Source of the DNA: an uncultured virus (IMG/VR IMGVR_UViG_3300003617_000006)
Lineage: Duplodnaviria > Heunggongvirae > Uroviricota > Caudoviricetes
Reading direction: 5' to 3' (one strand)
Virus record (IMG/VR): IMGVR_UViG_3300003617_000006
DNA length: 64,000 bases
Part shown: positions 1-64,000 of the stretch, one piece after another
Position numbering within the stretch: the first letter of the stretch is position 1
Layout: every line of letters starts with the position of its first letter
Translations under genes and position numbers: made by a program
Notes under the pieces: model-generated
Told to the model about the DNA's origin: nothing
The model's input: only the letters and a program-made list of their open reading frames with translations
Database searches by the model: none

Positions 1-355
1 CCCATTAGGTACATATAAAAATAAAGTTATTAACAATACAAATTAGGGATAGTGTATAAAAAAATAGGGATTTTAGACAAATTGTCACCCCATTTATTTG
101 GTTTTTAGAAAAAAAAGACGTAGAGGATGCGGACGGGTCAGACATTTTCCCCCACTTTCTACCACTTGGTGATTATGGTCTATAACTAAAAAAACCCCGA
201 TTTCACGAGGAAAAAGGGGAATTAATTAGGGTTTCATAAGTATAAATAGAAGTAATAAAGTGACTAACTTTTTACGACAAATACATAAGAAAAGTCCTGT
301 TTTTAGTGGTAAAAAGGGGAATAAATCCCTGTTTTACATATAACTTTGTAGTGTA

Positions 356-640
356 TTAATCTGTAGTATCAGTACCTTTAGAAAGGTTAGATAGTTCATT
401 ATTAATAGTATTGTTATTTAGTGTAAGACCTTCTTTCATTTTAAACTTAGAAGGGTTTTCAGTAATTTCTTTGGATAGTAGTTCCATTGATTCATTGATA
501 AGCGTGAGACCCTTTGAAAGTTTCTCTTCAACTGAATCTATTAGGGTAATATCCATATCATCGACATCTATATTTTTATCCAACACTTGAATGACGTAGG
601 TTGATGAAAGTAATTCGTTTGTTAATTGTAGTAAACTCAT
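356..640 (-). CDS. hypothetical protein (94 aa)
   Basis: ORF track; no recognisable motif. Confidence 0.55.
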   Translation of the reverse strand: MSLLQLTNELLSSTYVIQVLDKNIDVDDMDITLIDSVEEKLSKGLTLINESMELLSKEITENPSKFKMKEGLTLNNNTINNELSNLSKGTDTTD

Positions 641-955
641 AATTTAATGTATCTAATTTTATTTTTATACGTTCTAATGTTAATGTATTAATAATCTTTC
701 ATAAGTGAACACTATTATTATATATGTTTATGTTGTCTTAGTTATTTTTACTTATCTAAAGACTGTTATACATATCTTCATTTGTGTTCTTTTGTTTTAT
801 CTTAGAGTCATTGTATCTTATCATCCCCGTGTATGTGTCTCATCCTTTGTTTTAGACACNTTATAGTTCTTTATGATAACTTATACCATTTAACTTTAGA
901 TAAACTCTTATATAAAGATTCTTCTATAAGGAATGTTCACGGATGTGGTAAGTGA

Positions 956-979
956 ATCCCCCTTTGTGAGTGGGGGGAT
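956..979. other. inverted repeat / hairpin in non-coding region
   Basis: ATCCCCC...GGGGGAT stem around a short loop. Confidence 0.5.
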
Positions 980-1131
980 GAGATTACTTCATACGTTAAT
1001 AGTCCTTTGGTTATATTATAAAAACTATAATTGATAAAGACAAGTCCTTTTATTGTGTGGCTAGTTAGAATCCCCTTTATCCCCTTTACTATTAATCTGT
1101 TGTTGCGATATTTATTATAAACAAATATATT

Positions 1132-1263
1132 ATGGGAAGTAAATTCTTTGGAAACAAAAACGACAACAAAAACAATACTAACAAATCGTCTAATAAGATG
1201 AAACAGAATAACAATAAGAAGAACGGTGGGTCAGGTATTAAGAAATCAGGTAGAGGTAAGTAA
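1132..1263 (+). CDS. small basic Asn/Lys/Gly-rich protein (43 aa)
   Basis: hand-translated MGSKFFGNKNDNKNNTNKSSNKMKQNNNKKNGGSGIKKSGRGK; TATTTAT motif at 1109-1115 upstream. Confidence 0.65.
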   Translation: MGSKFFGNKNDNKNNTNKSSNKMKQNNNKKNGGSGIKKSGRGK

Positions 1264-1319
1264 TACTATATCTTTCTTTATGGGGCTAGTTTAAATCCCC
1301 CCTTACCCCCTTTTGTTTA

Positions 1320-1529
1320 TTACCTTACTATCTTAAAGGAAACTATCGTATCACAGTCATTACATACAGTGGTATCTATTCTTCCTCGTATACACGAATC
1401 CTGTTCCCATAATACTATATGGTTTGAACCATCACACTTACACGTAACGACGCCTTTCTCTGTACACGACACAGAACCCCACTTACGCAATTTAATGTCC
1501 TTAATCCACTCCTCTCGTAATAACTCCAT
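1320..1529 (-). CDS. small Cys-rich putative zinc-binding protein
   Basis: CKC and CNDC motifs; own Bacteroidota-type promoter. Confidence 0.65.
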   Translation of the reverse strand: MELLREEWIKDIKLRKWGSVSCTEKGVVTCKCDGSNHIVLWEQDSCIRGRIDTTVCNDCDTIVSFKIVR

Positions 1530-1550
1530 ATATATCTTTTTTGATTACTA

Positions 1551-1582
1551 CAAAGATACAATATTTACTGATACCACACAAA
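1551..1582 (-). promoter_or_regulatory. Bacteroidota primary-sigma promoter (-33 TTTG, -7 TAnnTTTG)
   Basis: minus strand reads TTTG-N20-TATCTTTG, 22 nt before the ATG at 1529. Confidence 0.75.
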
Positions 1583-1624
1583 TCTTTCTTTATGTGGCTG
1601 GTTTAAAATCCCCCGACCCCCTTT

Positions 1625-2200
1625 TTACTTAATTAACCCTGAGAGTCTTTTATAGTTTTCGTAGACCTTAATCACCTCAGCAGTATCAATCTCCGTTTCA
1701 GAGTCCCATGTATCAAAGACCTCATCATTTTGATACTGTCCATCAAAAATGTAAATATCTCCTTCGTAATACATCTGTTCTATACCTCTTTTAGAATACC
1801 CATCGTGAGTATCAGTATAATAGTCTGACTTTCTAGCCGTATATGTCTCTGAACCATTAACCCTAAACTTTTTATACTTAGGAACTTCATATACACTCTC
1901 GTCTCTCTCTTTCTCCAATAACCTGTCGTAATTAAGAATAACGAATTCATAACAGAAATCTTTTAAGTCATCACTATTTAAATTTAAACCAACGTATTTT
2001 ATCTTATCAAGAACATCTTCAATAGTATCGTAATTGTCCTCAAATCTTTCTAATGGTGTAGACTCAAAGTCATACCTTCTTACTTCAAACAAATACCATA
2101 ATAGCACCTTTGTTGTGATTGGAGGTTTCCTACCTGACTCACTATCATTTTCGATAATTAAGTCTTTTAAAATGTTCTTGAATTTAAATGTGTCTGACAT
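1625..2200 (-). CDS. acidic hypothetical protein, paralog of 3825..4442; putative virion-internal protein
   Basis: shares the C-terminal DTWDSE segment; N-terminal LKDLIIEN leader; TATTTAT at 2220-2226. Confidence 0.7.
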   Translation of the reverse strand: MSDTFKFKNILKDLIIENDSESGRKPPITTKVLLWYLFEVRRYDFESTPLERFEDNYDTIEDVLDKIKYVGLNLNSDDLKDFCYEFVILNYDRLLEKERDESVYEVPKYKKFRVNGSETYTARKSDYYTDTHDGYSKRGIEQMYYEGDIYIFDGQYQNDEVFDTWDSETEIDTAEVIKVYENYKRLSGLIK

Positions 2201-2246
2201 TATATTTATGAATATAAAGATAAATATACCATAAAGTTATTTAAAG

Positions 2247-2798
2247 ATGGAAGAAGATAAAGGAATAATCATACAACTACGTAAACTATTTAAATCATTA
2301 ATATTGGATAAGTACAACGCCAATGGTGAAATTAAAGTTATTAACTTCCTTAACGATGAATACTACGATGTTAATAGTGATGATGAATTTCCCACTGTTG
2401 GAGGTATTGAAGTAATCTTTGATTTAGATAGTAAACGTTTATACTCACACCTGACAGAAACTTATGATAAGGAATATTCTGACCTATTCATTATAGGACT
2501 ACATTACGATAAGTTTGATTCTATTCTTAAGTACTTACCTGAACTTCCATTCTATCACGAAATCTATCACAACCATATTAACTTAGACGCTCTTATCGAT
2601 ACCTTCCCTGAAATGATTGATAATATTAATAGTAAATCAACGTCAAAACTTGAAAGTATCGAATTGTTAGACCGTGAACATCTTTCTAAACTTAGGGGAA
2701 CAAACTTTAGTCTGAAGTTACATGCTGAGTCAGGATTGGAAGATTTACACTATATCGCCTCAGGAACATATCCCGACCTATTGTGGGTAATCTCATAG
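2247..2798 (+). CDS. hypothetical protein (183 aa)
   Basis: ORF track; fills a gap with no competing long ORF. Confidence 0.7.
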   Translation: MEEDKGIIIQLRKLFKSLILDKYNANGEIKVINFLNDEYYDVNSDDEFPTVGGIEVIFDLDSKRLYSHLTETYDKEYSDLFIIGLHYDKFDSILKYLPELPFYHEIYHNHINLDALIDTFPEMIDNINSKSTSKLESIELLDREHLSKLRGTNFSLKLHAESGLEDLHYIASGTYPDLLWVIS

Positions 2799-2809
2799 GT
2801 AAGGTATTC

Positions 2810-2935
2810 TTATCCCTTATCAGTGACTTTATCCGTTTCTTTATATTCGTACCACGCAGGATTTGGTAACTCACTGTAGTGGTCCCATAACTCCCTCTGT
2901 ACTATCTCTGTATCATTGTTAGTCTTACTCGACAT
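2810..2935 (-). CDS. small hypothetical protein (41 aa, WDHYSELPNPAWY)
   Basis: hand-translated; fills the gap directly after 2937..3821. Confidence 0.55.
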   Translation of the reverse strand: MSSKTNNDTEIVQRELWDHYSELPNPAWYEYKETDKVTDKG

Positions 2936-2936
2936 A

Positions 2937-3821
2937 CTACTGTTTTCTTTTTGACGTACTACCTCTTCTAATTACCGTTGTGTTTCCTCTCGTCCTCGTA
3001 GGTGTTGACCTAACAGGATTTGTTCTCGTTGGTGTAGTTCTAATAGGTCTAACAGTATTCGTTCTCGTTGGTGTGGTTCTTACCCTCGTATCTCTATTAG
3101 GTGTAGTTCTTACCCTCGTATCTCTATTAGGTGTAGTTCTTACCCTCGTATTATTTGTTCTAGTCGGAGTAACCCTAACAGGTCTTGGGGTGACTGTGTT
3201 GTTAGTCCTAACTCTTCTACCATTTGTAACTCCACCTCTTCTACCATTTGTATTTATGGTTCTATAATATCTTTGACCGTAATAGTTGTTCCATCCGTAA
3301 TAGTTGTTCCATCCATATCCGTTGTAAACATTACCCATCCAATTATTATAACCCCATCTATCGTATCCAAATGGAGACCATCTATGTGGTGTATAACCCC
3401 ATTGATTAAATCTGTTATTCCACATTAGATTATTATTCCAGTGGTTAGGTCCTCCCCAATTCCAATTCCATTGAGAAGCGGCTATAAACCCTGAACTAGG
3501 CCTACAAAAATAAGGAGAGTAACTAAAATCAGTCCAATTGTTTAAGTTGTGAAAACCATGGACTCTACAATGCACCCAATTTCCCGTACTATTCAATCCT
3601 AAATCTTCAGGGTCTAAGTTTTTAAACGTTTCAAAATTTGTAGAGTATACTTTAACAGGATATTGTGGGTTTACCTGTTGGTGTGGTATTGGTTGAGAAT
3701 TAAACCCGATTCTAATTGACCCACACGATGATAACCCTAACAACATTAATCCAATAACTGTAGATTTTATTATAATTGATACTCTTTCTTCGGTACTGAA
3801 TCTGTTTAATAGTCTTCTCAT
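2937..3821 (-). CDS. putative lipoprotein with W/N/G/Y-rich low-complexity region and Arg/Thr/Pro-rich tail
   Basis: hydrophobic stretch plus LSSC lipobox; GWNNYY and TRVRTTPNRD repeats. Confidence 0.75.
   Translation of the reverse strand: MRRLLNRFSTEERVSIIIKSTVIGLMLLGLSSCGSIRIGFNSQPIPHQQVNPQYPVKVYSTNFETFKNLDPEDLGLNSTGNWVHCRVHGFHNLNNWTDFSYSPYFCRPSSGFIAASQWNWNWGGPNHWNNNLMWNNRFNQWGYTPHRWSPFGYDRWGYNNWMGNVYNGYGWNNYYGWNNYYGQRYYRTINTNGRRGGVTNGRRVRTNNTVTPRPVRVTPTRTNNTRVRTTPNRDTRVRTTPNRDTRVRTTPTRTNTVRPIRTTPTRTNPVRSTPTRTRGNTTVIRRGSTSKRKQ
3076..3151. repeat. 30-bp tandem repeat (~2.5 copies) encoding TRVRTTPNRD
   Basis: gttcttaccctcgtatctctattaggtgta repeated; a separate 18-bp duplication lies at 3277-3312. 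Confidence 0.9.
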
Positions 3822-3824
3822 CTC

Positions 3825-4442
3825 TTATTTGTTTTTGTTATTATTTTTTAATAAATCCCTTCTTTTTGTTAATACCTCAATAATCCTGCCCAACTGTTCT
3901 GTGTCGGTCTCGTGCATTATTTGGTTTAAGATATTACTATTGTATTTTATATCCCCCAACTTAGATTCGTTAATCTCCACCTCATCAGTAATTTCCTCAA
4001 TACTATCAATATTCACTTCAGAGTCCCACGTATCTAAAATATCTTTACGGTAAAAATCACCATACTCGTAAATATACAACATATCATCACCAAAAAAGTC
4101 AGTTTGTAATATCTCCTTAGCATATACCTCACTATACGATTCAATATTATACGTATATAAATCAGCAACCGCTTGACTATATCTCTCCTCACCCGACACT
4201 TTATATTTTTTAAGTACAGGTTCCACATATTTGGATGGGTCCGTTTCACCACTTTTAAACAAATCAATGTTTTTATCTATCAACTCAAATAAGTAAGATT
4301 TAATCGGACTATTCACATAGTCAGTTTCAATATACCTCAACTTCTTAAAAGGAAAGTTATTAACCCAATCACCATCAAGGTCTGGCTTAGCGATGTTAAG
4401 TACAAACTTAACTACTACATTTTTATCGAACTTCTTACTCAT
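3825..4442 (-). CDS. acidic hypothetical protein, paralog of 1625..2200
   Basis: KYKVSGEE...DTWDSEVNID aligns with KFRVNGSE...DTWDSETEID; internal EINES motif. Confidence 0.7.
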   Translation of the reverse strand: MSKKFDKNVVVKFVLNIAKPDLDGDWVNNFPFKKLRYIETDYVNSPIKSYLFELIDKNIDLFKSGETDPSKYVEPVLKKYKVSGEERYSQAVADLYTYNIESYSEVYAKEILQTDFFGDDMLYIYEYGDFYRKDILDTWDSEVNIDSIEEITDEVEINESKLGDIKYNSNILNQIMHETDTEQLGRIIEVLTKRRDLLKNNNKNK

Positions 4443-4445
4443 AAC

Positions 4446-4688
4446 TTACTTTTGGTTTTTTGATTTAAATCTATTAGATGGTGAGGTCTTACTATGTTTG
4501 GTCTTTCTACCTTTTACTCTTTCTCTCCATAGTTTGAATGATGATTCTTTTAAATGTGTTCTCATAATCTTACGAACATCATTTTCCTTAATACCGAATT
4601 GGAACTCTATTGCTTCGAAAGGTGTTCTATCCTCCCAAGCCATTTCAATTATTCTATCGATATCTCTAAAATCATCACTATACACCAT
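4446..4688 (-). CDS. TIGR03643 / DUF2805 family protein
   Basis: DRIIEMAWEDRTPFEAIEFQFG...SSFKLWRERVKGRKTKH signature. Confidence 0.9.
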   Translation of the reverse strand: MVYSDDFRDIDRIIEMAWEDRTPFEAIEFQFGIKENDVRKIMRTHLKESSFKLWRERVKGRKTKHSKTSPSNRFKSKNQK

Positions 4689-4703
4689 ATATTAGTAAAT
4701 ATA

Positions 4704-5102
4704 TTAAACCAGACTTTTACGTACGTTCCTCTTTCTAAACCAACTTTTAGTATATAAAGTAACCGTAGTGATAATACCAATACCAATTAAAAAGAATAGT
4801 CCCGTATAGTTGGTACCCGTAAAGAACTCATAAGTCAATAACGTCCATCCCATTATATATCCGAACCATAAGACCAACCATACACCATCAGGTATCCTTT
4901 TAGTCTTCTCCTCAATCTTATCAACCTGCTCATCATGCACCACTCTACTTAACGCATCCTGTAAGTCTTTACCATACGCAGGGATTAAATCAGTCTCACC
5001 ATTGGTGAACTCAATCTTAATTTCATATTTACTCCACCCGTCAAACGTAATACTCTCTTTACGTAACTCCGCATGAATTACTCTCTTCATCGTCCTTTTC
5101 AT
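4704..5102 (-). CDS. membrane protein (2 C-terminal TM helices)
   Basis: ORF track; hydrophobic segments. Confidence 0.7.
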   Translation of the reverse strand: MKRTMKRVIHAELRKESITFDGWSKYEIKIEFTNGETDLIPAYGKDLQDALSRVVHDEQVDKIEEKTKRIPDGVWLVLWFGYIMGWTLLTYEFFTGTNYTGLFFLIGIGIITTVTLYTKSWFRKRNVRKSLV

Positions 5103-5108
5103 ATTCTG

Positions 5109-5327
5109 TTAATATAAATTACTTTTTATAACTTTCTTTACTATCATCTGTGATGTTGGTGATACACCAAACTTTCTTTCCCCATATATTTCATTACAGG
5201 TATTCATCACATACTTCGGGTCATACTCCTGATGTACATCCTCATACATCAATGGATACCATTTTGTTTCGTATCCGTCATCTGAGAAGGTCACCCAAGC
5301 CATCTCTCTAAAAAAATCAATAACCAA
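5109..5327 (-). CDS. hypothetical protein
   Basis: ORF track; overlaps the DHFR stop in operon fashion. Confidence 0.6.
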   Translation of the reverse strand: MVIDFFREMAWVTFSDDGYETKWYPLMYEDVHQEYDPKYVMNTCNEIYGERKFGVSPTSQMIVKKVIKSNLY

Positions 5328-5688
5328 AATAGTAGTTTATTATTTTACAATCAGAACTCAATCCTGTCAAATCAGGAAATGTAACATCACCTATCTGATT
5401 GTCGTTAATATGCGATATGTGAATCTCAGTGAATTGTTTAACATACTTCTCATATGTCTTCTTACCTCCAATACACCAATCACACGTAATATCAAAAACA
5501 TCCCGTTGGTCCACAATAACATCACGACCCTTCAACGTTGGTAATCCTTTATTGGTATTGTAACCAACCAAACACCTACCACCTAAAGTCATTTCCTTAA
5601 AGTGTTTCAAATCTTCTTTGTTATGCCATATCAATTCGTCACCTCTACCAATGAACCCCAAATTGTTAACCGCAACTATCGCCCTCAT
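5317..5688 (-). CDS. folA: dihydrofolate reductase (short form)
   Basis: AIVAV..GFIG...LIW...EDLKHFKEMT, IGG and GDVTFP motifs. Confidence 0.9.
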   Translation of the reverse strand: MRAIVAVNNLGFIGRGDELIWHNKEDLKHFKEMTLGGRCLVGYNTNKGLPTLKGRDVIVDQRDVFDITCDWCIGGKKTYEKYVKQFTEIHISHINDNQIGDVTFPDLTGLSSDCKIINYYFGY

Positions 5689-5689
5689 A

Positions 5690-6148
5690 TTAGAAGTTTC
5701 CCTCGTTGACCTGCATACAGGATAAACCGTTGTCTCTCCACATCTTCACTACCTTATCTCTATCATCAAACACACATAAGATATCTTCTTTGTTAGGGAA
5801 CAAATCGTCCAACCATTTTTTCTTTAAGTCATCATCCGGCATGAACATAAACTCTTTACTGGTAGGTCGCATCTTTAATATATCAAATGGTACATTGAAA
5901 TTATTTAACCATTGTTTAGTGGCGTCTTTAGTCGCTTTACTACGACCTGAAAAGATTACAATTCTATGTCCCGACTCTTTTAATAATCTCGCCATAACAA
6001 TCACAGGAGTATTTGGTAAATCCAAATCAATATTCTTAGGGTCAAAAAAGACATCCCAATCCATCTTACCATTTTCCTTTGTTGATAATTGTCTTCTCTC
6101 CTCGATATCCGCTATCGTACCATCTAAATCAAAAATTACTGTTTTCAT
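5690..6148 (-). CDS. HAD-family acid phosphatase, T4 PseT (Pnkp) 3'-phosphatase-like
   Basis: FDLDGT, FSGR, LKMRP and FDDR..VV.MWR.NG motifs; start moved to MKTVIFD because a promoter sits at 6170-6177. Confidence 0.85.
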   Translation of the reverse strand: MKTVIFDLDGTIADIEERRQLSTKENGKMDWDVFFDPKNIDLDLPNTPVIVMARLLKESGHRIVIFSGRSKATKDATKQWLNNFNVPFDILKMRPTSKEFMFMPDDDLKKKWLDDLFPNKEDILCVFDDRDKVVKMWRDNGLSCMQVNEGNF

Positions 6149-6216
6149 ACTACTTTTTATTGTTCCATACAAATATAACACATATTTTTCACATTATAAA
6201 AAGAAACCTAAAACTT

Positions 6217-7584
6217 TTAATTAATATCCCTCTCAAAATAATATGTATCCACTCCTCGACCAACTATCGTAACCCTTTCACCTAAGTCTTTAATGAACGA
6301 ATCGAATAATCGTTCCCTATCATCTTTAGTATAAAATAAATTTATATAATCCGTTGAAAATATGTTTGAGATGTTTATAAGATTATCACCATTTGTAAGT
6401 TCACTAATTATTGGTCCGTAGTCTTCAATTATATTCGTATGTATGAAACTAATATTTAGTGTTCTAAATTTAGTTAAGTAGTCTTTGAAAGATTTCTCAC
6501 CACCTAAGTATTCATATAACTCTTTAATGTGATTATTTAAATTCTCTGATGGGATTTCACCATTAAATAATGGTTCCACTCTTTTACCTATTAAATTAAT
6601 TTCTTTTGGTCCCTGTTTTATTAATTGAATAATGTCAGTATCTTTACTACCCATTAAATATTCATACCATTCAATACTTCTCACATTATAATCATAGAAT
6701 ACTATCTCTGACTCATCATCAATTAGGTTTGAATGAACCAAATCTAAGAATTTAAATCCAGCACACGGTAAGAATACTTTTTCATATTTCTTACCATTTG
6801 CCTTTTTAAGTATTGTCAATTCTTCAGTATTAAAAATCCACACACCTGGGTTTGGATTTAATACCATATAAAGTAATTGTTTTTTGGTGTAGTCAATATT
6901 ATCCGTACATTCTTTGTTTTGAATTAAACTATAAAACTTATCCGAATTATATTCAGGGTAACAATAAGACTTCATACTACGTATTTCATAGGTAAACGGA
7001 GATACCTCAAACCCCATACTCAATAACCCATTTAACATTGACCACCCATATCTAAGTGGTGAGTCTGAAATATAGTCATCACCACCCTTTTTAACCCATA
7101 TTGGAGTATAATCATCATGAAAGTTATCATCAGAACGCTCAATATTTGTAAGAGTATTATGAATATCACCCTCTAACCCAAATGATGGTCTACCTGATTT
7201 CAACCAATGTTTTGTTCTAATGACCACGAACTGTGGGTGTACTTCATACCACTCATCTTTGCGGTCCAATATATGCCCCATCATAGATAAATTTTCATTC
7301 TCATCGAACTGAGAAATTATTTTATCCATAATATGTTTTGAGTTATAGATACGATTACCCGAAGACATTAAAATTATGAAATCAGATGTACCCGTTAGAG
7401 TCTCTAACCCTTCATCAAACGTATTAGAGTGAGTCACATCATATACATGTAAAGGATTTTGTGACATTCTATTAATATAGAAGTCAGTGAAATCCCTCAT
7501 CTTAATAGATAACTTATCGTTTTTAATCCTATAATTGTGTGAGTGTATTACCGATATCTTATATTTGATACGTTTATGACTCAT
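6217..7584 (-). CDS. hypothetical protein (455 aa), possibly a two-domain transferase
   Basis: long ORF; GHILDR, HDDYTP and IVFYDYN motifs; fold assignment tentative. Confidence 0.7.
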   Translation of the reverse strand: MSHKRIKYKISVIHSHNYRIKNDKLSIKMRDFTDFYINRMSQNPLHVYDVTHSNTFDEGLETLTGTSDFIILMSSGNRIYNSKHIMDKIISQFDENENLSMMGHILDRKDEWYEVHPQFVVIRTKHWLKSGRPSFGLEGDIHNTLTNIERSDDNFHDDYTPIWVKKGGDDYISDSPLRYGWSMLNGLLSMGFEVSPFTYEIRSMKSYCYPEYNSDKFYSLIQNKECTDNIDYTKKQLLYMVLNPNPGVWIFNTEELTILKKANGKKYEKVFLPCAGFKFLDLVHSNLIDDESEIVFYDYNVRSIEWYEYLMGSKDTDIIQLIKQGPKEINLIGKRVEPLFNGEIPSENLNNHIKELYEYLGGEKSFKDYLTKFRTLNISFIHTNIIEDYGPIISELTNGDNLINISNIFSTDYINLFYTKDDRERLFDSFIKDLGERVTIVGRGVDTYYFERDIN

Positions 7585-7680
7585 TAATCCTCCACTGTGT
7601 TTTCACCAATTTTAGATGGGTAACTTATCCAATCATCAACACCGTCCTCTAATATATCTCCGTAGTAGTCATCCATATCC

Positions 7681-7908
7681 TTATCCTAAATTAAAATTTT
7701 CCTCTAACTCAGAAATTAATGTCTTAATCTGCTCTTTGTTTAAAGTGATGTGAGTGAAAAATGGGTCTTGTGACCTCATAGTGATTTGTAACTTCATTCC
7801 TTCCATACCTCCACTGAAACGAGTTAAAGACATTTCCGTATCCTCTAATACCCCTTCACTCTTAGTGTTGAAGAATTGACCCTTAATTGATTTTAGTTCT
7901 GTTGACAT
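7681..7908 (-). CDS. hypothetical protein
   Basis: ORF track; TATCTTTG promoter at 7931-7938. Confidence 0.75.
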   Translation of the reverse strand: MSTELKSIKGQFFNTKSEGVLEDTEMSLTRFSGGMEGMKLQITMRSQDPFFTHITLNKEQIKTLISELEENFNLG

Positions 7909-8011
7909 ACCGTTTATTTTTTGTTCACTACAAAGATAAACAATTTTTTGATTTATGACAACTAATTACCTTAATTTAATTTCAAATCATATCTTGTTTC
8001 ACTATGCTTTC

Positions 8012-8581
8012 CTATAACTTGACCTTTATGTTCTCAGTACCTGGCGATGTTAAATGGATACTACTATCTACTGTTATATTACTTCTATTCTCATCCTGCT
8101 CCCAAAACTCATGTCTTATAACCTGAATTATATCATACGCTTCTCTACATGATTCATCAACATTAGGATTGTGTATTCCCCAACTACCATTCCTACCAAT
8201 TTCAGTGTCATTATATAACATATTTCTTGGTTGAACTAACACATTGTCGACAGAATCTCTAACTGCATGGTATCTCTCATAATCGGTAGTGTACTCAATC
8301 TTATCAATATCTGTCCACTTTTTAACCTCTTCACCATTTCCCCAGCTTCCTTTAGTTTTTATCCATTTATATTTTGGACCAACTTCTACAACTTCACCTC
8401 TCATTGTTCTATCACCCACTTTAAAAGGACCGCTACCTAAAGCAAACTCTTTATGTAAATGTTTTTCAAATGTTGGATGTTCTTTAATTACGTTGAATTG
8501 ACCAATACCAACTCTACTATAAAAATCTAATGCTCGTTGGATTAATCTTAATTGTTCGTTGTTTAATTCTATTGTTGCCAT
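8012..8581 (-). CDS. hypothetical protein
   Basis: ORF track; co-oriented after the kinase. Confidence 0.75.
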   Translation of the reverse strand: MATIELNNEQLRLIQRALDFYSRVGIGQFNVIKEHPTFEKHLHKEFALGSGPFKVGDRTMRGEVVEVGPKYKWIKTKGSWGNGEEVKKWTDIDKIEYTTDYERYHAVRDSVDNVLVQPRNMLYNDTEIGRNGSWGIHNPNVDESCREAYDIIQVIRHEFWEQDENRSNITVDSSIHLTSPGTENIKVKL

Positions 8582-8586
8582 AATTT

Positions 8587-8973
8587 TTATCTTAATTTAA
8601 CGTTAAATCTGTCTTCCATTTTTTGTAAACTTTCTTCTGGTACTCCATGTTCATTTACACCACCATGTCTGTTTTCAACAATTAGTGAATAAACTCTGTA
8701 CCCATACTTTTCTGCAAGTTCAAAATATGGTTTCATTTCCCATTCTTGGGTGAATGTGTTTGAAACTACTATTTTTTCTCCTAAAGCCATTGCTAATTCG
8801 GTATTGGATTGGCACCAATTATGTGCCCTTTTAAGTTTATCCGCATCGAATTTATATTCACCCTCTGAATCTATGAAGTACATATCGGCTTCTAAATGTT
8901 TACCTCCTAATGATTTTGCTAATGTTGATTTACCACTACCTGGTAATCCTCTTAATAAGAATAACTCTTTCAT
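8587..8973 (-). CDS. P-loop (AAA_33) polynucleotide-kinase-like protein
   Basis: LLRGLPGSGKST, EADMYF, VSNTFT and HGVPEE motifs. Confidence 0.85.
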   Translation of the reverse strand: MKELFLLRGLPGSGKSTLAKSLGGKHLEADMYFIDSEGEYKFDADKLKRAHNWCQSNTELAMALGEKIVVSNTFTQEWEMKPYFELAEKYGYRVYSLIVENRHGGVNEHGVPEESLQKMEDRFNVKLR

Positions 8974-8976
8974 AAT

Positions 8977-9984
8977 TTATAATTTTCTAAATTCTGGTTT
9001 AATAATTCTCCATAAGGTTTCTGAGTAATCTGAACCATCTAACATCTTAAAAAGAAGTTGTGGATATTTGTATCTTTTTGCTAGTTTCGCAAATTCAGCT
9101 CTATCATTTATTAGATGTCCCATTTTATTAAAAATCCAAACATATTCAGTCTCTAACATAATGTATTGGTGTTTTAATTCTTCTACATATTCTTCGATTT
9201 TATTGAAGAACTCATCTGGTACATCTTCTAATATTTTATAAATATCATTTCCACTACTCAGACATTCCCATACAGATTTAGTTGAGATTTCTGTCATAAT
9301 CTTATGAAGTCTAATATATTCTTCACCTTTGATTTTACATCTATCTCCATTTGAGAACTTAACTACAAATCCTTCTCTATTTTTACCTATATTTTGTTTT
9401 AAGTATTTGTAATTCTTAATGTTATTGTAATTTTTAACAACATCATATCCATTCTTTCTAAATTGGTCTAACGAATATTCTTCACCTGATTTGGTTCCGA
9501 TTCTACCTAATAAAACTAATCTCTCTGAACCTGCGTAATCTACAACAATTCTGTTTTCTGGATAGATGATTTCAAACATATAGGTTGAATCTTTAGAAAA
9601 ATGAGATTGTTGAAAATTATCCTTAAACATCTCACCACCTTTAATTGCCTGCTCAGAAGTAAAAGAACCTCTACTTGCAAAAATCCATTTACCGTCATAG
9701 TAAAATGCAATACCTAAAGAACCATCCATTTTCTCATATACTTCAAACTCATCAGTTATTGTATGTTTCCCCTCCTCAATATTAAAGAACTTTTTAAATG
9801 GTCTTGCAACTATATTACCCATTTCATCGGTAACCAATCCTCTACATTGTAGAGTAATTTCATCCCACTTACCTTCATATTGAGTCGCCTGAGAATAGTT
9901 CCATATTGTTAATGGAAGAGTTAGATGAGTTTGTTTAATCAACCATCCCTCGTCATAATACTTCTCTAATAACTCTAAGTTCAT
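8977..9984 (-). CDS. T4 Rnl1 (RnlA)-family RNA ligase
   Basis: CRGLV, ARPFKKFFN, motif I EKMDGSL, EGFVV, KIKGEEY; start moved to MNLELL because a promoter sits at 10000-10007. Confidence 0.9.
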   Translation of the reverse strand: MNLELLEKYYDEGWLIKQTHLTLPLTIWNYSQATQYEGKWDEITLQCRGLVTDEMGNIVARPFKKFFNIEEGKHTITDEFEVYEKMDGSLGIAFYYDGKWIFASRGSFTSEQAIKGGEMFKDNFQQSHFSKDSTYMFEIIYPENRIVVDYAGSERLVLLGRIGTKSGEEYSLDQFRKNGYDVVKNYNNIKNYKYLKQNIGKNREGFVVKFSNGDRCKIKGEEYIRLHKIMTEISTKSVWECLSSGNDIYKILEDVPDEFFNKIEEYVEELKHQYIMLETEYVWIFNKMGHLINDRAEFAKLAKRYKYPQLLFKMLDGSDYSETLWRIIKPEFRKL

Positions 9985-10031
9985 TTTGTAATGTTTCTGC
10001 AAATATAAGGGAAAAAAAGTGGGTTTAAAGA

Positions 10032-10943
10032 CTATTTTACGATTTTTTTGTAAGTTCCGTCATTATACTTAATTAAGTATAATTTATTATCCGAAGGAAT
10101 TACATTAATATCTTTTGATATATAACGTCCTCTCCAATCCCAAACACCTATAACTTCTCTTTTAATACTATGTTCTTCTACCCCTAATATAGAACTTCGA
10201 ACAATGAATGTCCATTGAATTCTCTGCGTAGTCATTAAATAACCACTACGGTATTTGTCAATTTGAAATCCATACCCATATCTTCCAAGCGTTGTTCCTA
10301 CAAATGTAATTGAGTCATTATCCGCAAGTACATTACTACCTGTTTGAGTTTGTGGTACGAATACTCCATTTGAATATGATGAGTAAAGGTCTGATAACGT
10401 CAGATTTACTGAATCGTTTTCTGGATTTGTGAAGTGACAGTTGTAATTTCCCCACACTGGTTTCATTGAATTAACCACATTTGATTCAACATTAACCCAA
10501 AGAGGTTGTTCCATAAATGGTGTTGAACTATTTGGTACGTGCCAGTAATCTGTTGACAATACAAAATCCGATTGATTCGAATTTGTAGAGTTGTTTAACA
10601 TTGGCCAACAACAGTTCTTATAGATAAACCTATATTTGTTTGAATCTAAATCCAAATAATCACTACCGTAATTTGCAGTGTTAAATCCTTGATGTGTTGA
10701 TTGATTAATCTTATCTAAGGTAACATAAGAATCGAATGTATACCACCCTTGAGAATCCATCACCCACATTTCAAGTGATACCTGATTCGGTAATGGTGGA
10801 AACGCATCAGCAACCACATACATTCCAATCGATGTAGAGTCCTGTGATGTTTGTGCAACCTGAATAATACCACCCATCATATGAGAGGCATTTGTCACAA
10901 ATGTTGTCAAAATTAGTGACAGTGTTAGTAATTGTTTTTTCAT
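10032..10943 (-). CDS. secreted protein with T9SS (Por) C-terminal-domain-like tail
   Basis: signal peptide ending NA|SHMMGG, CC motif; C-terminus LGVEE...WDWRGR...LYLIKYNDGTYKKIVK. Confidence 0.65.
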   Translation of the reverse strand: MKKQLLTLSLILTTFVTNASHMMGGIIQVAQTSQDSTSIGMYVVADAFPPLPNQVSLEMWVMDSQGWYTFDSYVTLDKINQSTHQGFNTANYGSDYLDLDSNKYRFIYKNCCWPMLNNSTNSNQSDFVLSTDYWHVPNSSTPFMEQPLWVNVESNVVNSMKPVWGNYNCHFTNPENDSVNLTLSDLYSSYSNGVFVPQTQTGSNVLADNDSITFVGTTLGRYGYGFQIDKYRSGYLMTTQRIQWTFIVRSSILGVEEHSIKREVIGVWDWRGRYISKDINVIPSDNKLYLIKYNDGTYKKIVK

Positions 10944-10945
10944 AT

Positions 10946-11101
10946 CTATTTATTTTCTTTAGTTACAATTTCTCTTCTCCACCATTTTGAGAATAGAGTC
11001 TTTGGGTTTCGTTTAACATATCTTTCCCCCACCACTAAAACAATGGCGATGAAAGTTGTAAACACAACGTAAACCTCAATCATTAATATTAATTCTTTCA
11101 T
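10946..11101 (-). CDS. small membrane protein (51 aa)
   Basis: hand-translated MKELILMIEVYVVFTTFIAIVLVVG...; promoter TACATTTG at 11117-11124. Confidence 0.6.
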   Translation of the reverse strand: MKELILMIEVYVVFTTFIAIVLVVGERYVKRNPKTLFSKWWRREIVTKENK

Positions 11102-11167
11102 ACGAATCTGTTTAACCAAATGTAAGTCTAATATTTACAAAAACAAATATAACCCTAAATTTATTTT

Positions 11168-11371
11168 ATGATTAAATTAACCACATTATCAGAAACAAAA
11201 AGTTCCGAACTCTATGTGAATCCAGAACTTATATGTTATATTACTAAGACATCCATGTGGGACGCATCGATTAGTGAGAATATTGACCTCACTAAAATAT
11301 ATTTTAATCAGGAACACTACCTAATGGTAAGTGAAACCCCTGAAGAGATTATAAATCTAATTAAGAGGTAG
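11168..11371 (+). CDS. FlbD-like small protein
   Basis: MIKLT...YVNPELI...VSETPEEI pattern. Confidence 0.65.
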   Translation: MIKLTTLSETKSSELYVNPELICYITKTSMWDASISENIDLTKIYFNQEHYLMVSETPEEIINLIKR

Positions 11372-12664
11372 TACGTTAAACATTAACTCTACGAACCCCT
11401 CATCATTAAATCCAAACGAACTAATCTTAGGTTGTAGATACTCTTTGATACAGTCACCAACTTCAGTCTCTATCTCCCACAATTGGTTTTCCTCCATATA
11501 CTCACTGACGTTGAATATATCACCTAAATCGTGTAAGGTACCGTCGAGTAAACTAACATTACTACCACTATCAATTTCAACATTAATTGTTATATATTCT
11601 TTAACCTCTAAACTTTTAATTCTAAAAATTAAGTCGTACCCTCCACAGAAAAATTCATGAATGCCCGTTTCAGACGCAGTTTCATTAATCTTATCTATAA
11701 TAACCTGTATTCCTCCGATATAGTCAACTTTATGTTGATTAATGTCCTCAACACTACCACGTATATATTTCGACTTATTACTATCCAAACCGTTTCGGTC
11801 CCATAAATAAGATAATGTTTTCTTTTCAACATCAGAAAGTTGCGAACTCGGTTTTTTGTCCGGCCTTTGGAAGCGCTGAAGAGATTCGTTCAATCCCTCA
11901 ACATCTTTCTCAATTGAATCACCAATAATGTCACTAATGATTATCTGCACATTAGGAATATATCGACCAATGGATACTTCCAACTCACCAATAAAGTTAT
12001 CGTATTCAATCCTTGCACTATTCACATACAGATTAACATTCACAATAGGAACCTCATCATTTGTAAAGCTAATAACATCAATCCTATCTACAGAACTGAT
12101 TTCATCTAACTCATCCATCTCACCTAATCCCATATCGAACGCGTAATCTTGAATCTTTTGAACACCGTTATTAATTAAAGTCTGTATTGTCGATAAATTA
12201 TTACTTTCATTCAATCCCTCAACATCACTACTCTCTACGTTCTGATTTAAATCACCGATAAAGACCATTGGGGTGAATCCTATTGCTGCCGAAACACATA
12301 AACGAGTGTTACCCGATACCAAATGATATCTGTCGTTAAACTTAACGATAAGTGGTCTCTTATAGGTATCCTCCATAAGTTTAAGTCTTAACTTATATGG
12401 GTTACTCTTACCATACATACTGGCAATATGTATTACCTTCTCAAACTCACCTTCTTCTATTGTGTTTGATTCTGTATTTTCTAGTTTATCCCATATTTCT
12501 TTGGTTAACTCTACGGCTTCTACACCTTTAAATGATTTCTTTACCTCTTTAACCGACACTGGGAAATTATCGTTTCGGGTTATTTGTTGAGACACTCTCT
12601 TTATCTCATCCATCTCACCCTTTATATCAGGTACACTATTTAATGTATTAACTACCTTATCCAT
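11357..12664 (-). CDS. multi-module protein with N-terminal ParB/Srx-like domain
   Basis: RPLIVK...YHLVSGNTRL ParB-like motif; DVEGLNES linker occurs twice. Confidence 0.7.
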   Translation of the reverse strand: MDKVVNTLNSVPDIKGEMDEIKRVSQQITRNDNFPVSVKEVKKSFKGVEAVELTKEIWDKLENTESNTIEEGEFEKVIHIASMYGKSNPYKLRLKLMEDTYKRPLIVKFNDRYHLVSGNTRLCVSAAIGFTPMVFIGDLNQNVESSDVEGLNESNNLSTIQTLINNGVQKIQDYAFDMGLGEMDELDEISSVDRIDVISFTNDEVPIVNVNLYVNSARIEYDNFIGELEVSIGRYIPNVQIIISDIIGDSIEKDVEGLNESLQRFQRPDKKPSSQLSDVEKKTLSYLWDRNGLDSNKSKYIRGSVEDINQHKVDYIGGIQVIIDKINETASETGIHEFFCGGYDLIFRIKSLEVKEYITINVEIDSGSNVSLLDGTLHDLGDIFNVSEYMEENQLWEIETEVGDCIKEYLQPKISSFGFNDEGFVELMFNVLPLN

Positions 12665-12666
12665 TA

Positions 12667-13044
12667 TTAATTGTCTTTATTTCTTAATTGAGTAAATATA
12701 CTCCCAAACCTATCCTTTAGACTTTTTACTATATCTATTGGAGTGTATTCTAATGGTGAGTTATATCTATCAGACTCTAATTTATCATAACAATATTTCA
12801 CCATAAAGTGAACATCTTCTTTTGGTAATCTTAAAAAGAATCTTCTACACATTACGTTTATCCTATCTCTTATACGTATAGATGAAATATCATAAAGAAA
12901 CTCATCAGTACACTTACTATCTTTAAACCTATTAAATGTTTCATAGGTCAAAACATACCCCTTACCATTTAACTTAGTATATATCAACCCCTTTAGTATA
13001 TATACATCACATAACACCCTTAATCCACCCTTAGGATATCCCAT
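12667..13044 (-). CDS. hypothetical protein
   Basis: ORF track; overlaps the sulfotransferase stop. Confidence 0.6.
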   Translation of the reverse strand: MGYPKGGLRVLCDVYILKGLIYTKLNGKGYVLTYETFNRFKDSKCTDEFLYDISSIRIRDRINVMCRRFFLRLPKEDVHFMVKYCYDKLESDRYNSPLEYTPIDIVKSLKDRFGSIFTQLRNKDN

Positions 13045-13852
13045 AGTCTCTCCAACTTTCAGGAACTCTACCGATAGTATCTTTTACTTTCTGAACTGAT
13101 GGTCTATATATGTCATACAACATCTCGTATTGAGACTCATCAATATCCGTTAATACTGACTTATCAGATGAATTCTTAATCATAAAAGGTAATTCTTCGT
13201 GTCCAACCTCTAAGTATTTAAATAACTTTGTTAACTCAACACTACGATTCGTCTTAAACTCTTCAGTAATAATATAGTGACAGTTGTCACCAAATACGGA
13301 TTGTATATTATCCAACAATATGTCGTAACGACCTAACTGTATCTTATTCATCGAACTCATCCTATAAGGTTGGTGTTTATCTAAAAAGTAATACCTTTCC
13401 AACTGAAACGATAAGAAACTCTCAAATGTCGTATTCTCATCCATCTCATCCCATATTGAACTGTAATAGTCAGGCGAATACCTACTATAGTCCTCGTCAA
13501 TCTTTGACCTCAGTACTGAATTCATAAAAGACCACCACGATAAAAACTTATCAATAGGGTCTCTCATCATAAAGATGTTTTTTACGTCATCCCCACAATA
13601 ATGTTTAATCGCCTCTAAATATGTTTTTGAGTTTGAGTGTGTAACACTTTTGTCACCTATAATCTTTTTGTCTTGTCCGTCAATGAAATATTCATTAACC
13701 CATAACTCAACAGGGGTAGTATAAAAACTACGACTAAAATAATGCGTTTCGTCATCCGTAAAATACATCTCTGAATGATGACTTAGGACTTTCTGTAAGG
13801 TAGAAGTGCCACATTTGGACCCTCCTAAAATAAATGTATTTGGTAGTTTCAT
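13031..13852 (-). CDS. PAPS-dependent sulfotransferase
   Basis: LPNTFILGGSKCGTSTL (5'-PSB), ETHYF, RDPIDKFLS (3'-PB) motifs. Confidence 0.9.
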   Translation of the reverse strand: MKLPNTFILGGSKCGTSTLQKVLSHHSEMYFTDDETHYFSRSFYTTPVELWVNEYFIDGQDKKIIGDKSVTHSNSKTYLEAIKHYCGDDVKNIFMMRDPIDKFLSWWSFMNSVLRSKIDEDYSRYSPDYYSSIWDEMDENTTFESFLSFQLERYYFLDKHQPYRMSSMNKIQLGRYDILLDNIQSVFGDNCHYIITEEFKTNRSVELTKLFKYLEVGHEELPFMIKNSSDKSVLTDIDESQYEMLYDIYRPSVQKVKDTIGRVPESWRDYGIS

Positions 13853-13912
13853 TTAACTGATTATATTATTCCATAAATATAGTCGTTAAATTTTTAATAG
13901 TGAAGTGATTTG

Positions 13913-14155
13913 TTAATTAGACCCCGAAATACGTTCCGTATTCATTATTTGGTCTAACTTAGTGGATGTGATATGAATCTGTTCCCTGATTTCTTTTACT
14001 TTGTCTGTTGTGGTATCTGTAGATTTTAAGTGACTAACACTTACTGGAGTTTGGAGTCTACAATGATGTCCAGTCTCTGTGGTTGAAACTAGTAATATAG
14101 TGAATGTCATTAACAATAATGTAACGACTGTCGGTATATATTTATTCTTTTTCAA
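13913..14155 (-). CDS. small protein with N-terminal TM/signal segment
   Basis: ORF track; hydrophobic N-terminus. Confidence 0.6.
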   Translation of the reverse strand: MKKNKYIPTVVTLLLMTFTILLVSTTETGHHCRLQTPVSVSHLKSTDTTTDKVKEIREQIHITSTKLDQIMNTERISGSN

Positions 14156-14396
14156 GTTTTTCTAAAATTTTATCAACTTTACCGTCTACAGATTTAAGGT
14201 CTCTCTTGATGTAGTCTAATTCTACTTGTAGAGCCTCAGGATTTACCTTTTCTAATTTCTGTTCCATTCTCTCAACCTTATCCTTAAGTAACTCAGTCTT
14301 AGTATCCATACGATAGTATAGACCAACTGCAGATAAAATAAGAACAGTTATCGTGATGTAATCTTTAAGTGCGAATTTTGGTGCCGTTATTGCCAT
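14142..14396 (-). CDS. TM plus coiled-coil protein (holin/spanin-like, tentative)
   Basis: single TM then heptad-rich tail; TATTTAT at 14415-14421. Confidence 0.6.
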   Translation of the reverse strand: MAITAPKFALKDYITITVLILSAVGLYYRMDTKTELLKDKVERMEQKLEKVNPEALQVELDYIKRDLKSVDGKVDKILEKLEKE

Positions 14397-14520
14397 GTTT
14401 AAAATCTTATACTAATAAATATCATTAAAAAATAGAAACTACAAACTTAAATAAAGTTTTTTTTAACTTATTTAATTTATTTAGTCTCTTTATATAAATA
14501 CCTTAAAAAAGTTTTTACAA

Positions 14521-14552
14521 AAAAAAACCTCTGCAGTTTTACTACAGAGGTT
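14521..14552 (-). terminator. intrinsic terminator of the large ncRNA
   Basis: minus strand AACCTCTGTAG-TAAAA-CTGCAGAGGTT followed by a T run. Confidence 0.85.
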
Positions 14553-14559
14553 GAGGGGT

Positions 14560-15370
14560 ATTGAACGCTGAGACTACACGTCTATGTGATTCGTCTTTAG
14601 GTGGTGTACCTCAATGATGAGTTGCCATCCTGTCCACCATACTTTAGTATAGTATCGAATCAGTGTCGGTTATTTACGTGAACCACTCGTTTCGTTGAAC
14701 AACTACTCAACTACAAAATTAAACTATCGAATCTTGCGGACTCACTAAGGGCTGACCACCCACTAATTTTATCGTAATCGACATCGGAAGACTTGCGGTC
14801 TTACGAAGACTTCATTAATCCTATGGACCTGAAGTATTAGACACCTTTCGTTGTCAACGCCTGAAGTCTTTTGCTTGTATCTATCTTATAATAGTAGCAA
14901 AATGTGAGTTAAGTAAAGATGTGCTTCAGGAGAAGGTTCATTCCTTTTGGGAAAGAAATACTTCACACCTTTATGTAAGTCTGTCAACCTACGGTATTTC
15001 AGGACTACGTTTACTTTAACGTATCGGTAACCCTTAATACTGGTACTCAGCCCTACAATATCTGACAGGATATGTCGAACCGTCACCTGTGGTTTATCCT
15101 ATTGGTATCACTACCTCAACTTCGAAATCTCACAAATTCAAAGTATCTTCTTTCCCTCAACAGTTGTCCTCAGGAAATTAGACGTTACCACTTTGTTTAG
15201 TTGTCAGAGTTAAACTCTGCGGGTTTCCAATAGATACTACTCTACCTTCTACCCCTTTAGTCCTGTTGCCAGGTTTATCTAACGACGCTAAACCGCCAAT
15301 TTGATTATATATTTACACTTTTTAAAGGGGGTTAATCCATCAACAAAATATTGATATAATCAAACTAATA
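14560..15370 (-). ncRNA. GOLLD-like giant structured RNA (~800 nt); ends approximate
   Basis: ORF-poor and GC-richer; many stems with GNRA loops (CCUG-GCAA-CAGG, AAGACC-GCAA-GUCUU, GAGUCC-GCAA-GAUUC); 3'-half motifs AAGCAAAAG, AACGAAAG, AGUAGUU..AACGAGUGGUU..AACCG, AAAGAC and GUGUAGUCUCAGC match my recollection of the GOLLD 3' core. Confidence 0.82.
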
Positions 15371-15377
15371 CATTAAA

Positions 15378-15533
15378 TAAAGAACTCGTCTAAATTTTAT
15401 TACCTTACAAATCTAAGGATAGTTTTTCATTATGTCAAACTATTTTTTAAATTTTTAAGGTTTTTTTTGTATTTGTTATAATCTTAACGACTTTAACTAT
15501 ACAAATGTAGAAAATAAATATAACAGTATCAAC
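15378..15533 (-). promoter_or_regulatory. tandem host-type promoters plus boxA-like element upstream of the ncRNA
   Basis: TTTG(15436-39)-N20-TAGATTTG(15408-15); TACATTTG at 15502-15509; GTTCTTTA at 15378-15385. Confidence 0.7.
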
Positions 15534-15569
15534 TAAAGTTCTATTTTATTTGACACTTTTTTTAGTTTT

Positions 15570-17405
15570 CTACTCTACCGTCACACTTTTTGCTAAGTTT
15601 CTAGGTTTGTCAACGTCTTTACCATTCAATGATGCGATTTTATACGATAGTAATTGTAGTGGTACAACCGTCAATAACGGAGATACATACTCATTAACTT
15701 CATCAATATAAATTACGTCATCAACAATAGTCTTAGTCATTTCATCACCTTTGTAACAAATAGCAATAACTTTACCACCTCTCGCCTTTACCTCTTGGAT
15801 ATTAGATAAAACTTTATCGTAGTGAGGACCTGATTGTGCTATGAACACACTAGGACAATTCTCATCAATCAGAGCGATTGGTCCGTGTTTCATCTCACCA
15901 GCAGGATATCCCTCAGCATGAATATAAGATATCTCTTTTAGTTTTAACGCTCCCTCCAATGCAGTTGGGAAGTTAATACCTCGACCCATAAATAAAAAGT
16001 CTTCATAGTCCTTATACTTTTCAGCAATTCTAAATATCTCTTCCTTATTATCAAGTATGTTCTTAATCTTCTCAGGAATAAATCTTAGAGACTGTTTGAT
16101 ATTATAGAACTCATGGTCTGTAATGTTATTAAGTTGTTTCGATAGTTTTAACGCCAACAACATAAAAGCCGTCACCTGTCCTGTGTACGCCTTTGTAGAT
16201 GCAACCCCAATCTCAATACCTGAGTGTGTGTATATTCCGGCATCTACCATACGTGCGATTGAAGAACCAACGGAATTGACCACACCGAATAAAGTAGCAC
16301 CCCTTTCCTTAGCCATCTCCAATGCCGCTTTGGTATCTGCAGTTTCTCCTGACTGAGAAATCGCAATAACAACATCTCCGTGTTGAATAATAGGATTACG
16401 ATATCTGAACTCAGACGCGTAATCAACCTCAACGGGTATTCGGGTTAAATTCTCAATTAAGTATTTCCCCACTAACCCAGCGTGCCAACTAGTACCACAA
16501 GCAACAATAAAAATACGTTGTGCTCTTAATAGTTTTGGTAATATACTCTCCGTTCCTCCCATCATAAGTGGTAAGTCCCCGTCTGTTAAACGACCCCGTA
16601 AGCAATTTAAAATGGTTTCTGGTTGTTCAGCAATTTCCTTTAACATAAAAGAATCAAAACCACCTTTCTCGATTGTTTCTAAGTCTAAATCAACTTTCTC
16701 AATCACAGGATTAACATCTTTATTATCCATATCAATAATACGAATACCACCCTCTGTAATTGTGGCAATCTGATTATCCTCGACATAAATAATGTCATCC
16801 GTATGAGTAAGGATTGGAGTGGCATCGGATGCAACCATAAAGTAGTCCTCACCGATACCTATCGCCATTGGTGAACTTTTCCTTGCGGTTACAACCTTAT
16901 CCTCGTTAGTATCCATCACTAAGATAGCATACGCTCCAACAACTTCTTTTAGTGAGAGTCTAACAGACTCCTCTAATGAACATTCACACTTTACCTTAAC
17001 ATAGTGAATCCAATTCACCAAAACTTCAGTGTCAGTATCCGAATGGAATTCATACCCTTCAGACTTTAACTTAGTTTTAAGTGTTTCGTAATTCTCAATA
17101 ATTCCGTTATGGACTAATGTGATTGTCCCATCGTTGGATGAGTGTGGGTGGGCATTTCTAACTTCAGGTGCTCCGTGGGTAGCCCAACGAGTATGACCAA
17201 TAACCATATTAGTCTCACTAAATGTACTATCCAACTTATTAACCAATTGGTCAACACCTCCCACCGCTCGAGTAACAGTAATCCCGTCTTTAGTACGTAT
17301 CGCAATACCTGAAGAATCATACCCTCGATATTCCAAACGAAACAATCCGTTGATTACTTTATTGACCGGTGAGTCATTACCTATATATCCTACAATCCCA
17401 CACAT
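15570..17405 (-). CDS. glmS: glutamine--fructose-6-phosphate transaminase (isomerizing)
   Basis: MCGIVG, LEYRGYDSSG, GHTRWATHG, SQSGET and C-terminal PRNLAKSVTVE. Confidence 0.98.
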   Translation of the reverse strand: MCGIVGYIGNDSPVNKVINGLFRLEYRGYDSSGIAIRTKDGITVTRAVGGVDQLVNKLDSTFSETNMVIGHTRWATHGAPEVRNAHPHSSNDGTITLVHNGIIENYETLKTKLKSEGYEFHSDTDTEVLVNWIHYVKVKCECSLEESVRLSLKEVVGAYAILVMDTNEDKVVTARKSSPMAIGIGEDYFMVASDATPILTHTDDIIYVEDNQIATITEGGIRIIDMDNKDVNPVIEKVDLDLETIEKGGFDSFMLKEIAEQPETILNCLRGRLTDGDLPLMMGGTESILPKLLRAQRIFIVACGTSWHAGLVGKYLIENLTRIPVEVDYASEFRYRNPIIQHGDVVIAISQSGETADTKAALEMAKERGATLFGVVNSVGSSIARMVDAGIYTHSGIEIGVASTKAYTGQVTAFMLLALKLSKQLNNITDHEFYNIKQSLRFIPEKIKNILDNKEEIFRIAEKYKDYEDFLFMGRGINFPTALEGALKLKEISYIHAEGYPAGEMKHGPIALIDENCPSVFIAQSGPHYDKVLSNIQEVKARGGKVIAICYKGDEMTKTIVDDVIYIDEVNEYVSPLLTVVPLQLLSYKIASLNGKDVDKPRNLAKSVTVE

Positions 17406-17411
17406 ATAATA

Positions 17412-17627
17412 CTATCCTACTAATGTACCTTTAAGACTTCTAAGAGCCTCCATCTTATCTTTTGCCGATGCTAATTGGTCGATAAGACCATCAATCTCTT
17501 CCGTGTGTTGTGGGTGTTCCCCAATCGCCACAGGGTTTTTGAAATAAATGGTTAATCTTGCCGTTGCATCTGCAATATCAGATTCGTACTTTTTGACTGT
17601 TGCGTCGTATAATAATTCACTAATCAT
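17412..17627 (-). CDS. conserved small phage protein (VAIGEHPQ)
   Basis: ORF track; NPVAIGEHPQ motif. Confidence 0.75.
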   Translation of the reverse strand: MISELLYDATVKKYESDIADATARLTIYFKNPVAIGEHPQHTEEIDGLIDQLASAKDKMEALRSLKGTLVG

Positions 17628-17644
17628 AATTCTGTTTTTTAGTT

Positions 17645-18700
17645 TTACTTTATAAATGTAGTATTTGTTTTTAGTCTTTTCAAGCTCTCGATAAACATTT
17701 TTATCACAGATTCTACATCATCTTTATGTGCCATCTCAACAGTTGTATGCATGTACTTTAATGGTGTTGCAACAATCGCAGTTGGTATACCACCATCAGC
17801 TAAGAAGAATCCCATAGTGTCGTTACCATACGAACCAATCGTTAGTTGGTAAGGTATCTCATTTTCATCTCCAACTGTTCTGAATAACTCAATCAACTGT
17901 CTATGGTTTTGTGCGGTGTGTTCAATAGCGCAACCGTTACCACCAATAGTCTCACAGTCCTTCTTAACATCATACATCGGTGCCTTTGTGATATGACACA
18001 CATCAGTTACCAATGCAACATCTGGTTTGATATTATTAGCAATCATTCTCGCTCCGTACAATCCAACTTCCTCCTGTACTGAATTGACAACATACAAATC
18101 AAACGGTAACTTATCACCATTCTCTTTTAATCTACGAGTAACCTCTGCGATGATGTAACCACCAATCTTATTATCCAATGCCTTTCCAACATAATAGTTA
18201 CCCATCTCGTGTAGTCGGTCATCGAAGTTTACAATGTTACCCACTTCAATACCCATTTCGATAACCTCATCCTTAGAACTCGCACCCACATCGATAAAGT
18301 TATTCTTCAATGATGGATTGTCCTCTTTGTCTTTTCTTACGTGAATCGCTGGCCAACCAAATACTCCCTTTAGTCTACCGTTCTTTCTCGTATGAATAAC
18401 CACTGTTTTTGATGGGGCAATCTGATGGTCTGAACCACCGTGTCTAACCACATATACAAAACCGTCAGCATCAATGTGAGAAATCATCCATGAAATCTCA
18501 TCACAATGTGCCTCAATAACAACTTTCTGTGCTCCTTCAATACCTGACTTTACAATACCATAAGCAGTACCATAGTTATCGTGATGAATCTCATCAACAT
18601 ACTCAGTTAAATAATCCGTCCACACCTTTTGTCCCTCACCTTCTTCGGCAACAGGAGAATACGCATTTAGGTAATCATATAAAAATTCCTTACTGTCCAT
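17645..18700 (-). CDS. M42 family metallo-aminopeptidase
   Basis: EAHCDEI, KALDNKIG, VQEEVGL, LKYMHTTVE; start at MDSKEFL. Confidence 0.93.
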   Translation of the reverse strand: MDSKEFLYDYLNAYSPVAEEGEGQKVWTDYLTEYVDEIHHDNYGTAYGIVKSGIEGAQKVVIEAHCDEISWMISHIDADGFVYVVRHGGSDHQIAPSKTVVIHTRKNGRLKGVFGWPAIHVRKDKEDNPSLKNNFIDVGASSKDEVIEMGIEVGNIVNFDDRLHEMGNYYVGKALDNKIGGYIIAEVTRRLKENGDKLPFDLYVVNSVQEEVGLYGARMIANNIKPDVALVTDVCHITKAPMYDVKKDCETIGGNGCAIEHTAQNHRQLIELFRTVGDENEIPYQLTIGSYGNDTMGFFLADGGIPTAIVATPLKYMHTTVEMAHKDDVESVIKMFIESLKRLKTNTTFIK

Positions 18701-18734
18701 ATTTATTAATTTAATACTATTTATTAAAAGAAAT

Positions 18735-19079
18735 ATGAATATAAAATTTAAAGATATCAACTTACCAGTCACTTTATGTGTCACTCCAGAACAAATACGT
18801 AAAGGTATTCAGGGGTTGGACTCATTAAACGGTGAAGGATACTTATTTTTCTTATCGGAAGGTCAACATTCCTTTTGGATGAAAGACTGCCTAATCCCAA
18901 TAGATATTATATTTCTTCAGGACGGTAAAATTACAGAAATTTATTCGGATTGCCAACCCTGCACCTCAGAAGATTGTGAAAAATATTTAGGTACTGGTAA
19001 TATGGTATTAGAAGTTGAATCAGGTTTTTGTTCACAACACGACATAAAAAAAGGAGAATCCTTTCGAATTCTCCCTTAA
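18735..19079 (+). CDS. DUF192 family protein
   Basis: GYLF..SFWMKDCLIPIDIIF...VLEVESG. Confidence 0.9.
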   Translation: MNIKFKDINLPVTLCVTPEQIRKGIQGLDSLNGEGYLFFLSEGQHSFWMKDCLIPIDIIFLQDGKITEIYSDCQPCTSEDCEKYLGTGNMVLEVESGFCSQHDIKKGESFRILP

Positions 19080-19102
19080 TAATTTATAGTTTTAGTTTTA
19101 GA

Positions 19103-20587
19103 TTACTCAGCTAATCTACCAATGATTGTCTTAAACTGACTCTCAGTAATCTTAAAAGTCTTAGCCGATTCTTCTATGTTTGAATTTGCTATCTGTGCTC
19201 TTAATTTCTCAACCATCTTACCCTGTACATTTTTAGTCAATGCAACATATGGTGTAACACTATTATCTTTTTTTGGTGTATACTTACCATAACTAGGTTT
19301 CATTGCTCTTCTAAAGTATTGTAACCCTGAAATGTTGGTAATACATTTATGACCACCTGAGTTTCTTTCGATTATCTTAATTAATGGAATACCAATTTTG
19401 TTTAATACGTCCCATTGTTTGTCCGTCAACTCATTTGATGGTTTACTCATAATACTTTCAATTACTTTTAAGTAACTTCTACTCATACCTTCTAACTCTT
19501 CATCCGCGTATAGTGCTTTTAAATCTGAGAATGTGAAACCTATTGGGTTTTCTAACTTCTCAACTTTACTCCCTTCTGAAACGTGTTTGATAGTTGAAAG
19601 AGGTACAATCTTATCTTTACCCCAATCTCTCATCTCATCAATGATTTCATTAGCAATCTCACCTAAGTTAACACCTTTCAACGCTCTGTCCTCCTTAAAT
19701 GGATTACACGAAGCCTGTACTAATCCCATTGGCCAAGCAATAACTAAAAAGTCAGCGTCAGGATAGTTTTTAAACGGAGTATATCTATCATACGAACCTG
19801 GTTTAAACATTGAACCACCACCGTATTGAACAATAATACCATCTTTATATTCTACATTTGGACTGTCCTTTTGTTTCTCAACATAATTCTCGTGGTTTGC
19901 AGTCATATCTTCAGGTGATGCATAACCGTTTTGTTTAGCTACCTCACGTATCTTCAAATAGATATTAATCAATGATGGAGTACATTCCATTACTAATTGT
20001 TCTAAGAAATTTGGTTTGTTTTTATAAGCTAATAATAATTTGTTAACTACTAATCCGAATAACATCTTATTGTCACCCGCACTTTTTTCTGAATCAACAG
20101 TCTTAATGAAGTTAGTAACTTGCTCAGGTTTAATACCGTGAACCGCATAGTTAGCAGAATCTACTGTCGATATAATTGTAATGTCATCACTCGGGAAAAT
20201 ATCTGAAGGAGAAACAATCTGTGAAATAGACTCCACATTCGAACGTGCAGACCTAAACGATACTGCGTCAGTATCATCAGCACCTGCCTGTGAATCGTGG
20301 TGGTCAGTATGAATCTTAAAGATTGGCTTACCGTGAGCGAAATCAACCAATACTGGCATAATTTCAGAATTTGCCATTGGTTTCTTTATTGTGAATTCTT
20401 TGTCTCCGTATTGAATAATCTCAGCGTCAACAACTTTAATACCGTTTCTTTGTAAGTAATCTTTCATACCGATGGCAGTAACAACCCCATCTAAATCTTG
20501 GTGAAAGAATATCTTAGCATATTGGTATCTTTTAGCTAACTTATTAATATCCCTTATTCCACCTTCGTTTAATATTTTCTTAGACAT
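19103..20587 (-). CDS. DHH/DHHA1-family phosphoesterase
   Basis: HQDLDG, LVDFA, TDHH and C-terminal SGGH motifs. Confidence 0.8.
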   Translation of the reverse strand: MSKKILNEGGIRDINKLAKRYQYAKIFFHQDLDGVVTAIGMKDYLQRNGIKVVDAEIIQYGDKEFTIKKPMANSEIMPVLVDFAHGKPIFKIHTDHHDSQAGADDTDAVSFRSARSNVESISQIVSPSDIFPSDDITIISTVDSANYAVHGIKPEQVTNFIKTVDSEKSAGDNKMLFGLVVNKLLLAYKNKPNFLEQLVMECTPSLINIYLKIREVAKQNGYASPEDMTANHENYVEKQKDSPNVEYKDGIIVQYGGGSMFKPGSYDRYTPFKNYPDADFLVIAWPMGLVQASCNPFKEDRALKGVNLGEIANEIIDEMRDWGKDKIVPLSTIKHVSEGSKVEKLENPIGFTFSDLKALYADEELEGMSRSYLKVIESIMSKPSNELTDKQWDVLNKIGIPLIKIIERNSGGHKCITNISGLQYFRRAMKPSYGKYTPKKDNSVTPYVALTKNVQGKMVEKLRAQIANSNIEESAKTFKITESQFKTIIGRLAE

Positions 20588-20635
20588 AAAAATCTTTTTA
20601 TTATAAATACTTTAAAATGAATTAAATTATTGTTT

Positions 20636-21484
20636 TTATAGTGATGTAATGTAATTTTTTAATTTATCTTCAGGTTTCCACGATAACAAATCTAATGCAT
20701 CATCTCTTTCTCTTAGTGTTACCCTATAGTTTCCGTCTTGGTCAGGTAAACTTGTAGTCTCACAATCAAACCTCTCCTTAAACATATCTGCAACCTCATT
20801 GATTGAGTAATTCTCACCCGTTCCTAACTCCCATGCGTCCTCAACTTTATTGTTAGTAGTCATAATCTTAAACAACGCATCGACAATATCATCTACGTGA
20901 GTGAAATCTCTTCGTTGTTCCCCATCACCAACAATAGTAATCTTCTGACCGTCATTGATTTGTTGTCTCCACTTACCAATAACTGCAGCCCATTCTCCTT
21001 CCATAATCTCACCGGGACCATACACATTATAAAATCTAACAACGTGAGTATCTAAGTTGAAACTCTTACGATACATCTTACAAATCTCTTCACCGATGTG
21101 TTTATAACACGCATAAGGAGACTGGTATACATTATGCCATCGAGAGGATGAACCTGAGTATATGACTCTCTTAACCCCATTGAGTCTCGACCAATCACAT
21201 ACTATCTGAGTGGTTAATGAGTTCGCAATAAAAGATTCTGTTGGATTGTCATATGACGGTTGGATACGACTAAGAGCCGCTAAGTGATATACCACATCAA
21301 TCTCTAATGGGTAATTGAAGAGGTTATTTACGTCATCGTGGATGTAAGTTACACCGTCTATTTGATTCTCGATAACACCGATAGATAAATCATCGATAGA
21401 TGTTACGTTATGACCTTCTTTATATAGTTTTTTGATTAACGATGAACCGATAAATCCGTTTCCACCTGTGACTAATATATTCAT
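20636..21484 (-). CDS. NAD-dependent epimerase/dehydratase (extended SDR)
   Basis: ILVTGGNGFIGS, HLAA, SPYACYK, RFYNVYGP, GDGEQRRDFTHVDD; start at MNILVTGG. Confidence 0.93.
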   Translation of the reverse strand: MNILVTGGNGFIGSSLIKKLYKEGHNVTSIDDLSIGVIENQIDGVTYIHDDVNNLFNYPLEIDVVYHLAALSRIQPSYDNPTESFIANSLTTQIVCDWSRLNGVKRVIYSGSSSRWHNVYQSPYACYKHIGEEICKMYRKSFNLDTHVVRFYNVYGPGEIMEGEWAAVIGKWRQQINDGQKITIVGDGEQRRDFTHVDDIVDALFKIMTTNNKVEDAWELGTGENYSINEVADMFKERFDCETTSLPDQDGNYRVTLRERDDALDLLSWKPEDKLKNYITSL

Positions 21485-21520
21485 ATGTTTTATTTTTAGT
21501 AAATATAACATAAAATAAAA

Positions 21521-21540
21521 GGGAGTCAATATTGACTCCC
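21521..21540. terminator. perfect palindrome GGGAGTCAATATTGACTCCC (terminator or operator)
   Basis: intergenic, next to A/T runs; near-identical copy at 34294-34321. Confidence 0.65.
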
Positions 21541-21546
21541 CTTATA

Positions 21547-22212
21547 TTACTCAACCTCTGTTAAGTCGATGTGGTCACGTACGGTATTGTAGAATTCTTC
21601 TTTTTTTAGTCGTCTTCCCTTAACCTCTCCTCCGTCAACATCAACAACGAAAACACACTTATCTGTTATCTTTGTTACATTGTATGTGTGGTTGTATCCC
21701 AACTCAATAACATAACCTGACTTTACGATTTCGAACATTCTCTCCATCTTATTCTCCGTCTCATACTTACGTACGATTGAAGAAACCTCACTCATCTTAC
21801 GACTTTTCTCTTTTCTTAACTTAGCCATTTCAAAGTACTTCTTAGTCATCATCTCACCTACCGAGAACACACCCTTCTTTCCTTTGAAATCTAAAACCAA
21901 CATTCCCGTTAGTGTTAGTAAGTCTTCGTTAGAGTTTAAGTTAATATTTTTAACGTCCATATCGTAGTACTCTCCGAATTGAATCTCTAACTTTAAATCT
22001 CTGTAACCTCCGTTTTCACTAATACGGAACATAATAGAATTTGACCATGTCTTAGCGTCAACAAGTGAGTTAGTAATCTCATACCCATATAAATCCTTAA
22101 CTGATTTTTTAAGTTCAGTTTTGATTTCCTCAAAGTATTTGTCAATGTTATTATTCATAACCTCATACTCTGATACTAACTGCTCTAACTCTTTTTTATA
22201 TTCTAAGTACAT
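21547..22212 (-). CDS. hypothetical protein
   Basis: ORF track; promoter TTTG-N19-TATCTTTG at 22235-22265. Confidence 0.75.
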   Translation of the reverse strand: MYLEYKKELEQLVSEYEVMNNNIDKYFEEIKTELKKSVKDLYGYEITNSLVDAKTWSNSIMFRISENGGYRDLKLEIQFGEYYDMDVKNINLNSNEDLLTLTGMLVLDFKGKKGVFSVGEMMTKKYFEMAKLRKEKSRKMSEVSSIVRKYETENKMERMFEIVKSGYVIELGYNHTYNVTKITDKCVFVVDVDGGEVKGRRLKKEEFYNTVRDHIDLTEVE

Positions 22213-22272
22213 ATCTTTCCTTTTTTGTTCACTACAAAGATAAGCATTAAAACTAAACCACCAAAGAAACTA

Positions 22273-22680
22273 CTAACTTAATTTACGTTTTATATATGAG
22301 GTCACCATCTTTGCAGTTGAATAGTTCGTTGCCAGTGGAATATCGTGTACGTCACACTGTCTCATCAACATTGAAATGTCTACCTCGTGAGGATGTTTAC
22401 CTAATGGGTCTCTAAAGAAAATAACCGCATGGATATCATTCTCAACAATTCTAGAGGCTATTTGTGCATCACCACCTAACGGCCCACTCTCTAATGAGTT
22501 AATCTTATCAACACCAGCATTCTTTAAATGTTTAGATGTGGTCCCTGTTCCATACAACACAATATTCTCTCTGTTGAAGAACTCTAACCTTTTCATTACA
22601 AATGCAACTAAGTCCGCTTTCTTACCGTCGTGGGCAATTAACGCAATACCTATTTTATCCCTCATTGTTAAATCTATCAC
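22273..22680 (-). CDS. mgsA: methylglyoxal synthase
   Basis: IALIAHDGKK, GTGTT, SGPLGGDAQI, FFRDPL..HPHEVD, IPLATN; true start may be 22665. Confidence 0.95.
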   Translation of the reverse strand: MIDLTMRDKIGIALIAHDGKKADLVAFVMKRLEFFNRENIVLYGTGTTSKHLKNAGVDKINSLESGPLGGDAQIASRIVENDIHAVIFFRDPLGKHPHEVDISMLMRQCDVHDIPLATNYSTAKMVTSYIKRKLS

Positions 22681-22702
22681 TATATTTTATGGTTACCTTT
22701 AT

Positions 22703-22954
22703 TTAAATTTTTATCGCTTTAATTATATTCTCTACCTCAGACCTCTCGAAATACTTATAGTCTTTGACCTCCATAAATTCAACCCACCACTTTCCATTGA
22801 TGGTATTATCATTCTCATTAGAGATTAGACAGAACTGATAGTTATCTTCAGATAAATCACATACATAAAAATAATACCCTTCTTCCGTTCCTGACTCCTC
22901 AGAGGTTACTTCGTTTCTTCTGAAACCTAAATCTATTAAATCTATTTCTGTCAT
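22703..22954 (-). CDS. hypothetical protein
   Basis: ORF track. Confidence 0.7.
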   Translation of the reverse strand: MTEIDLIDLGFRRNEVTSEESGTEEGYYFYVCDLSEDNYQFCLISNENDNTINGKWWVEFMEVKDYKYFERSEVENIIKAIKI

Positions 22955-22957
22955 ATC

Positions 22958-23626
22958 TTAAAAATTTGTTTTAGGACTATTAATATATTTGTTATGGTAT
23001 TCCATTATTTTGTCTCTGGCCTCTTCTGCATTATCAACAACACGGAACAAATCTAAGTCTTTATCTGAAATGGTCCCGTTCTCAACTAAGGTAGTCTTAA
23101 TCCATTGAATCAATCCTCCCCAATAATCTTTACCTACTAACACAATCGGATACTTTACATTGTGACCACATTGTGCCAGTGTTATCGATTCAAACAGTTC
23201 ATCCAACGTACCTAACCCACCAGGGAATATCGCAAACGCCTGTGAGTATTTTAAGAACATAACCTTACGAGTAAAGAAATATCTATTTTCCACACCTAAG
23301 TCCACATACGGATTCATTCCCGCTTCGAACGGTAACTCAATACCAATACCGATTGACTTTCCCCCTGACTCTTTAGCTCCCTGATTCGCAGCTTCCATAA
23401 TCCCTGGACCACCACCTGTAATAACTCCGAAACCTTCCTTTACAATTAGTTCTGCAAACTTCTTAGCCTCTTTATACCATCTGTCTTCGATATTGGTTCT
23501 AGCACTACCGAAAACCGAAACACACGGAACATCAATATCATTAAAGGTATCAAAACCTTTCGTGAACTCACCCTGTATTCTGAGGATTTGCCACGCATCT
23601 TCACTCTTACTCTTCTGCACGTTCAT
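22958..23626 (-). CDS. LOG family (TIGR00730) nucleotide phosphoribohydrolase
   Basis: VSVFGSAR, TGGGPGIMEAAN, YFFTRKVMF, PGGLGTLDELFE. Confidence 0.93.
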   Translation of the reverse strand: MNVQKSKSEDAWQILRIQGEFTKGFDTFNDIDVPCVSVFGSARTNIEDRWYKEAKKFAELIVKEGFGVITGGGPGIMEAANQGAKESGGKSIGIGIELPFEAGMNPYVDLGVENRYFFTRKVMFLKYSQAFAIFPGGLGTLDELFESITLAQCGHNVKYPIVLVGKDYWGGLIQWIKTTLVENGTISDKDLDLFRVVDNAEEARDKIMEYHNKYINSPKTNF

Positions 23627-23837
23627 ATAAGTCTTTTAATAGTTCACTATATGTTTCCTCATAATCTTCAATATTAAACACATCAACAGTAAAATATAAC
23701 ATATCATACTTATTCGTAATGTACTGTCCGAATCTTAAGTCATCCTCATTTCTTTCTTCTCCATATTTGAGAGCCCAATTAAGATACTCCCCATTCAAAC
23801 TTTCGTAAGTTAATTTTCTTTTTTTTAATCCCACCAT
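23607..23837 (-). CDS. hypothetical protein (LRFGQ motif)
   Basis: ORF track. Confidence 0.65.
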   Translation of the reverse strand: MVGLKKRKLTYESLNGEYLNWALKYGEERNEDDLRFGQYITNKYDMLYFTVDVFNIEDYEETYSELLKDLYERAEE

Positions 23838-24457
23838 CTTTCTATATTTTTTTCTATTATTTTAAAAAGTAATTTGTGTGCTCTATCCTGATTTAAATGT
23901 GCAATGTTCATTGCAATTATTTGTTTATCTTCTAACCCCTTCGTATTAAAGTATCCTTCACCGTTTAACACTCTCTTATGTACTAGTGGATACTTTTTAA
24001 AGTAGTCATCAAAGTTTTCACCCAACAACTTACTCTCCCAAGTTGAATACCCTTCTTTATCTTCGACGGGTTCAAACCAACTTTTAGTTTTGTGATAGTC
24101 CATATATTCACTCGAATACCATTCATCACCTACCTTATCAATTAACCTAACACATGTCATCATCACCTCAGCATCTCTTTTTGCTCTGGTATGGATATCT
24201 CTATCACCAATATATTGAGACTGAGCTTTTAGTTTGTGTTGTAAAATGGTATAGATGTATCTATGGTCGTAGTTCCTATCTTTCCAAATAATAGGTAACC
24301 AATACTTAAGATTCTTAAACCCCTGTTTAATATCTTTAGGAATGTATTTCCAATCGTTACTCCAACGTATTTTTATACTGTTCCACAATTTTTCGTACCA
24401 TGAAAGTTGTTCACTTTCAAGTTTCCATTGTTCAAAGATGTCGTTTTCTGGTTCCAT
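23825..24457 (-). CDS. conserved phage hypothetical protein
   Basis: WLPIIWKDRNYD and C-terminal IERWWD; start revised using the promoter at 24478-24485. Confidence 0.75.
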   Translation of the reverse strand: MEPENDIFEQWKLESEQLSWYEKLWNSIKIRWSNDWKYIPKDIKQGFKNLKYWLPIIWKDRNYDHRYIYTILQHKLKAQSQYIGDRDIHTRAKRDAEVMMTCVRLIDKVGDEWYSSEYMDYHKTKSWFEPVEDKEGYSTWESKLLGENFDDYFKKYPLVHKRVLNGEGYFNTKGLEDKQIIAMNIAHLNQDRAHKLLFKIIEKNIERWWD

Positions 24458-24494
24458 ACTTATACTCATTAATAGTACAAATGTATGAAAAAAA

Positions 24495-24518
24495 AAGGAG
24501 GGTATCAAACCCTCCCTA
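24495..24518 (-). terminator. intrinsic terminator after the histone-like gene
   Basis: GGAGGG/CCCTCC stem followed by a T run on the minus strand. Confidence 0.7.
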
Positions 24519-24521
24519 TTT

Positions 24522-24692
24522 TTATTTGTTTTCCTCTACTGAAGCCTTACGGTATTCAGTGACTAACTTCTTAACTTCTCCAATTGCCTTACGAGCTCTA
24601 CCCTTACCAGCCTTTGTTGTTGAGTTATGTCCTTCTTCAAATTGAGTGAATAACTCACTGATTTGTTCAAATAATTCTTGCGTATTCGCCAT
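24522..24692 (-). CDS. Bacteroidota histone-H1-like (Hc1-type) small protein (56 aa), absent from ORF track
   Basis: MANTQELFEQISELFTQFEEGHNSTTKAGKGRARKAIGEVKKLVTEYRKASVEENK. Confidence 0.8.
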   Translation of the reverse strand: MANTQELFEQISELFTQFEEGHNSTTKAGKGRARKAIGEVKKLVTEYRKASVEENK

Positions 24693-24712
24693 AATATTAA
24701 TTTTTTATATGT

Positions 24713-25096
24713 TTATTCTTTATTATAAATGAATTTTACCCAACTGTAAAGGCTTCTATTCTCTAAATAATTAAAATCATCATCGTGTTTAAAGGCTTCC
24801 TTCTCAAATGGAATGTTGTAATACGCCTCTTTTGTATCGAAACCGTACTTAACTATATTCCATAAATAAAAGAATACATATAACACATAAAAGGGTATCA
24901 ATAATAACTCCTGTTGTTGTTTAATGTGTATCGATTCGTGATTTATCGTCCTCTTCGTTGAGTGAAGGTTCTTATATCTAGGTGTGTTTAATCTTTCTCT
25001 TAAAATTATAAAAGGCCATAACGTTATTCCTTTTATCTTCATAAACCAACCCAATAGATTTAATGTTCTGTCTGAGTATATTATAATTGTCTTCAT
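24713..25096 (-). CDS. HExxH-containing Bacteroidota-type membrane protein
   Basis: GITLWPFI, INHESIH..QQ.ELL, AYYNIPFEKEA. Confidence 0.8.
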   Translation of the reverse strand: MKTIIIYSDRTLNLLGWFMKIKGITLWPFIILRERLNTPRYKNLHSTKRTINHESIHIKQQQELLLIPFYVLYVFFYLWNIVKYGFDTKEAYYNIPFEKEAFKHDDDFNYLENRSLYSWVKFIYNKE

Positions 25097-25272
25097 ACCT
25101 ATAAGTATATAAACTCAATGTTTAATACTCATAATATCATTTAGTAGTGATTTAATGTTGTCTTCACACTCTCTAACATACTTCAGGTCTTTCTCCTGAA
25201 TTGCAAACAATTTTTGTTCCTCCCACCATTGAAGTTCATTTTGCATTTGTTCTTTAGTTGTATAACTCTTAA

Positions 25273-25509
25273 TCATTGTACATCATTTAAATTTACCCCA
25301 TTCTCACTCATCAGTTCAAATAGTTTCTCTCTAGCTTCAACATATGTGTTATACTTATCCTTACTATATCCTTCATCTGGCATATACTTATACTGAGCCC
25401 TTAACCATTGGTCCATTTCCCAACAAACATTCCACCAATCCGATGCTTTGGTTGCTAGTTTGAAATCCTGATTATCTTCGGGTAGATTAAATTCTAAGAT
25501 TGCTTTCAT
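25273..25509 (-). CDS. conserved phage protein (MKAILEFNLPED)
   Basis: ORF track; common phage N-terminal motif. Confidence 0.75.
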   Translation of the reverse strand: MKAILEFNLPEDNQDFKLATKASDWWNVCWEMDQWLRAQYKYMPDEGYSKDKYNTYVEAREKLFELMSENGVNLNDVQ

Positions 25510-25835
25510 TTCTCTTTGGTGTTAAATAATTCGTAGGTACTATTACCTGTCTTAAACTTAATGTAATCTTCTCTCTGTTCCACAATCTCTGTAATTGTTG
25601 TAGTTTGCCAAGTAAAGAATTGGTTGAATGGTGACATTAATAAACTTCTGTTGATTAGAGGTTCATCGTGTTTAGATTTAAATGTTCTGTCCTCATTCCA
25701 TTCAACCCACATTACCTCTTTAGATACTTTAGTTAAACCATCGCGTTCTCTGACCAATTTCCAGTCAAATTCAGTTTCTAAACCTAGTTCGTTTAGTACA
25801 TCTACCGGTATTTTTGTTTGTTTTAATTTACTCAT
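25506..25835 (-). CDS. hypothetical phage protein
   Basis: WQTT.ITEI...FKTGNSTYEL; likely start MSKLKQ. Confidence 0.7.
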   Translation of the reverse strand: MSKLKQTKIPVDVLNELGLETEFDWKLVRERDGLTKVSKEVMWVEWNEDRTFKSKHDEPLINRSLLMSPFNQFFTWQTTTITEIVEQREDYIKFKTGNSTYELFNTKEK

Positions 25836-25983
25836 CTTCTTTTCCTGATTTTCTAGCCAATACCAACCCAAATCCAATTAGTGTTCCACCAAACCAAGAC
25901 CACATAAACGTATCGGAAAATAGACATACCCATAATCCTAATGTTGAGATTAAGATTGAATGTCCGTAAGTTGTAATTTTCAT
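25828..25983 (-). CDS. small 2-TM membrane protein (51 aa)
   Basis: hand-translated MKITTYGHSILISTLGLWVCLF...; promoter TATATTTG at 26004-26011. Confidence 0.6.
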   Translation of the reverse strand: MKITTYGHSILISTLGLWVCLFSDTFMWSWFGGTLIGFGLVLARKSGKEDE

Positions 25984-26034
25984 AATTATTATTTATCTCT
26001 CTACAAATATATGAAATTTTACTATAACTAAAAA

Positions 26035-26322
26035 CTATACCTTCATTAATTTCCTCATCTTTGGATTGAGGACCATATAACACACCTTAAAGACGGTGAG
26101 AATCAAAAATGACATAGCTAATCCCATTCTTAATAAACTTTCAGATTGAACAAAATCTTCAAGTATGAGGTACCAAGTACCTGCAATTGCCCCGTCTCCA
26201 ACAAACATTAATAAGACCGCACCTAAACTAAACTCAGGAGGTAATAAGTCCATTAAAAATACAACCAATAAAAAGAACGGGATTAATAACATTAACGACC
26301 CTAAACCAATTAAAAATTCCAT
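26035..26322 (-). CDS. membrane protein (3 TM)
   Basis: ORF track; hydrophobic. Confidence 0.7.
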   Translation of the reverse strand: MEFLIGLGSLMLLIPFFLLVVFLMDLLPPEFSLGAVLLMFVGDGAIAGTWYLILEDFVQSESLLRMGLAMSFLILTVFKVCYMVLNPKMRKLMKV

Positions 26323-26425
26323 ACCTATACTCGAGTTTTTCTTTTTTTGTTTTTCTTTTTTTCATTGTCTTCTCTCAACCACACATCTGACATATATAAT
26401 ATCCAATCAAACTTATGTCCCATCA

Positions 26426-26653
26426 TTAACTACTCTTAGTGGTTAGTTTTTGATAGATGTATCTGGTCGCAAATATCAAGAACAATATCCCAACAATTGG
26501 ATTATCTATTGCTCTCATTAAACCCCACGGTAAATCTTCAGGTGTTGAAGCATAACTCATACCAATCACTAAACCAATAGTTCCTGTGATAATTAAGTGA
26601 GCCACTTTAGCCAATACGAATGACAGTAATCCTGTCCAAAATCCTTTTTCCAT
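26426..26653 (-). CDS. membrane protein (2 TM)
   Basis: ORF track; hydrophobic. Confidence 0.7.
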   Translation of the reverse strand: MEKGFWTGLLSFVLAKVAHLIITGTIGLVIGMSYASTPEDLPWGLMRAIDNPIVGILFLIFATRYIYQKLTTKSS

Positions 26654-26661
26654 TTTATTAT

Positions 26662-27285
26662 TTATTTAATCCAATCTTCCCATTCATCAAAGAACATACC
26701 GTCACTCTCAACCAACTTTAAACACTTGTCTAATAGATTATCTTGAGTCTCCGCTAAAGTTTCGTAAAACTCCATCTGAGTATCATCGTAGTCTTCATCG
26801 TCAAAATCCATATCTGCAGTTGGGTCTTCCAATGTTGTCTCTTCACCCCAAATACAACCCTCTAATACCATTTCTTCATTTTCATCTTCAGTCATTCTTG
26901 ATTTGATTACTAACGCACCAACAGGGTCAAAACCTTCATCTTCATACTTCACTTCAATAACCACATTATTATCTAAAGGGAAACATAGTTCATATAAACG
27001 ATAGAAAAATTGTCTTGGTGGATACCACGCTGACTCGATAGAGAACACCCCTTCATCTATTGAATCATATAATTGAGTCCACTTAGGTCCTAAATTTTCA
27101 TACGACCAACTATTCATTACACTACCACCATCTTCACTTAACTCTACGTTATCATAGAATGCCTTTGCAAATGCAACAATAGCATCTTCATCACTATCAT
27201 TTACTTGGTCAACCAACGAATCAACTAACTTTACCACTTCTTCGTTACCCTTTACTTCAACGTAACTTTTTAAATTATTTGCCAT
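26662..27285 (-). CDS. DUF1281/YubB-like ferredoxin-fold protein, paralog 1
   Basis: MAN....VEVKG, W..ENLGPKW, IESAWYPP, VKYEDE. Confidence 0.6.
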   Translation of the reverse strand: MANNLKSYVEVKGNEEVVKLVDSLVDQVNDSDEDAIVAFAKAFYDNVELSEDGGSVMNSWSYENLGPKWTQLYDSIDEGVFSIESAWYPPRQFFYRLYELCFPLDNNVVIEVKYEDEGFDPVGALVIKSRMTEDENEEMVLEGCIWGEETTLEDPTADMDFDDEDYDDTQMEFYETLAETQDNLLDKCLKLVESDGMFFDEWEDWIK

Positions 27286-27455
27286 TTTATATTTTTTTTA
27301 AATTAAACTTCTATTTTATTTCCTTCACCACTCCAAACCGTATCGTGAGCGTAATTTAAAGAACCAATCATAATATCATCCAACTCTTCCATAAACTCCA
27401 TCTGAGTATCTTCATAGTCTTCATCGTCAAAATCCATATCCTCAGTTGGGTCTTC
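26767..27455. repeat. 63-bp direct repeat (26767-26829 and 27393-27455), 59/63 identical
   Basis: encodes EDPT.DMDFDDEDY.DTQMEF in both paralogs. Confidence 0.9.
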
Positions 27456-27872
27456 AATGTCGTAATCCTCTGACATCGACCATGCAGGAACACCATTGTG
27501 GTCTTTTTTAACTACCAATCCACCGACTGGCTCGTATGACTCATCTTGGAACTTAACTAAGATTTCAACATTCGGGTCAATCTTAGATGCCAACTTATAT
27601 AACTGTACCCAAAAATGTTCAGGAGTATAACCTGCCGATGAAATATTCCATTCTCCACGGTCCATTTCATTTTCAACGTAAATCCACTTAGCACCTACAT
27701 TATCAAATAACCAATCGTGTGGTACCCCTTTTTCGTAATCCGTTCCGTAAAACGTATTTACGAACGTATGAGTCTCTGCGTACCCACCCGCGTTTTTAAA
27801 TAGGTTATCCATTGCTTCAATTACCTCGTCAGTACCATTAACTTCAAGGTAGTTTGTCATTGTATTCGCCAT
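27303..27872 (-). CDS. DUF1281/YubB-like ferredoxin-fold protein, paralog 2
   Basis: MAN...NYLEVNG, W..DNVGAKW, ISSAGYTP, VKFQDE. Confidence 0.6.
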   Translation of the reverse strand: MANTMTNYLEVNGTDEVIEAMDNLFKNAGGYAETHTFVNTFYGTDYEKGVPHDWLFDNVGAKWIYVENEMDRGEWNISSAGYTPEHFWVQLYKLASKIDPNVEILVKFQDESYEPVGGLVVKKDHNGVPAWSMSEDYDIEDPTEDMDFDDEDYEDTQMEFMEELDDIMIGSLNYAHDTVWSGEGNKIEV

Positions 27873-27873
27873 C

Positions 27874-28074
27874 TTATTCTTCTTTTAATTCAGGCCACTC
27901 AGTGTCCTCTAACACTTTGTCGTTCACCAGTTCAAACTCAACATTATCAATGATATCTTGTTGTAAATCATCATCACCTGAGTTCCAATCTTTCAATTGT
28001 TGTTCTGTCAATTCCTCCCAAGTTTCTTCATATCGTATTGTCGTAACAATAACTCTTCTTTCTAATTTTGCCAT
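27874..28074 (-). CDS. small acidic hypothetical protein
   Basis: ORF track. Confidence 0.7.
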   Translation of the reverse strand: MAKLERRVIVTTIRYEETWEELTEQQLKDWNSGDDDLQQDIIDNVEFELVNDKVLEDTEWPELKEE

Positions 28075-28088
28075 TATATCTTTATTTT

Positions 28089-28463
28089 TTAATATTCGTA
28101 TTCACCGGTTTCACTCGCTTGGAAACCACCATATTTTGTGTACTCTTCATCTGGCACACCTACTTGAATGAATGATTCCTCACCCTTGTTACGAGAATCA
28201 TAGAACTCCTCCATATCGTAAACCTCTTCCATACACAACTCATATACGGCGTCTTCACCATACACTTCTTTGTTAGTCTCGTTCTCATAGAACTCATATT
28301 CGTTATACACCTTGTTGTATAGGTATTGAACCAATTCCTTATCAGAGTCTCCCTCATATGGTGGTTCACACTTACGAAGTGCCTCTACGTTAACCTCAAT
28401 CGGTTCACTTGCCGCTGAGACTGTCCAAGTCTCTACTTTACGGACATAAACTTTTTCTGACAT
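28089..28463 (-). CDS. acidic hypothetical protein
   Basis: ORF track. Confidence 0.7.
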   Translation of the reverse strand: MSEKVYVRKVETWTVSAASEPIEVNVEALRKCEPPYEGDSDKELVQYLYNKVYNEYEFYENETNKEVYGEDAVYELCMEEVYDMEEFYDSRNKGEESFIQVGVPDEEYTKYGGFQASETGEYEY

Positions 28464-28469
28464 AATACC

Positions 28470-28646
28470 TTAGTTTAAAATTCCTTTTCCTAAAACCATC
28501 GGTGAACCGTCTTTGTGTGTCGCCACCAAAAATATTGATTCTCTCTCCTCAATAATTGGGGTAACTCCTTTGAATACGTTAGGATAGTTTTTCTGTACAT
28601 AAGCAGTAACTTGCTCCTCAACCTGTTTGTCAATTTTTTTCTCCAT
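28470..28646 (-). CDS. hypothetical protein
   Basis: ORF track; start moved to MEKKID because a promoter sits at 28676-28683. Confidence 0.65.
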   Translation of the reverse strand: MEKKIDKQVEEQVTAYVQKNYPNVFKGVTPIIEERESIFLVATHKDGSPMVLGKGILN

Positions 28647-28716
28647 ATCTTTTATTATTTTTTTTAGATTCACTACAAATGTAAGACATTATATCTTATA
28701 AAAAAAAAGTATTTCT

Positions 28717-28950
28717 CTATTTCTTTAAATTTTTTATTCTTCTTTCCAAATACCAAAGCGCCTTCTCTAAGTCCTGTACTGGTGGGTTACCATCTTTCTT
28801 ACCCTTTCTACCAATATATTTAATGACATTGAATAGGTAAGCATCTTCATCTAATCCCCACGCTTCCGCAACTTTAACAACCTCATATGGGTTCTCTTCT
28901 CCCCCGTAATGTTCAGGGTGTTTTACCATTTCATTATTACCTTCTTCCAT
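28717..28950 (-). CDS. DUF3310 family protein
   Basis: VKHPEHY, NVIKYIGR.GKK, QDLEKALWYL. Confidence 0.9.
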   Translation of the reverse strand: MEEGNNEMVKHPEHYGGEENPYEVVKVAEAWGLDEDAYLFNVIKYIGRKGKKDGNPPVQDLEKALWYLERRIKNLKK

Positions 28951-28965
28951 TCCTATACTATAACT

Positions 28966-29103
28966 TTATAATCCGATTATAATTTCCCACTTCAACCAAC
29001 CAATGATTAATTCTATATCACCATTAAGTAGTCTATCGTGGGTTAGTTTAATAAATGGTGTCACATATATTTGACCCCATACTTCACATTTTGTTATTTT
29101 CAT
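28966..29103 (-). CDS. small hypothetical protein (45 aa)
   Basis: hand-translated MKITKCEVWGQIYVTPFIKLTHDRLLNG... Confidence 0.55.
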   Translation of the reverse strand: MKITKCEVWGQIYVTPFIKLTHDRLLNGDIELIIGWLKWEIIIGL

Positions 29104-29105
29104 AT

Positions 29106-29699
29106 CTATACTATCATTGAATTAGCAAAGTTTATACTCAATACCAACGAAGTGATTAATATCTTCATACCAATCGCAATCAGTATAATACCAAAAACTC
29201 TTTCCATTATTGTAATACCCACAACTCCCAACTTATTCTGAATCCACGATGCCGATTTTAAGAATACATAGATAACCATCGCATTTAGTACGATACCAAT
29301 AATAATAACCAAATCATTCATATCCTGAGTCAATGACATAATTGTTGATAACGTACCTGGACCTGCAATGATTGGGAACGCAATTGGGAATATCGTCGCA
29401 GGCATCGGTTGAGACTTATCTTGCTCATCAATACCTAAAACCATTTTAACACCAAAGTAAAGTAGTAACATCGCCCCCGCCAATGCGAAATGAAATGTTT
29501 CAATACCTAACAAAGTAAACAGGGTCTTACCAACAAATAACATAGTCACCATTATACATACTGATATAACTGTCGCCTTAAGCGATTCAATCTCACCATT
29601 CTCTTTCCTTAATCGTATAATCAAAGGAACATTCCCCGGCATATCTATCACCGCAAACAATGTCAAAAATACTGTCAGTATGTTTAATACAATTTCCAT
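29106..29699 (-). CDS. marC: MarC family membrane protein
   Basis: LFAVID.PGNVP, PIAFPIIAGPG, MERVFGIIL. Confidence 0.92.
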   Translation of the reverse strand: MEIVLNILTVFLTLFAVIDMPGNVPLIIRLRKENGEIESLKATVISVCIMVTMLFVGKTLFTLLGIETFHFALAGAMLLLYFGVKMVLGIDEQDKSQPMPATIFPIAFPIIAGPGTLSTIMSLTQDMNDLVIIIGIVLNAMVIYVFLKSASWIQNKLGVVGITIMERVFGIILIAIGMKILITSLVLSINFANSMIV

Positions 29700-29700
29700 T

Positions 29701-31473
29701 TTACTTAATCCACATTTTTTCGTTAATAACTAATATGTCAACATCACAACCGTTGTATAGGTTGAATGCATCTTCAGGGGTTTCAACAATCGGTTCCCCC
29801 GCTAAGTTCAGAGAAGTGTTAAGAATTACTGGTACTCCACTATGTTTCTCAAACGCACGTATTAAATCGTAGTATCTTTCATTGTCACTTCTTTCAACTG
29901 TCTGAATTCTTGCGGTACCATCAACGTGAGTTACCGAAGGAATCTTATCTGAAATCACATCACAAATCTTCAACATATACGGAGACTCACCTTTAAAGTC
30001 AAAGTACTCCTCAACATTTTCAATACAAACTGCCGGTGCGAATGGTCTAAACCACTCTCTGTTCTTGATGTCAAAGTTAATATAATCTCTCATATTTTCC
30101 AAACATGGATTCGCAATAAAACTTCTATGACCTAAGGCTCTCGGACCGAACTCAGAACCACCTTGGAACCAAGCGATTACCTTACCCTTATTTAAATGGT
30201 CTCCTAATACTTCGTAATCAATTAACTGACCACCTTCAGGAGTATCGTACTCTTTACCTGTATAAACTACCTCACCGACCGTCTTAGTAACTCTATCGAT
30301 GTCTAATATGTTATGCGTAACGTATAATGCACAACCCACTGATAATCCGTCATCACCAGCTCCTGGATATGGAGACACCGTACTAAAGGATGTATTATGT
30401 TGTATCTTACCGTTTGTGGTACAGTTTAAGAACCCACCACCCGCAAGACATAGATTACCTCCATTATATCTTTTTGTTTCGTTATATAGTTTCTCAGCAA
30501 ATCTAAAGATGGTATGTTCAAATATGTACTGAATAGTTGCCGCTGCATCCATAGCTTCTTGCGAATCAGAAGTTTCTTTGGTGAAATACTCTACGTTGAA
30601 GAAGTTATCCGACTCCATAATCTCACCAGGATGTGGGTTAGTAATCACCTTACCAGTAACTTTCATAAATAATCTATACACCCATCTCCAATCATCACCA
30701 CCATCATTTCTTTCCCAATACGATTTAGTGTATTCATCAATATCTTTTACAATATCAGGGTTTACCTTACCATAAGGAGCTAATCCCATAGTAGTTCCCG
30801 CTTTAAACAACCCAGGACCCAAACCTAACGTCTCTGTAAACATAGAGTACGCATGTGCGATATTAACACCAGGGTAGTATAGAGTTTCTAACTTATTCCC
30901 ATAACCGTAACTAAACAATGAACATGCATAAGGGTCAGCCTCTGTTGAATCCAAAGTGAATATCGCAGCTTTGTCGTGGTTCGTTGTATAATAAGTCGAC
31001 GCAGCATGTGCGTGATGGTGATTGATAAACCAACCCGGAATAGTCACTCCGTAGATGTCCAAATTAATCTTAACATTCTCAACAGGTCTTTTAGTTGTTG
31101 GAGGACTTAGAAGAACTAAATCTTCAGTAACCTGAAACCCTTTGTTTGGAACAAACTTATCTTTAATATCACCTTCTAAACTTAAGTTGAAACTATCTGA
31201 AAAGATACTTTTGTCCTCAACGTACATCTTAATGTCTTCAAAGTCATTTTTCCATTCACTACGATTCTCAAACCAATATGAGATACCCACATAATCAACA
31301 TCATTTATCGTTAGTCCCGCTTCTCCCAACACATAATCCATCATTGGTTGTGTGATGTACCTATCTTTCTTAACTCTCGATAGTCTCTCTCTAGAAATTG
31401 CTGAGACTATTTTTCCATCGACCACCAAACAAAGTGATGAGTCGTGATTTGGTGATATACCTAATACTACCAT
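29701..31473 (-). CDS. carbamoyltransferase (NodU/CmcH/TobZ family)
   Basis: HDSS..ERLSRVK, HHHAHAAS, MGLAPYG, EFGPRALGHRS, REWFRPFAP, THVDGTARIQ, LNTSLN..GEPIVET. Confidence 0.95.
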   Translation of the reverse strand: MVVLGISPNHDSSLCLVVDGKIVSAISRERLSRVKKDRYITQPMMDYVLGEAGLTINDVDYVGISYWFENRSEWKNDFEDIKMYVEDKSIFSDSFNLSLEGDIKDKFVPNKGFQVTEDLVLLSPPTTKRPVENVKINLDIYGVTIPGWFINHHHAHAASTYYTTNHDKAAIFTLDSTEADPYACSLFSYGYGNKLETLYYPGVNIAHAYSMFTETLGLGPGLFKAGTTMGLAPYGKVNPDIVKDIDEYTKSYWERNDGGDDWRWVYRLFMKVTGKVITNPHPGEIMESDNFFNVEYFTKETSDSQEAMDAAATIQYIFEHTIFRFAEKLYNETKRYNGGNLCLAGGGFLNCTTNGKIQHNTSFSTVSPYPGAGDDGLSVGCALYVTHNILDIDRVTKTVGEVVYTGKEYDTPEGGQLIDYEVLGDHLNKGKVIAWFQGGSEFGPRALGHRSFIANPCLENMRDYINFDIKNREWFRPFAPAVCIENVEEYFDFKGESPYMLKICDVISDKIPSVTHVDGTARIQTVERSDNERYYDLIRAFEKHSGVPVILNTSLNLAGEPIVETPEDAFNLYNGCDVDILVINEKMWIK

Positions 31474-31478
31474 ATTTA

Positions 31479-31709
31479 CTATTTTAATTTAACTGTTATA
31501 TATCCAGGGTTATAAATGTCCCCTATTTCATACTCCAAATTATAATCATCCAAAGTATCTGTTACTATTTCTTCCATCCTATCAGATAGTCCCGTTATTA
31601 TCTCAACGGTATAAAAATTACTGAGTAATACACTATTCATAAACTCATCCACTTTTCGAGGAACGTCTTTATGTCTCACACCGTGTAAGTCTAAAGAATC
31701 TCGTTTCAT
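31479..31709 (-). CDS. stand-alone Smr-domain protein
   Basis: LDLHG, EIITG and NPG motifs. Confidence 0.8.
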   Translation of the reverse strand: MKRDSLDLHGVRHKDVPRKVDEFMNSVLLSNFYTVEIITGLSDRMEEIVTDTLDDYNLEYEIGDIYNPGYITVKLK

Positions 31710-31710
31710 C

Positions 31711-32574
31711 TTACTTATCCAATACCATTTCGACCTGAGCCATTTCAGCCTTAGTCTTATTTATCCTACCCTCAGATTGTTTAACATAGTTTTCTGACAA
31801 TTCAATACCAACATATCTTCTGTTGTGTACCATCGCAGCAACCGCCGTTGTTCCTGAACCTGAGAATGGGTCCATTACTATATCGTTCTGATACGATAAT
31901 ATCTTAATCGCTTTCACAGGAATGTCCATAGAGAACGTAGCCTTAGTCAACTGATTGGTGTCTGCAAAGTAACTCCACTGACCAAACACCAAACTCATAA
32001 ACTCCTTTTTATCCTTATCGTCATACTCAACCCTCTTCCTCATTCCTTCACCGTTGGTTTTTTCAACCATCTTTATCTCTGAAGGTGACCATTGAGGTTC
32101 TCCTTTAACTTTCTTTTTATAATCCTTTTTATATCCTAAAATAACACACTCCTTTGGATTATAAATGTACGGAGCCGATGGACTCATCCAACTACCCCAA
32201 GCCGTTGTCTTACTTCTATGTGGTGAATCCTCATCTAAGTCAACCAACCCAAAAAATCCAAACCCTATCTCTTTCATTATTTGGTAGAACTCAGACGCAA
32301 AAAATATTCGACCACCTCTCTCTCTTACATTGGTTTCGTAAGGGATATTAATTGCAACTCGACCGTCATCCTTAAGAGTATCATAAGCTCCCTGTAACCA
32401 TTGACGAGTGAAGTCCCAATACTCTTCCATCGACATCTCATCCATATGTGTGTCGTAATTGATGCCCACATTGTATGGTGGCGAGGTAATCATTAAGTCA
32501 ACAGACTCATTAGGCATCTCTTTAAGTACGTCAATACAACTACCCTGAGTAATCTTATTTATATATTTCTCCAT
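31711..32574 (-). CDS. DNA methyltransferase (N4-mC/N6-mA, beta class)
   Basis: TSPPYN then DPFSGSGTT and GIELS. Confidence 0.92.
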   Translation of the reverse strand: MEKYINKITQGSCIDVLKEMPNESVDLMITSPPYNVGINYDTHMDEMSMEEYWDFTRQWLQGAYDTLKDDGRVAINIPYETNVRERGGRIFFASEFYQIMKEIGFGFFGLVDLDEDSPHRSKTTAWGSWMSPSAPYIYNPKECVILGYKKDYKKKVKGEPQWSPSEIKMVEKTNGEGMRKRVEYDDKDKKEFMSLVFGQWSYFADTNQLTKATFSMDIPVKAIKILSYQNDIVMDPFSGSGTTAVAAMVHNRRYVGIELSENYVKQSEGRINKTKAEMAQVEMVLDK

Positions 32575-32714
32575 TCTATATTATCGTTTTAGTAAGTATA
32601 GAAAAAATAAATCGTAAAGTCCAGTAATGACATAAAAAAAAAACACCCATTAGATTTCTCCAATGAGTGCTTAATCAATTTATTAGGAAATAAACTTAGG
32701 GACGGTAATAAATA

Positions 32715-33044
32715 CTACCTTAGTTCCATTTGTTTAACTTTTTCTATAAAAAGTTCAACATCATTAACAGACAACTTTGTCTGTATCGGTTCCCCATCAA
32801 TTAATTCGATATCCCCCTGAACTTTATTACATAGAGCAACCTCAAAGGTACTCTTTATTCTATTGGTCCACACACTAAAGTCATTATCTATCAAAGCAAT
32901 ACGGTCATACTTATTTAAATCTCCGTAAGCTCCACCACCACTACATACCGATACGTACCAATTTTCATTGATGGGATAGATACCGTGAATACCTTTACCC
33001 TCTAACCTGTGTTCTTCAAATTTGATGTTATTAAACTCTAACAT
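32715..33044 (-). CDS. hypothetical protein
   Basis: ORF track. Confidence 0.7.
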   Translation of the reverse strand: MLEFNNIKFEEHRLEGKGIHGIYPINENWYVSVCSGGGAYGDLNKYDRIALIDNDFSVWTNRIKSTFEVALCNKVQGDIELIDGEPIQTKLSVNDVELFIEKVKQMELR

Positions 33045-33478
33045 AACTTACATCTCATTAGATAATATGTAAGTTAAGAACACAACAGTGTCAATATTAA
33101 AAGATACCATGTTTCCGAAAGATATAACCTGTTCATACATTTTAGAGTACATACCTACTTAAATTCTTTAACTTTTTCCAACCTCTTAGTTAGTTCCTTT
33201 ATTAACTCACTACTACCACCACCAGATTTTGTCTTCTCATTCTGAATCGTATTTTCTAGTAGACCTATAATTTCTTTCTTTTTATTACTCATCCTTATTG
33301 TATTTTATTTTTAGATTTTATTTGTTTCCATAGGTCTTCATATACATCACTCAACCTACCTTTGTATCCTCCGTCTTTAACCTTTCTAACCTCATCAATA
33401 AGATGACTTCTCAGACCTCTCTTATTGGCCTCAAATAATATTTCTTCAATATACTCCTCAGATGAAAATCCCATACCT

Positions 33479-34252
33479 TTATTTTGTTAATGTTGTTAAT
33501 AAAAATTTAAATATCTTAGTGTAGTGCACATCATAATTCTCACCACCCATTGGTATTACATTCGCACTGGTCGGACAAACTTCTAACATCCGTCTTACCT
33601 TTAAAGACTCCGCAATTGAATAGTATTCATTTTGATTACCGATAAATAATGAACATCCCTTAATGATTTGAGCCGCATCCATATAATCTTTAGGTTTGAT
33701 ATGAATTAGATTGTTAACTTTTTCACTAATTCTTTGGTATTCCAAATCATCACCAATGAATACAAACTTAACATCTGGAAAGTCATTGATAACCGACCAA
33801 TCCACATTCTCATTTTGATATGACAATGAACGAGATAAAACTACCTTACGATTATACCTCTCGTTTGATTTTAGATTAATACACGGTCTCTCAAATGGGA
33901 CACTTAATCCCATCATTGTTGAAAAGTATCTAACAATAGACCCTGATTTATAATTGATTGGTTGTTCTCTGAAAATATCTAAGTCGACATTTATTTTTGT
34001 AGTATCCCCATCAAAGATTTTAACGTCATCGATGTAGTATTGATTCTTTAATAGATTCTTAAGTGAATCGACATCCTCTTTGATTAACATAAAAGGCCTA
34101 TGTGAGTAACCCTCTGTAAATTTTTCCTTATTATCCATACCCACCTGTAAGTGTAGTATTGCTTGAGTGTCGTTTAAGTCACACGCAGTTTTAATTGAAG
34201 GTAATGAATAGAATAAATCGCTTACCGTTCCTGAATGTTTAAAGTGAATCAT
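33479..34252 (-). CDS. glycosyltransferase family 9-like protein
   Basis: HSG..SDL.YSLP N-terminus; FVFIG, DAAQIIKGCSLFIGNQ C-terminal motif. Confidence 0.7.
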   Translation of the reverse strand: MIHFKHSGTVSDLFYSLPSIKTACDLNDTQAILHLQVGMDNKEKFTEGYSHRPFMLIKEDVDSLKNLLKNQYYIDDVKIFDGDTTKINVDLDIFREQPINYKSGSIVRYFSTMMGLSVPFERPCINLKSNERYNRKVVLSRSLSYQNENVDWSVINDFPDVKFVFIGDDLEYQRISEKVNNLIHIKPKDYMDAAQIIKGCSLFIGNQNEYYSIAESLKVRRMLEVCPTSANVIPMGGENYDVHYTKIFKFLLTTLTK

Positions 34253-34293
34253 ATTGTTTTTTTTATCTATTACTAAAACATAATAAAATAAAA

Positions 34294-34321
34294 AAGGGGA
34301 GTCAATATTTGACTCCCCTTT
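34294..34321. terminator. palindrome GGGGAGTCAATATTTGACTCCCC (terminator or operator)
   Basis: near-copy of 21521-21540. Confidence 0.65.
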
Positions 34322-34341
34322 GGTAAATGTTTTTAAGTAAT

Positions 34342-34557
34342 TTAGATTATATCAGAATTCTCTAACATCCCTTTAATTATCTCACTATTCTTCGAGAAGA
34401 ATATACCGAAACCGATACCTCCAATAAATGGATATCCACCTAAAAGAAATAAAGAACCTAAACCTAAAGCCACCATTGCGGTGAAACCCTTTGTTTTCGC
34501 AAAATCAACTGCCTTACCATACAGACCCTTTGCAATTTGAAAAAATGATTTTAACAT
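34342..34557 (-). CDS. small membrane protein
   Basis: ORF track; TATTTAT at 34594-34600. Confidence 0.7.
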   Translation of the reverse strand: MLKSFFQIAKGLYGKAVDFAKTKGFTAMVALGLGSLFLLGGYPFIGGIGFGIFFSKNSEIIKGMLENSDII

Positions 34558-34702
34558 ACCTTTAAAATTATTAATTACGTTTATTACTCATATATAAATA
34601 TCACCGAATACTAAAATAACTTTGTAGTATCGATTTATTTTCTATCGATTTTAATAAACTTTAACTTAAAGTAGTTAAAATAATATATAATTGAGATAAA
34701 AT

Positions 34703-35122
34703 TTATTCTTCTGTCTCTTCTTCGTCCTCTTCACTCATCATCTTATCAACTAAAGCTGAACCTGCACCTGCAGCCGCTGCTCTACCTAATGACATAGCAA
34801 TTGGATTTTCGTTTAATTCTTCTTCTGTCATCCATCCTTCAGAGATTGAAGTGTCAGCACATTTCTTACCGTACGTCTCCATCATATCATTAACAGACTC
34901 ACACATACCTTGGTAAGACTCTAAACATTCTTTACCTTCCATACATGCAATTTCGTACATCATAGAACCACAGTCCTCTAACATCTCCATTAATTTTGTT
35001 TTCTTCTCTTCTGATTCATTGATTGTGAATTCAAATCTACCGAAATCTAATTTTTTAGGTGCCGAATCGTGTAAGTTTTTGATTCTATCTACCTCTTCTT
35101 GTAATAATCTTAAGTTTTTCAT
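34703..35122 (-). CDS. acidic protein with repeated I/L-x-E motifs; putative head-internal or scaffold protein
   Basis: LLQEE, INES, LMEM, ISEG, LNEN; TATTTAT at 35140-35146. Confidence 0.7.
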   Translation of the reverse strand: MKNLRLLQEEVDRIKNLHDSAPKKLDFGRFEFTINESEEKKTKLMEMLEDCGSMMYEIACMEGKECLESYQGMCESVNDMMETYGKKCADTSISEGWMTEEELNENPIAMSLGRAAAAGAGSALVDKMMSEEDEEETEE

Positions 35123-35179
35123 AATAATTTTTTATATCTATAAATAGTTAAGGTTTTAAAAAAACCTCTCTAATTGGTA

Positions 35180-35521
35180 TTAATAACCAAATAATTTACC
35201 TAATAACTTATACCATACATCTTCAGATACTGTTGTTTTTCTGAATGACCACATTCTTCTATCCGATAATTCTGAATAGTATCTAAGTAGTGGTGTTCTT
35301 AAGAATAGAAAATCACACTCATACGAAGTTTTTCTTACCTCAGCACCGTTAGGTAGTCTGAAGGTAACTTTAAGAAATGAGTAACTTCTTAATTTGTACT
35401 CAACCCTAAAAAAATCAAACCCCCATTCGTGGTGGTGATTGTGTAATAAGACTTCTAATAAAATTACAGACAAATTTAGTCTCCTAGTCTTCCAACTTAT
35501 TTTTTGTAGTATCTTTTTCAT
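35180..35521 (-). CDS. hypothetical protein
   Basis: ORF track. Confidence 0.65.
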   Translation of the reverse strand: MKKILQKISWKTRRLNLSVILLEVLLHNHHHEWGFDFFRVEYKLRSYSFLKVTFRLPNGAEVRKTSYECDFLFLRTPLLRYYSELSDRRMWSFRKTTVSEDVWYKLLGKLFGY

Positions 35522-35684
35522 AGTATGGATTATTTCTATTGTATTTATTCTTACTAACGTTTTTCCTTAATGGTATATCAATATCGTAGGGGATAGTATT
35601 CTTCCTGTAAACCTTTGGTGTATGGTAGAAACCACAGGAGGTAAACAAAAGACATACTAACCCTATCAATATCTTATTCATCAT
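35484..35684 (-). CDS. small putative lipoprotein
   Basis: KILIGLVCLLFTSC lipobox. Confidence 0.6.
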   Translation of the reverse strand: MMNKILIGLVCLLFTSCGFYHTPKVYRKNTIPYDIDIPLRKNVSKNKYNRNNPYYEKDTTKNKLED

Positions 35685-36829
35685 TTCTTTTCGTAAAGTT
35701 CTAAAATCAAATCTTCGTGGAACTTAACGTTCGCAGGATTCAGAGAAGCGTGTTCCCAAATAGTTTCCTTAGAAGCTTGTTTGTATTGTGCTAAGTTCTC
35801 ATCGTGAGTCTCAAAAGCCTCAATCAACTTTTCTTTACCCATATTCACATCCCACCCTTCGTAGTAGTAACCTGCGTCTTTGATGAAGTGAGCGTTGTGG
35901 ATAAGTGGGTAGTTACCGTAAAGTACATCATACCACATATAGTTAAGCGCATTTTCAGTTTGCCACGATACAACCGCATCGACATATTCTGACATAAACC
36001 ACGGTAATTTGTATCTCGCTTCAAACGATGCTTTGTTATCTTTAACAATATCTAAAGTGTTTGAGAAGTGTCTGAAAATCTCACCTTCTTTAATCTTCGC
36101 AGCGTTAGTCACAAAGATATCTCCCATTCTATGCTCTTCCTCAGATAATCCTAAGTCTCTTTTGTAGTGACGATAAGTATCTTCCATAACTAACATCGGG
36201 TAGTGACAGGTCTTTAACATATTAATGTTTGGTTCAAACACTCCTAAGTTCCACTTAGCCTTTCCTGGCTGGTACTCGTACGGTTTCTTACATTGTTGAG
36301 CAACTTTATCAATAAAGAATGGGTCCCAAATGTGTGGTACTTCTTTAACCTCAGTATCGTAAGCCAATCTAAAGTAATGATAGTTAGTGTTGATGTGTTG
36401 TGGTGTCGTCCAAATCGCATCATACTCAATTCCGATGAATACGGCACCTGGCTTTTGACCAAACAACGTTCTCTCAGTATCAATCCAAAAGTCGTTACCA
36501 CCTTTGTACGCAACAACCTTACCTCCGTTATCTTTAACCTTACCAGTGATAACTGAACCTGTCTGAGCACCTAACTCAATAAGGAAGTCAATCTTATCTT
36601 CAACATCTGTGAATCTAACAACCTTCACATCCACATCGTCCATCATCAATAGAGATGGGTCTTCACCATCACCTACATTAATAATATAAATCTCGTTGAA
36701 TTTATCTGATTGCTTTAGCAACTTATAGAACATCAATACGTTCTGTTTGATTCCGTTTGAGAAAATAGAATCACCGTCTTTCTTTATGTATAATGATATT
36801 CCTATATCAATTTTACCGTTCTTTCCCAT
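35681..36829 (-). CDS. DUF2827 family protein (predicted glycosyltransferase-like)
   Basis: SIFSNGIKQN, VPHIWDP, FEPNINMLK, WQTENALNY, YPLIHN. Confidence 0.85.
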   Translation of the reverse strand: MGKNGKIDIGISLYIKKDGDSIFSNGIKQNVLMFYKLLKQSDKFNEIYIINVGDGEDPSLLMMDDVDVKVVRFTDVEDKIDFLIELGAQTGSVITGKVKDNGGKVVAYKGGNDFWIDTERTLFGQKPGAVFIGIEYDAIWTTPQHINTNYHYFRLAYDTEVKEVPHIWDPFFIDKVAQQCKKPYEYQPGKAKWNLGVFEPNINMLKTCHYPMLVMEDTYRHYKRDLGLSEEEHRMGDIFVTNAAKIKEGEIFRHFSNTLDIVKDNKASFEARYKLPWFMSEYVDAVVSWQTENALNYMWYDVLYGNYPLIHNAHFIKDAGYYYEGWDVNMGKEKLIEAFETHDENLAQYKQASKETIWEHASLNPANVKFHEDLILELYEKK

Positions 36830-36887
36830 TATTTGTTATTAATTTATTTATTTAACCAACTAAGGTCTTTATTTAAATATCCGACGC

Positions 36888-37034
36888 TTAGTCATTAATG
36901 AATATAGCCATAATAATATATACAATCAAGGTGGTTCCGAATGTTGACATTGCGGATATAACAAACCCAATTCTAAATAATATTGTAGGAATATTTGTTA
37001 TTCTCTCTAACCTTTTACACAATCCTGTTATCAT
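36888..37034 (-). CDS. PspC-domain small membrane protein (48 aa), absent from ORF track
   Basis: MITGLCKRLERITNIPTILFRIGFVI...LIVYIIMAIFIND; promoter TTTG-N20-TAAGTTTG at 37054-37085. Confidence 0.7.
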   Translation of the reverse strand: MITGLCKRLERITNIPTILFRIGFVISAMSTFGTTLIVYIIMAIFIND

Positions 37035-37086
37035 AATTTTTTATTGTTTAATACAAACTTACAAAGTTTTATTTTAACTACCAAAT

Positions 37087-38157
37087 TTAATTTGATAGTG
37101 GTGCTTTAATACTTGGGTGAGATTGATAATCATCTAATACAAAATCATTAACTCTCAAAATATCTATAATTGAATCGAAGTCTTTTAGATGGCTTTTGAA
37201 AAGTAACTTAGTTAATTTCATAGGCTCTCTACTAATCTGTTCTTTAGCTTGTTCAATATGATTTGAATATAAATGAACATCTCCTAAATTACCAATTAAT
37301 TCATCAGGAACCATATTTACTTCTTTAGCAATGATTTCCAATAACAATCCGTAAGAAGCAATATTAAATGGTAAACCCAAGAATGTATCTACTGAACGTT
37401 GATTCCACATTAAGGATATAGACCTCTTTGGTGTTGCCGTATAATAATCATCATCAAAATTAGGTATGTTAGATTCATTGTATTCCATACCCGTCTCATA
37501 ATTATTTTTAAACCAATAGGCATACCTCTCATTATCACTCAACTCTCTTGTATAAACTTGAAAACCATAGTGGCATGGTGGAAGTGTCATTTGGTCTATC
37601 TCACCGACATTCCAAGCATTAACCATTAATCGTCTTGAGTCTGGATTTGTTTTTAAATCATTGATTAGGTTTTGGATTTGGTCTATTTGTTTTGTATAAA
37701 CGCCAGGGTCAACTATTTTCTCATCACGAGTTGCATTTCTGCTCCAACTTCTCCATTGTTTACCATAAATTGGTCCTAATTCACCCCAATCTCTAGCAAA
37801 AGCATCATTAGTTTTAATTAACTCTATAAATTGTTCTTGAGTATATCGGGGTCCATGCCAACCGGGAACAAATTGGTCTGCGTACTTCTTATAAGCATCA
37901 CCATTCCAAATGTTACACCCATTATCAACTAGGTATTTAATGTTAGTATCTCCTTTTAAAAACCAAAGTAACTCGGTTACCATAGTTTTAAACGCCATCT
38001 TCTTAGTAGTAAGAAGTGGGAAACCATCACTCATTTTATGTCTGATTTGTCTACCAAATACTGAAATAGTTCCAGTACCTGTCCTATCCTCTTTCTTTAC
38101 TCCATTTTCAAGTACATCTTTTAGGAGTGATTGGTAATCTTTATCTAGTTTATTCAT
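37087..38157 (-). CDS. thyA: thymidylate synthase
   Basis: DRTGTGT, ELLWFLKG, LGPIYGKQWR, LPPCH, QRSVDTFLGLPFNIASY. Confidence 0.97.
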   Translation of the reverse strand: MNKLDKDYQSLLKDVLENGVKKEDRTGTGTISVFGRQIRHKMSDGFPLLTTKKMAFKTMVTELLWFLKGDTNIKYLVDNGCNIWNGDAYKKYADQFVPGWHGPRYTQEQFIELIKTNDAFARDWGELGPIYGKQWRSWSRNATRDEKIVDPGVYTKQIDQIQNLINDLKTNPDSRRLMVNAWNVGEIDQMTLPPCHYGFQVYTRELSDNERYAYWFKNNYETGMEYNESNIPNFDDDYYTATPKRSISLMWNQRSVDTFLGLPFNIASYGLLLEIIAKEVNMVPDELIGNLGDVHLYSNHIEQAKEQISREPMKLTKLLFKSHLKDFDSIIDILRVNDFVLDDYQSHPSIKAPLSN

Positions 38158-38158
38158 T

Positions 38159-38362
38159 TTAAAATTCGTTAAGGTCTGTTAAATCCAGTGTGGTTCCTGT
38201 AAGTTCACTTTTGACTTCTATGAATTGTCCTATCCCATCAGTATAAGTAATCCATTTAATCATACCAACTTGCCCGTGTATTGTTTTAATCGCAGCAACC
38301 CAAGTATTATAAGCCTTTTGTTGCTCATCGTTTAATTCGATATTGATTTGTTTATTTTTCAT
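38159..38362 (-). CDS. hypothetical protein
   Basis: ORF track. Confidence 0.65.
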   Translation of the reverse strand: MKNKQINIELNDEQQKAYNTWVAAIKTIHGQVGMIKWITYTDGIGQFIEVKSELTGTTLDLTDLNEF

Positions 38363-38527
38363 CTTTATTTAGTCTTCTATCAATTACTTCAAATAATTCA
38401 CGTTCAATTTCTTCTTCTGTTACATCATCTAAATTAAAGTACCAATCATCAAATCCTGGACGGTCATATAATTTATCTAATATCTCAGCAACTGCCTTCT
38501 TAATTTCTACGTTTTTCATTCTATAAT

Positions 38528-38767
38528 TTACGACTTTCTCTGTAAAAAGTCCATAGCCGATGTAAATAGTTTAATCCCCTCTAAAGAATCACCGTATTGT
38601 GGTATATTCCCTAAATTAGACATTAAATTATCATGTTCAGTATTTCCGACATACTTCTCTAAGAACTTAGCATGAACATCCACATACGTAAAACCCTCGT
38701 CTAACTTCCACTTCTTTATGTCGTTAGCTAATACTTCAGACATTAAATTTTGGTAGTTATTATCCAT
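38528..38767 (-). CDS. hypothetical protein
   Basis: ORF track; likely start MDNNYQ. Confidence 0.55.
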   Translation of the reverse strand: MDNNYQNLMSEVLANDIKKWKLDEGFTYVDVHAKFLEKYVGNTEHDNLMSNLGNIPQYGDSLEGIKLFTSAMDFLQRKS

Positions 38768-39092
38768 CACTGTACTCCTTATATTTCCCTTTATAATTGG
38801 ATATCTCATCCATTAGTTTTTGGAGGTCAGAACACATCTCGTAGTTCTCAACCTCTTCAAAGTAATCCAAACTTAGTTCTAAGTTAAGTAGGAAATCTGA
38901 ATCTTCAGCACTAATAACCATCTCGTCATTATTCCCTTCAATCGTGAAGGACATAAGCTCAACGTTATTGTATTTATCTCCGTAAAAATTATCTCGTATT
39001 TTCTCGAAACAGGTGGTATGATACCACTCTGCATTGTCTCTAAGGTAGTTTAGTAAAACTTCTTCGTTTGATTCCATCATATAATTTTCCAT
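38760..39092 (-). CDS. hypothetical protein with UVR-like motif
   Basis: LDYFEEVENYEMCSDL; promoter TTTG-N20-TATATTTG at 39111-39142. Confidence 0.7.
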   Translation of the reverse strand: MENYMMESNEEVLLNYLRDNAEWYHTTCFEKIRDNFYGDKYNNVELMSFTIEGNNDEMVISAEDSDFLLNLELSLDYFEEVENYEMCSDLQKLMDEISNYKGKYKEYSDG

Positions 39093-39149
39093 AATTCGTA
39101 TTGTATAGTACAAATATATGAAAATTATTTAGTAATACCAAACAATTTA

Positions 39150-39422
39150 CTACTCAGAGTCCGTATTATTTCTACCACCCCATATCTTGTCAACCGAAGT
39201 TAGACCTAAAGCCCCGAACGCTAAAGCAGCAACTGCATTGACTAACGCATCTGAAGGTGCAATAGTAATATCAGTAAAACTATTAGCAACCATAGTAGCA
39301 CATAATGAAAGACCTGAGATTAGACCTAATAACCTTTTAGATGATGGTACACCATTCTCATCATTAAGTAATCCTTTAACCCAATTTAAAAGTTTGTTTG
39401 AACCGTTTTTGATAGCACCCAT
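39150..39422 (-). CDS. 2-TM holin-like membrane protein
   Basis: SSKRLLG then two TM helices; TATTTAT at 39440-39446. Confidence 0.6.
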   Translation of the reverse strand: MGAIKNGSNKLLNWVKGLLNDENGVPSSKRLLGLISGLSLCATMVANSFTDITIAPSDALVNAVAALAFGALGLTSVDKIWGGRNNTDSE

Positions 39423-39448
39423 AATATAATTCTTTCTATATAAATAGT

Positions 39449-40153
39449 CTAAAGAATCTGTTTGGGGGCATTTCTATTTAGTATTTTTCTTCTAACGATA
39501 GGAAGTACCGTACTGTTGAAAGGGTATGGTTGGTGTCCTTTAACCACATAACAGTTAATCGTGGTTTTATCTGTTTGTTGTATTAAATGAAATTTAACAT
39601 CGTATATGGATTCAAACCTATTTTTAGGTAAGGTCTCTACTTTTTCAATATACACAAACCTATTTCCATTAACATCGATTAATATATTACCAATATTATA
39701 TTGGTATAGGTCCAACTCGTTACCTTCAAAGATAATATAACCTGACTCTTCATCGGGAGAACCAACTCCCAACTTCTTAACTTCTATGTCTTCAGAGATT
39801 TCACCGTATATTACAATACCCATTTGAGTATAATCCAATAAAGTATCTAACCCCCACTGTATGATTTCTGATAACTCTTCAGTTATGTCTTGGTTAGCAT
39901 ACTCATTAACCTCGTATATTATCTCTCTCTTTTCTAAATCTATCCCCACCATTTCTTTAGGGAATAAATCTTCAATTTCTTTTTTGTTCTTACTAATCGT
40001 ATTTAGTATCCCGTGATACTCAACCAAATTTGTTAGGTGAGGGTATAGTTTATATTGGTCCCAATCATTATCAACATCTTTCAAATAAGACATCAACTTA
40101 TACTGCTTATACTCTAAATCTATCGGACCAACATCTAACCACTCTATTATCAT
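39449..40153 (-). CDS. conserved Bacteroidota-type hypothetical protein
   Basis: W...GPIDLEYKQYKLMSYL...KLYP and TVLPIVRRK patterns. Confidence 0.75.
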   Translation of the reverse strand: MIIEWLDVGPIDLEYKQYKLMSYLKDVDNDWDQYKLYPHLTNLVEYHGILNTISKNKKEIEDLFPKEMVGIDLEKREIIYEVNEYANQDITEELSEIIQWGLDTLLDYTQMGIVIYGEISEDIEVKKLGVGSPDEESGYIIFEGNELDLYQYNIGNILIDVNGNRFVYIEKVETLPKNRFESIYDVKFHLIQQTDKTTINCYVVKGHQPYPFNSTVLPIVRRKILNRNAPKQIL

Positions 40154-41580
40154 AGTTTTACTAAATTTCCTTTTTTAAACTCTTCGTAATTCTCTCCCTT
40201 CTTAAATTTATAATACTTACCGTCTCTTACGTATTGTATGATACCCGCATTTTTTAAAGAAGAAAAGAATGTTGAAAAGTATCCTCCAATATTAATTGGA
40301 CTACCCCCATTATAGAATACCCCATTTTTCTCAGTTAATTTACCAGTCTTTAAAAAGAAATCTTTTTTACTACCTAAACCGTTATCACCTAAGTCATCCA
40401 AATATTTAACCATCTGTTGGGTCAATTTACCATTACGGTTAAACTTATATGTTGACATCCTGTTGGTATCACTCCAAAAAGCCTTACCCGTTAACTCTTT
40501 AAGTTTTTCAGGTGTAAAGTATCTCTCCGATATGTATTTCTGTAACATATCCTTAAACTTCTTAAAACTAACGTAATCACCATTAGACTTATAACGACCA
40601 TCTCTTAATTCTGTATCCTCTCCATCATCACCAGGATAGTATCTTAATCCGTCAGTCACCTGAAGGTTCGCATGTAACCCATTATTAGTATGAACTATTT
40701 TAACCGATGCAGTAAAATGTACATTATCCTCATCTTTAAACCTGAAATTTAATTCAATATTAGAACCATAAACCTCAACATCACCTATATTAATCTTAAG
40801 TTGTTTTACCGCTAAATCTTTATACTTTATTTCTAAATCTAAGATATATGGTACATTATCTAACTTTAACGCCTCAAATGTTTTATTTACCTTATCCTCA
40901 TTAGACCTATTATCATTTTTCTTTTCATTTACATATTTGATGATTGTCTCATAAATACCATCACCTAAAACCATCTTAGATAACTTTTGCTCACCCCTAC
41001 CTAATCTATCATCTTTAGAGTCATACCACGTCTCGTTATTATTATATATATTATAATGAATCGCCATTTTATAGTATGGGTTATCCTTTGTGAATTTCTT
41101 TAAGAAAATATAGAACAATATACCACTACTCGTATAATTTGAAAATGCTTGAGGGTTTTTAGCCGTGGTACACCACTTAGTACCCGCACCATACTTACAC
41201 GAAGCCTCGTGTGTCTTTGGGACGACAACCAATACATCCTCAGTATCTATAATCTTATCGTAGTCATCACCAACTTCTAACTTATCAGGTCTATCACCTT
41301 CATATTTAGCTATGACATCAAATAACTCTGAGTATGTTTTGTATTGGTTAATATCTTTCTTCTCTAAGTTCTTACGATATTTCTCGAATTTTTCAATAGT
41401 GTCATCTCCATCTTCAATCCTTTCGATGTCACTACCTGTACTATAGTATTGTTTTAAATACCAATCAGCATACTTGTAATTTGTCTTAACGTGAATATCT
41501 GAGTTGGTTAGATAGTCCTTAATCAACTCCTCATCACCATACTTAGCAATTAAATTTTCTTTTCTTCCTTCGTTTAACAT
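40150..41580 (-). CDS. hypothetical protein with ASCKYG..TKWC motif (PcfJ-like, tentative)
   Basis: KKDINQYKT, PKTHEASCKYGAGTKWCTT; N-terminal MLNEG leader. Confidence 0.75.
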   Translation of the reverse strand: MLNEGRKENLIAKYGDEELIKDYLTNSDIHVKTNYKYADWYLKQYYSTGSDIERIEDGDDTIEKFEKYRKNLEKKDINQYKTYSELFDVIAKYEGDRPDKLEVGDDYDKIIDTEDVLVVVPKTHEASCKYGAGTKWCTTAKNPQAFSNYTSSGILFYIFLKKFTKDNPYYKMAIHYNIYNNNETWYDSKDDRLGRGEQKLSKMVLGDGIYETIIKYVNEKKNDNRSNEDKVNKTFEALKLDNVPYILDLEIKYKDLAVKQLKINIGDVEVYGSNIELNFRFKDEDNVHFTASVKIVHTNNGLHANLQVTDGLRYYPGDDGEDTELRDGRYKSNGDYVSFKKFKDMLQKYISERYFTPEKLKELTGKAFWSDTNRMSTYKFNRNGKLTQQMVKYLDDLGDNGLGSKKDFFLKTGKLTEKNGVFYNGGSPINIGGYFSTFFSSLKNAGIIQYVRDGKYYKFKKGENYEEFKKGNLVKL

Positions 41581-41583
41581 ATC

Positions 41584-42672
41584 TTAATTGGTTCTATATA
41601 CATAATAACTTACACCATCAATATCTTGGTATTCTTCATTACCATCATAATGTGAAAGAGTGTTACCCCTTCCGTCATGCCTTAAGATATCATCAGCAAC
41701 ACCATCCATATCTACGTAATCTTTAACATCCCATCCTTCATATTCTAAGTTTACATAATCTGACATTAAATCTTCTGCCCTATCATTAGCCATCTCTTCA
41801 GCCTTCTCTTCAATATCATCATCACTAGGGTGTGTCTCTTCGTCATCCTCATCATAGTCCTCGAAGTAATCTGATAGGTCATAGGTAATATCATCTCTGT
41901 AATGTTCCAAATAGGAAGCTACCAAATCTTCTTTTAACCGACTATCATTAATATTATCTTCGATAACCCATGAACTAATACCTTCGATACCTAACTCATC
42001 TAATTGATTAGTTAACGATTCTTTTGCCGCATCATCAGCCTCTTCATCTGTACCAACCGCATACTCCCCGTAACTATCACAATCAAAATGCCTTAATCCG
42101 TAATGTTCCCATTGTGATTCGTATAATATTGCGTAGATACCATACTCATCAACCATTTCTTCTGCTTCGTCATATTGAGCTTCTAACGTATCTATTTTAA
42201 GTTCGACGTATTCAATCTTATCGTCGTATTTACCATCATCGTTAATATCTGTTAGTCTCTCTAACTTATTCTTTAACTTTTTGATTTTAGGACCTAACTC
42301 GTTAATCTCATCTACATAGATATCAATTTCTTCAACACCTTCATTTTCTATTAAGTGTAGATACACTGCCTGAGCATGTGGGTCGTCTTCATAAACCTTA
42401 TTTTCTTTATTAGTCGCTTTTGTTCTTCTAATCTCAAGTTGTCTTTGACGTTCCCTCTCTTTAAATTCTCTATCACGCTTCTCCTTTGCTATCATTTCGT
42501 CATTCTGTTTTGACGCTCTATCGATAACCTCTTGGTCCACACCAAACTTTTTCATTGAGTCTAATGCCGTTTGTCTATCTTTTGCCTTATCTTCGGAGTT
42601 GTCGTACTTTTTTTGAAAGTCATATCCAAAATATTTATAAATCTTTTCAGTTGATTTTTCTTTCCAATTCAT
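41584..42672 (-). CDS. acidic coiled-coil hypothetical protein
   Basis: ORF track; TATTTAT at 42692-42698. Confidence 0.75.
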   Translation of the reverse strand: MNWKEKSTEKIYKYFGYDFQKKYDNSEDKAKDRQTALDSMKKFGVDQEVIDRASKQNDEMIAKEKRDREFKERERQRQLEIRRTKATNKENKVYEDDPHAQAVYLHLIENEGVEEIDIYVDEINELGPKIKKLKNKLERLTDINDDGKYDDKIEYVELKIDTLEAQYDEAEEMVDEYGIYAILYESQWEHYGLRHFDCDSYGEYAVGTDEEADDAAKESLTNQLDELGIEGISSWVIEDNINDSRLKEDLVASYLEHYRDDITYDLSDYFEDYDEDDEETHPSDDDIEEKAEEMANDRAEDLMSDYVNLEYEGWDVKDYVDMDGVADDILRHDGRGNTLSHYDGNEEYQDIDGVSYYVYRTN

Positions 42673-42760
42673 TTTAGTCAGTCGTTTAGTAATAAATAGT
42701 TCATTATTTGACTTTGTATATAGAAAAAGATAATATTTAGTTAAATCAAAAACATAATTT

Positions 42761-43333
42761 ATGCGTTATCGTTACGACAAAAACTCATTAGAATTTAGTA
42801 AAGACAACAAAAGTATCTTTATCTGTATTTTAATCTCACTAACATTAGTCGTGGTATCTTACTTTGTTGGTAAGTATTCACATAAACCTTCAGAAATTGT
42901 TGAGTTGGAAAAAGAACTAATCATTATTAAAAACGAATGTCATACCACACCATTTTATAGAGACACTCTCATCAGTGAATTAAAAAGACTTAACGTTAAC
43001 TTTCCACATATCGTATTAGCACAGTCAATCGTTGAAACAGGTCATTGGACCAGTACCATCTTTATTGAGAATAATAACTTATTTGGAATGAAAGAAGCCT
43101 CTATTAGAATTCACACTTCTATAGGGACTCAAAGAGGACACGCATATTACACCAATTGGAAAGAATCACTTTACGATTATTGTTTCTACCAAAGTAGATA
43201 TCTAAGTAAGTTAAAAACTGAAGAAGAGTATTACAATTATTTAAGTAGGTCATACGCAGAAGCCGATAACTATATATCATCACTTAAAAGGGTAATAAAA
43301 AAGGAAAAACTGAAGGAACTATTTAACGACTAA
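42761..43333 (+). CDS. GH73 glucosaminidase-domain peptidoglycan hydrolase with N-terminal TM anchor
   Basis: VLAQSIVETG, NNNLFGMK, YAEADNY. Confidence 0.88.
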   Translation: MRYRYDKNSLEFSKDNKSIFICILISLTLVVVSYFVGKYSHKPSEIVELEKELIIIKNECHTTPFYRDTLISELKRLNVNFPHIVLAQSIVETGHWTSTIFIENNNLFGMKEASIRIHTSIGTQRGHAYYTNWKESLYDYCFYQSRYLSKLKTEEEYYNYLSRSYAEADNYISSLKRVIKKEKLKELFND

Positions 43334-44409
43334 TAGTCGTGAATGTAATCGGTAAAGATTTCATTCATATCTTTTTCGAGAATAGTCGAATCTGCATAGT
43401 CAGGGTAACTAGCACTCAAAGAATCTTGGTAGGATAAATTATCACAATATTCTTCTAACACAGTTTCAAAACCACCGTAATACCAAAGGTCCTGACCCTC
43501 ATCTATTATGTATTGGATAACATCAGTATAAATATTAGTAACGTCAATCTCCGTATTAACTATTGAATACGTATATTTATCCCCGTTACGATGATATCCA
43601 ACACCTGTCTTACCAGTATCTACCTGAGTATGTTTAGAACCAAAGAAATTCTCTATCGCTTCGTATACATTATTATACGCTTCGGATTCTAATGCCGACT
43701 CATAAGAGTAGTTGTAAATACGTCTTAGATTATCCTTTAAACCCTCAAAGAAATCTATTCCTATTAATGCATCTGCAATTGTTGAGTTACTCATAAAAAT
43801 CTCATCAAACGTTTCTTTAGTTAACTCACCGTCATCCTGTGAGATAACATCACTCAACATCTCATTGTCCCCATCGTAATTAACATACTCTCCGAAACCT
43901 TGCTCTAACATTAAATCTTTTAATTCTTTTAAATTAACGTCATTTAATGAATCAAGTATATCATCTTCAATACTAATATATTCTGAGAAGTCACTTCCTG
44001 AATAAAAATCACCTTCACCAACTAATATATTTTCAATCCAATCAGTCCCCATATTACGGTCACTATAGAAAAATTTAGTCAACTCGTCAGCACTATTTAA
44101 TACCATAATCACCTTATCGTTCCTAACCTCAATGTCAGGAAATCCAGGTGCCGTATGTTTTATTAATCTATGATTGTCTTTACTACTAATTAATGTTTGG
44201 AGAATCGTGTTGTATGTAACTTCATCGTATGAGTCTTCATCTGATACCATATCAATCAGAAAACTATCTAATTGATTACGCATTATTAAATACTTATATA
44301 AATTTTCAGGGTCCCCTTCAAAAGTCTTTGCTATTATACTGAACTTATTTTCAGTAATAGGTACCACACCTTCTTTAATAATTTGTTTAATAGTCTCGAT
44401 TAACCTCAT
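43330..44409 (-). CDS. acidic hypothetical protein; putative virion-internal protein
   Basis: leader LIETIKQIIKEG..ITEN; TATTTAT at 44414-44420. Confidence 0.75.
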   Translation of the reverse strand: MRLIETIKQIIKEGVVPITENKFSIIAKTFEGDPENLYKYLIMRNQLDSFLIDMVSDEDSYDEVTYNTILQTLISSKDNHRLIKHTAPGFPDIEVRNDKVIMVLNSADELTKFFYSDRNMGTDWIENILVGEGDFYSGSDFSEYISIEDDILDSLNDVNLKELKDLMLEQGFGEYVNYDGDNEMLSDVISQDDGELTKETFDEIFMSNSTIADALIGIDFFEGLKDNLRRIYNYSYESALESEAYNNVYEAIENFFGSKHTQVDTGKTGVGYHRNGDKYTYSIVNTEIDVTNIYTDVIQYIIDEGQDLWYYGGFETVLEEYCDNLSYQDSLSASYPDYADSTILEKDMNEIFTDYIHDY

Positions 44410-44421
44410 CCTAATAAATAG

Positions 44422-44544
44422 TTACTTCTTTATTTTATTGTATTTGTTAATCACAACTTTAATTTGATTTTTTAATTCGTCGTTTGTAACAACAGGTTTT
44501 TGAGGAACCTGATTTGTACTTTTCTTTTTACATCCACAACCCAT
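44422..44544 (-). CDS. small basic MGCGC protein (40 aa)
   Basis: hand-translated MGCGCKKKSTNQVPQKPVVTNDELKNQIKVVINKYNKIKK; TATTTAT at 44577-44583. Confidence 0.7.
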   Translation of the reverse strand: MGCGCKKKSTNQVPQKPVVTNDELKNQIKVVINKYNKIKK

Positions 44545-44610
44545 AATCTTTTTTTTTAAGGTATTTATTCTTTATTATAAATATACACTATTACCATAAT
44601 TAAATAAACA

Positions 44611-44640
44611 AAAAACCCCCACATTTCTGTGAGGGTTTCT
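44611..44640 (-). terminator. intrinsic terminator after the fibre operon
   Basis: AAACCC.CACA...TGTG.GGGTTT stem followed by a T run on the minus strand. Confidence 0.7.
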
Positions 44641-44658
44641 TATCTTTAATCTTAAGTA

Positions 44659-47469
44659 TTAAGACATTTCATCTAAATCATCACTTAACTTACTCAACTT
44701 AGCGTGTTGTTCGTTAAACGCATTTACTAATAACGATGTCATCTGTGGGTAATTAACCTTTAAGAATCCATCAGCACTTTCAACAACTAATTCAGGTAAA
44801 ACTTTCTGTACTTCCTGTGCGATTACACCGATATCCGTTGGAGTTTCCAACGACTTTGGTTTATAATCACCTTTCCATACGAACTCAACACCTCTAATGC
44901 TCATTGCTTTATCTAACGAATTAGAAATCAATTCTACATTTTTCTTAGCTCTTATATCAGATGCGGGTCCTGTATAACCTCTAGGTCCTTTAGCTCCTGT
45001 ATAACCTCTAGGTCCTTTAGGCGCTCCTAATGGTACTATACCAGCAGGTCCTTTAATCCCTTTATAACCTTGTGGTCCTCTAACACCTTTTGTGGTATTA
45101 CCGTAACCTTGCGGTCCTTGATTACCTCTACTGTTACTCGCAGTACCTTGGTTACCAGGTTCACCTACATTTCCTGTTGGTCCTTGGTTACCTCTTGGTT
45201 GTGGGTCTCCTATTGAATTCCAATATTCCCTTCCATTTAACCCTCGGCTACCTTTTTTACCTTTAACACCTTTATTACCTTTAGGTCCTCCGTCACCAGG
45301 TCCTCCACGGTAGCTATCACCTTGTGGTCCTTGTGCACCAGTGGCTCCCATAGTTTTACCAGGTCTGTTACCTTTGATACCTTTGTAACCCTTAACACCT
45401 TTAGTAGTATTTGCATCCCCACCTTGTCCACCAGGTCCTCTATTACCTTTAGTTCCGATATTACCTTTAGGTCCTTTTGGTGAGTATCCTGTTGGTCCTT
45501 GGTTACCTGTAGCACCTTTGTAACCTTTGTTACCTTTAGTACCTTTATCTCCAGGTCCTCCTTGTGGCCCTACTGGTCCTTGTGGTCCTACTGGTTGATA
45601 TCCTTTAGGTCCTGCGTTTCCTTTAGGTCCTTTTCCACCAGCATTACCTTTAAGTAAGTTGGTCGTGTAACCTTTGTCCCCTAATGGTCCTACGTCTCCT
45701 CTATTACCTTTAGGTCCTTTGTTACCTTTAACCCCTTGAGGTCTAGCACCAATATTACCTTTAAGTCCTACGTAACCTTTAACACCTTTGATACCTTTTC
45801 CACCTGTTGGTCCTTGTGGTCCCGTTGGTCCTACTGGTCCTTGTGGTCCTCCCGGTCCTTGTGGTCCCTGTACACCTTGTGGTTGATAACCTTTAGCACC
45901 TTGGTATCCTTGTGGTCCACGGTCTCCAGCGTTACCTTTGTAACCTTTGTTACCAGTAGCACCTTTATAACCTTTAACCCCTTTATATCCTTGAGGTCCT
46001 TGTGGTCCTTGTCCACCTCTGTTACCTTTGGTATTACCACCTTGTGGCCCTCTAGGTCCTTGCGGTCCTGTTGGTCCTCCCGGTCCTGTAATACCTTTAT
46101 CACCAATAGGTCCTGTTGAACTATCACCAACACCACCACGATATCCTTGAACACCCTGTGTTCCTCTGTAACCTTTATCACCACCAGGTCCTGTAATACC
46201 TTTTGCTGATGTGTTACCTTTGATACCCTTAAGTCCTTGGTAACCTTGTGGTCCCGTTGGTCCTTGTGGTCCTAAAATGTTAGAGACACCTTTTCTACCT
46301 TTTCCACCTGTTGGTCCTTGTGGTCCTGTAGCTACTGAAGGTCCTTTAAGACCTTTATAACCTTTAGGTCCAATTATACCTTTATAACCTTTAATGTTTC
46401 CACCTTGGTTACCCTGTGGTCCTCTGTATCCCTTAACACCTTGATTACCCTGTGGTCCTCTAGGTCCTTTTGGTCCTGTTCCTCCACGATAACCTTTGTC
46501 ACCACCTTGACCTACAGGTCCTCTTGGTCCTTGCGGTCCTTGATATCCCTGAGCTCCTTGGGCTCCTTGTGCTGATGGAGTACCTACAACACCTTTATCA
46601 CCTTGCGGTCCTTGGAACCCTTGAAGTCCTCTAGGTCCTTTAGTTGTGTTAGCATCACCCTGAATACCACGGTCACCATTAACACCTTTAAAACCTTTGA
46701 TACCTTTGATACCTTTTTGTCCTACCGGTCCTGTAATACCTTTAGGTCCCTGTGGTGAAACACCTTGAGGTCCCTGATAACCAGTATTACCCTGTGGTCC
46801 TACGACACCTTTGTTACCTTTGATACCTTTAGCACCTTGGTCCCCTACAGGTCCTAAGTTACCTACAGACCCTATATTTCCTTGTGGTCCTCTGTATCCT
46901 TTTGGTCCGATATTACCTTTAGTCCCTTGCGGTCCTGTTGGTCCTACGACACCCTTCTCACCAATAATACCTTTAGTACCTTTGAATCCTTTGTCACCAG
47001 GTCCTCCTTGGACTCCCTTGTTACCTTTGTTTCCTTTGGTACCGATATTACCTTTAATACCTAATGGTCCTTTATCACCGTTTATACCAGCGTAACCTTT
47101 AGGTCCTGTCGGCCCTGTTGGTCCCGTTGGGCCAGTGGTACCTTTAGTACCCTTAGCTCCAACGTTACCTACATAACCTTTTATGTTAGTGATAGACCCA
47201 ACCCAATTACCGTTTTCATCGATAACTATGTCAGTTAAACCTTCACCGTTTTTCATTATAATCTTACCGTCCACAAGTTTTAAACCTCCAGACATTTTTA
47301 CCCCACCAGAACCAATTTCTAATGCTGATATTTCTCCGTCGTTACCTACTGTTAGTGGAAGGTTTTCACCCATAGATACTTTCATATCCACAGTACCGTT
47401 ATTTACAAACAATATCTCTGGAGATGATAACCCTTCTCTATTTGGTGTTATTAATATATTCTTAGCCAT
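44659..47469 (-). CDS. collagen-like fibre protein 3 with C-terminal peptidase S74 chaperone
   Basis: long Gly-X-Y tract; SDIRAKKNV..IRGVEFVW..IGVIAQEVQKVLPELV. Confidence 0.92.
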   Translation of the reverse strand: MAKNILITPNREGLSSPEILFVNNGTVDMKVSMGENLPLTVGNDGEISALEIGSGGVKMSGGLKLVDGKIIMKNGEGLTDIVIDENGNWVGSITNIKGYVGNVGAKGTKGTTGPTGPTGPTGPKGYAGINGDKGPLGIKGNIGTKGNKGNKGVQGGPGDKGFKGTKGIIGEKGVVGPTGPQGTKGNIGPKGYRGPQGNIGSVGNLGPVGDQGAKGIKGNKGVVGPQGNTGYQGPQGVSPQGPKGITGPVGQKGIKGIKGFKGVNGDRGIQGDANTTKGPRGLQGFQGPQGDKGVVGTPSAQGAQGAQGYQGPQGPRGPVGQGGDKGYRGGTGPKGPRGPQGNQGVKGYRGPQGNQGGNIKGYKGIIGPKGYKGLKGPSVATGPQGPTGGKGRKGVSNILGPQGPTGPQGYQGLKGIKGNTSAKGITGPGGDKGYRGTQGVQGYRGGVGDSSTGPIGDKGITGPGGPTGPQGPRGPQGGNTKGNRGGQGPQGPQGYKGVKGYKGATGNKGYKGNAGDRGPQGYQGAKGYQPQGVQGPQGPGGPQGPVGPTGPQGPTGGKGIKGVKGYVGLKGNIGARPQGVKGNKGPKGNRGDVGPLGDKGYTTNLLKGNAGGKGPKGNAGPKGYQPVGPQGPVGPQGGPGDKGTKGNKGYKGATGNQGPTGYSPKGPKGNIGTKGNRGPGGQGGDANTTKGVKGYKGIKGNRPGKTMGATGAQGPQGDSYRGGPGDGGPKGNKGVKGKKGSRGLNGREYWNSIGDPQPRGNQGPTGNVGEPGNQGTASNSRGNQGPQGYGNTTKGVRGPQGYKGIKGPAGIVPLGAPKGPRGYTGAKGPRGYTGPASDIRAKKNVELISNSLDKAMSIRGVEFVWKGDYKPKSLETPTDIGVIAQEVQKVLPELVVESADGFLKVNYPQMTSLLVNAFNEQHAKLSKLSDDLDEMS

Positions 47470-50400
47470 ATCTATTATTTATTGTTTAGTCTAAGTTTAT
47501 TTATTTCTTCCTCTAATTTGTCAATATTAATCTGTTCCGCTTTAATAGCTTCAATGATTAATGGTACAACTCTAGAGTACGACATTGTTAAGAAACCTAA
47601 AGAGTTCGTAGTAACCGATGCCGGTAATACTTCCTTAGCGTTCTGTGCAACAAATCCGATATCATGTTTACCATAGTATCCAACTTCTGCCCATTCTTTC
47701 TCTAATGACTCTTGTGTCCAATCATACTCAACAGGTACTAAGTCCATGATTTTATCTAAAGGATTTGATATTTCAACAATATCAGTCTTTAGTCTAACAT
47801 CCGAAGATGATAATCCACCACCATCATTTTGTGGATAATCACCGCCTGGTCCTCTACACGTAGAAGCCTGAGACCATGAAATACCATTCCAGTAATATGT
47901 CGACCCGTTAGCAGAATAATATCCTGGTTCCGCTAATTGACCACCAAATGGGTCCAAATAGATAGGATTACTAAAACTGAAAGTACTAGACGTTTGGAAA
48001 ATCTCTATATTCCTAGGAGAATTACAACTAGAAAAATAATCACGACCATTAGCAATTATGTGACTGTAGTAAGTAGTTTGTGCTGGACCTGAAAGTCCTG
48101 TATCACCACGATTACCTTTAGTACCAGTAGCTCCTCTATTACCTTTAAGTCCTACAGTTGCGTCAGCTCCAGCATTACCTTTTGGTCCTACCGCTCCTCT
48201 ATAACCTTTTACTCCGTTAGCCCCTTTTGGTCCTCTAGGTCCTTTATAACCTTGAGTTCCTGCCGGACCTGTAGGTCCTTGATAACCTCTAGGTCCTTTA
48301 ACACCTTTAGGTCCAATCGTTGGTGTGTAGTTACCTCTAGAACCAGGTCCACCTGGGCTACCTGCGTAACCTTGTATACCTCTGTTTCCTTTAGGTCCTT
48401 TTGCACCTTGATTTCCACTTGCGTATCCTTTGTCTCCTGTTGGTCCTTTGTCTCCACCGGCACCTGTAGGTCCACTAGCACCTTGATACCCTGTTGGTCC
48501 TCTACCACCGTTATAACCTTTAGCTCCTTTATAACCTTTATCTCCTTGTGGTCCTGTTGGTCCTACATTACCTATGTTACCTTTAGTTGCGGTATTACCT
48601 CTTGGTCCTTTTGGTGATGGTCCTGTATAACCTTTAGGTCCTTGGTCTCCACGGTATCCTTTAGGTCCTATGTTACCTTTGATACCTTTGTTACCTTTGG
48701 TTCCAGTATTACCTCTATCACCTTGTGCTCCTCTATTACCTTTAGTACCTACTGGTCCTTGATAATGTGGTCCTCTGTAACCTTTAACACCTTTATAACC
48801 TTTAGGTCCTCTGTTACCTTTGTAACCTTGAGGTCCTTGTGGGGCAGTACCACCTACAGGTCCTTGACCACCTTGGCCACCTCTAGGTCCTTGTGGTTGG
48901 TATCCTTTAACACCTTTGTTACCCTTATAACCTTTGTTACCTTTGTAACCTTTATCACCTACTGGTCCTGTCGGTCCTTGCGGTCCTGTACCACCTCTAA
49001 GTCCTGTCGGTCCTCTGTTACCTTTATGACCTTTCTGACCGATAACCCCTTTTGGGCTACTACCTTGTGGTCCTCTGTAACCTTGAGGTCCTCTATTACC
49101 TTTGTAACCTTTGTCTCCTACAGGTCCTTGTCCACCTATTGGTCCACCAGGTCCACCAGGTCCTACATTACCTTTGATACCTTTATTACCTTTGGTTCCA
49201 ACGTAACCTTTAACACCTTTAGGTGCGATATAACCTTTATCTCCTGTAGGTCCTCTATCACCCGTAATTCCCGTGTTACCACGATTACCTTTGTTACCTT
49301 TAAGTGCTGGTGTTTGATTACCCTGAGGTCCAACATCTCCTTGTGGTCCTATATAACCTTTAACACCTTTGTTACCTTTGGCTCCAGTATTACCGATATA
49401 CCCTTGTGGTCCTTTAACACCTTTAGGTGCTACTAATCCCGGAGTATTTGGGTCGTCATTCTGAGGTAAACCTTTAGGTCCCTGTGGTCCTCTATAACCT
49501 TGTGGTCCTTGATTACCTCTGTCACCTGTTGGTCCTACATTACCTATGTTACCTGTAAGTCCTCTATCTCCAGTATTACCTATGTTACCTTTAAGTCCTT
49601 TACCACCGCCTGGTCCTGCAACACCTTTGTTACCTTTATTACCTTTGTAACCTTTGTCACCTCCTGGTCCTGTTGGTCCTTTTGGTCCTGTTGGTCCTTT
49701 TGGTGATGAACCGATACCCCCTTGGATACCTTTATCACCTACAGGTCCTCTGTTACCAATATTACCTTTTAAACCTACAGGTCCTTTTGGTTGATAACCT
49801 TTTGGTCCTTGACCTCCTCTGTTACCTTGGTTTCCTTGAACTCCTTTAAGTCCTTTCGCCCCAATGTTACCTTTAGTTCCTACAGGTCCTAAGTCACCAG
49901 TATATCCCTTAGCTCCGATGTTACCTTTGATACCTTGCGGTCCTTGATACCCAACGTTACCCGTTATACCTTTGATTCCTTTATAACCCTGAGGTCCTTT
50001 TGGTCCGATTTCACCTTTTGGTCCTCTAGGCCCTACAGGTCCTAAGTCACCAACGTTACCCTTGATACCTTTAATTCCCTGAATACCTTTTGGTCCTTGC
50101 GGTCCATCGTTACCTCTATAACCTTTATCACCAGGTGCTCCATTATCTGAAGTTTCACCCTGTGGTCCAACGTTACCTTGAATACCTTTGTTACCTTTAG
50201 GTCCCTTCTGACCTACTGGTCCTCTGTTACCTACAGTACCTTTGATACCCTTTATTCCTTTTACTCCTTGATATCCTTGTGGACCCTTTAAACCTTGAGG
50301 TCCTTTAATATCACCTAAGTAAACACCGTTCTCATTAATGATTACGTTACCCTGAGAATCCTTCAAATCACCTTCAATAATAAGGTCACCTTGAATTACG

Positions 50401-53130
50401 AATCTCTCAGTACCTGAGGTTTTCATTCTTGCAACCTCAGAACCGTTTAACATAACAACTAAATCATTCGTAGATGCTTCAGTCACTAATGTGTATTCCG
50501 TACCACCATTATATAATTCAATATTTGGTGCTCCGTCGGCTTCTGCTCTATTAGGATAAATAATTACCCCTTTTGTTCCTTTTTCTAGTGCCATTATTTA
50601 TTGTTTTTTGATTTGATAATCTCAAGTTTATTATTTAAATCCTGAACGATTTGTCTTTGTTCTCTTAAAGAAGCAATTAAAATCGATGTCATTTTTGCAT
50701 AATTAACGATTACCGCCCCACCAGGAACTTCAGTCGTCAATTCAGGTAATACTTCCTTCACCTCTTGAGCGATGAAACCAGTATCTTTACCTTTCTGTTT
50801 AAGTATATTAAATTCAGAATCTTCAATCCACTCAAAGTTTACCCCTCTTAACTTAGTGATTTTATCAATCGCCATTGTTAATTCTGTGATATTCTCTTTA
50901 AGTCTCTTATCCGATGGTGGTCCTTGTGACCCTATAGGTCCTTTAGCTCCTTGATACCCTGTAGGACCTCTAAGACCTTGTGGTCCTGAACCTCCTGGTG
51001 AAGTTGCAGTAGCACCTACCGGTCCTCTGTTACCTTTAGTACCTACTGGTCCTCTAGGGCCTCCGCCACCTTCATTACCTCTATAACCTTTTGGTCCTAA
51101 TTTACCTTTATTACCTTTATTACCTTTGGTACCTCTGTTACCTTTAAGTCCTCCTGGGAAAGTAATCCCTAAGTTATCATTAGTTCCTGAATAACCTTTG
51201 TCACCTGTTGGTCCTGTTGGTCCTCTACCTCCAGTATTACCTCTGTAACCTTTTGGTGCGGTACCAGCGTTACCTTTAAATCCTTTAGCACCTTTGTAAC
51301 CTTTATACCCTTGAGGTCCCGTTGGTCCTCCTGGTCCTCTCGGTCCTTTTGGTCCTGAACCTCCTCTAGGTCCTGCATTACCTTTTGGTCCTTTATTACC
51401 TTTGTAACCTTTTTCACCAGCGGCACTGTTAGCCCCTTTATTTCCTATGTTACCTTTAGTTCCTGTATCACCTTGTGGTCCTCTATCACCAATTCCACCT
51501 TTAGCGCCTCTACCACCTTGGTTTCCTTGTGCACCTTGGTTTCCTTGGCCTCCAGCACCTCCTTTATATCCTTTGTCACCGACAGGTCCTTGATATCCTT
51601 TATCTCCTTTTCCACCAACGATACCTGTAGTACCTCTAGACCCTTGTGGTCCTCTATCACCACCAGGTCCTGCGTTACCTTTAATACCTTTGTTTCCTGT
51701 GTAACCTTTGATACCTTTTGCACCTGTTGGTCCTGTTGGTCCCTGTGGTCCTGTTATACCTCTAGGCCCTTGTGGTCCTTGGTTTCCTTTAGCTCCAATA
51801 TTTCCTTTAACACCTTTGTTACCTTTAATACCTTTACCTCCAGTATTACCTTTAAGTCCAATATAACCTTTTGGTCCTGTATATCCTTTAGGTCCTTTAT
51901 TACCTTGAGTACCTACCGGTCCTGTTGGACCTCCTGGTCCTCTATTTCCTTTAACTCCAATGTTACCTTTAGGTCCTTTAATACCTTTGTTACCAACGTA
52001 ACCCTTAACACCTTTATTACCAGGTCCTCCTTGTGGCCCTTGATAACCCTGAGCACCCTGTGGTCCTCTTGGTGAGTTACCCGTATAACCTTTAACACCT
52101 TTATTACCCTTGATACCTTTGTCACCAGGTCCCCCTTGTGGCCCTTGATAACCCTGTGCACCAGGTGAACCTACAGGTCCTATAACTCCTTTGTTACCTT
52201 TATTACCTGTATTACCAAGGTTACCCTGTGGTCCTTGAGTACCTACCGGTCCTTGAGCTCCTCTGTTACCTTTAGTTCCTGTTAAACCACCTGAACCGAT
52301 TGGACCTAAGTCTCCTCCTCCATTTTGTGGTCCTCTTGGTCCTTTAGGTCCAAAGTTACCTTTAATACCTTTATAACCTTGCGGTCCTTGGATTCCTTTA
52401 ATCCCTTTGTATCCTATAGGCCCTTGTGGTTGATATCCTTTATCTCCTTGTCCCCCTTGAGGTCCTTGATATCCGATAACACCTTTATTTCCTTTGATAC
52501 CTTTAATACCTTTGTTACCTTTAAGTCCTTTAGCCGCTGAATAACCTTTGTCACCCGTCGTACCTTTAGTACCTTTGTAACCTTTATCTCCTTGTGGTCC
52601 AAAGTTACCTCTGTAACCCTTAAGTCCAGTATCCCCTCTGTCTCCAGTTGGTCCTGTTGGTCCCTGTGGTCCTTGCGGTCCTTGTTGACCTTGTGGTCCA
52701 ACATTACCTGTTGCACCTTTATTACCTTTAATACCCTTAGCTCCTCTGTTTCCTGTCGGTCCCTGTGGTCCTAATGGTCCGGTAATTCCTTTTGGAGAAA
52801 GTCCTTTTTGTCCTTGTTCTCCTCTGTTTCCTTTTATCCCTATAGGTCCCTGATTACCTACGTAACCTTTGTTTCCTTTAAGTCCTTGTTGTCCTTGTGG
52901 TCCTTGACCTCCTTGAGGTCCTATTGGACCGATTGGGCCTTGTTGTCCTTGGGCACCAATTGCTCCTTTTTGAGCAGTTGGTCCTACTATCCCTTCTGGA
53001 CCTTTAGCACCTTGTGGGCCGATTACCCCTCTGGAACCAATGTATCCTTTCAAACCTTTTTGTCCTTGATTACCTTGAGCTCCCTGAGCTCCTGTTGGTC
53101 CTGTGTTTCCTTTTCTACCCTTGTCTCCAA
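44965..53130 (-). repeat. three blocks of 9-bp-period collagen-coding repeats (~44965-47180, ~48085-50305, ~50915-53130)
   Basis: recurring ggtcct/cctttg/gttacct units on the plus strand. Confidence 0.9.
47475..50594 (-). CDS. collagen-like fibre protein 2 with globular tip and S74 chaperone
   Basis: Gly-X-Y tract, ~90 aa aromatic-rich domain, SSDVRLKTDI..IGFVAQ. Confidence 0.92.
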   Translation of the reverse strand: MALEKGTKGVIIYPNRAEADGAPNIELYNGGTEYTLVTEASTNDLVVMLNGSEVARMKTSGTERFVIQGDLIIEGDLKDSQGNVIINENGVYLGDIKGPQGLKGPQGYQGVKGIKGIKGTVGNRGPVGQKGPKGNKGIQGNVGPQGETSDNGAPGDKGYRGNDGPQGPKGIQGIKGIKGNVGDLGPVGPRGPKGEIGPKGPQGYKGIKGITGNVGYQGPQGIKGNIGAKGYTGDLGPVGTKGNIGAKGLKGVQGNQGNRGGQGPKGYQPKGPVGLKGNIGNRGPVGDKGIQGGIGSSPKGPTGPKGPTGPGGDKGYKGNKGNKGVAGPGGGKGLKGNIGNTGDRGLTGNIGNVGPTGDRGNQGPQGYRGPQGPKGLPQNDDPNTPGLVAPKGVKGPQGYIGNTGAKGNKGVKGYIGPQGDVGPQGNQTPALKGNKGNRGNTGITGDRGPTGDKGYIAPKGVKGYVGTKGNKGIKGNVGPGGPGGPIGGQGPVGDKGYKGNRGPQGYRGPQGSSPKGVIGQKGHKGNRGPTGLRGGTGPQGPTGPVGDKGYKGNKGYKGNKGVKGYQPQGPRGGQGGQGPVGGTAPQGPQGYKGNRGPKGYKGVKGYRGPHYQGPVGTKGNRGAQGDRGNTGTKGNKGIKGNIGPKGYRGDQGPKGYTGPSPKGPRGNTATKGNIGNVGPTGPQGDKGYKGAKGYNGGRGPTGYQGASGPTGAGGDKGPTGDKGYASGNQGAKGPKGNRGIQGYAGSPGGPGSRGNYTPTIGPKGVKGPRGYQGPTGPAGTQGYKGPRGPKGANGVKGYRGAVGPKGNAGADATVGLKGNRGATGTKGNRGDTGLSGPAQTTYYSHIIANGRDYFSSCNSPRNIEIFQTSSTFSFSNPIYLDPFGGQLAEPGYYSANGSTYYWNGISWSQASTCRGPGGDYPQNDGGGLSSSDVRLKTDIVEISNPLDKIMDLVPVEYDWTQESLEKEWAEVGYYGKHDIGFVAQNAKEVLPASVTTNSLGFLTMSYSRVVPLIIEAIKAEQINIDKLEEEINKLRLNNK

Positions 53131-53395
53131 TAAAATTAGAGGTATCACCTACGTAGTCACTTTCGATGAATGAGTCTTGTTCTTTGTTCTTAATTAAACC
53201 TGTTTGAAGGTTTTGGTTCTTTACTGTGGCAGTACCCTGAGCGTCAAATTCCATAAGTGTTGTTCCACCAGACTTGAAGATAAGAGAACCACCGGGGGTT
53301 AACCCGATGGTAATCTCTTCTACTCCATGTGTGATAACAATACTTGGATTACTTGACCCCGTAATATTCGGTGTGATTTTAATGTTCTTAGCCAT
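50594..53395 (-). CDS. collagen-like fibre protein 1 with S74 chaperone
   Basis: Gly-X-Y tract; SDKRLKENI..LRGVNFEW..GFIAQEV; TATTTAT at 53446-53452. Confidence 0.92.
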   Translation of the reverse strand: MAKNIKITPNITGSSNPSIVITHGVEEITIGLTPGGSLIFKSGGTTLMEFDAQGTATVKNQNLQTGLIKNKEQDSFIESDYVGDTSNFIGDKGRKGNTGPTGAQGAQGNQGQKGLKGYIGSRGVIGPQGAKGPEGIVGPTAQKGAIGAQGQQGPIGPIGPQGGQGPQGQQGLKGNKGYVGNQGPIGIKGNRGEQGQKGLSPKGITGPLGPQGPTGNRGAKGIKGNKGATGNVGPQGQQGPQGPQGPTGPTGDRGDTGLKGYRGNFGPQGDKGYKGTKGTTGDKGYSAAKGLKGNKGIKGIKGNKGVIGYQGPQGGQGDKGYQPQGPIGYKGIKGIQGPQGYKGIKGNFGPKGPRGPQNGGGDLGPIGSGGLTGTKGNRGAQGPVGTQGPQGNLGNTGNKGNKGVIGPVGSPGAQGYQGPQGGPGDKGIKGNKGVKGYTGNSPRGPQGAQGYQGPQGGPGNKGVKGYVGNKGIKGPKGNIGVKGNRGPGGPTGPVGTQGNKGPKGYTGPKGYIGLKGNTGGKGIKGNKGVKGNIGAKGNQGPQGPRGITGPQGPTGPTGAKGIKGYTGNKGIKGNAGPGGDRGPQGSRGTTGIVGGKGDKGYQGPVGDKGYKGGAGGQGNQGAQGNQGGRGAKGGIGDRGPQGDTGTKGNIGNKGANSAAGEKGYKGNKGPKGNAGPRGGSGPKGPRGPGGPTGPQGYKGYKGAKGFKGNAGTAPKGYRGNTGGRGPTGPTGDKGYSGTNDNLGITFPGGLKGNRGTKGNKGNKGKLGPKGYRGNEGGGGPRGPVGTKGNRGPVGATATSPGGSGPQGLRGPTGYQGAKGPIGSQGPPSDKRLKENITELTMAIDKITKLRGVNFEWIEDSEFNILKQKGKDTGFIAQEVKEVLPELTTEVPGGAVIVNYAKMTSILIASLREQRQIVQDLNNKLEIIKSKNNK

Positions 53396-53452
53396 TACAA
53401 AGAATCAATTTAATTTAGTTTATTATTATTACAATTATTCATTATATAAATA

Positions 53453-56400
53453 TTACGCTGAAAATTCAACTTTCAATTTGTATAAATCTTTTCTTTCAGC
53501 GTGTACGATGTAGTAAGCATTTACTTCACCTTCCGCAGAAACTTCAACCTTATTGTCAGCGACTGAAGAAACATAGTGTTGTGTTGGTTTACCGAACGGT
53601 GTTAATTGAACCGTGATAGTGTCCTCGTCAACAAGACCAGTCCAATAATCAGGTAATTCAATTACTCCGTCACCCGTAACTTTACCTCTTACATAAACTC
53701 CGTGTTCTGGTCCCTCTAAGTTACCATACTGAAGTTTCATATTTGGTTTAGTTGGGTGGTCAATTAAGAACGATTTACTCTGTGCTCTTAACTCACCCAT
53801 AATCTCAACATCTTGGTTAATCATTAATGCTCCACCAATATCTGTTAATCTATTTTGACCAACAAATACATTAGTTGCCACAACATGAGTTGCAGTTACA
53901 TCATTAAACCTTACGTTATCGGTTGTTCTTAGATTTTGGTTCATTAAGTGAACTTCAGTTGCTCCTTGACCCGTATTAACAGTACTAAACGTTACCGCTG
54001 AGTTTGTTTTTACGTGTTGGTTCATTGTGTCCGCGTAACCATTATCTGTAAACCTACCATCTAAATCAATATTGATATCAGATAAAGAACCTGACCTTCC
54101 TATTGTTAATACCCCGTTTGCGGTATTGAAAGATGCTCCGTCAACGTAGTTGTTGTTATCTACAGTATCAACTAAGTATCTACCATCTAAATCGATTGTT
54201 AAATCTGATAAAGAACCTGTTCTACCGATAGTTAATTGACCATTAGTTGTATTGAATGCCACTGAATCTGCGTAGTTATCAGTATCCGTGTCAATAGCAA
54301 ATCCTGAAACCGCCACACTATCACCATCTGACTTAGTCAGTGTTAATGTTTGTGTTCCTGAATTGTATGTACCACCTGTTACTGTAACATCCGTCGTTAA
54401 TGACGATAAGTTAACATTGTAAGATTCATTTGTACCACCAACTGTTAATGTTGTACCGTTAAGTGATGCTCCAGCTAAACCGTTTACATCTTCAATTTCA
54501 ATAGATAACTGACCGTCAGACGCGATTCTCGCAGTCTCTTCAGCCGCTATTCTATTTGTTAATGAAGTGTCAGCGGTTCCTCTAACAGACTCTTCATTAC
54601 CTACCCTAGTGTGTAATGAAGTTACTTCTCCATTTGTTACACCTATCTCAGTAGACAATCCTGTTGAGATTGTACCTACTCTCGTATGTAATGAATTATC
54701 TTTTACTAATCTCGTAGACTCTTCTTTAGAAATTCTCACTTCTAATGAACCGTCGGCAGAACCTGCAGAACCTTCTACGTTATTAATTCTCGAGTGTAAC
54801 TGTACAATATCAGCATCTGTAGTATCAATCTCAGTAGATAATGCTGACGATACTTGTGCGAATCTATTATGTAATGATGTTTCACCCGCACTATATGCGT
54901 TTGATACATTCACTACGTTATTAGCGATTGAATTATCTTTCACTAATCTCGTAGACTCTTCTTTAGAAATTCTAGTATGTAATGAAGTTACTTCACCATT
55001 TGTTGTACCAATTTCGTTACCGATTCTAGTATTTAATGAATTTACCTCACCATTTGTAGTATTAATTTCTGAAGATAAAGCTGCAGATACATTACCTAAT
55101 CCTGTAGATACTGCTCCTAATCCACCTTCAATAACATCAACTCTTTCGTTGATTGACGTATCGTCATAACCTGATTGCTCAATGTTCTGTACTCTAACGT
55201 TTAATGCGTTAATTTCAGTGTCTGTAGTGTTAATCTCGTCGAATAAATCTTTAGAAACTTCTCCGATAAGACCTATAACATCGTCAATCGCATCTTCTCT
55301 ATTACCTTCCTCGTTAGCGATTCTTGTAGTTAATGAAGTATCAGCCGACGCTCTAACACCAGCCTCAGTACCTACTGCTGAAGATACATTTCCTACCTTA
55401 GTAGTTAATGAGTCATCTCCTGCTTTGATAGCCACAGAAACTGCTACAGATGTAGCGTATGGATTAAGTGCTGAAGTTAATTCTCCACTCGTAGTGAACG
55501 TTCCTAAATTAACAGAAACAACCCCACCTTTTACTCTATTTAATTTTAATACTTGATTAGTTAACGATGCTCCCGATACATAATCTTCGTTATCGATAGC
55601 GTAATCAATTTTAGTATTTAACGATAAGTCACCAGCAATTCTTGCCGTAGCTTCATCACCTACTTCACTAGCCACCTGAGACGATACATCTGATGATGTT
55701 GCGTATGGTGCTAATGCCGCAGTTACTTCACTTGCAGTTTGGTATTGACCTAAGTTAACCGATACGTTTCCGTTCTGTCTCGTTAATGTTAATACGTCAC
55801 CTGTGATAGATGCTCCTGTGATAAAGTTATCAGTATCTGTATCATCTTTGAATTGAGATAAGTCAACTGAAACAACACCACCAAGTGCTCTTGTTAATTC
55901 AAGTACGTCTCCGTCCATAGAAGCAGAAGATACATAATCTTCACTTCCAATTCTTGAAGAAGCTTCCGCACTAATCTGAGCCGCTAATGCCGCGTCCTGT
56001 GCGTCAACATATGATGTGTTCGCTTTCGGTGCAATTGCTGAAGCTAATTCTCCTGATGTTACAAAACCTGCTAACGATACCGATAATGGTGCTAAACCTT
56101 GTCTCGATAAGATTAAATCTTGTCCTGACATTGCCGCTCCTGTGATAAAGTTATCACCATCAACATCAACGTAGAAGTCAGATACCACTACTGTGTAACC
56201 ATCAGACTTAGTTAATGTTAATTCACCCGTTGCTGAGTCGTAAGAACCTGAAGATACGTTTACGTCAGTCGCTAATGAACTTAAATCAACCGTGTAAGAT
56301 TCTTCAGAACCTGAAACTGTTAATACGTTCGCTGCGAATGATGCTCCGTCTAATTCATTATGTGATGCAATATCACCGTCCATACTATCAAGTCTTGCAG

Positions 56401-59400
56401 TGATTGAAGCATCCTGTGCGTCAACATATACTGTATTCGCTTTCGGTGCGATTGCCGTACCTACATACGATTCAGTTGCGTAACCCGCGATTGCTGAATT
56501 GATTTGTGACGTTACTTCAGAAGCCGTTTGGTACTGACCTAAGTCTACCGTTACGTCTCCGTTTTGTCTTGATAAAGTTAATGTATCACCTGAGATAGAT
56601 GCTCCTGTTACGAAGTTATCCGTATCTGTGTCATCTTTAAATTGTGATAAGTCAACTGATACTAAACCACCCTTAGCTCTCGTAAGTTCTAAAGTGTCTC
56701 CGTCCATAGTTGCAGATACTACGAAGTCTTCTGACTCGATTCTACCACTTACTTCCGCAGAAATAGCAGATTCTAATGACGCGTCAGCCGCAATTCTTGC
56801 AGTCTCTTCGTTTGTTAAACCTGACTCAGTTCCACCAACTCTAATGTTAATTGATGTATCATCATATGCTGAAGCTTCAACATTGTTCACTCTCGTATGT
56901 AATGAAGTAACTTCATCATTCGTAGTTGTGATTTCAGCTCCTAAAGCAGTTGATACACCGTTTATTTTTGTGTCTAATGATAAATCACCAGCACTTCTTG
57001 CTGAACTCTCATCTCCAATTTTAGTTGTTAATGAACCTACCTCAACACCTGTTGTTGCAATTTCACTCGATAAATCAGAAGCTACGTCCGCAATTTTATT
57101 TGATAAAGATAAATCAGCAGTTGAATAAGCAGTACCTACAGTGTTAAACCTGGTATTGATTGAACCTACTTCAATATCTGTTGTGCTAATCTCATTTGAT
57201 AAATCACCTGAAACAGATGCGATTACAAGACCTAAAGAATTATCTTTAGATACTCTTACACCTTCTTCTGTTGAAACTCTCGTAGTTAATGAGTTAACAT
57301 CTATATTTGTTTGTGCGATTTCAGTAGATAAATTAGCTTCAACAACATCAACTCTATCGTTTAATTGTCCTTCCGCTACAACTCTATCTGAAACCTCCGT
57401 TGAAATCTTACCGTCTAATACAACGTCTGCAGATATTCTGTCAGCAATTTCAGCGTCTATTTTATTATCGATTACTGTGTCATCGTATGCTCCTTGTTCG
57501 ATATTACCTAAACGTGTATCGATAGAAGTAACTTCACCGTCAACTAAATCTTCAGCTAATGATACTCTCGTAGTTAATGAACCTGATTTACTCTCTTCAG
57601 CAGTTAATCTTGTTTTAATACCATTAACTTCACCATCTAATAATGAATCTTTAGCTAATCTCGTTGAAGCTTCACTAACAACCGCATTACTTACAGAAGT
57701 AACAACACCATTAGTGTTTGTTATCTTAGTATTTAATGAACTATCAGCAGTCGCTCTGTTAACCTCCTCAGATGAAACTCTGTTGTGAAGTGAAACGTCT
57801 TTTGCCGTTAATGAAGTATCAGCATCTTCTCTAGCACCTTCTTCAACACCAACTCTACTATTTAATGCAGTGATTTCACCACCTGTAGTGTTGATTTCTG
57901 AAGCTAACGCCGTTGAGATGTTACCAATCTTATTACTTAATGAACCGTCAGCTAAAACTCTTGATGATGCTTCGTTAGAAATCTCAGAATCTAAACTATC
58001 TTCAACACCACTAACTCTAATGTTAATTGATGTATCACTGTAAGCCGCATTGTCTAAAGAAACAACAGAAGATAATCTTACTGATTCTTCAGCCGCAATT
58101 CTATTAGTTAATGTGTCATCAGCAGTTTCTCTGTTAGCTTGTTCTAATGATAATGAATCCCCTAATTGAGCGATTTCTGTATCTATTGAAATATCAGCAG
58201 AAACTCTATCAGCAACTTCATCAGAAATTAAGACTCCGTTTGCAATATCACCTTGTGTTCTGTAAACTTCTTCGTTAGAAATTCTCTCACCAATCGATGC
58301 TTGGTTTGTTAAGATACTTGAAATATCACCATCATTATTTTCTAATTCAGTCTGTAACTCTTTTAACGTATCGTATGCTTCACCAGCACCGTTAACTACA
58401 CCGTCAATCGCATCTGCAATCGCAGCCTCTCTAACAGACGCTTCAATACTTACTTTAGAATCTATTTTAGAATCTAACGTGTTTAAAGAACCACTAACTT
58501 CAACTAATCTATCATCAACTGATTCTACTCCGTCTTCTACGTTACTTACTCTAGTTACGATTGATGATGTATCACCACCTGTCGCAGCTTCTAAAGAGTC
58601 AATTCTTGAATCTAATTCATTGTCAGCAGCAATTCTACTACCTTCCTCTGAAGAAATCTGACCTTCTAAATCTTCAATAGATAAGTTAGTCTCTGATAAG
58701 TTGTCACCAATTACAGTTGCCAATGATTGGTCAGCTGCGAATCTTAATGAACCTTGTGCTGAAATTTCAATAGATAATTGGTTGTCTTTTGAATCTGTAT
58801 AAGACTCTAAATCACCAATCTTAGTAGCTAATGATGCATCAGCCGATTCTAATGTTGAAACCTCAGTATCAATTTTAGTGTTTAATGTATTATCACCTAA
58901 AGTTCTAGCGTTTACTTCGTTTGTTAATTGACCACCTAATAATGTGATATCGTTTGATAACGTACCAACTTCAGAATCAATCTTAGAATCTAAAGAATCG
59001 TCAGCAACTACTCTTGTTGATGCTTCACCAACAATTTTAGTATCTAATGATGAATCTCCAGTTAATGATGTAGTAATCGCAGAGTTTAATTTAGCCGTTA
59101 ATGATTCATCAGCAGTTGATAAATCAGAAGAAATTAAACCATCAACTAATGTTAATGATAAATCTTTAGCCGCTCTTAATGATTCTTCATCTGAAACTCT
59201 CGTCTCTAAAGATGCTGAGAAATCTTCTGAATCCCCAACTCTTTCGTTGATACTTGAATCGTTATATGCCGCAGCTTCTAACTCACTAATTTTAGTTTCT
59301 AATGAACCATCAGCAGTAACTCTTAATGCTGACTCCTCACCAATCTTAGTCTCTAATGAATCATCACCGTCAACTCTTAATGCTGATTCTACACTAATCT

Positions 59401-60205
59401 TACTATCTAAAGTATCGTCAGCGTCAACTCTTGCAGCTGATTCAACACCAATTGCAGTATCAATAGATGCTACATCACCTGTTAATTGAGTGTCTAAGTC
59501 AGATATTAAACCTGATTTTGATACTTCTTCTAATGATAATCTTGTTTCAACTGAAACAACATCACCCTCAATTACTAAAGCTCTGTCATCTACTGAATCG
59601 ATATCAGCAGTTACTTCACCTGTAATTTCATTTGTTAATGATGTGATTGCCGTTTCTCTAACTACTTCTTCAGTCGAGACTCTCGTCGCTAATGAACTTA
59701 CTTCGAAGTTAGTCGTACTAATCTCATCACTTAGTTGTGTCGACACCCCTGTAGATACCTGACCAACTAATGTCGCTAACGAATCATCCGCAGATAATCT
59801 CGTCGCCGCCTCTTCAGTAACTCTTTGAGCAACTGAATTAATCTCGGAAATAATATTCGCTTCTGTAATAGTACCGTCTCCAATTTTAGTTGCGATTTCA
59901 ACTAATGTATCCAAAGCAGCAGGTGCACCATCAACTAAGTTGGTGATTGCTAATTGAACATCATTAGACATTTTGGTTACTAACGAAGAGTCTCCAGCAA
60001 CTCTTGCAGTTTCTTCTACCGCTACACGCTCTATTAATGACGTTAAACCTTCAATTGTAAGGTTCGAACCGTCACCATAAAACACATCAGCAGATACCGA
60101 ACCTGCAAAGATTTCATCTAAAGGATTCGTTGGTGTACCAAAATCGACTTCACGACCTTTTGGGTCAGTATTAAGTTGGAATAATCCTAATTGTCTTAAT
60201 GCCAT
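53453..60205 (-). CDS. very long tail-fibre/adhesin-like protein (2250 aa)
   Basis: GAPAALDTL.EIA fibre motif, ~18-aa coiled-coil repeats, LTLTR...V.V.L beta modules, C-terminal KSFLIDHP..LEGPE..VYVRG domain. Confidence 0.85.
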   Translation of the reverse strand: MALRQLGLFQLNTDPKGREVDFGTPTNPLDEIFAGSVSADVFYGDGSNLTIEGLTSLIERVAVEETARVAGDSSLVTKMSNDVQLAITNLVDGAPAALDTLVEIATKIGDGTITEANIISEINSVAQRVTEEAATRLSADDSLATLVGQVSTGVSTQLSDEISTTNFEVSSLATRVSTEEVVRETAITSLTNEITGEVTADIDSVDDRALVIEGDVVSVETRLSLEEVSKSGLISDLDTQLTGDVASIDTAIGVESAARVDADDTLDSKISVESALRVDGDDSLETKIGEESALRVTADGSLETKISELEAAAYNDSSINERVGDSEDFSASLETRVSDEESLRAAKDLSLTLVDGLISSDLSTADESLTAKLNSAITTSLTGDSSLDTKIVGEASTRVVADDSLDSKIDSEVGTLSNDITLLGGQLTNEVNARTLGDNTLNTKIDTEVSTLESADASLATKIGDLESYTDSKDNQLSIEISAQGSLRFAADQSLATVIGDNLSETNLSIEDLEGQISSEEGSRIAADNELDSRIDSLEAATGGDTSSIVTRVSNVEDGVESVDDRLVEVSGSLNTLDSKIDSKVSIEASVREAAIADAIDGVVNGAGEAYDTLKELQTELENNDGDISSILTNQASIGERISNEEVYRTQGDIANGVLISDEVADRVSADISIDTEIAQLGDSLSLEQANRETADDTLTNRIAAEESVRLSSVVSLDNAAYSDTSINIRVSGVEDSLDSEISNEASSRVLADGSLSNKIGNISTALASEINTTGGEITALNSRVGVEEGAREDADTSLTAKDVSLHNRVSSEEVNRATADSSLNTKITNTNGVVTSVSNAVVSEASTRLAKDSLLDGEVNGIKTRLTAEESKSGSLTTRVSLAEDLVDGEVTSIDTRLGNIEQGAYDDTVIDNKIDAEIADRISADVVLDGKISTEVSDRVVAEGQLNDRVDVVEANLSTEIAQTNIDVNSLTTRVSTEEGVRVSKDNSLGLVIASVSGDLSNEISTTDIEVGSINTRFNTVGTAYSTADLSLSNKIADVASDLSSEIATTGVEVGSLTTKIGDESSARSAGDLSLDTKINGVSTALGAEITTTNDEVTSLHTRVNNVEASAYDDTSINIRVGGTESGLTNEETARIAADASLESAISAEVSGRIESEDFVVSATMDGDTLELTRAKGGLVSVDLSQFKDDTDTDNFVTGASISGDTLTLSRQNGDVTVDLGQYQTASEVTSQINSAIAGYATESYVGTAIAPKANTVYVDAQDASITARLDSMDGDIASHNELDGASFAANVLTVSGSEESYTVDLSSLATDVNVSSGSYDSATGELTLTKSDGYTVVVSDFYVDVDGDNFITGAAMSGQDLILSRQGLAPLSVSLAGFVTSGELASAIAPKANTSYVDAQDAALAAQISAEASSRIGSEDYVSSASMDGDVLELTRALGGVVSVDLSQFKDDTDTDNFITGASITGDVLTLTRQNGNVSVNLGQYQTASEVTAALAPYATSSDVSSQVASEVGDEATARIAGDLSLNTKIDYAIDNEDYVSGASLTNQVLKLNRVKGGVVSVNLGTFTTSGELTSALNPYATSVAVSVAIKAGDDSLTTKVGNVSSAVGTEAGVRASADTSLTTRIANEEGNREDAIDDVIGLIGEVSKDLFDEINTTDTEINALNVRVQNIEQSGYDDTSINERVDVIEGGLGAVSTGLGNVSAALSSEINTTNGEVNSLNTRIGNEIGTTNGEVTSLHTRISKEESTRLVKDNSIANNVVNVSNAYSAGETSLHNRFAQVSSALSTEIDTTDADIVQLHSRINNVEGSAGSADGSLEVRISKEESTRLVKDNSLHTRVGTISTGLSTEIGVTNGEVTSLHTRVGNEESVRGTADTSLTNRIAAEETARIASDGQLSIEIEDVNGLAGASLNGTTLTVGGTNESYNVNLSSLTTDVTVTGGTYNSGTQTLTLTKSDGDSVAVSGFAIDTDTDNYADSVAFNTTNGQLTIGRTGSLSDLTIDLDGRYLVDTVDNNNYVDGASFNTANGVLTIGRSGSLSDINIDLDGRFTDNGYADTMNQHVKTNSAVTFSTVNTGQGATEVHLMNQNLRTTDNVRFNDVTATHVVATNVFVGQNRLTDIGGALMINQDVEIMGELRAQSKSFLIDHPTKPNMKLQYGNLEGPEHGVYVRGKVTGDGVIELPDYWTGLVDEDTITVQLTPFGKPTQHYVSSVADNKVEVSAEGEVNAYYIVHAERKDLYKLKVEFSA

Positions 60206-60273
60206 TTTGTAATGTTTATTTTACTTTATTTATTTCTGTTTTCACAGATTATTGTTGATTTCTCAACGGGTAT

Positions 60274-61704
60274 TTATATCAACGCACCTAAATCTCCATT
60301 CATTTGGTCACGGAATTCAAAATATGTACCTATATATAGGTCTGACTCCGCTTGCCATGATGGTCTATCGAATGCTACGTTAGATACAGAAATATCACCT
60401 AAGTTGTTGATAGTCGCTGAACCTGTAACCGCACCGTCTAAAACGATTTGTTGTGTTTTGTTTATTACTGTTGATGAGTCAATCTCACCATCAAATTTCC
60501 ATTTGTTTCCATCAAATAAGATAGACGCTAATGGTAAGTTTTCATCACCTATTTTAACTCCTGCTGGCGATGCTAATAATTCTTCATTAGTCGCTCCTGA
60601 ACCTACAACAATTGCTTTATCCTCAATAGTAACCTCTGTTGAGTTAACAGTAAAGGTTTCACCCGTAACATATAAGTTACCTTCAACCGTTACCGCTCCG
60701 TTACCTTCAGAAATTAATGAATCAGTTACTGATAAACCGTCATCACCAAACTTTGCTAATCTATTTGTAGTACCTGATACTGATGAATCACCAGTGTTGT
60801 AATATAATACTGCAATTTCAGAGCCATTACTTGGTACACCCGCAAAATTAATTGTCTGTCCGTTAGTTGAGTAGTTTTCATTCATTAACTGAACTAAACC
60901 ATTTATCTCAACATAAACAACCTGAGATAAATTCTCAGAAACTGTTACAGAATCTAATGAACCATCAGCAACAAATTTTTGATATCTTAATACTGGTTTA
61001 GAACCACCATAGAAATAAGTAATCTGTACTGTATCACCTTCAATCGGTGCTTCATTAAATGTTATTGTCTTTTCATACTCAACGTGAGTAAATGCATCAT
61101 CTTTTTCTTGCACTAATCCGTTCACATCCACCATAACTAAAGAAGTCATAGTTTTTGATACGACAAACTCAGTAGTCGCCCCGTCACCAATAAAGGTTTC
61201 GTGATATACTAATGGTTTTGCTTCACCTGATTGAATTGGTACACCTGACTGGTATATCTGACCTGATAAATGTAGGTCGTTATATTGTTTCTCTGATGCT
61301 CCTAAGTCCTTTGTAGAATCTACACTAGGAATTAAGTTAGAAGTTAATTCTGATACGTCTAAAGTCCCTACCTCAACACCAGCGAATGTTGGTGCGTCAG
61401 CAATAGCAACTCCTTGGTCCATTACATCTGCGAATTCATTGTCGGTAAATCTACCGTCTAAATCTACAGTTACAGTTGAACCATCACCCTTTGTTAACGT
61501 AAAAATTCCATCAGTTATGTCAAATGAAAGATTTGAAACTGTGGAATCTGATAACAAACCGTCGATTTCGGTTTCTGTGTAGTACCTCGTATCTAATGAA
61601 CCTCCGTTGATGTCAGCCACATCTTGTGTGTGTGTATTTACCTTACCGATAATTGTATTCAATTTCGACGCGATAATTTGTGCTAAATCTTGGTATTGTG
61701 TCAT
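60274..61704 (-). CDS. fibre-associated structural protein
   Basis: LDTRYYTETE, LDGRF, two F.GDG..V.VNGLVQ modules. Confidence 0.75.
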   Translation of the reverse strand: MTQYQDLAQIIASKLNTIIGKVNTHTQDVADINGGSLDTRYYTETEIDGLLSDSTVSNLSFDITDGIFTLTKGDGSTVTVDLDGRFTDNEFADVMDQGVAIADAPTFAGVEVGTLDVSELTSNLIPSVDSTKDLGASEKQYNDLHLSGQIYQSGVPIQSGEAKPLVYHETFIGDGATTEFVVSKTMTSLVMVDVNGLVQEKDDAFTHVEYEKTITFNEAPIEGDTVQITYFYGGSKPVLRYQKFVADGSLDSVTVSENLSQVVYVEINGLVQLMNENYSTNGQTINFAGVPSNGSEIAVLYYNTGDSSVSGTTNRLAKFGDDGLSVTDSLISEGNGAVTVEGNLYVTGETFTVNSTEVTIEDKAIVVGSGATNEELLASPAGVKIGDENLPLASILFDGNKWKFDGEIDSSTVINKTQQIVLDGAVTGSATINNLGDISVSNVAFDRPSWQAESDLYIGTYFEFRDQMNGDLGALI

Positions 61705-61738
61705 TATAAAATGTTTTTTTTTTATTGGTTTATATAAN

Positions 61739-61771
61739 AAGGGGGAGAGATATCCCCTCCCCCAATTTTTT
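61739..61771. terminator. hairpin, probable bidirectional terminator
   Basis: GGGGGAG.GA...TC.CCTCCCCC stem flanked by A/T runs. Confidence 0.6.
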
Positions 61772-61786
61772 TAATTATAAACTATC

Positions 61787-64000
61787 TTAGTTTAATGCTA
61801 TTAAATTAGCGTTTAACGTAGTTTCAAACTCATTTACAGTTCCTTGGAATGCAATGTGGTTAGCTAAAGCTACCTCGTCTAAACCAACTCTTTCTTCTAA
61901 TGAAGTTAAGTCACCGTTAATTGCTGCGTCAGCATTAGCTCTAGCAACCTCTTCAGTTGAGATTCTCGTAGTTAATACTGTATCAGCCGCTCCTCTTGCG
62001 TCAGCCTCTTCTTCAATTAATGCTTGTAAAGATGCATCACCTGCACTTAATACAACACCAATAGAAGCGTCTTTCTGAATTCTCGTAGCAGACTCACCGT
62101 CTAATCTAGTAGATAATACTGTATCAACAGATGCTCTTGCAACTTCTTCGTTAGATACTCTTGTATTGATTGATACGAAATCATCACCCGCTTTAGAATC
62201 TAATGATTCAACCGCTGAAGCTCTTACTGATTCCTCAGTTGAGATTCTTGAAGTTAATGTAGCATCACCTGCGATTCTTGCTTCAGCCTCTAAAGAGATA
62301 CTTTCAGCTAATGAACCTTCAGCAACTTGTCTACCTTCGATTTCAACATCGATTTTAGCATCTAATACACCGTCAGCGTTAGCTCTTACAACTTCTTCAG
62401 TTGAAAGTCTTGAAGTTAATGAACCGTCAGCAGAAATCATTGCCGCTGATAATGAATTATCTTTAGCTAATCTCGTAGACTCTTCACCTGATAATCTTGT
62501 CGTTAACGACATGTCAGCAGATGCTGATGTAGACTCTTCACCAGATAATCTAGTTTCTAATGAACCGTCAGCAGAATTTAATGTGTCAACCGCCTCAATG
62601 AACTCTTGGTGGTTACTCTCAACTAATTCAGCGATTGCCGTGTCAGCAGATGCTGATGTAGACTCTTCAGTCGATAATCTTGTCTCTAATGAATCAACAC
62701 CGTCTAATTGGTTTTCTTCTAAAGTAGATACTCTAGCGTCAATTGAACCATCAGCAGATACATAAGCATTTACGATAGACGTGTCAGCAGNACCTAAACC
62801 AGCGATTTGGTTTACGAAAGTCGCTTGTAACGTGTTATCAGCAGCTAATTCATCAGCGATTTCTTTTAATGTATCAAACGCTTCAGGTGCACCGTTAATT
62901 AAACCGTTTACCGCTACGTCAATAGCATTGTCTCTGTTTACAACCTCGTTAGAGATTTCAACAGATAATTTGTTAGTGATTGAGATATCAGTTGATTCAA
63001 CTGAAGATACAACACCTGAGATTCTAGAGTTTAAAGAAACTTTAGCATCTACTAACGCTCCTTCGTCAGCTAATACTCTCTCGTCAATAGATACGAAATC
63101 TTGACCCGCTTTAGCGTCTAATGAAACAACAGAAGATAATCTTACTGATTCCTCAGTTGATACTCTTACGTCTACAGACTCTACCTCAGCAGACATGTAG
63201 TCTTGTAATGAGTTAGTTAAAGAAACTGTAGCTTCTTCTTCCTCACCTAATCTTGTTTGTAATGAACCTTCGATTGCAACTGCTCTCTCGAATTCAGCAT
63301 TGATTTTACCGTCTAATACTTCCTCAGCACCTTCAGCTCTTAAAGTCTCGATTGAAACCTTAGCGTCTAATGCGATAACGTCAGAGTTAGTTGAAGAAAT
63401 CTCAGTACTTAAAGCCNCGTCTAATGCGTCAAACGCATTTCCTCTCGCCACTTCTTCAGCAGAAATTCTGTTAGTTAATGAACCATCAGCAGAAACGTAA
63501 GCCGTTACGATTGATGCGTCCTTGTTAGCAGATAATACTTCTTCGTTTGATAATCTAGTTTCGATTGAACCTACACCACCAGCTAATTGAGCATCTACTG
63601 ATTCGATAGCAGAAACTCTATCAGAAACCTCTGTAGAAATTTTACCATCTAATACAACATCAGCCGCAGTATAAGCAGTAACGATTGAAGCGTCTTTATT
63701 AGCTCTGATTGTAGCTTCTTCTTGAATCGAAGCGTTTAAAGCGATATCGCCTTCGTTACTTGCAGATTCTACTTCACCAATTTTAGTCGCTAAAGATGCG
63801 TCAGCAGCAAATCTTGTAGATGCTTCTGATGAAATCTTAGTCGCTAATGAAGCGTCTTTTTGTGTGAACGCAGTTTCTACTGAGTTTACTTTGTTTGTCA
63901 TTGCAACAGTTACAGAAGCGTCTCCTGAAACTCTTGATGACTCCTCCGCTGAAATTCTTGTGTCAGCCGAAGTTAATTTTGCACTTACTGATTGAGATGC
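61787..64000 (-). CDS. long coiled-coil fibre protein, paralog of 53453..60205 (5' end outside window)
   Basis: frame stays open from 63901 to 64000; SL.TR.S.EE..R repeats and GAPEAFDTLKEIA. Confidence 0.85.
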   Translation of the reverse strand, partial: ASQSVSAKLTSADTRISAEESSRVSGDASVTVAMTNKVNSVETAFTQKDASLATKISSEASTRFAADASLATKIGEVESASNEGDIALNASIQEEATIRANKDASIVTAYTAADVVLDGKISTEVSDRVSAIESVDAQLAGGVGSIETRLSNEEVLSANKDASIVTAYVSADGSLTNRISAEEVARGNAFDALDXALSTEISSTNSDVIALDAKVSIETLRAEGAEEVLDGKINAEFERAVAIEGSLQTRLGEEEEATVSLTNSLQDYMSAEVESVDVRVSTEESVRLSSVVSLDAKAGQDFVSIDERVLADEGALVDAKVSLNSRISGVVSSVESTDISITNKLSVEISNEVVNRDNAIDVAVNGLINGAPEAFDTLKEIADELAADNTLQATFVNQIAGLGXADTSIVNAYVSADGSIDARVSTLEENQLDGVDSLETRLSTEESTSASADTAIAELVESNHQEFIEAVDTLNSADGSLETRLSGEESTSASADMSLTTRLSGEESTRLAKDNSLSAAMISADGSLTSRLSTEEVVRANADGVLDAKIDVEIEGRQVAEGSLAESISLEAEARIAGDATLTSRISTEESVRASAVESLDSKAGDDFVSINTRVSNEEVARASVDTVLSTRLDGESATRIQKDASIGVVLSAGDASLQALIEEEADARGAADTVLTTRISTEEVARANADAAINGDLTSLEERVGLDEVALANHIAFQGTVNEFETTLNANLIALN

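Follow-up and report, generated by a model that had tools for sequence, protein, structure and literature searches.

GOLLD RNAs come from phages, are about 0.8 kb long, and assemble into nanocages made of RNA only; they often adjoin or surround tRNA genes, an arrangement that is frequent but not obligatory. The structure of GOLLD has been solved; to our knowledge, its function is not known, and its synthesis in cells has received little published attention. For the marine member env-38, cryo-EM has revealed a 14-mer RNA cage (Kretsch et al. 2025, PMC12286853), and the same report also describes ROOL as a large phage-associated RNA that forms cages (PMC12286853). A different kind of system, boxA of rRNA leaders, binds NusB-NusE as part of the complex for rrn antitermination (PMC5725501, PMC3177189, PMC10250234), and its gammaproteobacterial consensus is GYTCTTTAANA (PMC5725501).

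We analyzed a window of 64,000 nucleotides, i.e., the whole stretch of DNA taken from the uncultured virus record IMGVR_UViG_3300003617_000006. The locus under study is best explained as a GOLLD gene with a Bacteroidota-type promoter, a boxA-like leader, and a terminator, and we give this reading as a whole a probability of roughly 80%. The family itself is already known, and what this gene adds is a modestly new expression architecture. Its features are listed here in the order in which they would be met by the RNA polymerase:

15502..15532, minus strand: distal promoter-like site, found as a sequence pattern (TTGATA, 17 nt, and the -7 box TACATTTG at 15509-15502)
15408..15439, minus strand: proximal promoter of the Bacteroidota type (-33 TTTG at 15439-15436, N20, and the -7 box TAGATTTG at 15415-15408)
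15378..15385, minus strand: boxA-like element GTTCTTTA (GTTCTTTG in most relatives), by sequence match
15298..15367, minus strand: leader hairpin domain closed by UUUGAUUAUAU / AUAUAAUCAAA, from single-sequence folds of 30 distinct leaders
14974..15297, minus strand: GOLLD 5' domain, homologous in 88 viral contigs and with covariation
14565..14973, minus strand: GOLLD 3' domain, full-length match to RF02032
about 14913-14860, minus strand: A/U-rich linker of 54 nt, without a tRNA, inside the 3'-domain model span
14555..14556, minus strand: point 3 nt short of the terminator stem at which the accumulated RNA appears to end, from RNA-library contigs
14517..14552, minus strand: intrinsic terminator with a 12-bp stem (14552-14526), a 3-nt loop, and a T-run, by pattern search

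The Rfam covariance model of GOLLD (RF02032) covers 14565-14973 on the minus strand at 244.8 bits, with an E value of 2.5e-68, and the match is untruncated, spans all 416 model positions (1-416), and includes the pseudoknot. The initial annotation had called this RNA GOLLD-like, a wording that now appears understated, because the score lies above Rfam's own cut-off of 150 bits. This was the sole Rfam match in the window at the gathering threshold; ROOL (RF03087), whose sequence and fold are unrelated to those of the window RNA, gave no Rfam match in it. The close relatives scored above the window, at 290-308 bits in 20 out of 20. The family hallmark, a conserved 3' domain joined to a structured 5' domain, is also present in this gene. 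For the 5' domain, RNAalifold gave a structure in which 41 of the 87 pairs show compensatory changes and 99.4% of the cells pair, versus 33-44% when the partners were slid; none of the 500 shuffles reached its score. Two of the checks named in the initial annotation, the covariance model and the covariation among homologs, came out strongly on the side of GOLLD, and the stretch 14565-15297 is, with near certainty, a member of this family.

The distribution of this RNA was then followed by sequence words. A 15-base word of the 3' domain occurred at 109 viral loci, of which 27 were GOLLD by nhmmer and the others chance matches, and the 5' domain described here was common to 21 of these 27 loci. 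A motif of the 5' domain was found in 88 IMG/VR viral contigs versus none of the species-representative genomes scanned and, along with the tail-fibre and other phage-type genes of the window, this places the RNA in a phage setting. Among deposited phage genomes (50,697 records), blastn with distant settings detected no close relative of 14400-15600. At least 47 distinct GOLLD sequences make up a defined clade, which belongs to uncultured aquatic phages with Bacteroidota-type signals.

The window RNA and env-38 are alike in their two-domain build, short A/U-rich linker, phage origin, and marine source and, when compared by eye from position 15297 on, in the succession of a hairpin, a AAATAAAC-like strand, a GNRA hairpin, and a TAAAG-G-rich strand. 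They differ in length, since the core start and the model end lie about 734 nt apart in the window versus 833 nt in env-38 (env-08-style numbering), and in the extra covarying leader hairpin and boxA-like leader that the window gene has upstream of the homologous start. The cage of env-38 has been seen by cryo-EM, and one is presumably also formed by the window member. Another difference is that env-38 lies downstream of tRNA-Met, according to PMC12286853, whereas the window GOLLD has no tRNA beside or inside it. ARAGORN, and likewise Rfam, detected no tRNA in the 64-kb window, and ARAGORN found none within 3 kb of the 88 related loci, with Rfam in agreement for 20 of them, and none beside the 109 loci retrieved with the 3'-domain word. 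The silence of ARAGORN alone is weak, because it recovered only one of four tmRNA genes found by Rfam. In four jumbo relatives, tRNA islands were located 37-48 kb from GOLLD, with 5-13 tRNAs per phage. The description of this RNA as stand-alone holds, and GOLLD does not need tRNA linkage: in this clade it is a self-contained gene apart from the tRNA island, with a promoter-boxA leader like those of host rRNA and phage tmRNA.

The -33/-7 promoter consensus matches the flavobacterial sigma-A description in PMC9723704, where the -7 box spans -12 to -5 relative to the start. Judged from the positions of the -7 boxes, transcription most likely starts near 15403, at the proximal promoter; a second start may lie near 15497, at the distal one, and some read-through may come from the upstream glmS-like gene. 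The tandem promoters of the initial annotation are both in place, and all 47 distinct relatives have the proximal TAnnTTTG box upstream of their boxA-like motif; the distal site is weaker, since, of 45 distinct relatives, 26 kept TTGA-N16-21-TAnnTT[TC]G and 24 the strict TAnnTTTG. The strong terminator was also found where it had been placed. It is the sole terminator-like site within 13800-16000, and the hairpin and T-run are kept in 44 of 45 distinct relatives, with a stem sequence that varies among them.

Downstream of the proximal -7 box lies the boxA-like motif, at a distance of 5-66 nt in all 47 relatives, and because this spacing varies, the motif is no core promoter element. The distance from the motif to the GOLLD core was 88-108 nt in 47/47 distinct relatives, and the leader hairpin between them showed, in the 30 leaders folded, a long closing helix at the same place, with a sequence differing among subclades. 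Of 30 single-sequence folds, 24 left the first 8 nt of the motif unpaired. Within the 47 distinct sequences, GTTCTTTG was found in 43, GTTCTTAC in three, and GTTCTTTA in the window, with GTTCTT invariant throughout, in line with the earlier boxA-like assignment at 15385-15378. The window runs GTTCTTTA-TTT, unlike the GTTCTTTG-AAA of the clade, and follows the clade consensus only up to position 7, a point against the main reading. When compared with GYTCTTTAANA, the gammaproteobacterial consensus, the window GTTCTTTATTT agrees at 9 of 11 positions, the first 8 included, and the GTTCTTTGAAA of relatives at 10 of 11. The likeness to rrn boxA extends to the GYTCTTTA core, the predicted place in a transcript, after a strong promoter and ahead of a long untranslated RNA rich in structure, and the hairpin that often precedes the element; rrn boxA heads rRNA, whereas the element of the window heads a phage RNA, and its function in Bacteroidota is putative. 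Elsewhere in the window, GTTCTTTGAAA with one mismatch allowed gave two sites, not above chance. The motif was found within 1.1 kb upstream of none of six more distant GOLLD loci and, thus, the boxA-like leader, in this form, is not family-wide. The literature search retrieved no publication that joins 'GOLLD' with 'boxA'. The literal motif turned up mainly in primer lists, mycoplasma and phytoplasma among them.

The same leader was observed on other stable RNA genes. In five jumbo relatives, GTTCTTTGAAA occurs in 2-3 copies each (reversed control, 0), and four of the seven sites not belonging to GOLLD are followed after 4-5 nt by a tmRNA gene and stand behind a TATATTTG box. These tmRNA genes, present behind the motif in four of the five jumbo relatives (G001-G004; Rfam, 71-85 bits), share with GOLLD the -7 box plus the GTTCTTTGAAA leader, but belong to an unrelated RNA family and have the motif next to the mature end, versus about 90 nt away for GOLLD. 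No tmRNA was found by Rfam in the window. We also collected from metagenome contigs 67 distinct 16S leaders with a Bacteroidota-type 5' signature, a putative assignment made from a 27-base signature and the promoter boxes. Of these leaders, 38 contain GTTCTTTG (reversed control, 0) and 52 contain GTTC[TA]TT[GA]A, in 45 cases with TAnnTTTG no more than 150 nt upstream (control, 3); all the tested 16S loci (20/20) were SSU rRNA genes from model position 1. Because the motif heads both tmRNA and 16S rRNA leaders, the view that this locus is built like a stable-RNA operon rests now on comparison and not on the eye, and it gains from the constancy of promoter (47/47), GTTCTTTG (43/47), and terminator (44/45). 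We conclude that the motif is very probably a host-type rRNA-leader element, and an action through Nus factors, by analogy with other bacteria, is slightly favored.

A minority reading, with about one chance in four in our estimation, is that GTTCTTT(G/A) is another leader signal of stable RNAs, either an endonuclease processing site or the DNA site of a regulator. The motif is A/U-rich and predicted to be single-stranded, a gap of just 4-5 nt separates it from the mature 5' end in the phage tmRNAs, the place expected of a processing signal, and TTC-N3-GAA is a small inverted repeat; moreover, our literature search on Bacteroidota found no experiment tying the motif to NusB-S10 or antitermination. 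However, the motif agrees with GYTCTTTA, the core that boxA has in other bacteria (PMC5725501), in rRNA leaders it sits where boxA lies elsewhere, and its distance to the promoter, anywhere between 5 and 120 nt, is hard to reconcile with a promoter or operator element of fixed position. The processing or regulatory role and the Nus-factor role are compatible with each other.

A purely structural origin of the conservation is unlikely. Here, the motif would be the 5' strand of the helix closing the 5' domain, with UUCU paired to AGAG before the 3' domain, and RNAalifold indeed predicts this 4-bp helix, with 99.4% of its cells pairing. Nonetheless, none of the four pairs showed a compensatory change, the variation is found on one side only, and the window breaks one pair; in addition, tmRNA and 16S rRNA genes stand behind the same motif without such a partner, and the env-38 RNA of the cryo-EM study (PMC12286853) starts downstream of the homologous position, by eye, and still forms cages.

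With the motif taken as a boxA-like element, the synthesis of this RNA may be pictured as follows. The nascent leader would expose the single-stranded GUUCUUUA, a phage copy of the Bacteroidota-type 16S-leader motif, and this would recruit NusB and NusE (S10), as boxA does in other bacteria. The RNA polymerase could then cross the long untranslated RNA without Rho-dependent termination, at a pace favoring correct folding, passing after boxA the covarying leader hairpin, the 5' domain, the 54-nt linker, and the 3' domain, and would terminate at the intrinsic terminator, with the accumulated RNA apparently ending at 14555. Antitermination of the GOLLD transcript is what we infer from this analogy. 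A broader proposal, which we regard as tentative and rather doubtful, is that Bacteroidota phages make GOLLD and their own tmRNA with the host rRNA transcription machine, and that the copied boxA loads Nus factors required for full-length synthesis, co-transcriptional folding, and cage assembly; at the copy numbers that the metatranscriptomes hint at, it might even draw Nus factors from the host rRNA operons late in infection. Nus-dependent synthesis of GOLLD in a tractable flavobacterium offers a testable handle.

Evidence of the RNA itself came from metatranscriptomes, where six runs contained 85-90% of the words sampled. In the four runs mapped, contigs over the GOLLD RNA had a depth of 67-414, versus 2-11 over the neighboring genes, with some stretches having none, and the contigs ended at 14555 in three runs, directly next to Illumina adapter letters, and at 14556 in the fourth. 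In two runs, one RNA contig continued through glmS. Since these are assembled contigs and not raw reads, blind to strand, 5' end, and level, the common 3' end is only a hint, and stretches without RNA contigs, e.g., 17942-19000, are not evidence of silence. Of the signs looked for in the initial annotation, the contigs give coverage and a hint of the 3' end but show no start. These data suggest that the RNA is made in the sea, with a defined 3' end.

The initial annotation had also tied GOLLD to the RNA-repair genes 5-9 kb away, with the RNA working alongside Rnl1/Pnkp as a decoy or substrate for host anti-phage RNases. The genes in question are indeed encoded in the window, and the GOLLD RNA appears abundant in the metatranscriptome contigs:

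8977-10002: Rnl1
8587-8973: AAA_33 kinase
5690-6181: PNKP-type phosphatase

The proposed tie found no support in the comparison with relatives. A search of five relatives that carry GOLLD, including one with a completeness rating of 99%, did not detect the Rnl1 of the window, although the phosphatase query worked in four of the same five, and tblastn, with working self-controls, found neither Rnl1 nor the kinase in the 60 kb around the GOLLD of the 99%-complete relative. A Pfam PF09511 search gave 0 in the five relatives and likewise 0 in the control genomes, and is thus uninformative. Established clients of T4 Rnl1/Pnkp-type repair enzymes are tRNAs, and the tRNAs that the GOLLD-bearing relatives carry count against a role of GOLLD in their place. 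We consider this reading, which combines a decoy or substrate role with the repair genes, highly improbable.

Regarding coding capacity, the claim that some 800 nt hold no credible ORF was upheld: only short ORFs were found between the flanking genes, which end at 14396 and 15570, the longest being a GTG ORF of 66 aa (14886-15086). That the stretch is a small-protein gene, such as this ORF, and not an RNA gene can be dismissed, because the same bases carry the Rfam GOLLD match and base-pair covariation.

The remaining content of the window agrees with a phage, with genes for collagen-repeat tail fibres with the S74 chaperone domain, T4-type Rnl1, ThyA, and DHFR. A host search in genome contigs with the protein of the glmS-like gene lying upstream of GOLLD gave 30 pattern matches, none of them confirmed. 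The phage is large, uncultured, and marine, with Bacteroidota-type expression signals, as the initial annotation had proposed for its host type: the coding strand has eight copies of the bipartite -33/-7 promoter pattern, whereas 200 local shuffles gave 1.26 on average and at most 5, and six of the eight lie in the non-coding 14% of the window, and a Shine-Dalgarno-like motif was detected in only 7 of the 52 ORFs.

A minus-strand stretch of 1.17 kb, flanked by a glmS-like gene (15570-17405) and a small ORF (14142-14396), contained no credible ORF, and the search with Rfam models gave a single match in the 64-kb window. This match covered the complete model of GOLLD, an already described family with solved structures, and the RNA that the initial annotation had called GOLLD-like is GOLLD by the family's own threshold. 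The flanking signals that it had named were all found where it had placed them:

14973-14565, minus strand: GOLLD (RF02032), all 416 model positions, 244.8 bits, gathering score 150, E 2.5e-68
15439-15408, minus strand: proximal promoter TTTG-N20-TAGATTTG, the -33/-7 form of Bacteroidota sigma-A
15532-15502, minus strand: distal promoter-like site TTGATA-17-TACATTTG, for which only 24-26 of 45 relatives have a counterpart
14552-14526, minus strand: terminator, a 12-bp hairpin plus T-run, the sole terminator-like site in 13800-16000

A word search with the 3' domain retrieved 109 viral loci, 27 of them recognized as GOLLD by nhmmer, and 21 of these 27 aligned with the window over approximately 15337-14505 at 70-77% identity. 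Among the close relatives, Rfam detected GOLLD in 20 of 20 tested, with 290-308 bits. A 5'-domain word was found in 88 IMG/VR contigs and in none of the genomes scanned at one per prokaryote species, a distribution that fits a lytic, uncultured phage group; no deposited phage genome was similar to the RNA region. Full flanks were available in 67 of the 88 loci, and these plus the window gave 47 distinct sequences. When their leader and 5' domain were aligned, RNAalifold predicted 87 pairs, with compensatory changes in 41; pairing was observed in 99.4% of cells versus 33-44% when the partners were slid by 1-3 columns, and none of 500 shuffles reached the observed covariation. Therefore, the 5' domain (about 15297-14974) is a real, conserved fold, with the covariation that the initial annotation had proposed to look for among homologs from related phages. 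Compared by eye, the sequence of env-38, a marine GOLLD member (supplement of PMC12286853), starts at the homologue of 15297 and has the same element order. Also by eye, the loop of the leader hairpin (GAUUAACCCCCUUU, within 15298-15367, minus strand) was complementary to AAAGGGG of the 5' domain (approximately 15246-15252, minus strand), and CCCUUU-like and AAAGGG-like strings were kept in the relatives; a pseudoknot between both strands is possible.

Two host-type promoters had been proposed for this RNA. The proximal one stood, as all 47 distinct sequences had a TAnnTTTG box upstream of the boxA-like motif; the distal one was more weakly supported, given its patchy counterparts. Because the -7 box of Bacteroidota sigma-A spans -12 to -5 (excerpt of PMC9723704), transcription from the proximal promoter would start near 15403. 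The full bipartite pattern occurred at eight sites on the coding strand of the window versus 1.26 (sd 1.1, maximum 5) in local shuffles, and six of the eight were within non-coding DNA. A Shine-Dalgarno-like motif preceded only 7 of 52 window ORFs, and such scarcity is expected in Bacteroidota (PMC6847099). The strong terminator thought to close the gene had a counterpart in 44 of 45 relatives. The block ATATTTATATCTTACCCTACT, absent from the window, was located between both promoters in 30 of 45 distinct relatives, with the proximal -7 box about 60-100 nt downstream.

Next, we analyzed the boxA-like motif of the leader. GTTCTT was invariant in the 47 distinct sequences, which read GTTCTTTG(AAA) in 43 cases, GTTCTTAC in three, and GTTCTTTA in the window; the motif was 5-66 nt from the -7 box, sometimes with a small hairpin between, and 88-108 nt from the GOLLD core. 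Each of five jumbo relatives (119-297 kb) had two or three sites of GTTCTTTGAAA and none of its reversed control. One site per relative was the GOLLD leader; of the seven others, three were inside an ORF. The remaining four were non-coding: a TATATTTG box preceded them by 4-14 nt, and a tmRNA gene (71-85 bits with Rfam) followed at 4-5 nt. Thus, jumbo relatives G001-G004 encode their own tmRNA, with a leader made of the TATATTTG -7 box and GTTCTTTGAAA 4-5 nt from the mature 5' end, and in three of them the tmRNA was about 77-80 kb from GOLLD. Metagenome contigs were then scanned for the Bacteroidota-type 16S 5' signature, yielding 119 loci and 67 distinct leaders with at least 400 nt upstream. 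GTTCTTTG was present in 38 of the 67, in most cases 67-161 nt upstream of the 16S 5' end (reversed control, 0), and the relaxed GTTC[TA]TT[GA]A in 52, of which 45 had a TAnnTTTG box no more than 150 nt upstream (control, 3). Several 16S leaders shared GTTCTTTGAAAATATTGA with the phage leaders, and in 20 of 20 loci tested an SSU rRNA gene matched its model from position 1 onward. Moreover, the motif core in GOLLD leaders is the same as GYTCTTTAANA, the boxA core of other bacteria (excerpt of PMC5725501). According to these three independent comparisons, the motif does not belong to GOLLD itself and is a leader signal of genes for stable RNAs. The proposed stable-RNA-operon build with a boxA-like element was thereby borne out, and the leader signals are conserved and identical with those of rRNA and tmRNA leaders. 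In single-sequence folds, the first 8 nt of the motif were unpaired in 24 of 30 distinct leaders, and a long hairpin followed downstream, its closing helix differing in sequence between subclades. Counter to a simple boxA reading, RNAalifold paired the motif UUCU with AGAG at the domain junction, with no compensatory change; the window copy diverges from the clade consensus after position 7; and the motif was found in none of six more distant GOLLD loci.

The RNA had been described as stand-alone, and this was the case: ARAGORN detected no tRNA or tmRNA in the window and no tRNA within 3 kb of GOLLD in the 88 loci, and Rfam gave the same result in 20 loci. ARAGORN by itself is weak evidence here, as it detected only one of four Rfam-found tmRNAs. 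Clusters of 5-13 tRNA genes were present 37-48 kb from GOLLD in four jumbo relatives; none was seen in one further relative, rated 41% complete. Just upstream of GOLLD, the relatives carried homologues of the window's 71-aa ORF (35 of 88 loci) and 494-aa ORF (75 of 88). In the window, a glmS-like gene and an M42 aminopeptidase gene (15570-18784, minus strand) separate the conserved 71-aa gene from GOLLD, and because the relatives have the 71-aa gene immediately upstream of GOLLD, both genes look like an inserted metabolic cassette.

Words sampled from 14400-15600 were 85-90% present in six metatranscriptome runs, which may belong to one campaign, and contigs of four runs were compared with 11000-19000. 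Every run had a contig covering the RNA. This contig stopped at 14555, immediately next to Illumina adapter letters, in three runs and at 14556 in one, i.e., 10 nt past the Rfam match, with 3 nt left to the terminator stem. The depth of these contigs was 67-414, and that of separate contigs was 2-5 over the downstream genes and 8 and 11 within glmS (two runs); parts of 11000-19000 had no contig at all. The unevenness of this cover speaks against simple carry-over of DNA. A single contig extended through glmS to 17586 or 17905 in two runs, so that read-through from upstream is possible and the contigs give no 5' end. These data are assembled contigs with one depth figure each, which do not prove strand or ends; the 3' end at 14555 is a hint, and the abundance is suggestive only. 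With the contig ends of four RNA libraries falling 3 nt short of the stem, the terminator hairpin seems to be missing from the accumulated RNA, which suggests endonucleolytic 3' trimming.

We propose that the host sigma-A polymerase would initiate at the proximal promoter and that the boxA-type leader, emerging single-stranded, would load NusB-S10 and partners by analogy with rRNA operons. The polymerase could then escape Rho-dependent termination and proceed through the untranslated, highly structured RNA of about 0.85 kb until stopped by the intrinsic terminator, and the RNA would accumulate with its end at 14555 and presumably form a cage like that of env-38 (excerpt of PMC12286853). Among the matches listed in a search that covered the supplements of only some papers, no paper was found that names GOLLD and boxA together. 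Two elements are modestly new: a GOLLD clade that is free of tRNAs and carries Bacteroidota signals, and the direct comparative evidence identifying the leader motif with the rRNA-leader element of the host phylum.

A tie between this RNA and the RNA-repair genes had also been suggested. As known from T4, phage tRNAs are the usual clients of Rnl1/Pnkp-type enzymes. The window set is split, with the phosphatase about 2.4 kb from the kinase-Rnl1 pair:

5690-6181, minus strand: PNKP-type phosphatase, alone beside DHFR
8587-8973, minus strand: small AAA_33 kinase, abutting Rnl1
8977-10002, minus strand: T4-type RNA ligase 1 (Rnl1), adjoining the AAA_33 kinase

The window Rnl1 query had no match in the five jumbo relatives, one of them rated 99% complete. 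The phosphatase query found genes 68-74% identical in four of the same five, indicating that the homology search works there; a Pfam-based search for Rnl1 was disregarded, as its control gave no match. Furthermore, when 42 window proteins were compared by tblastn with 60 kb around GOLLD of the 99%-complete relative (42 of 42 self-controls matched), the phosphatase, DHFR, ThyA, and flanking genes were found, and neither Rnl1 nor the kinase was. Therefore, GOLLD does not travel with Rnl1 within the clade, and the suggested tie was not upheld.

Nearly all window genes are on the minus strand, and most of their proteins had no PHROG match. Other genes encode ThyA, DHFR, a DNA methylase, and several sugar-modifying enzymes, and the sequencing-run look-up placed the window DNA in marine and seawater metagenomes. 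Further features were:

37087-38157, minus strand: thymidylate synthase, 356 aa versus a 266-position model, with about 90 extra residues
44659-53395, minus strand: three tandem fibre genes (933-1039 aa), each with collagen triple-helix repeats and an S74 chaperone domain at the C-terminus
53453-60205, minus strand: ORF of 2250 aa that matched no Pfam family and matched PHROGs of unknown function solely in its last 150 residues

The three collagen-repeat/S74 genes are probably alternative tail fibres; their GC content was 44-46% versus about 33% elsewhere in the window.
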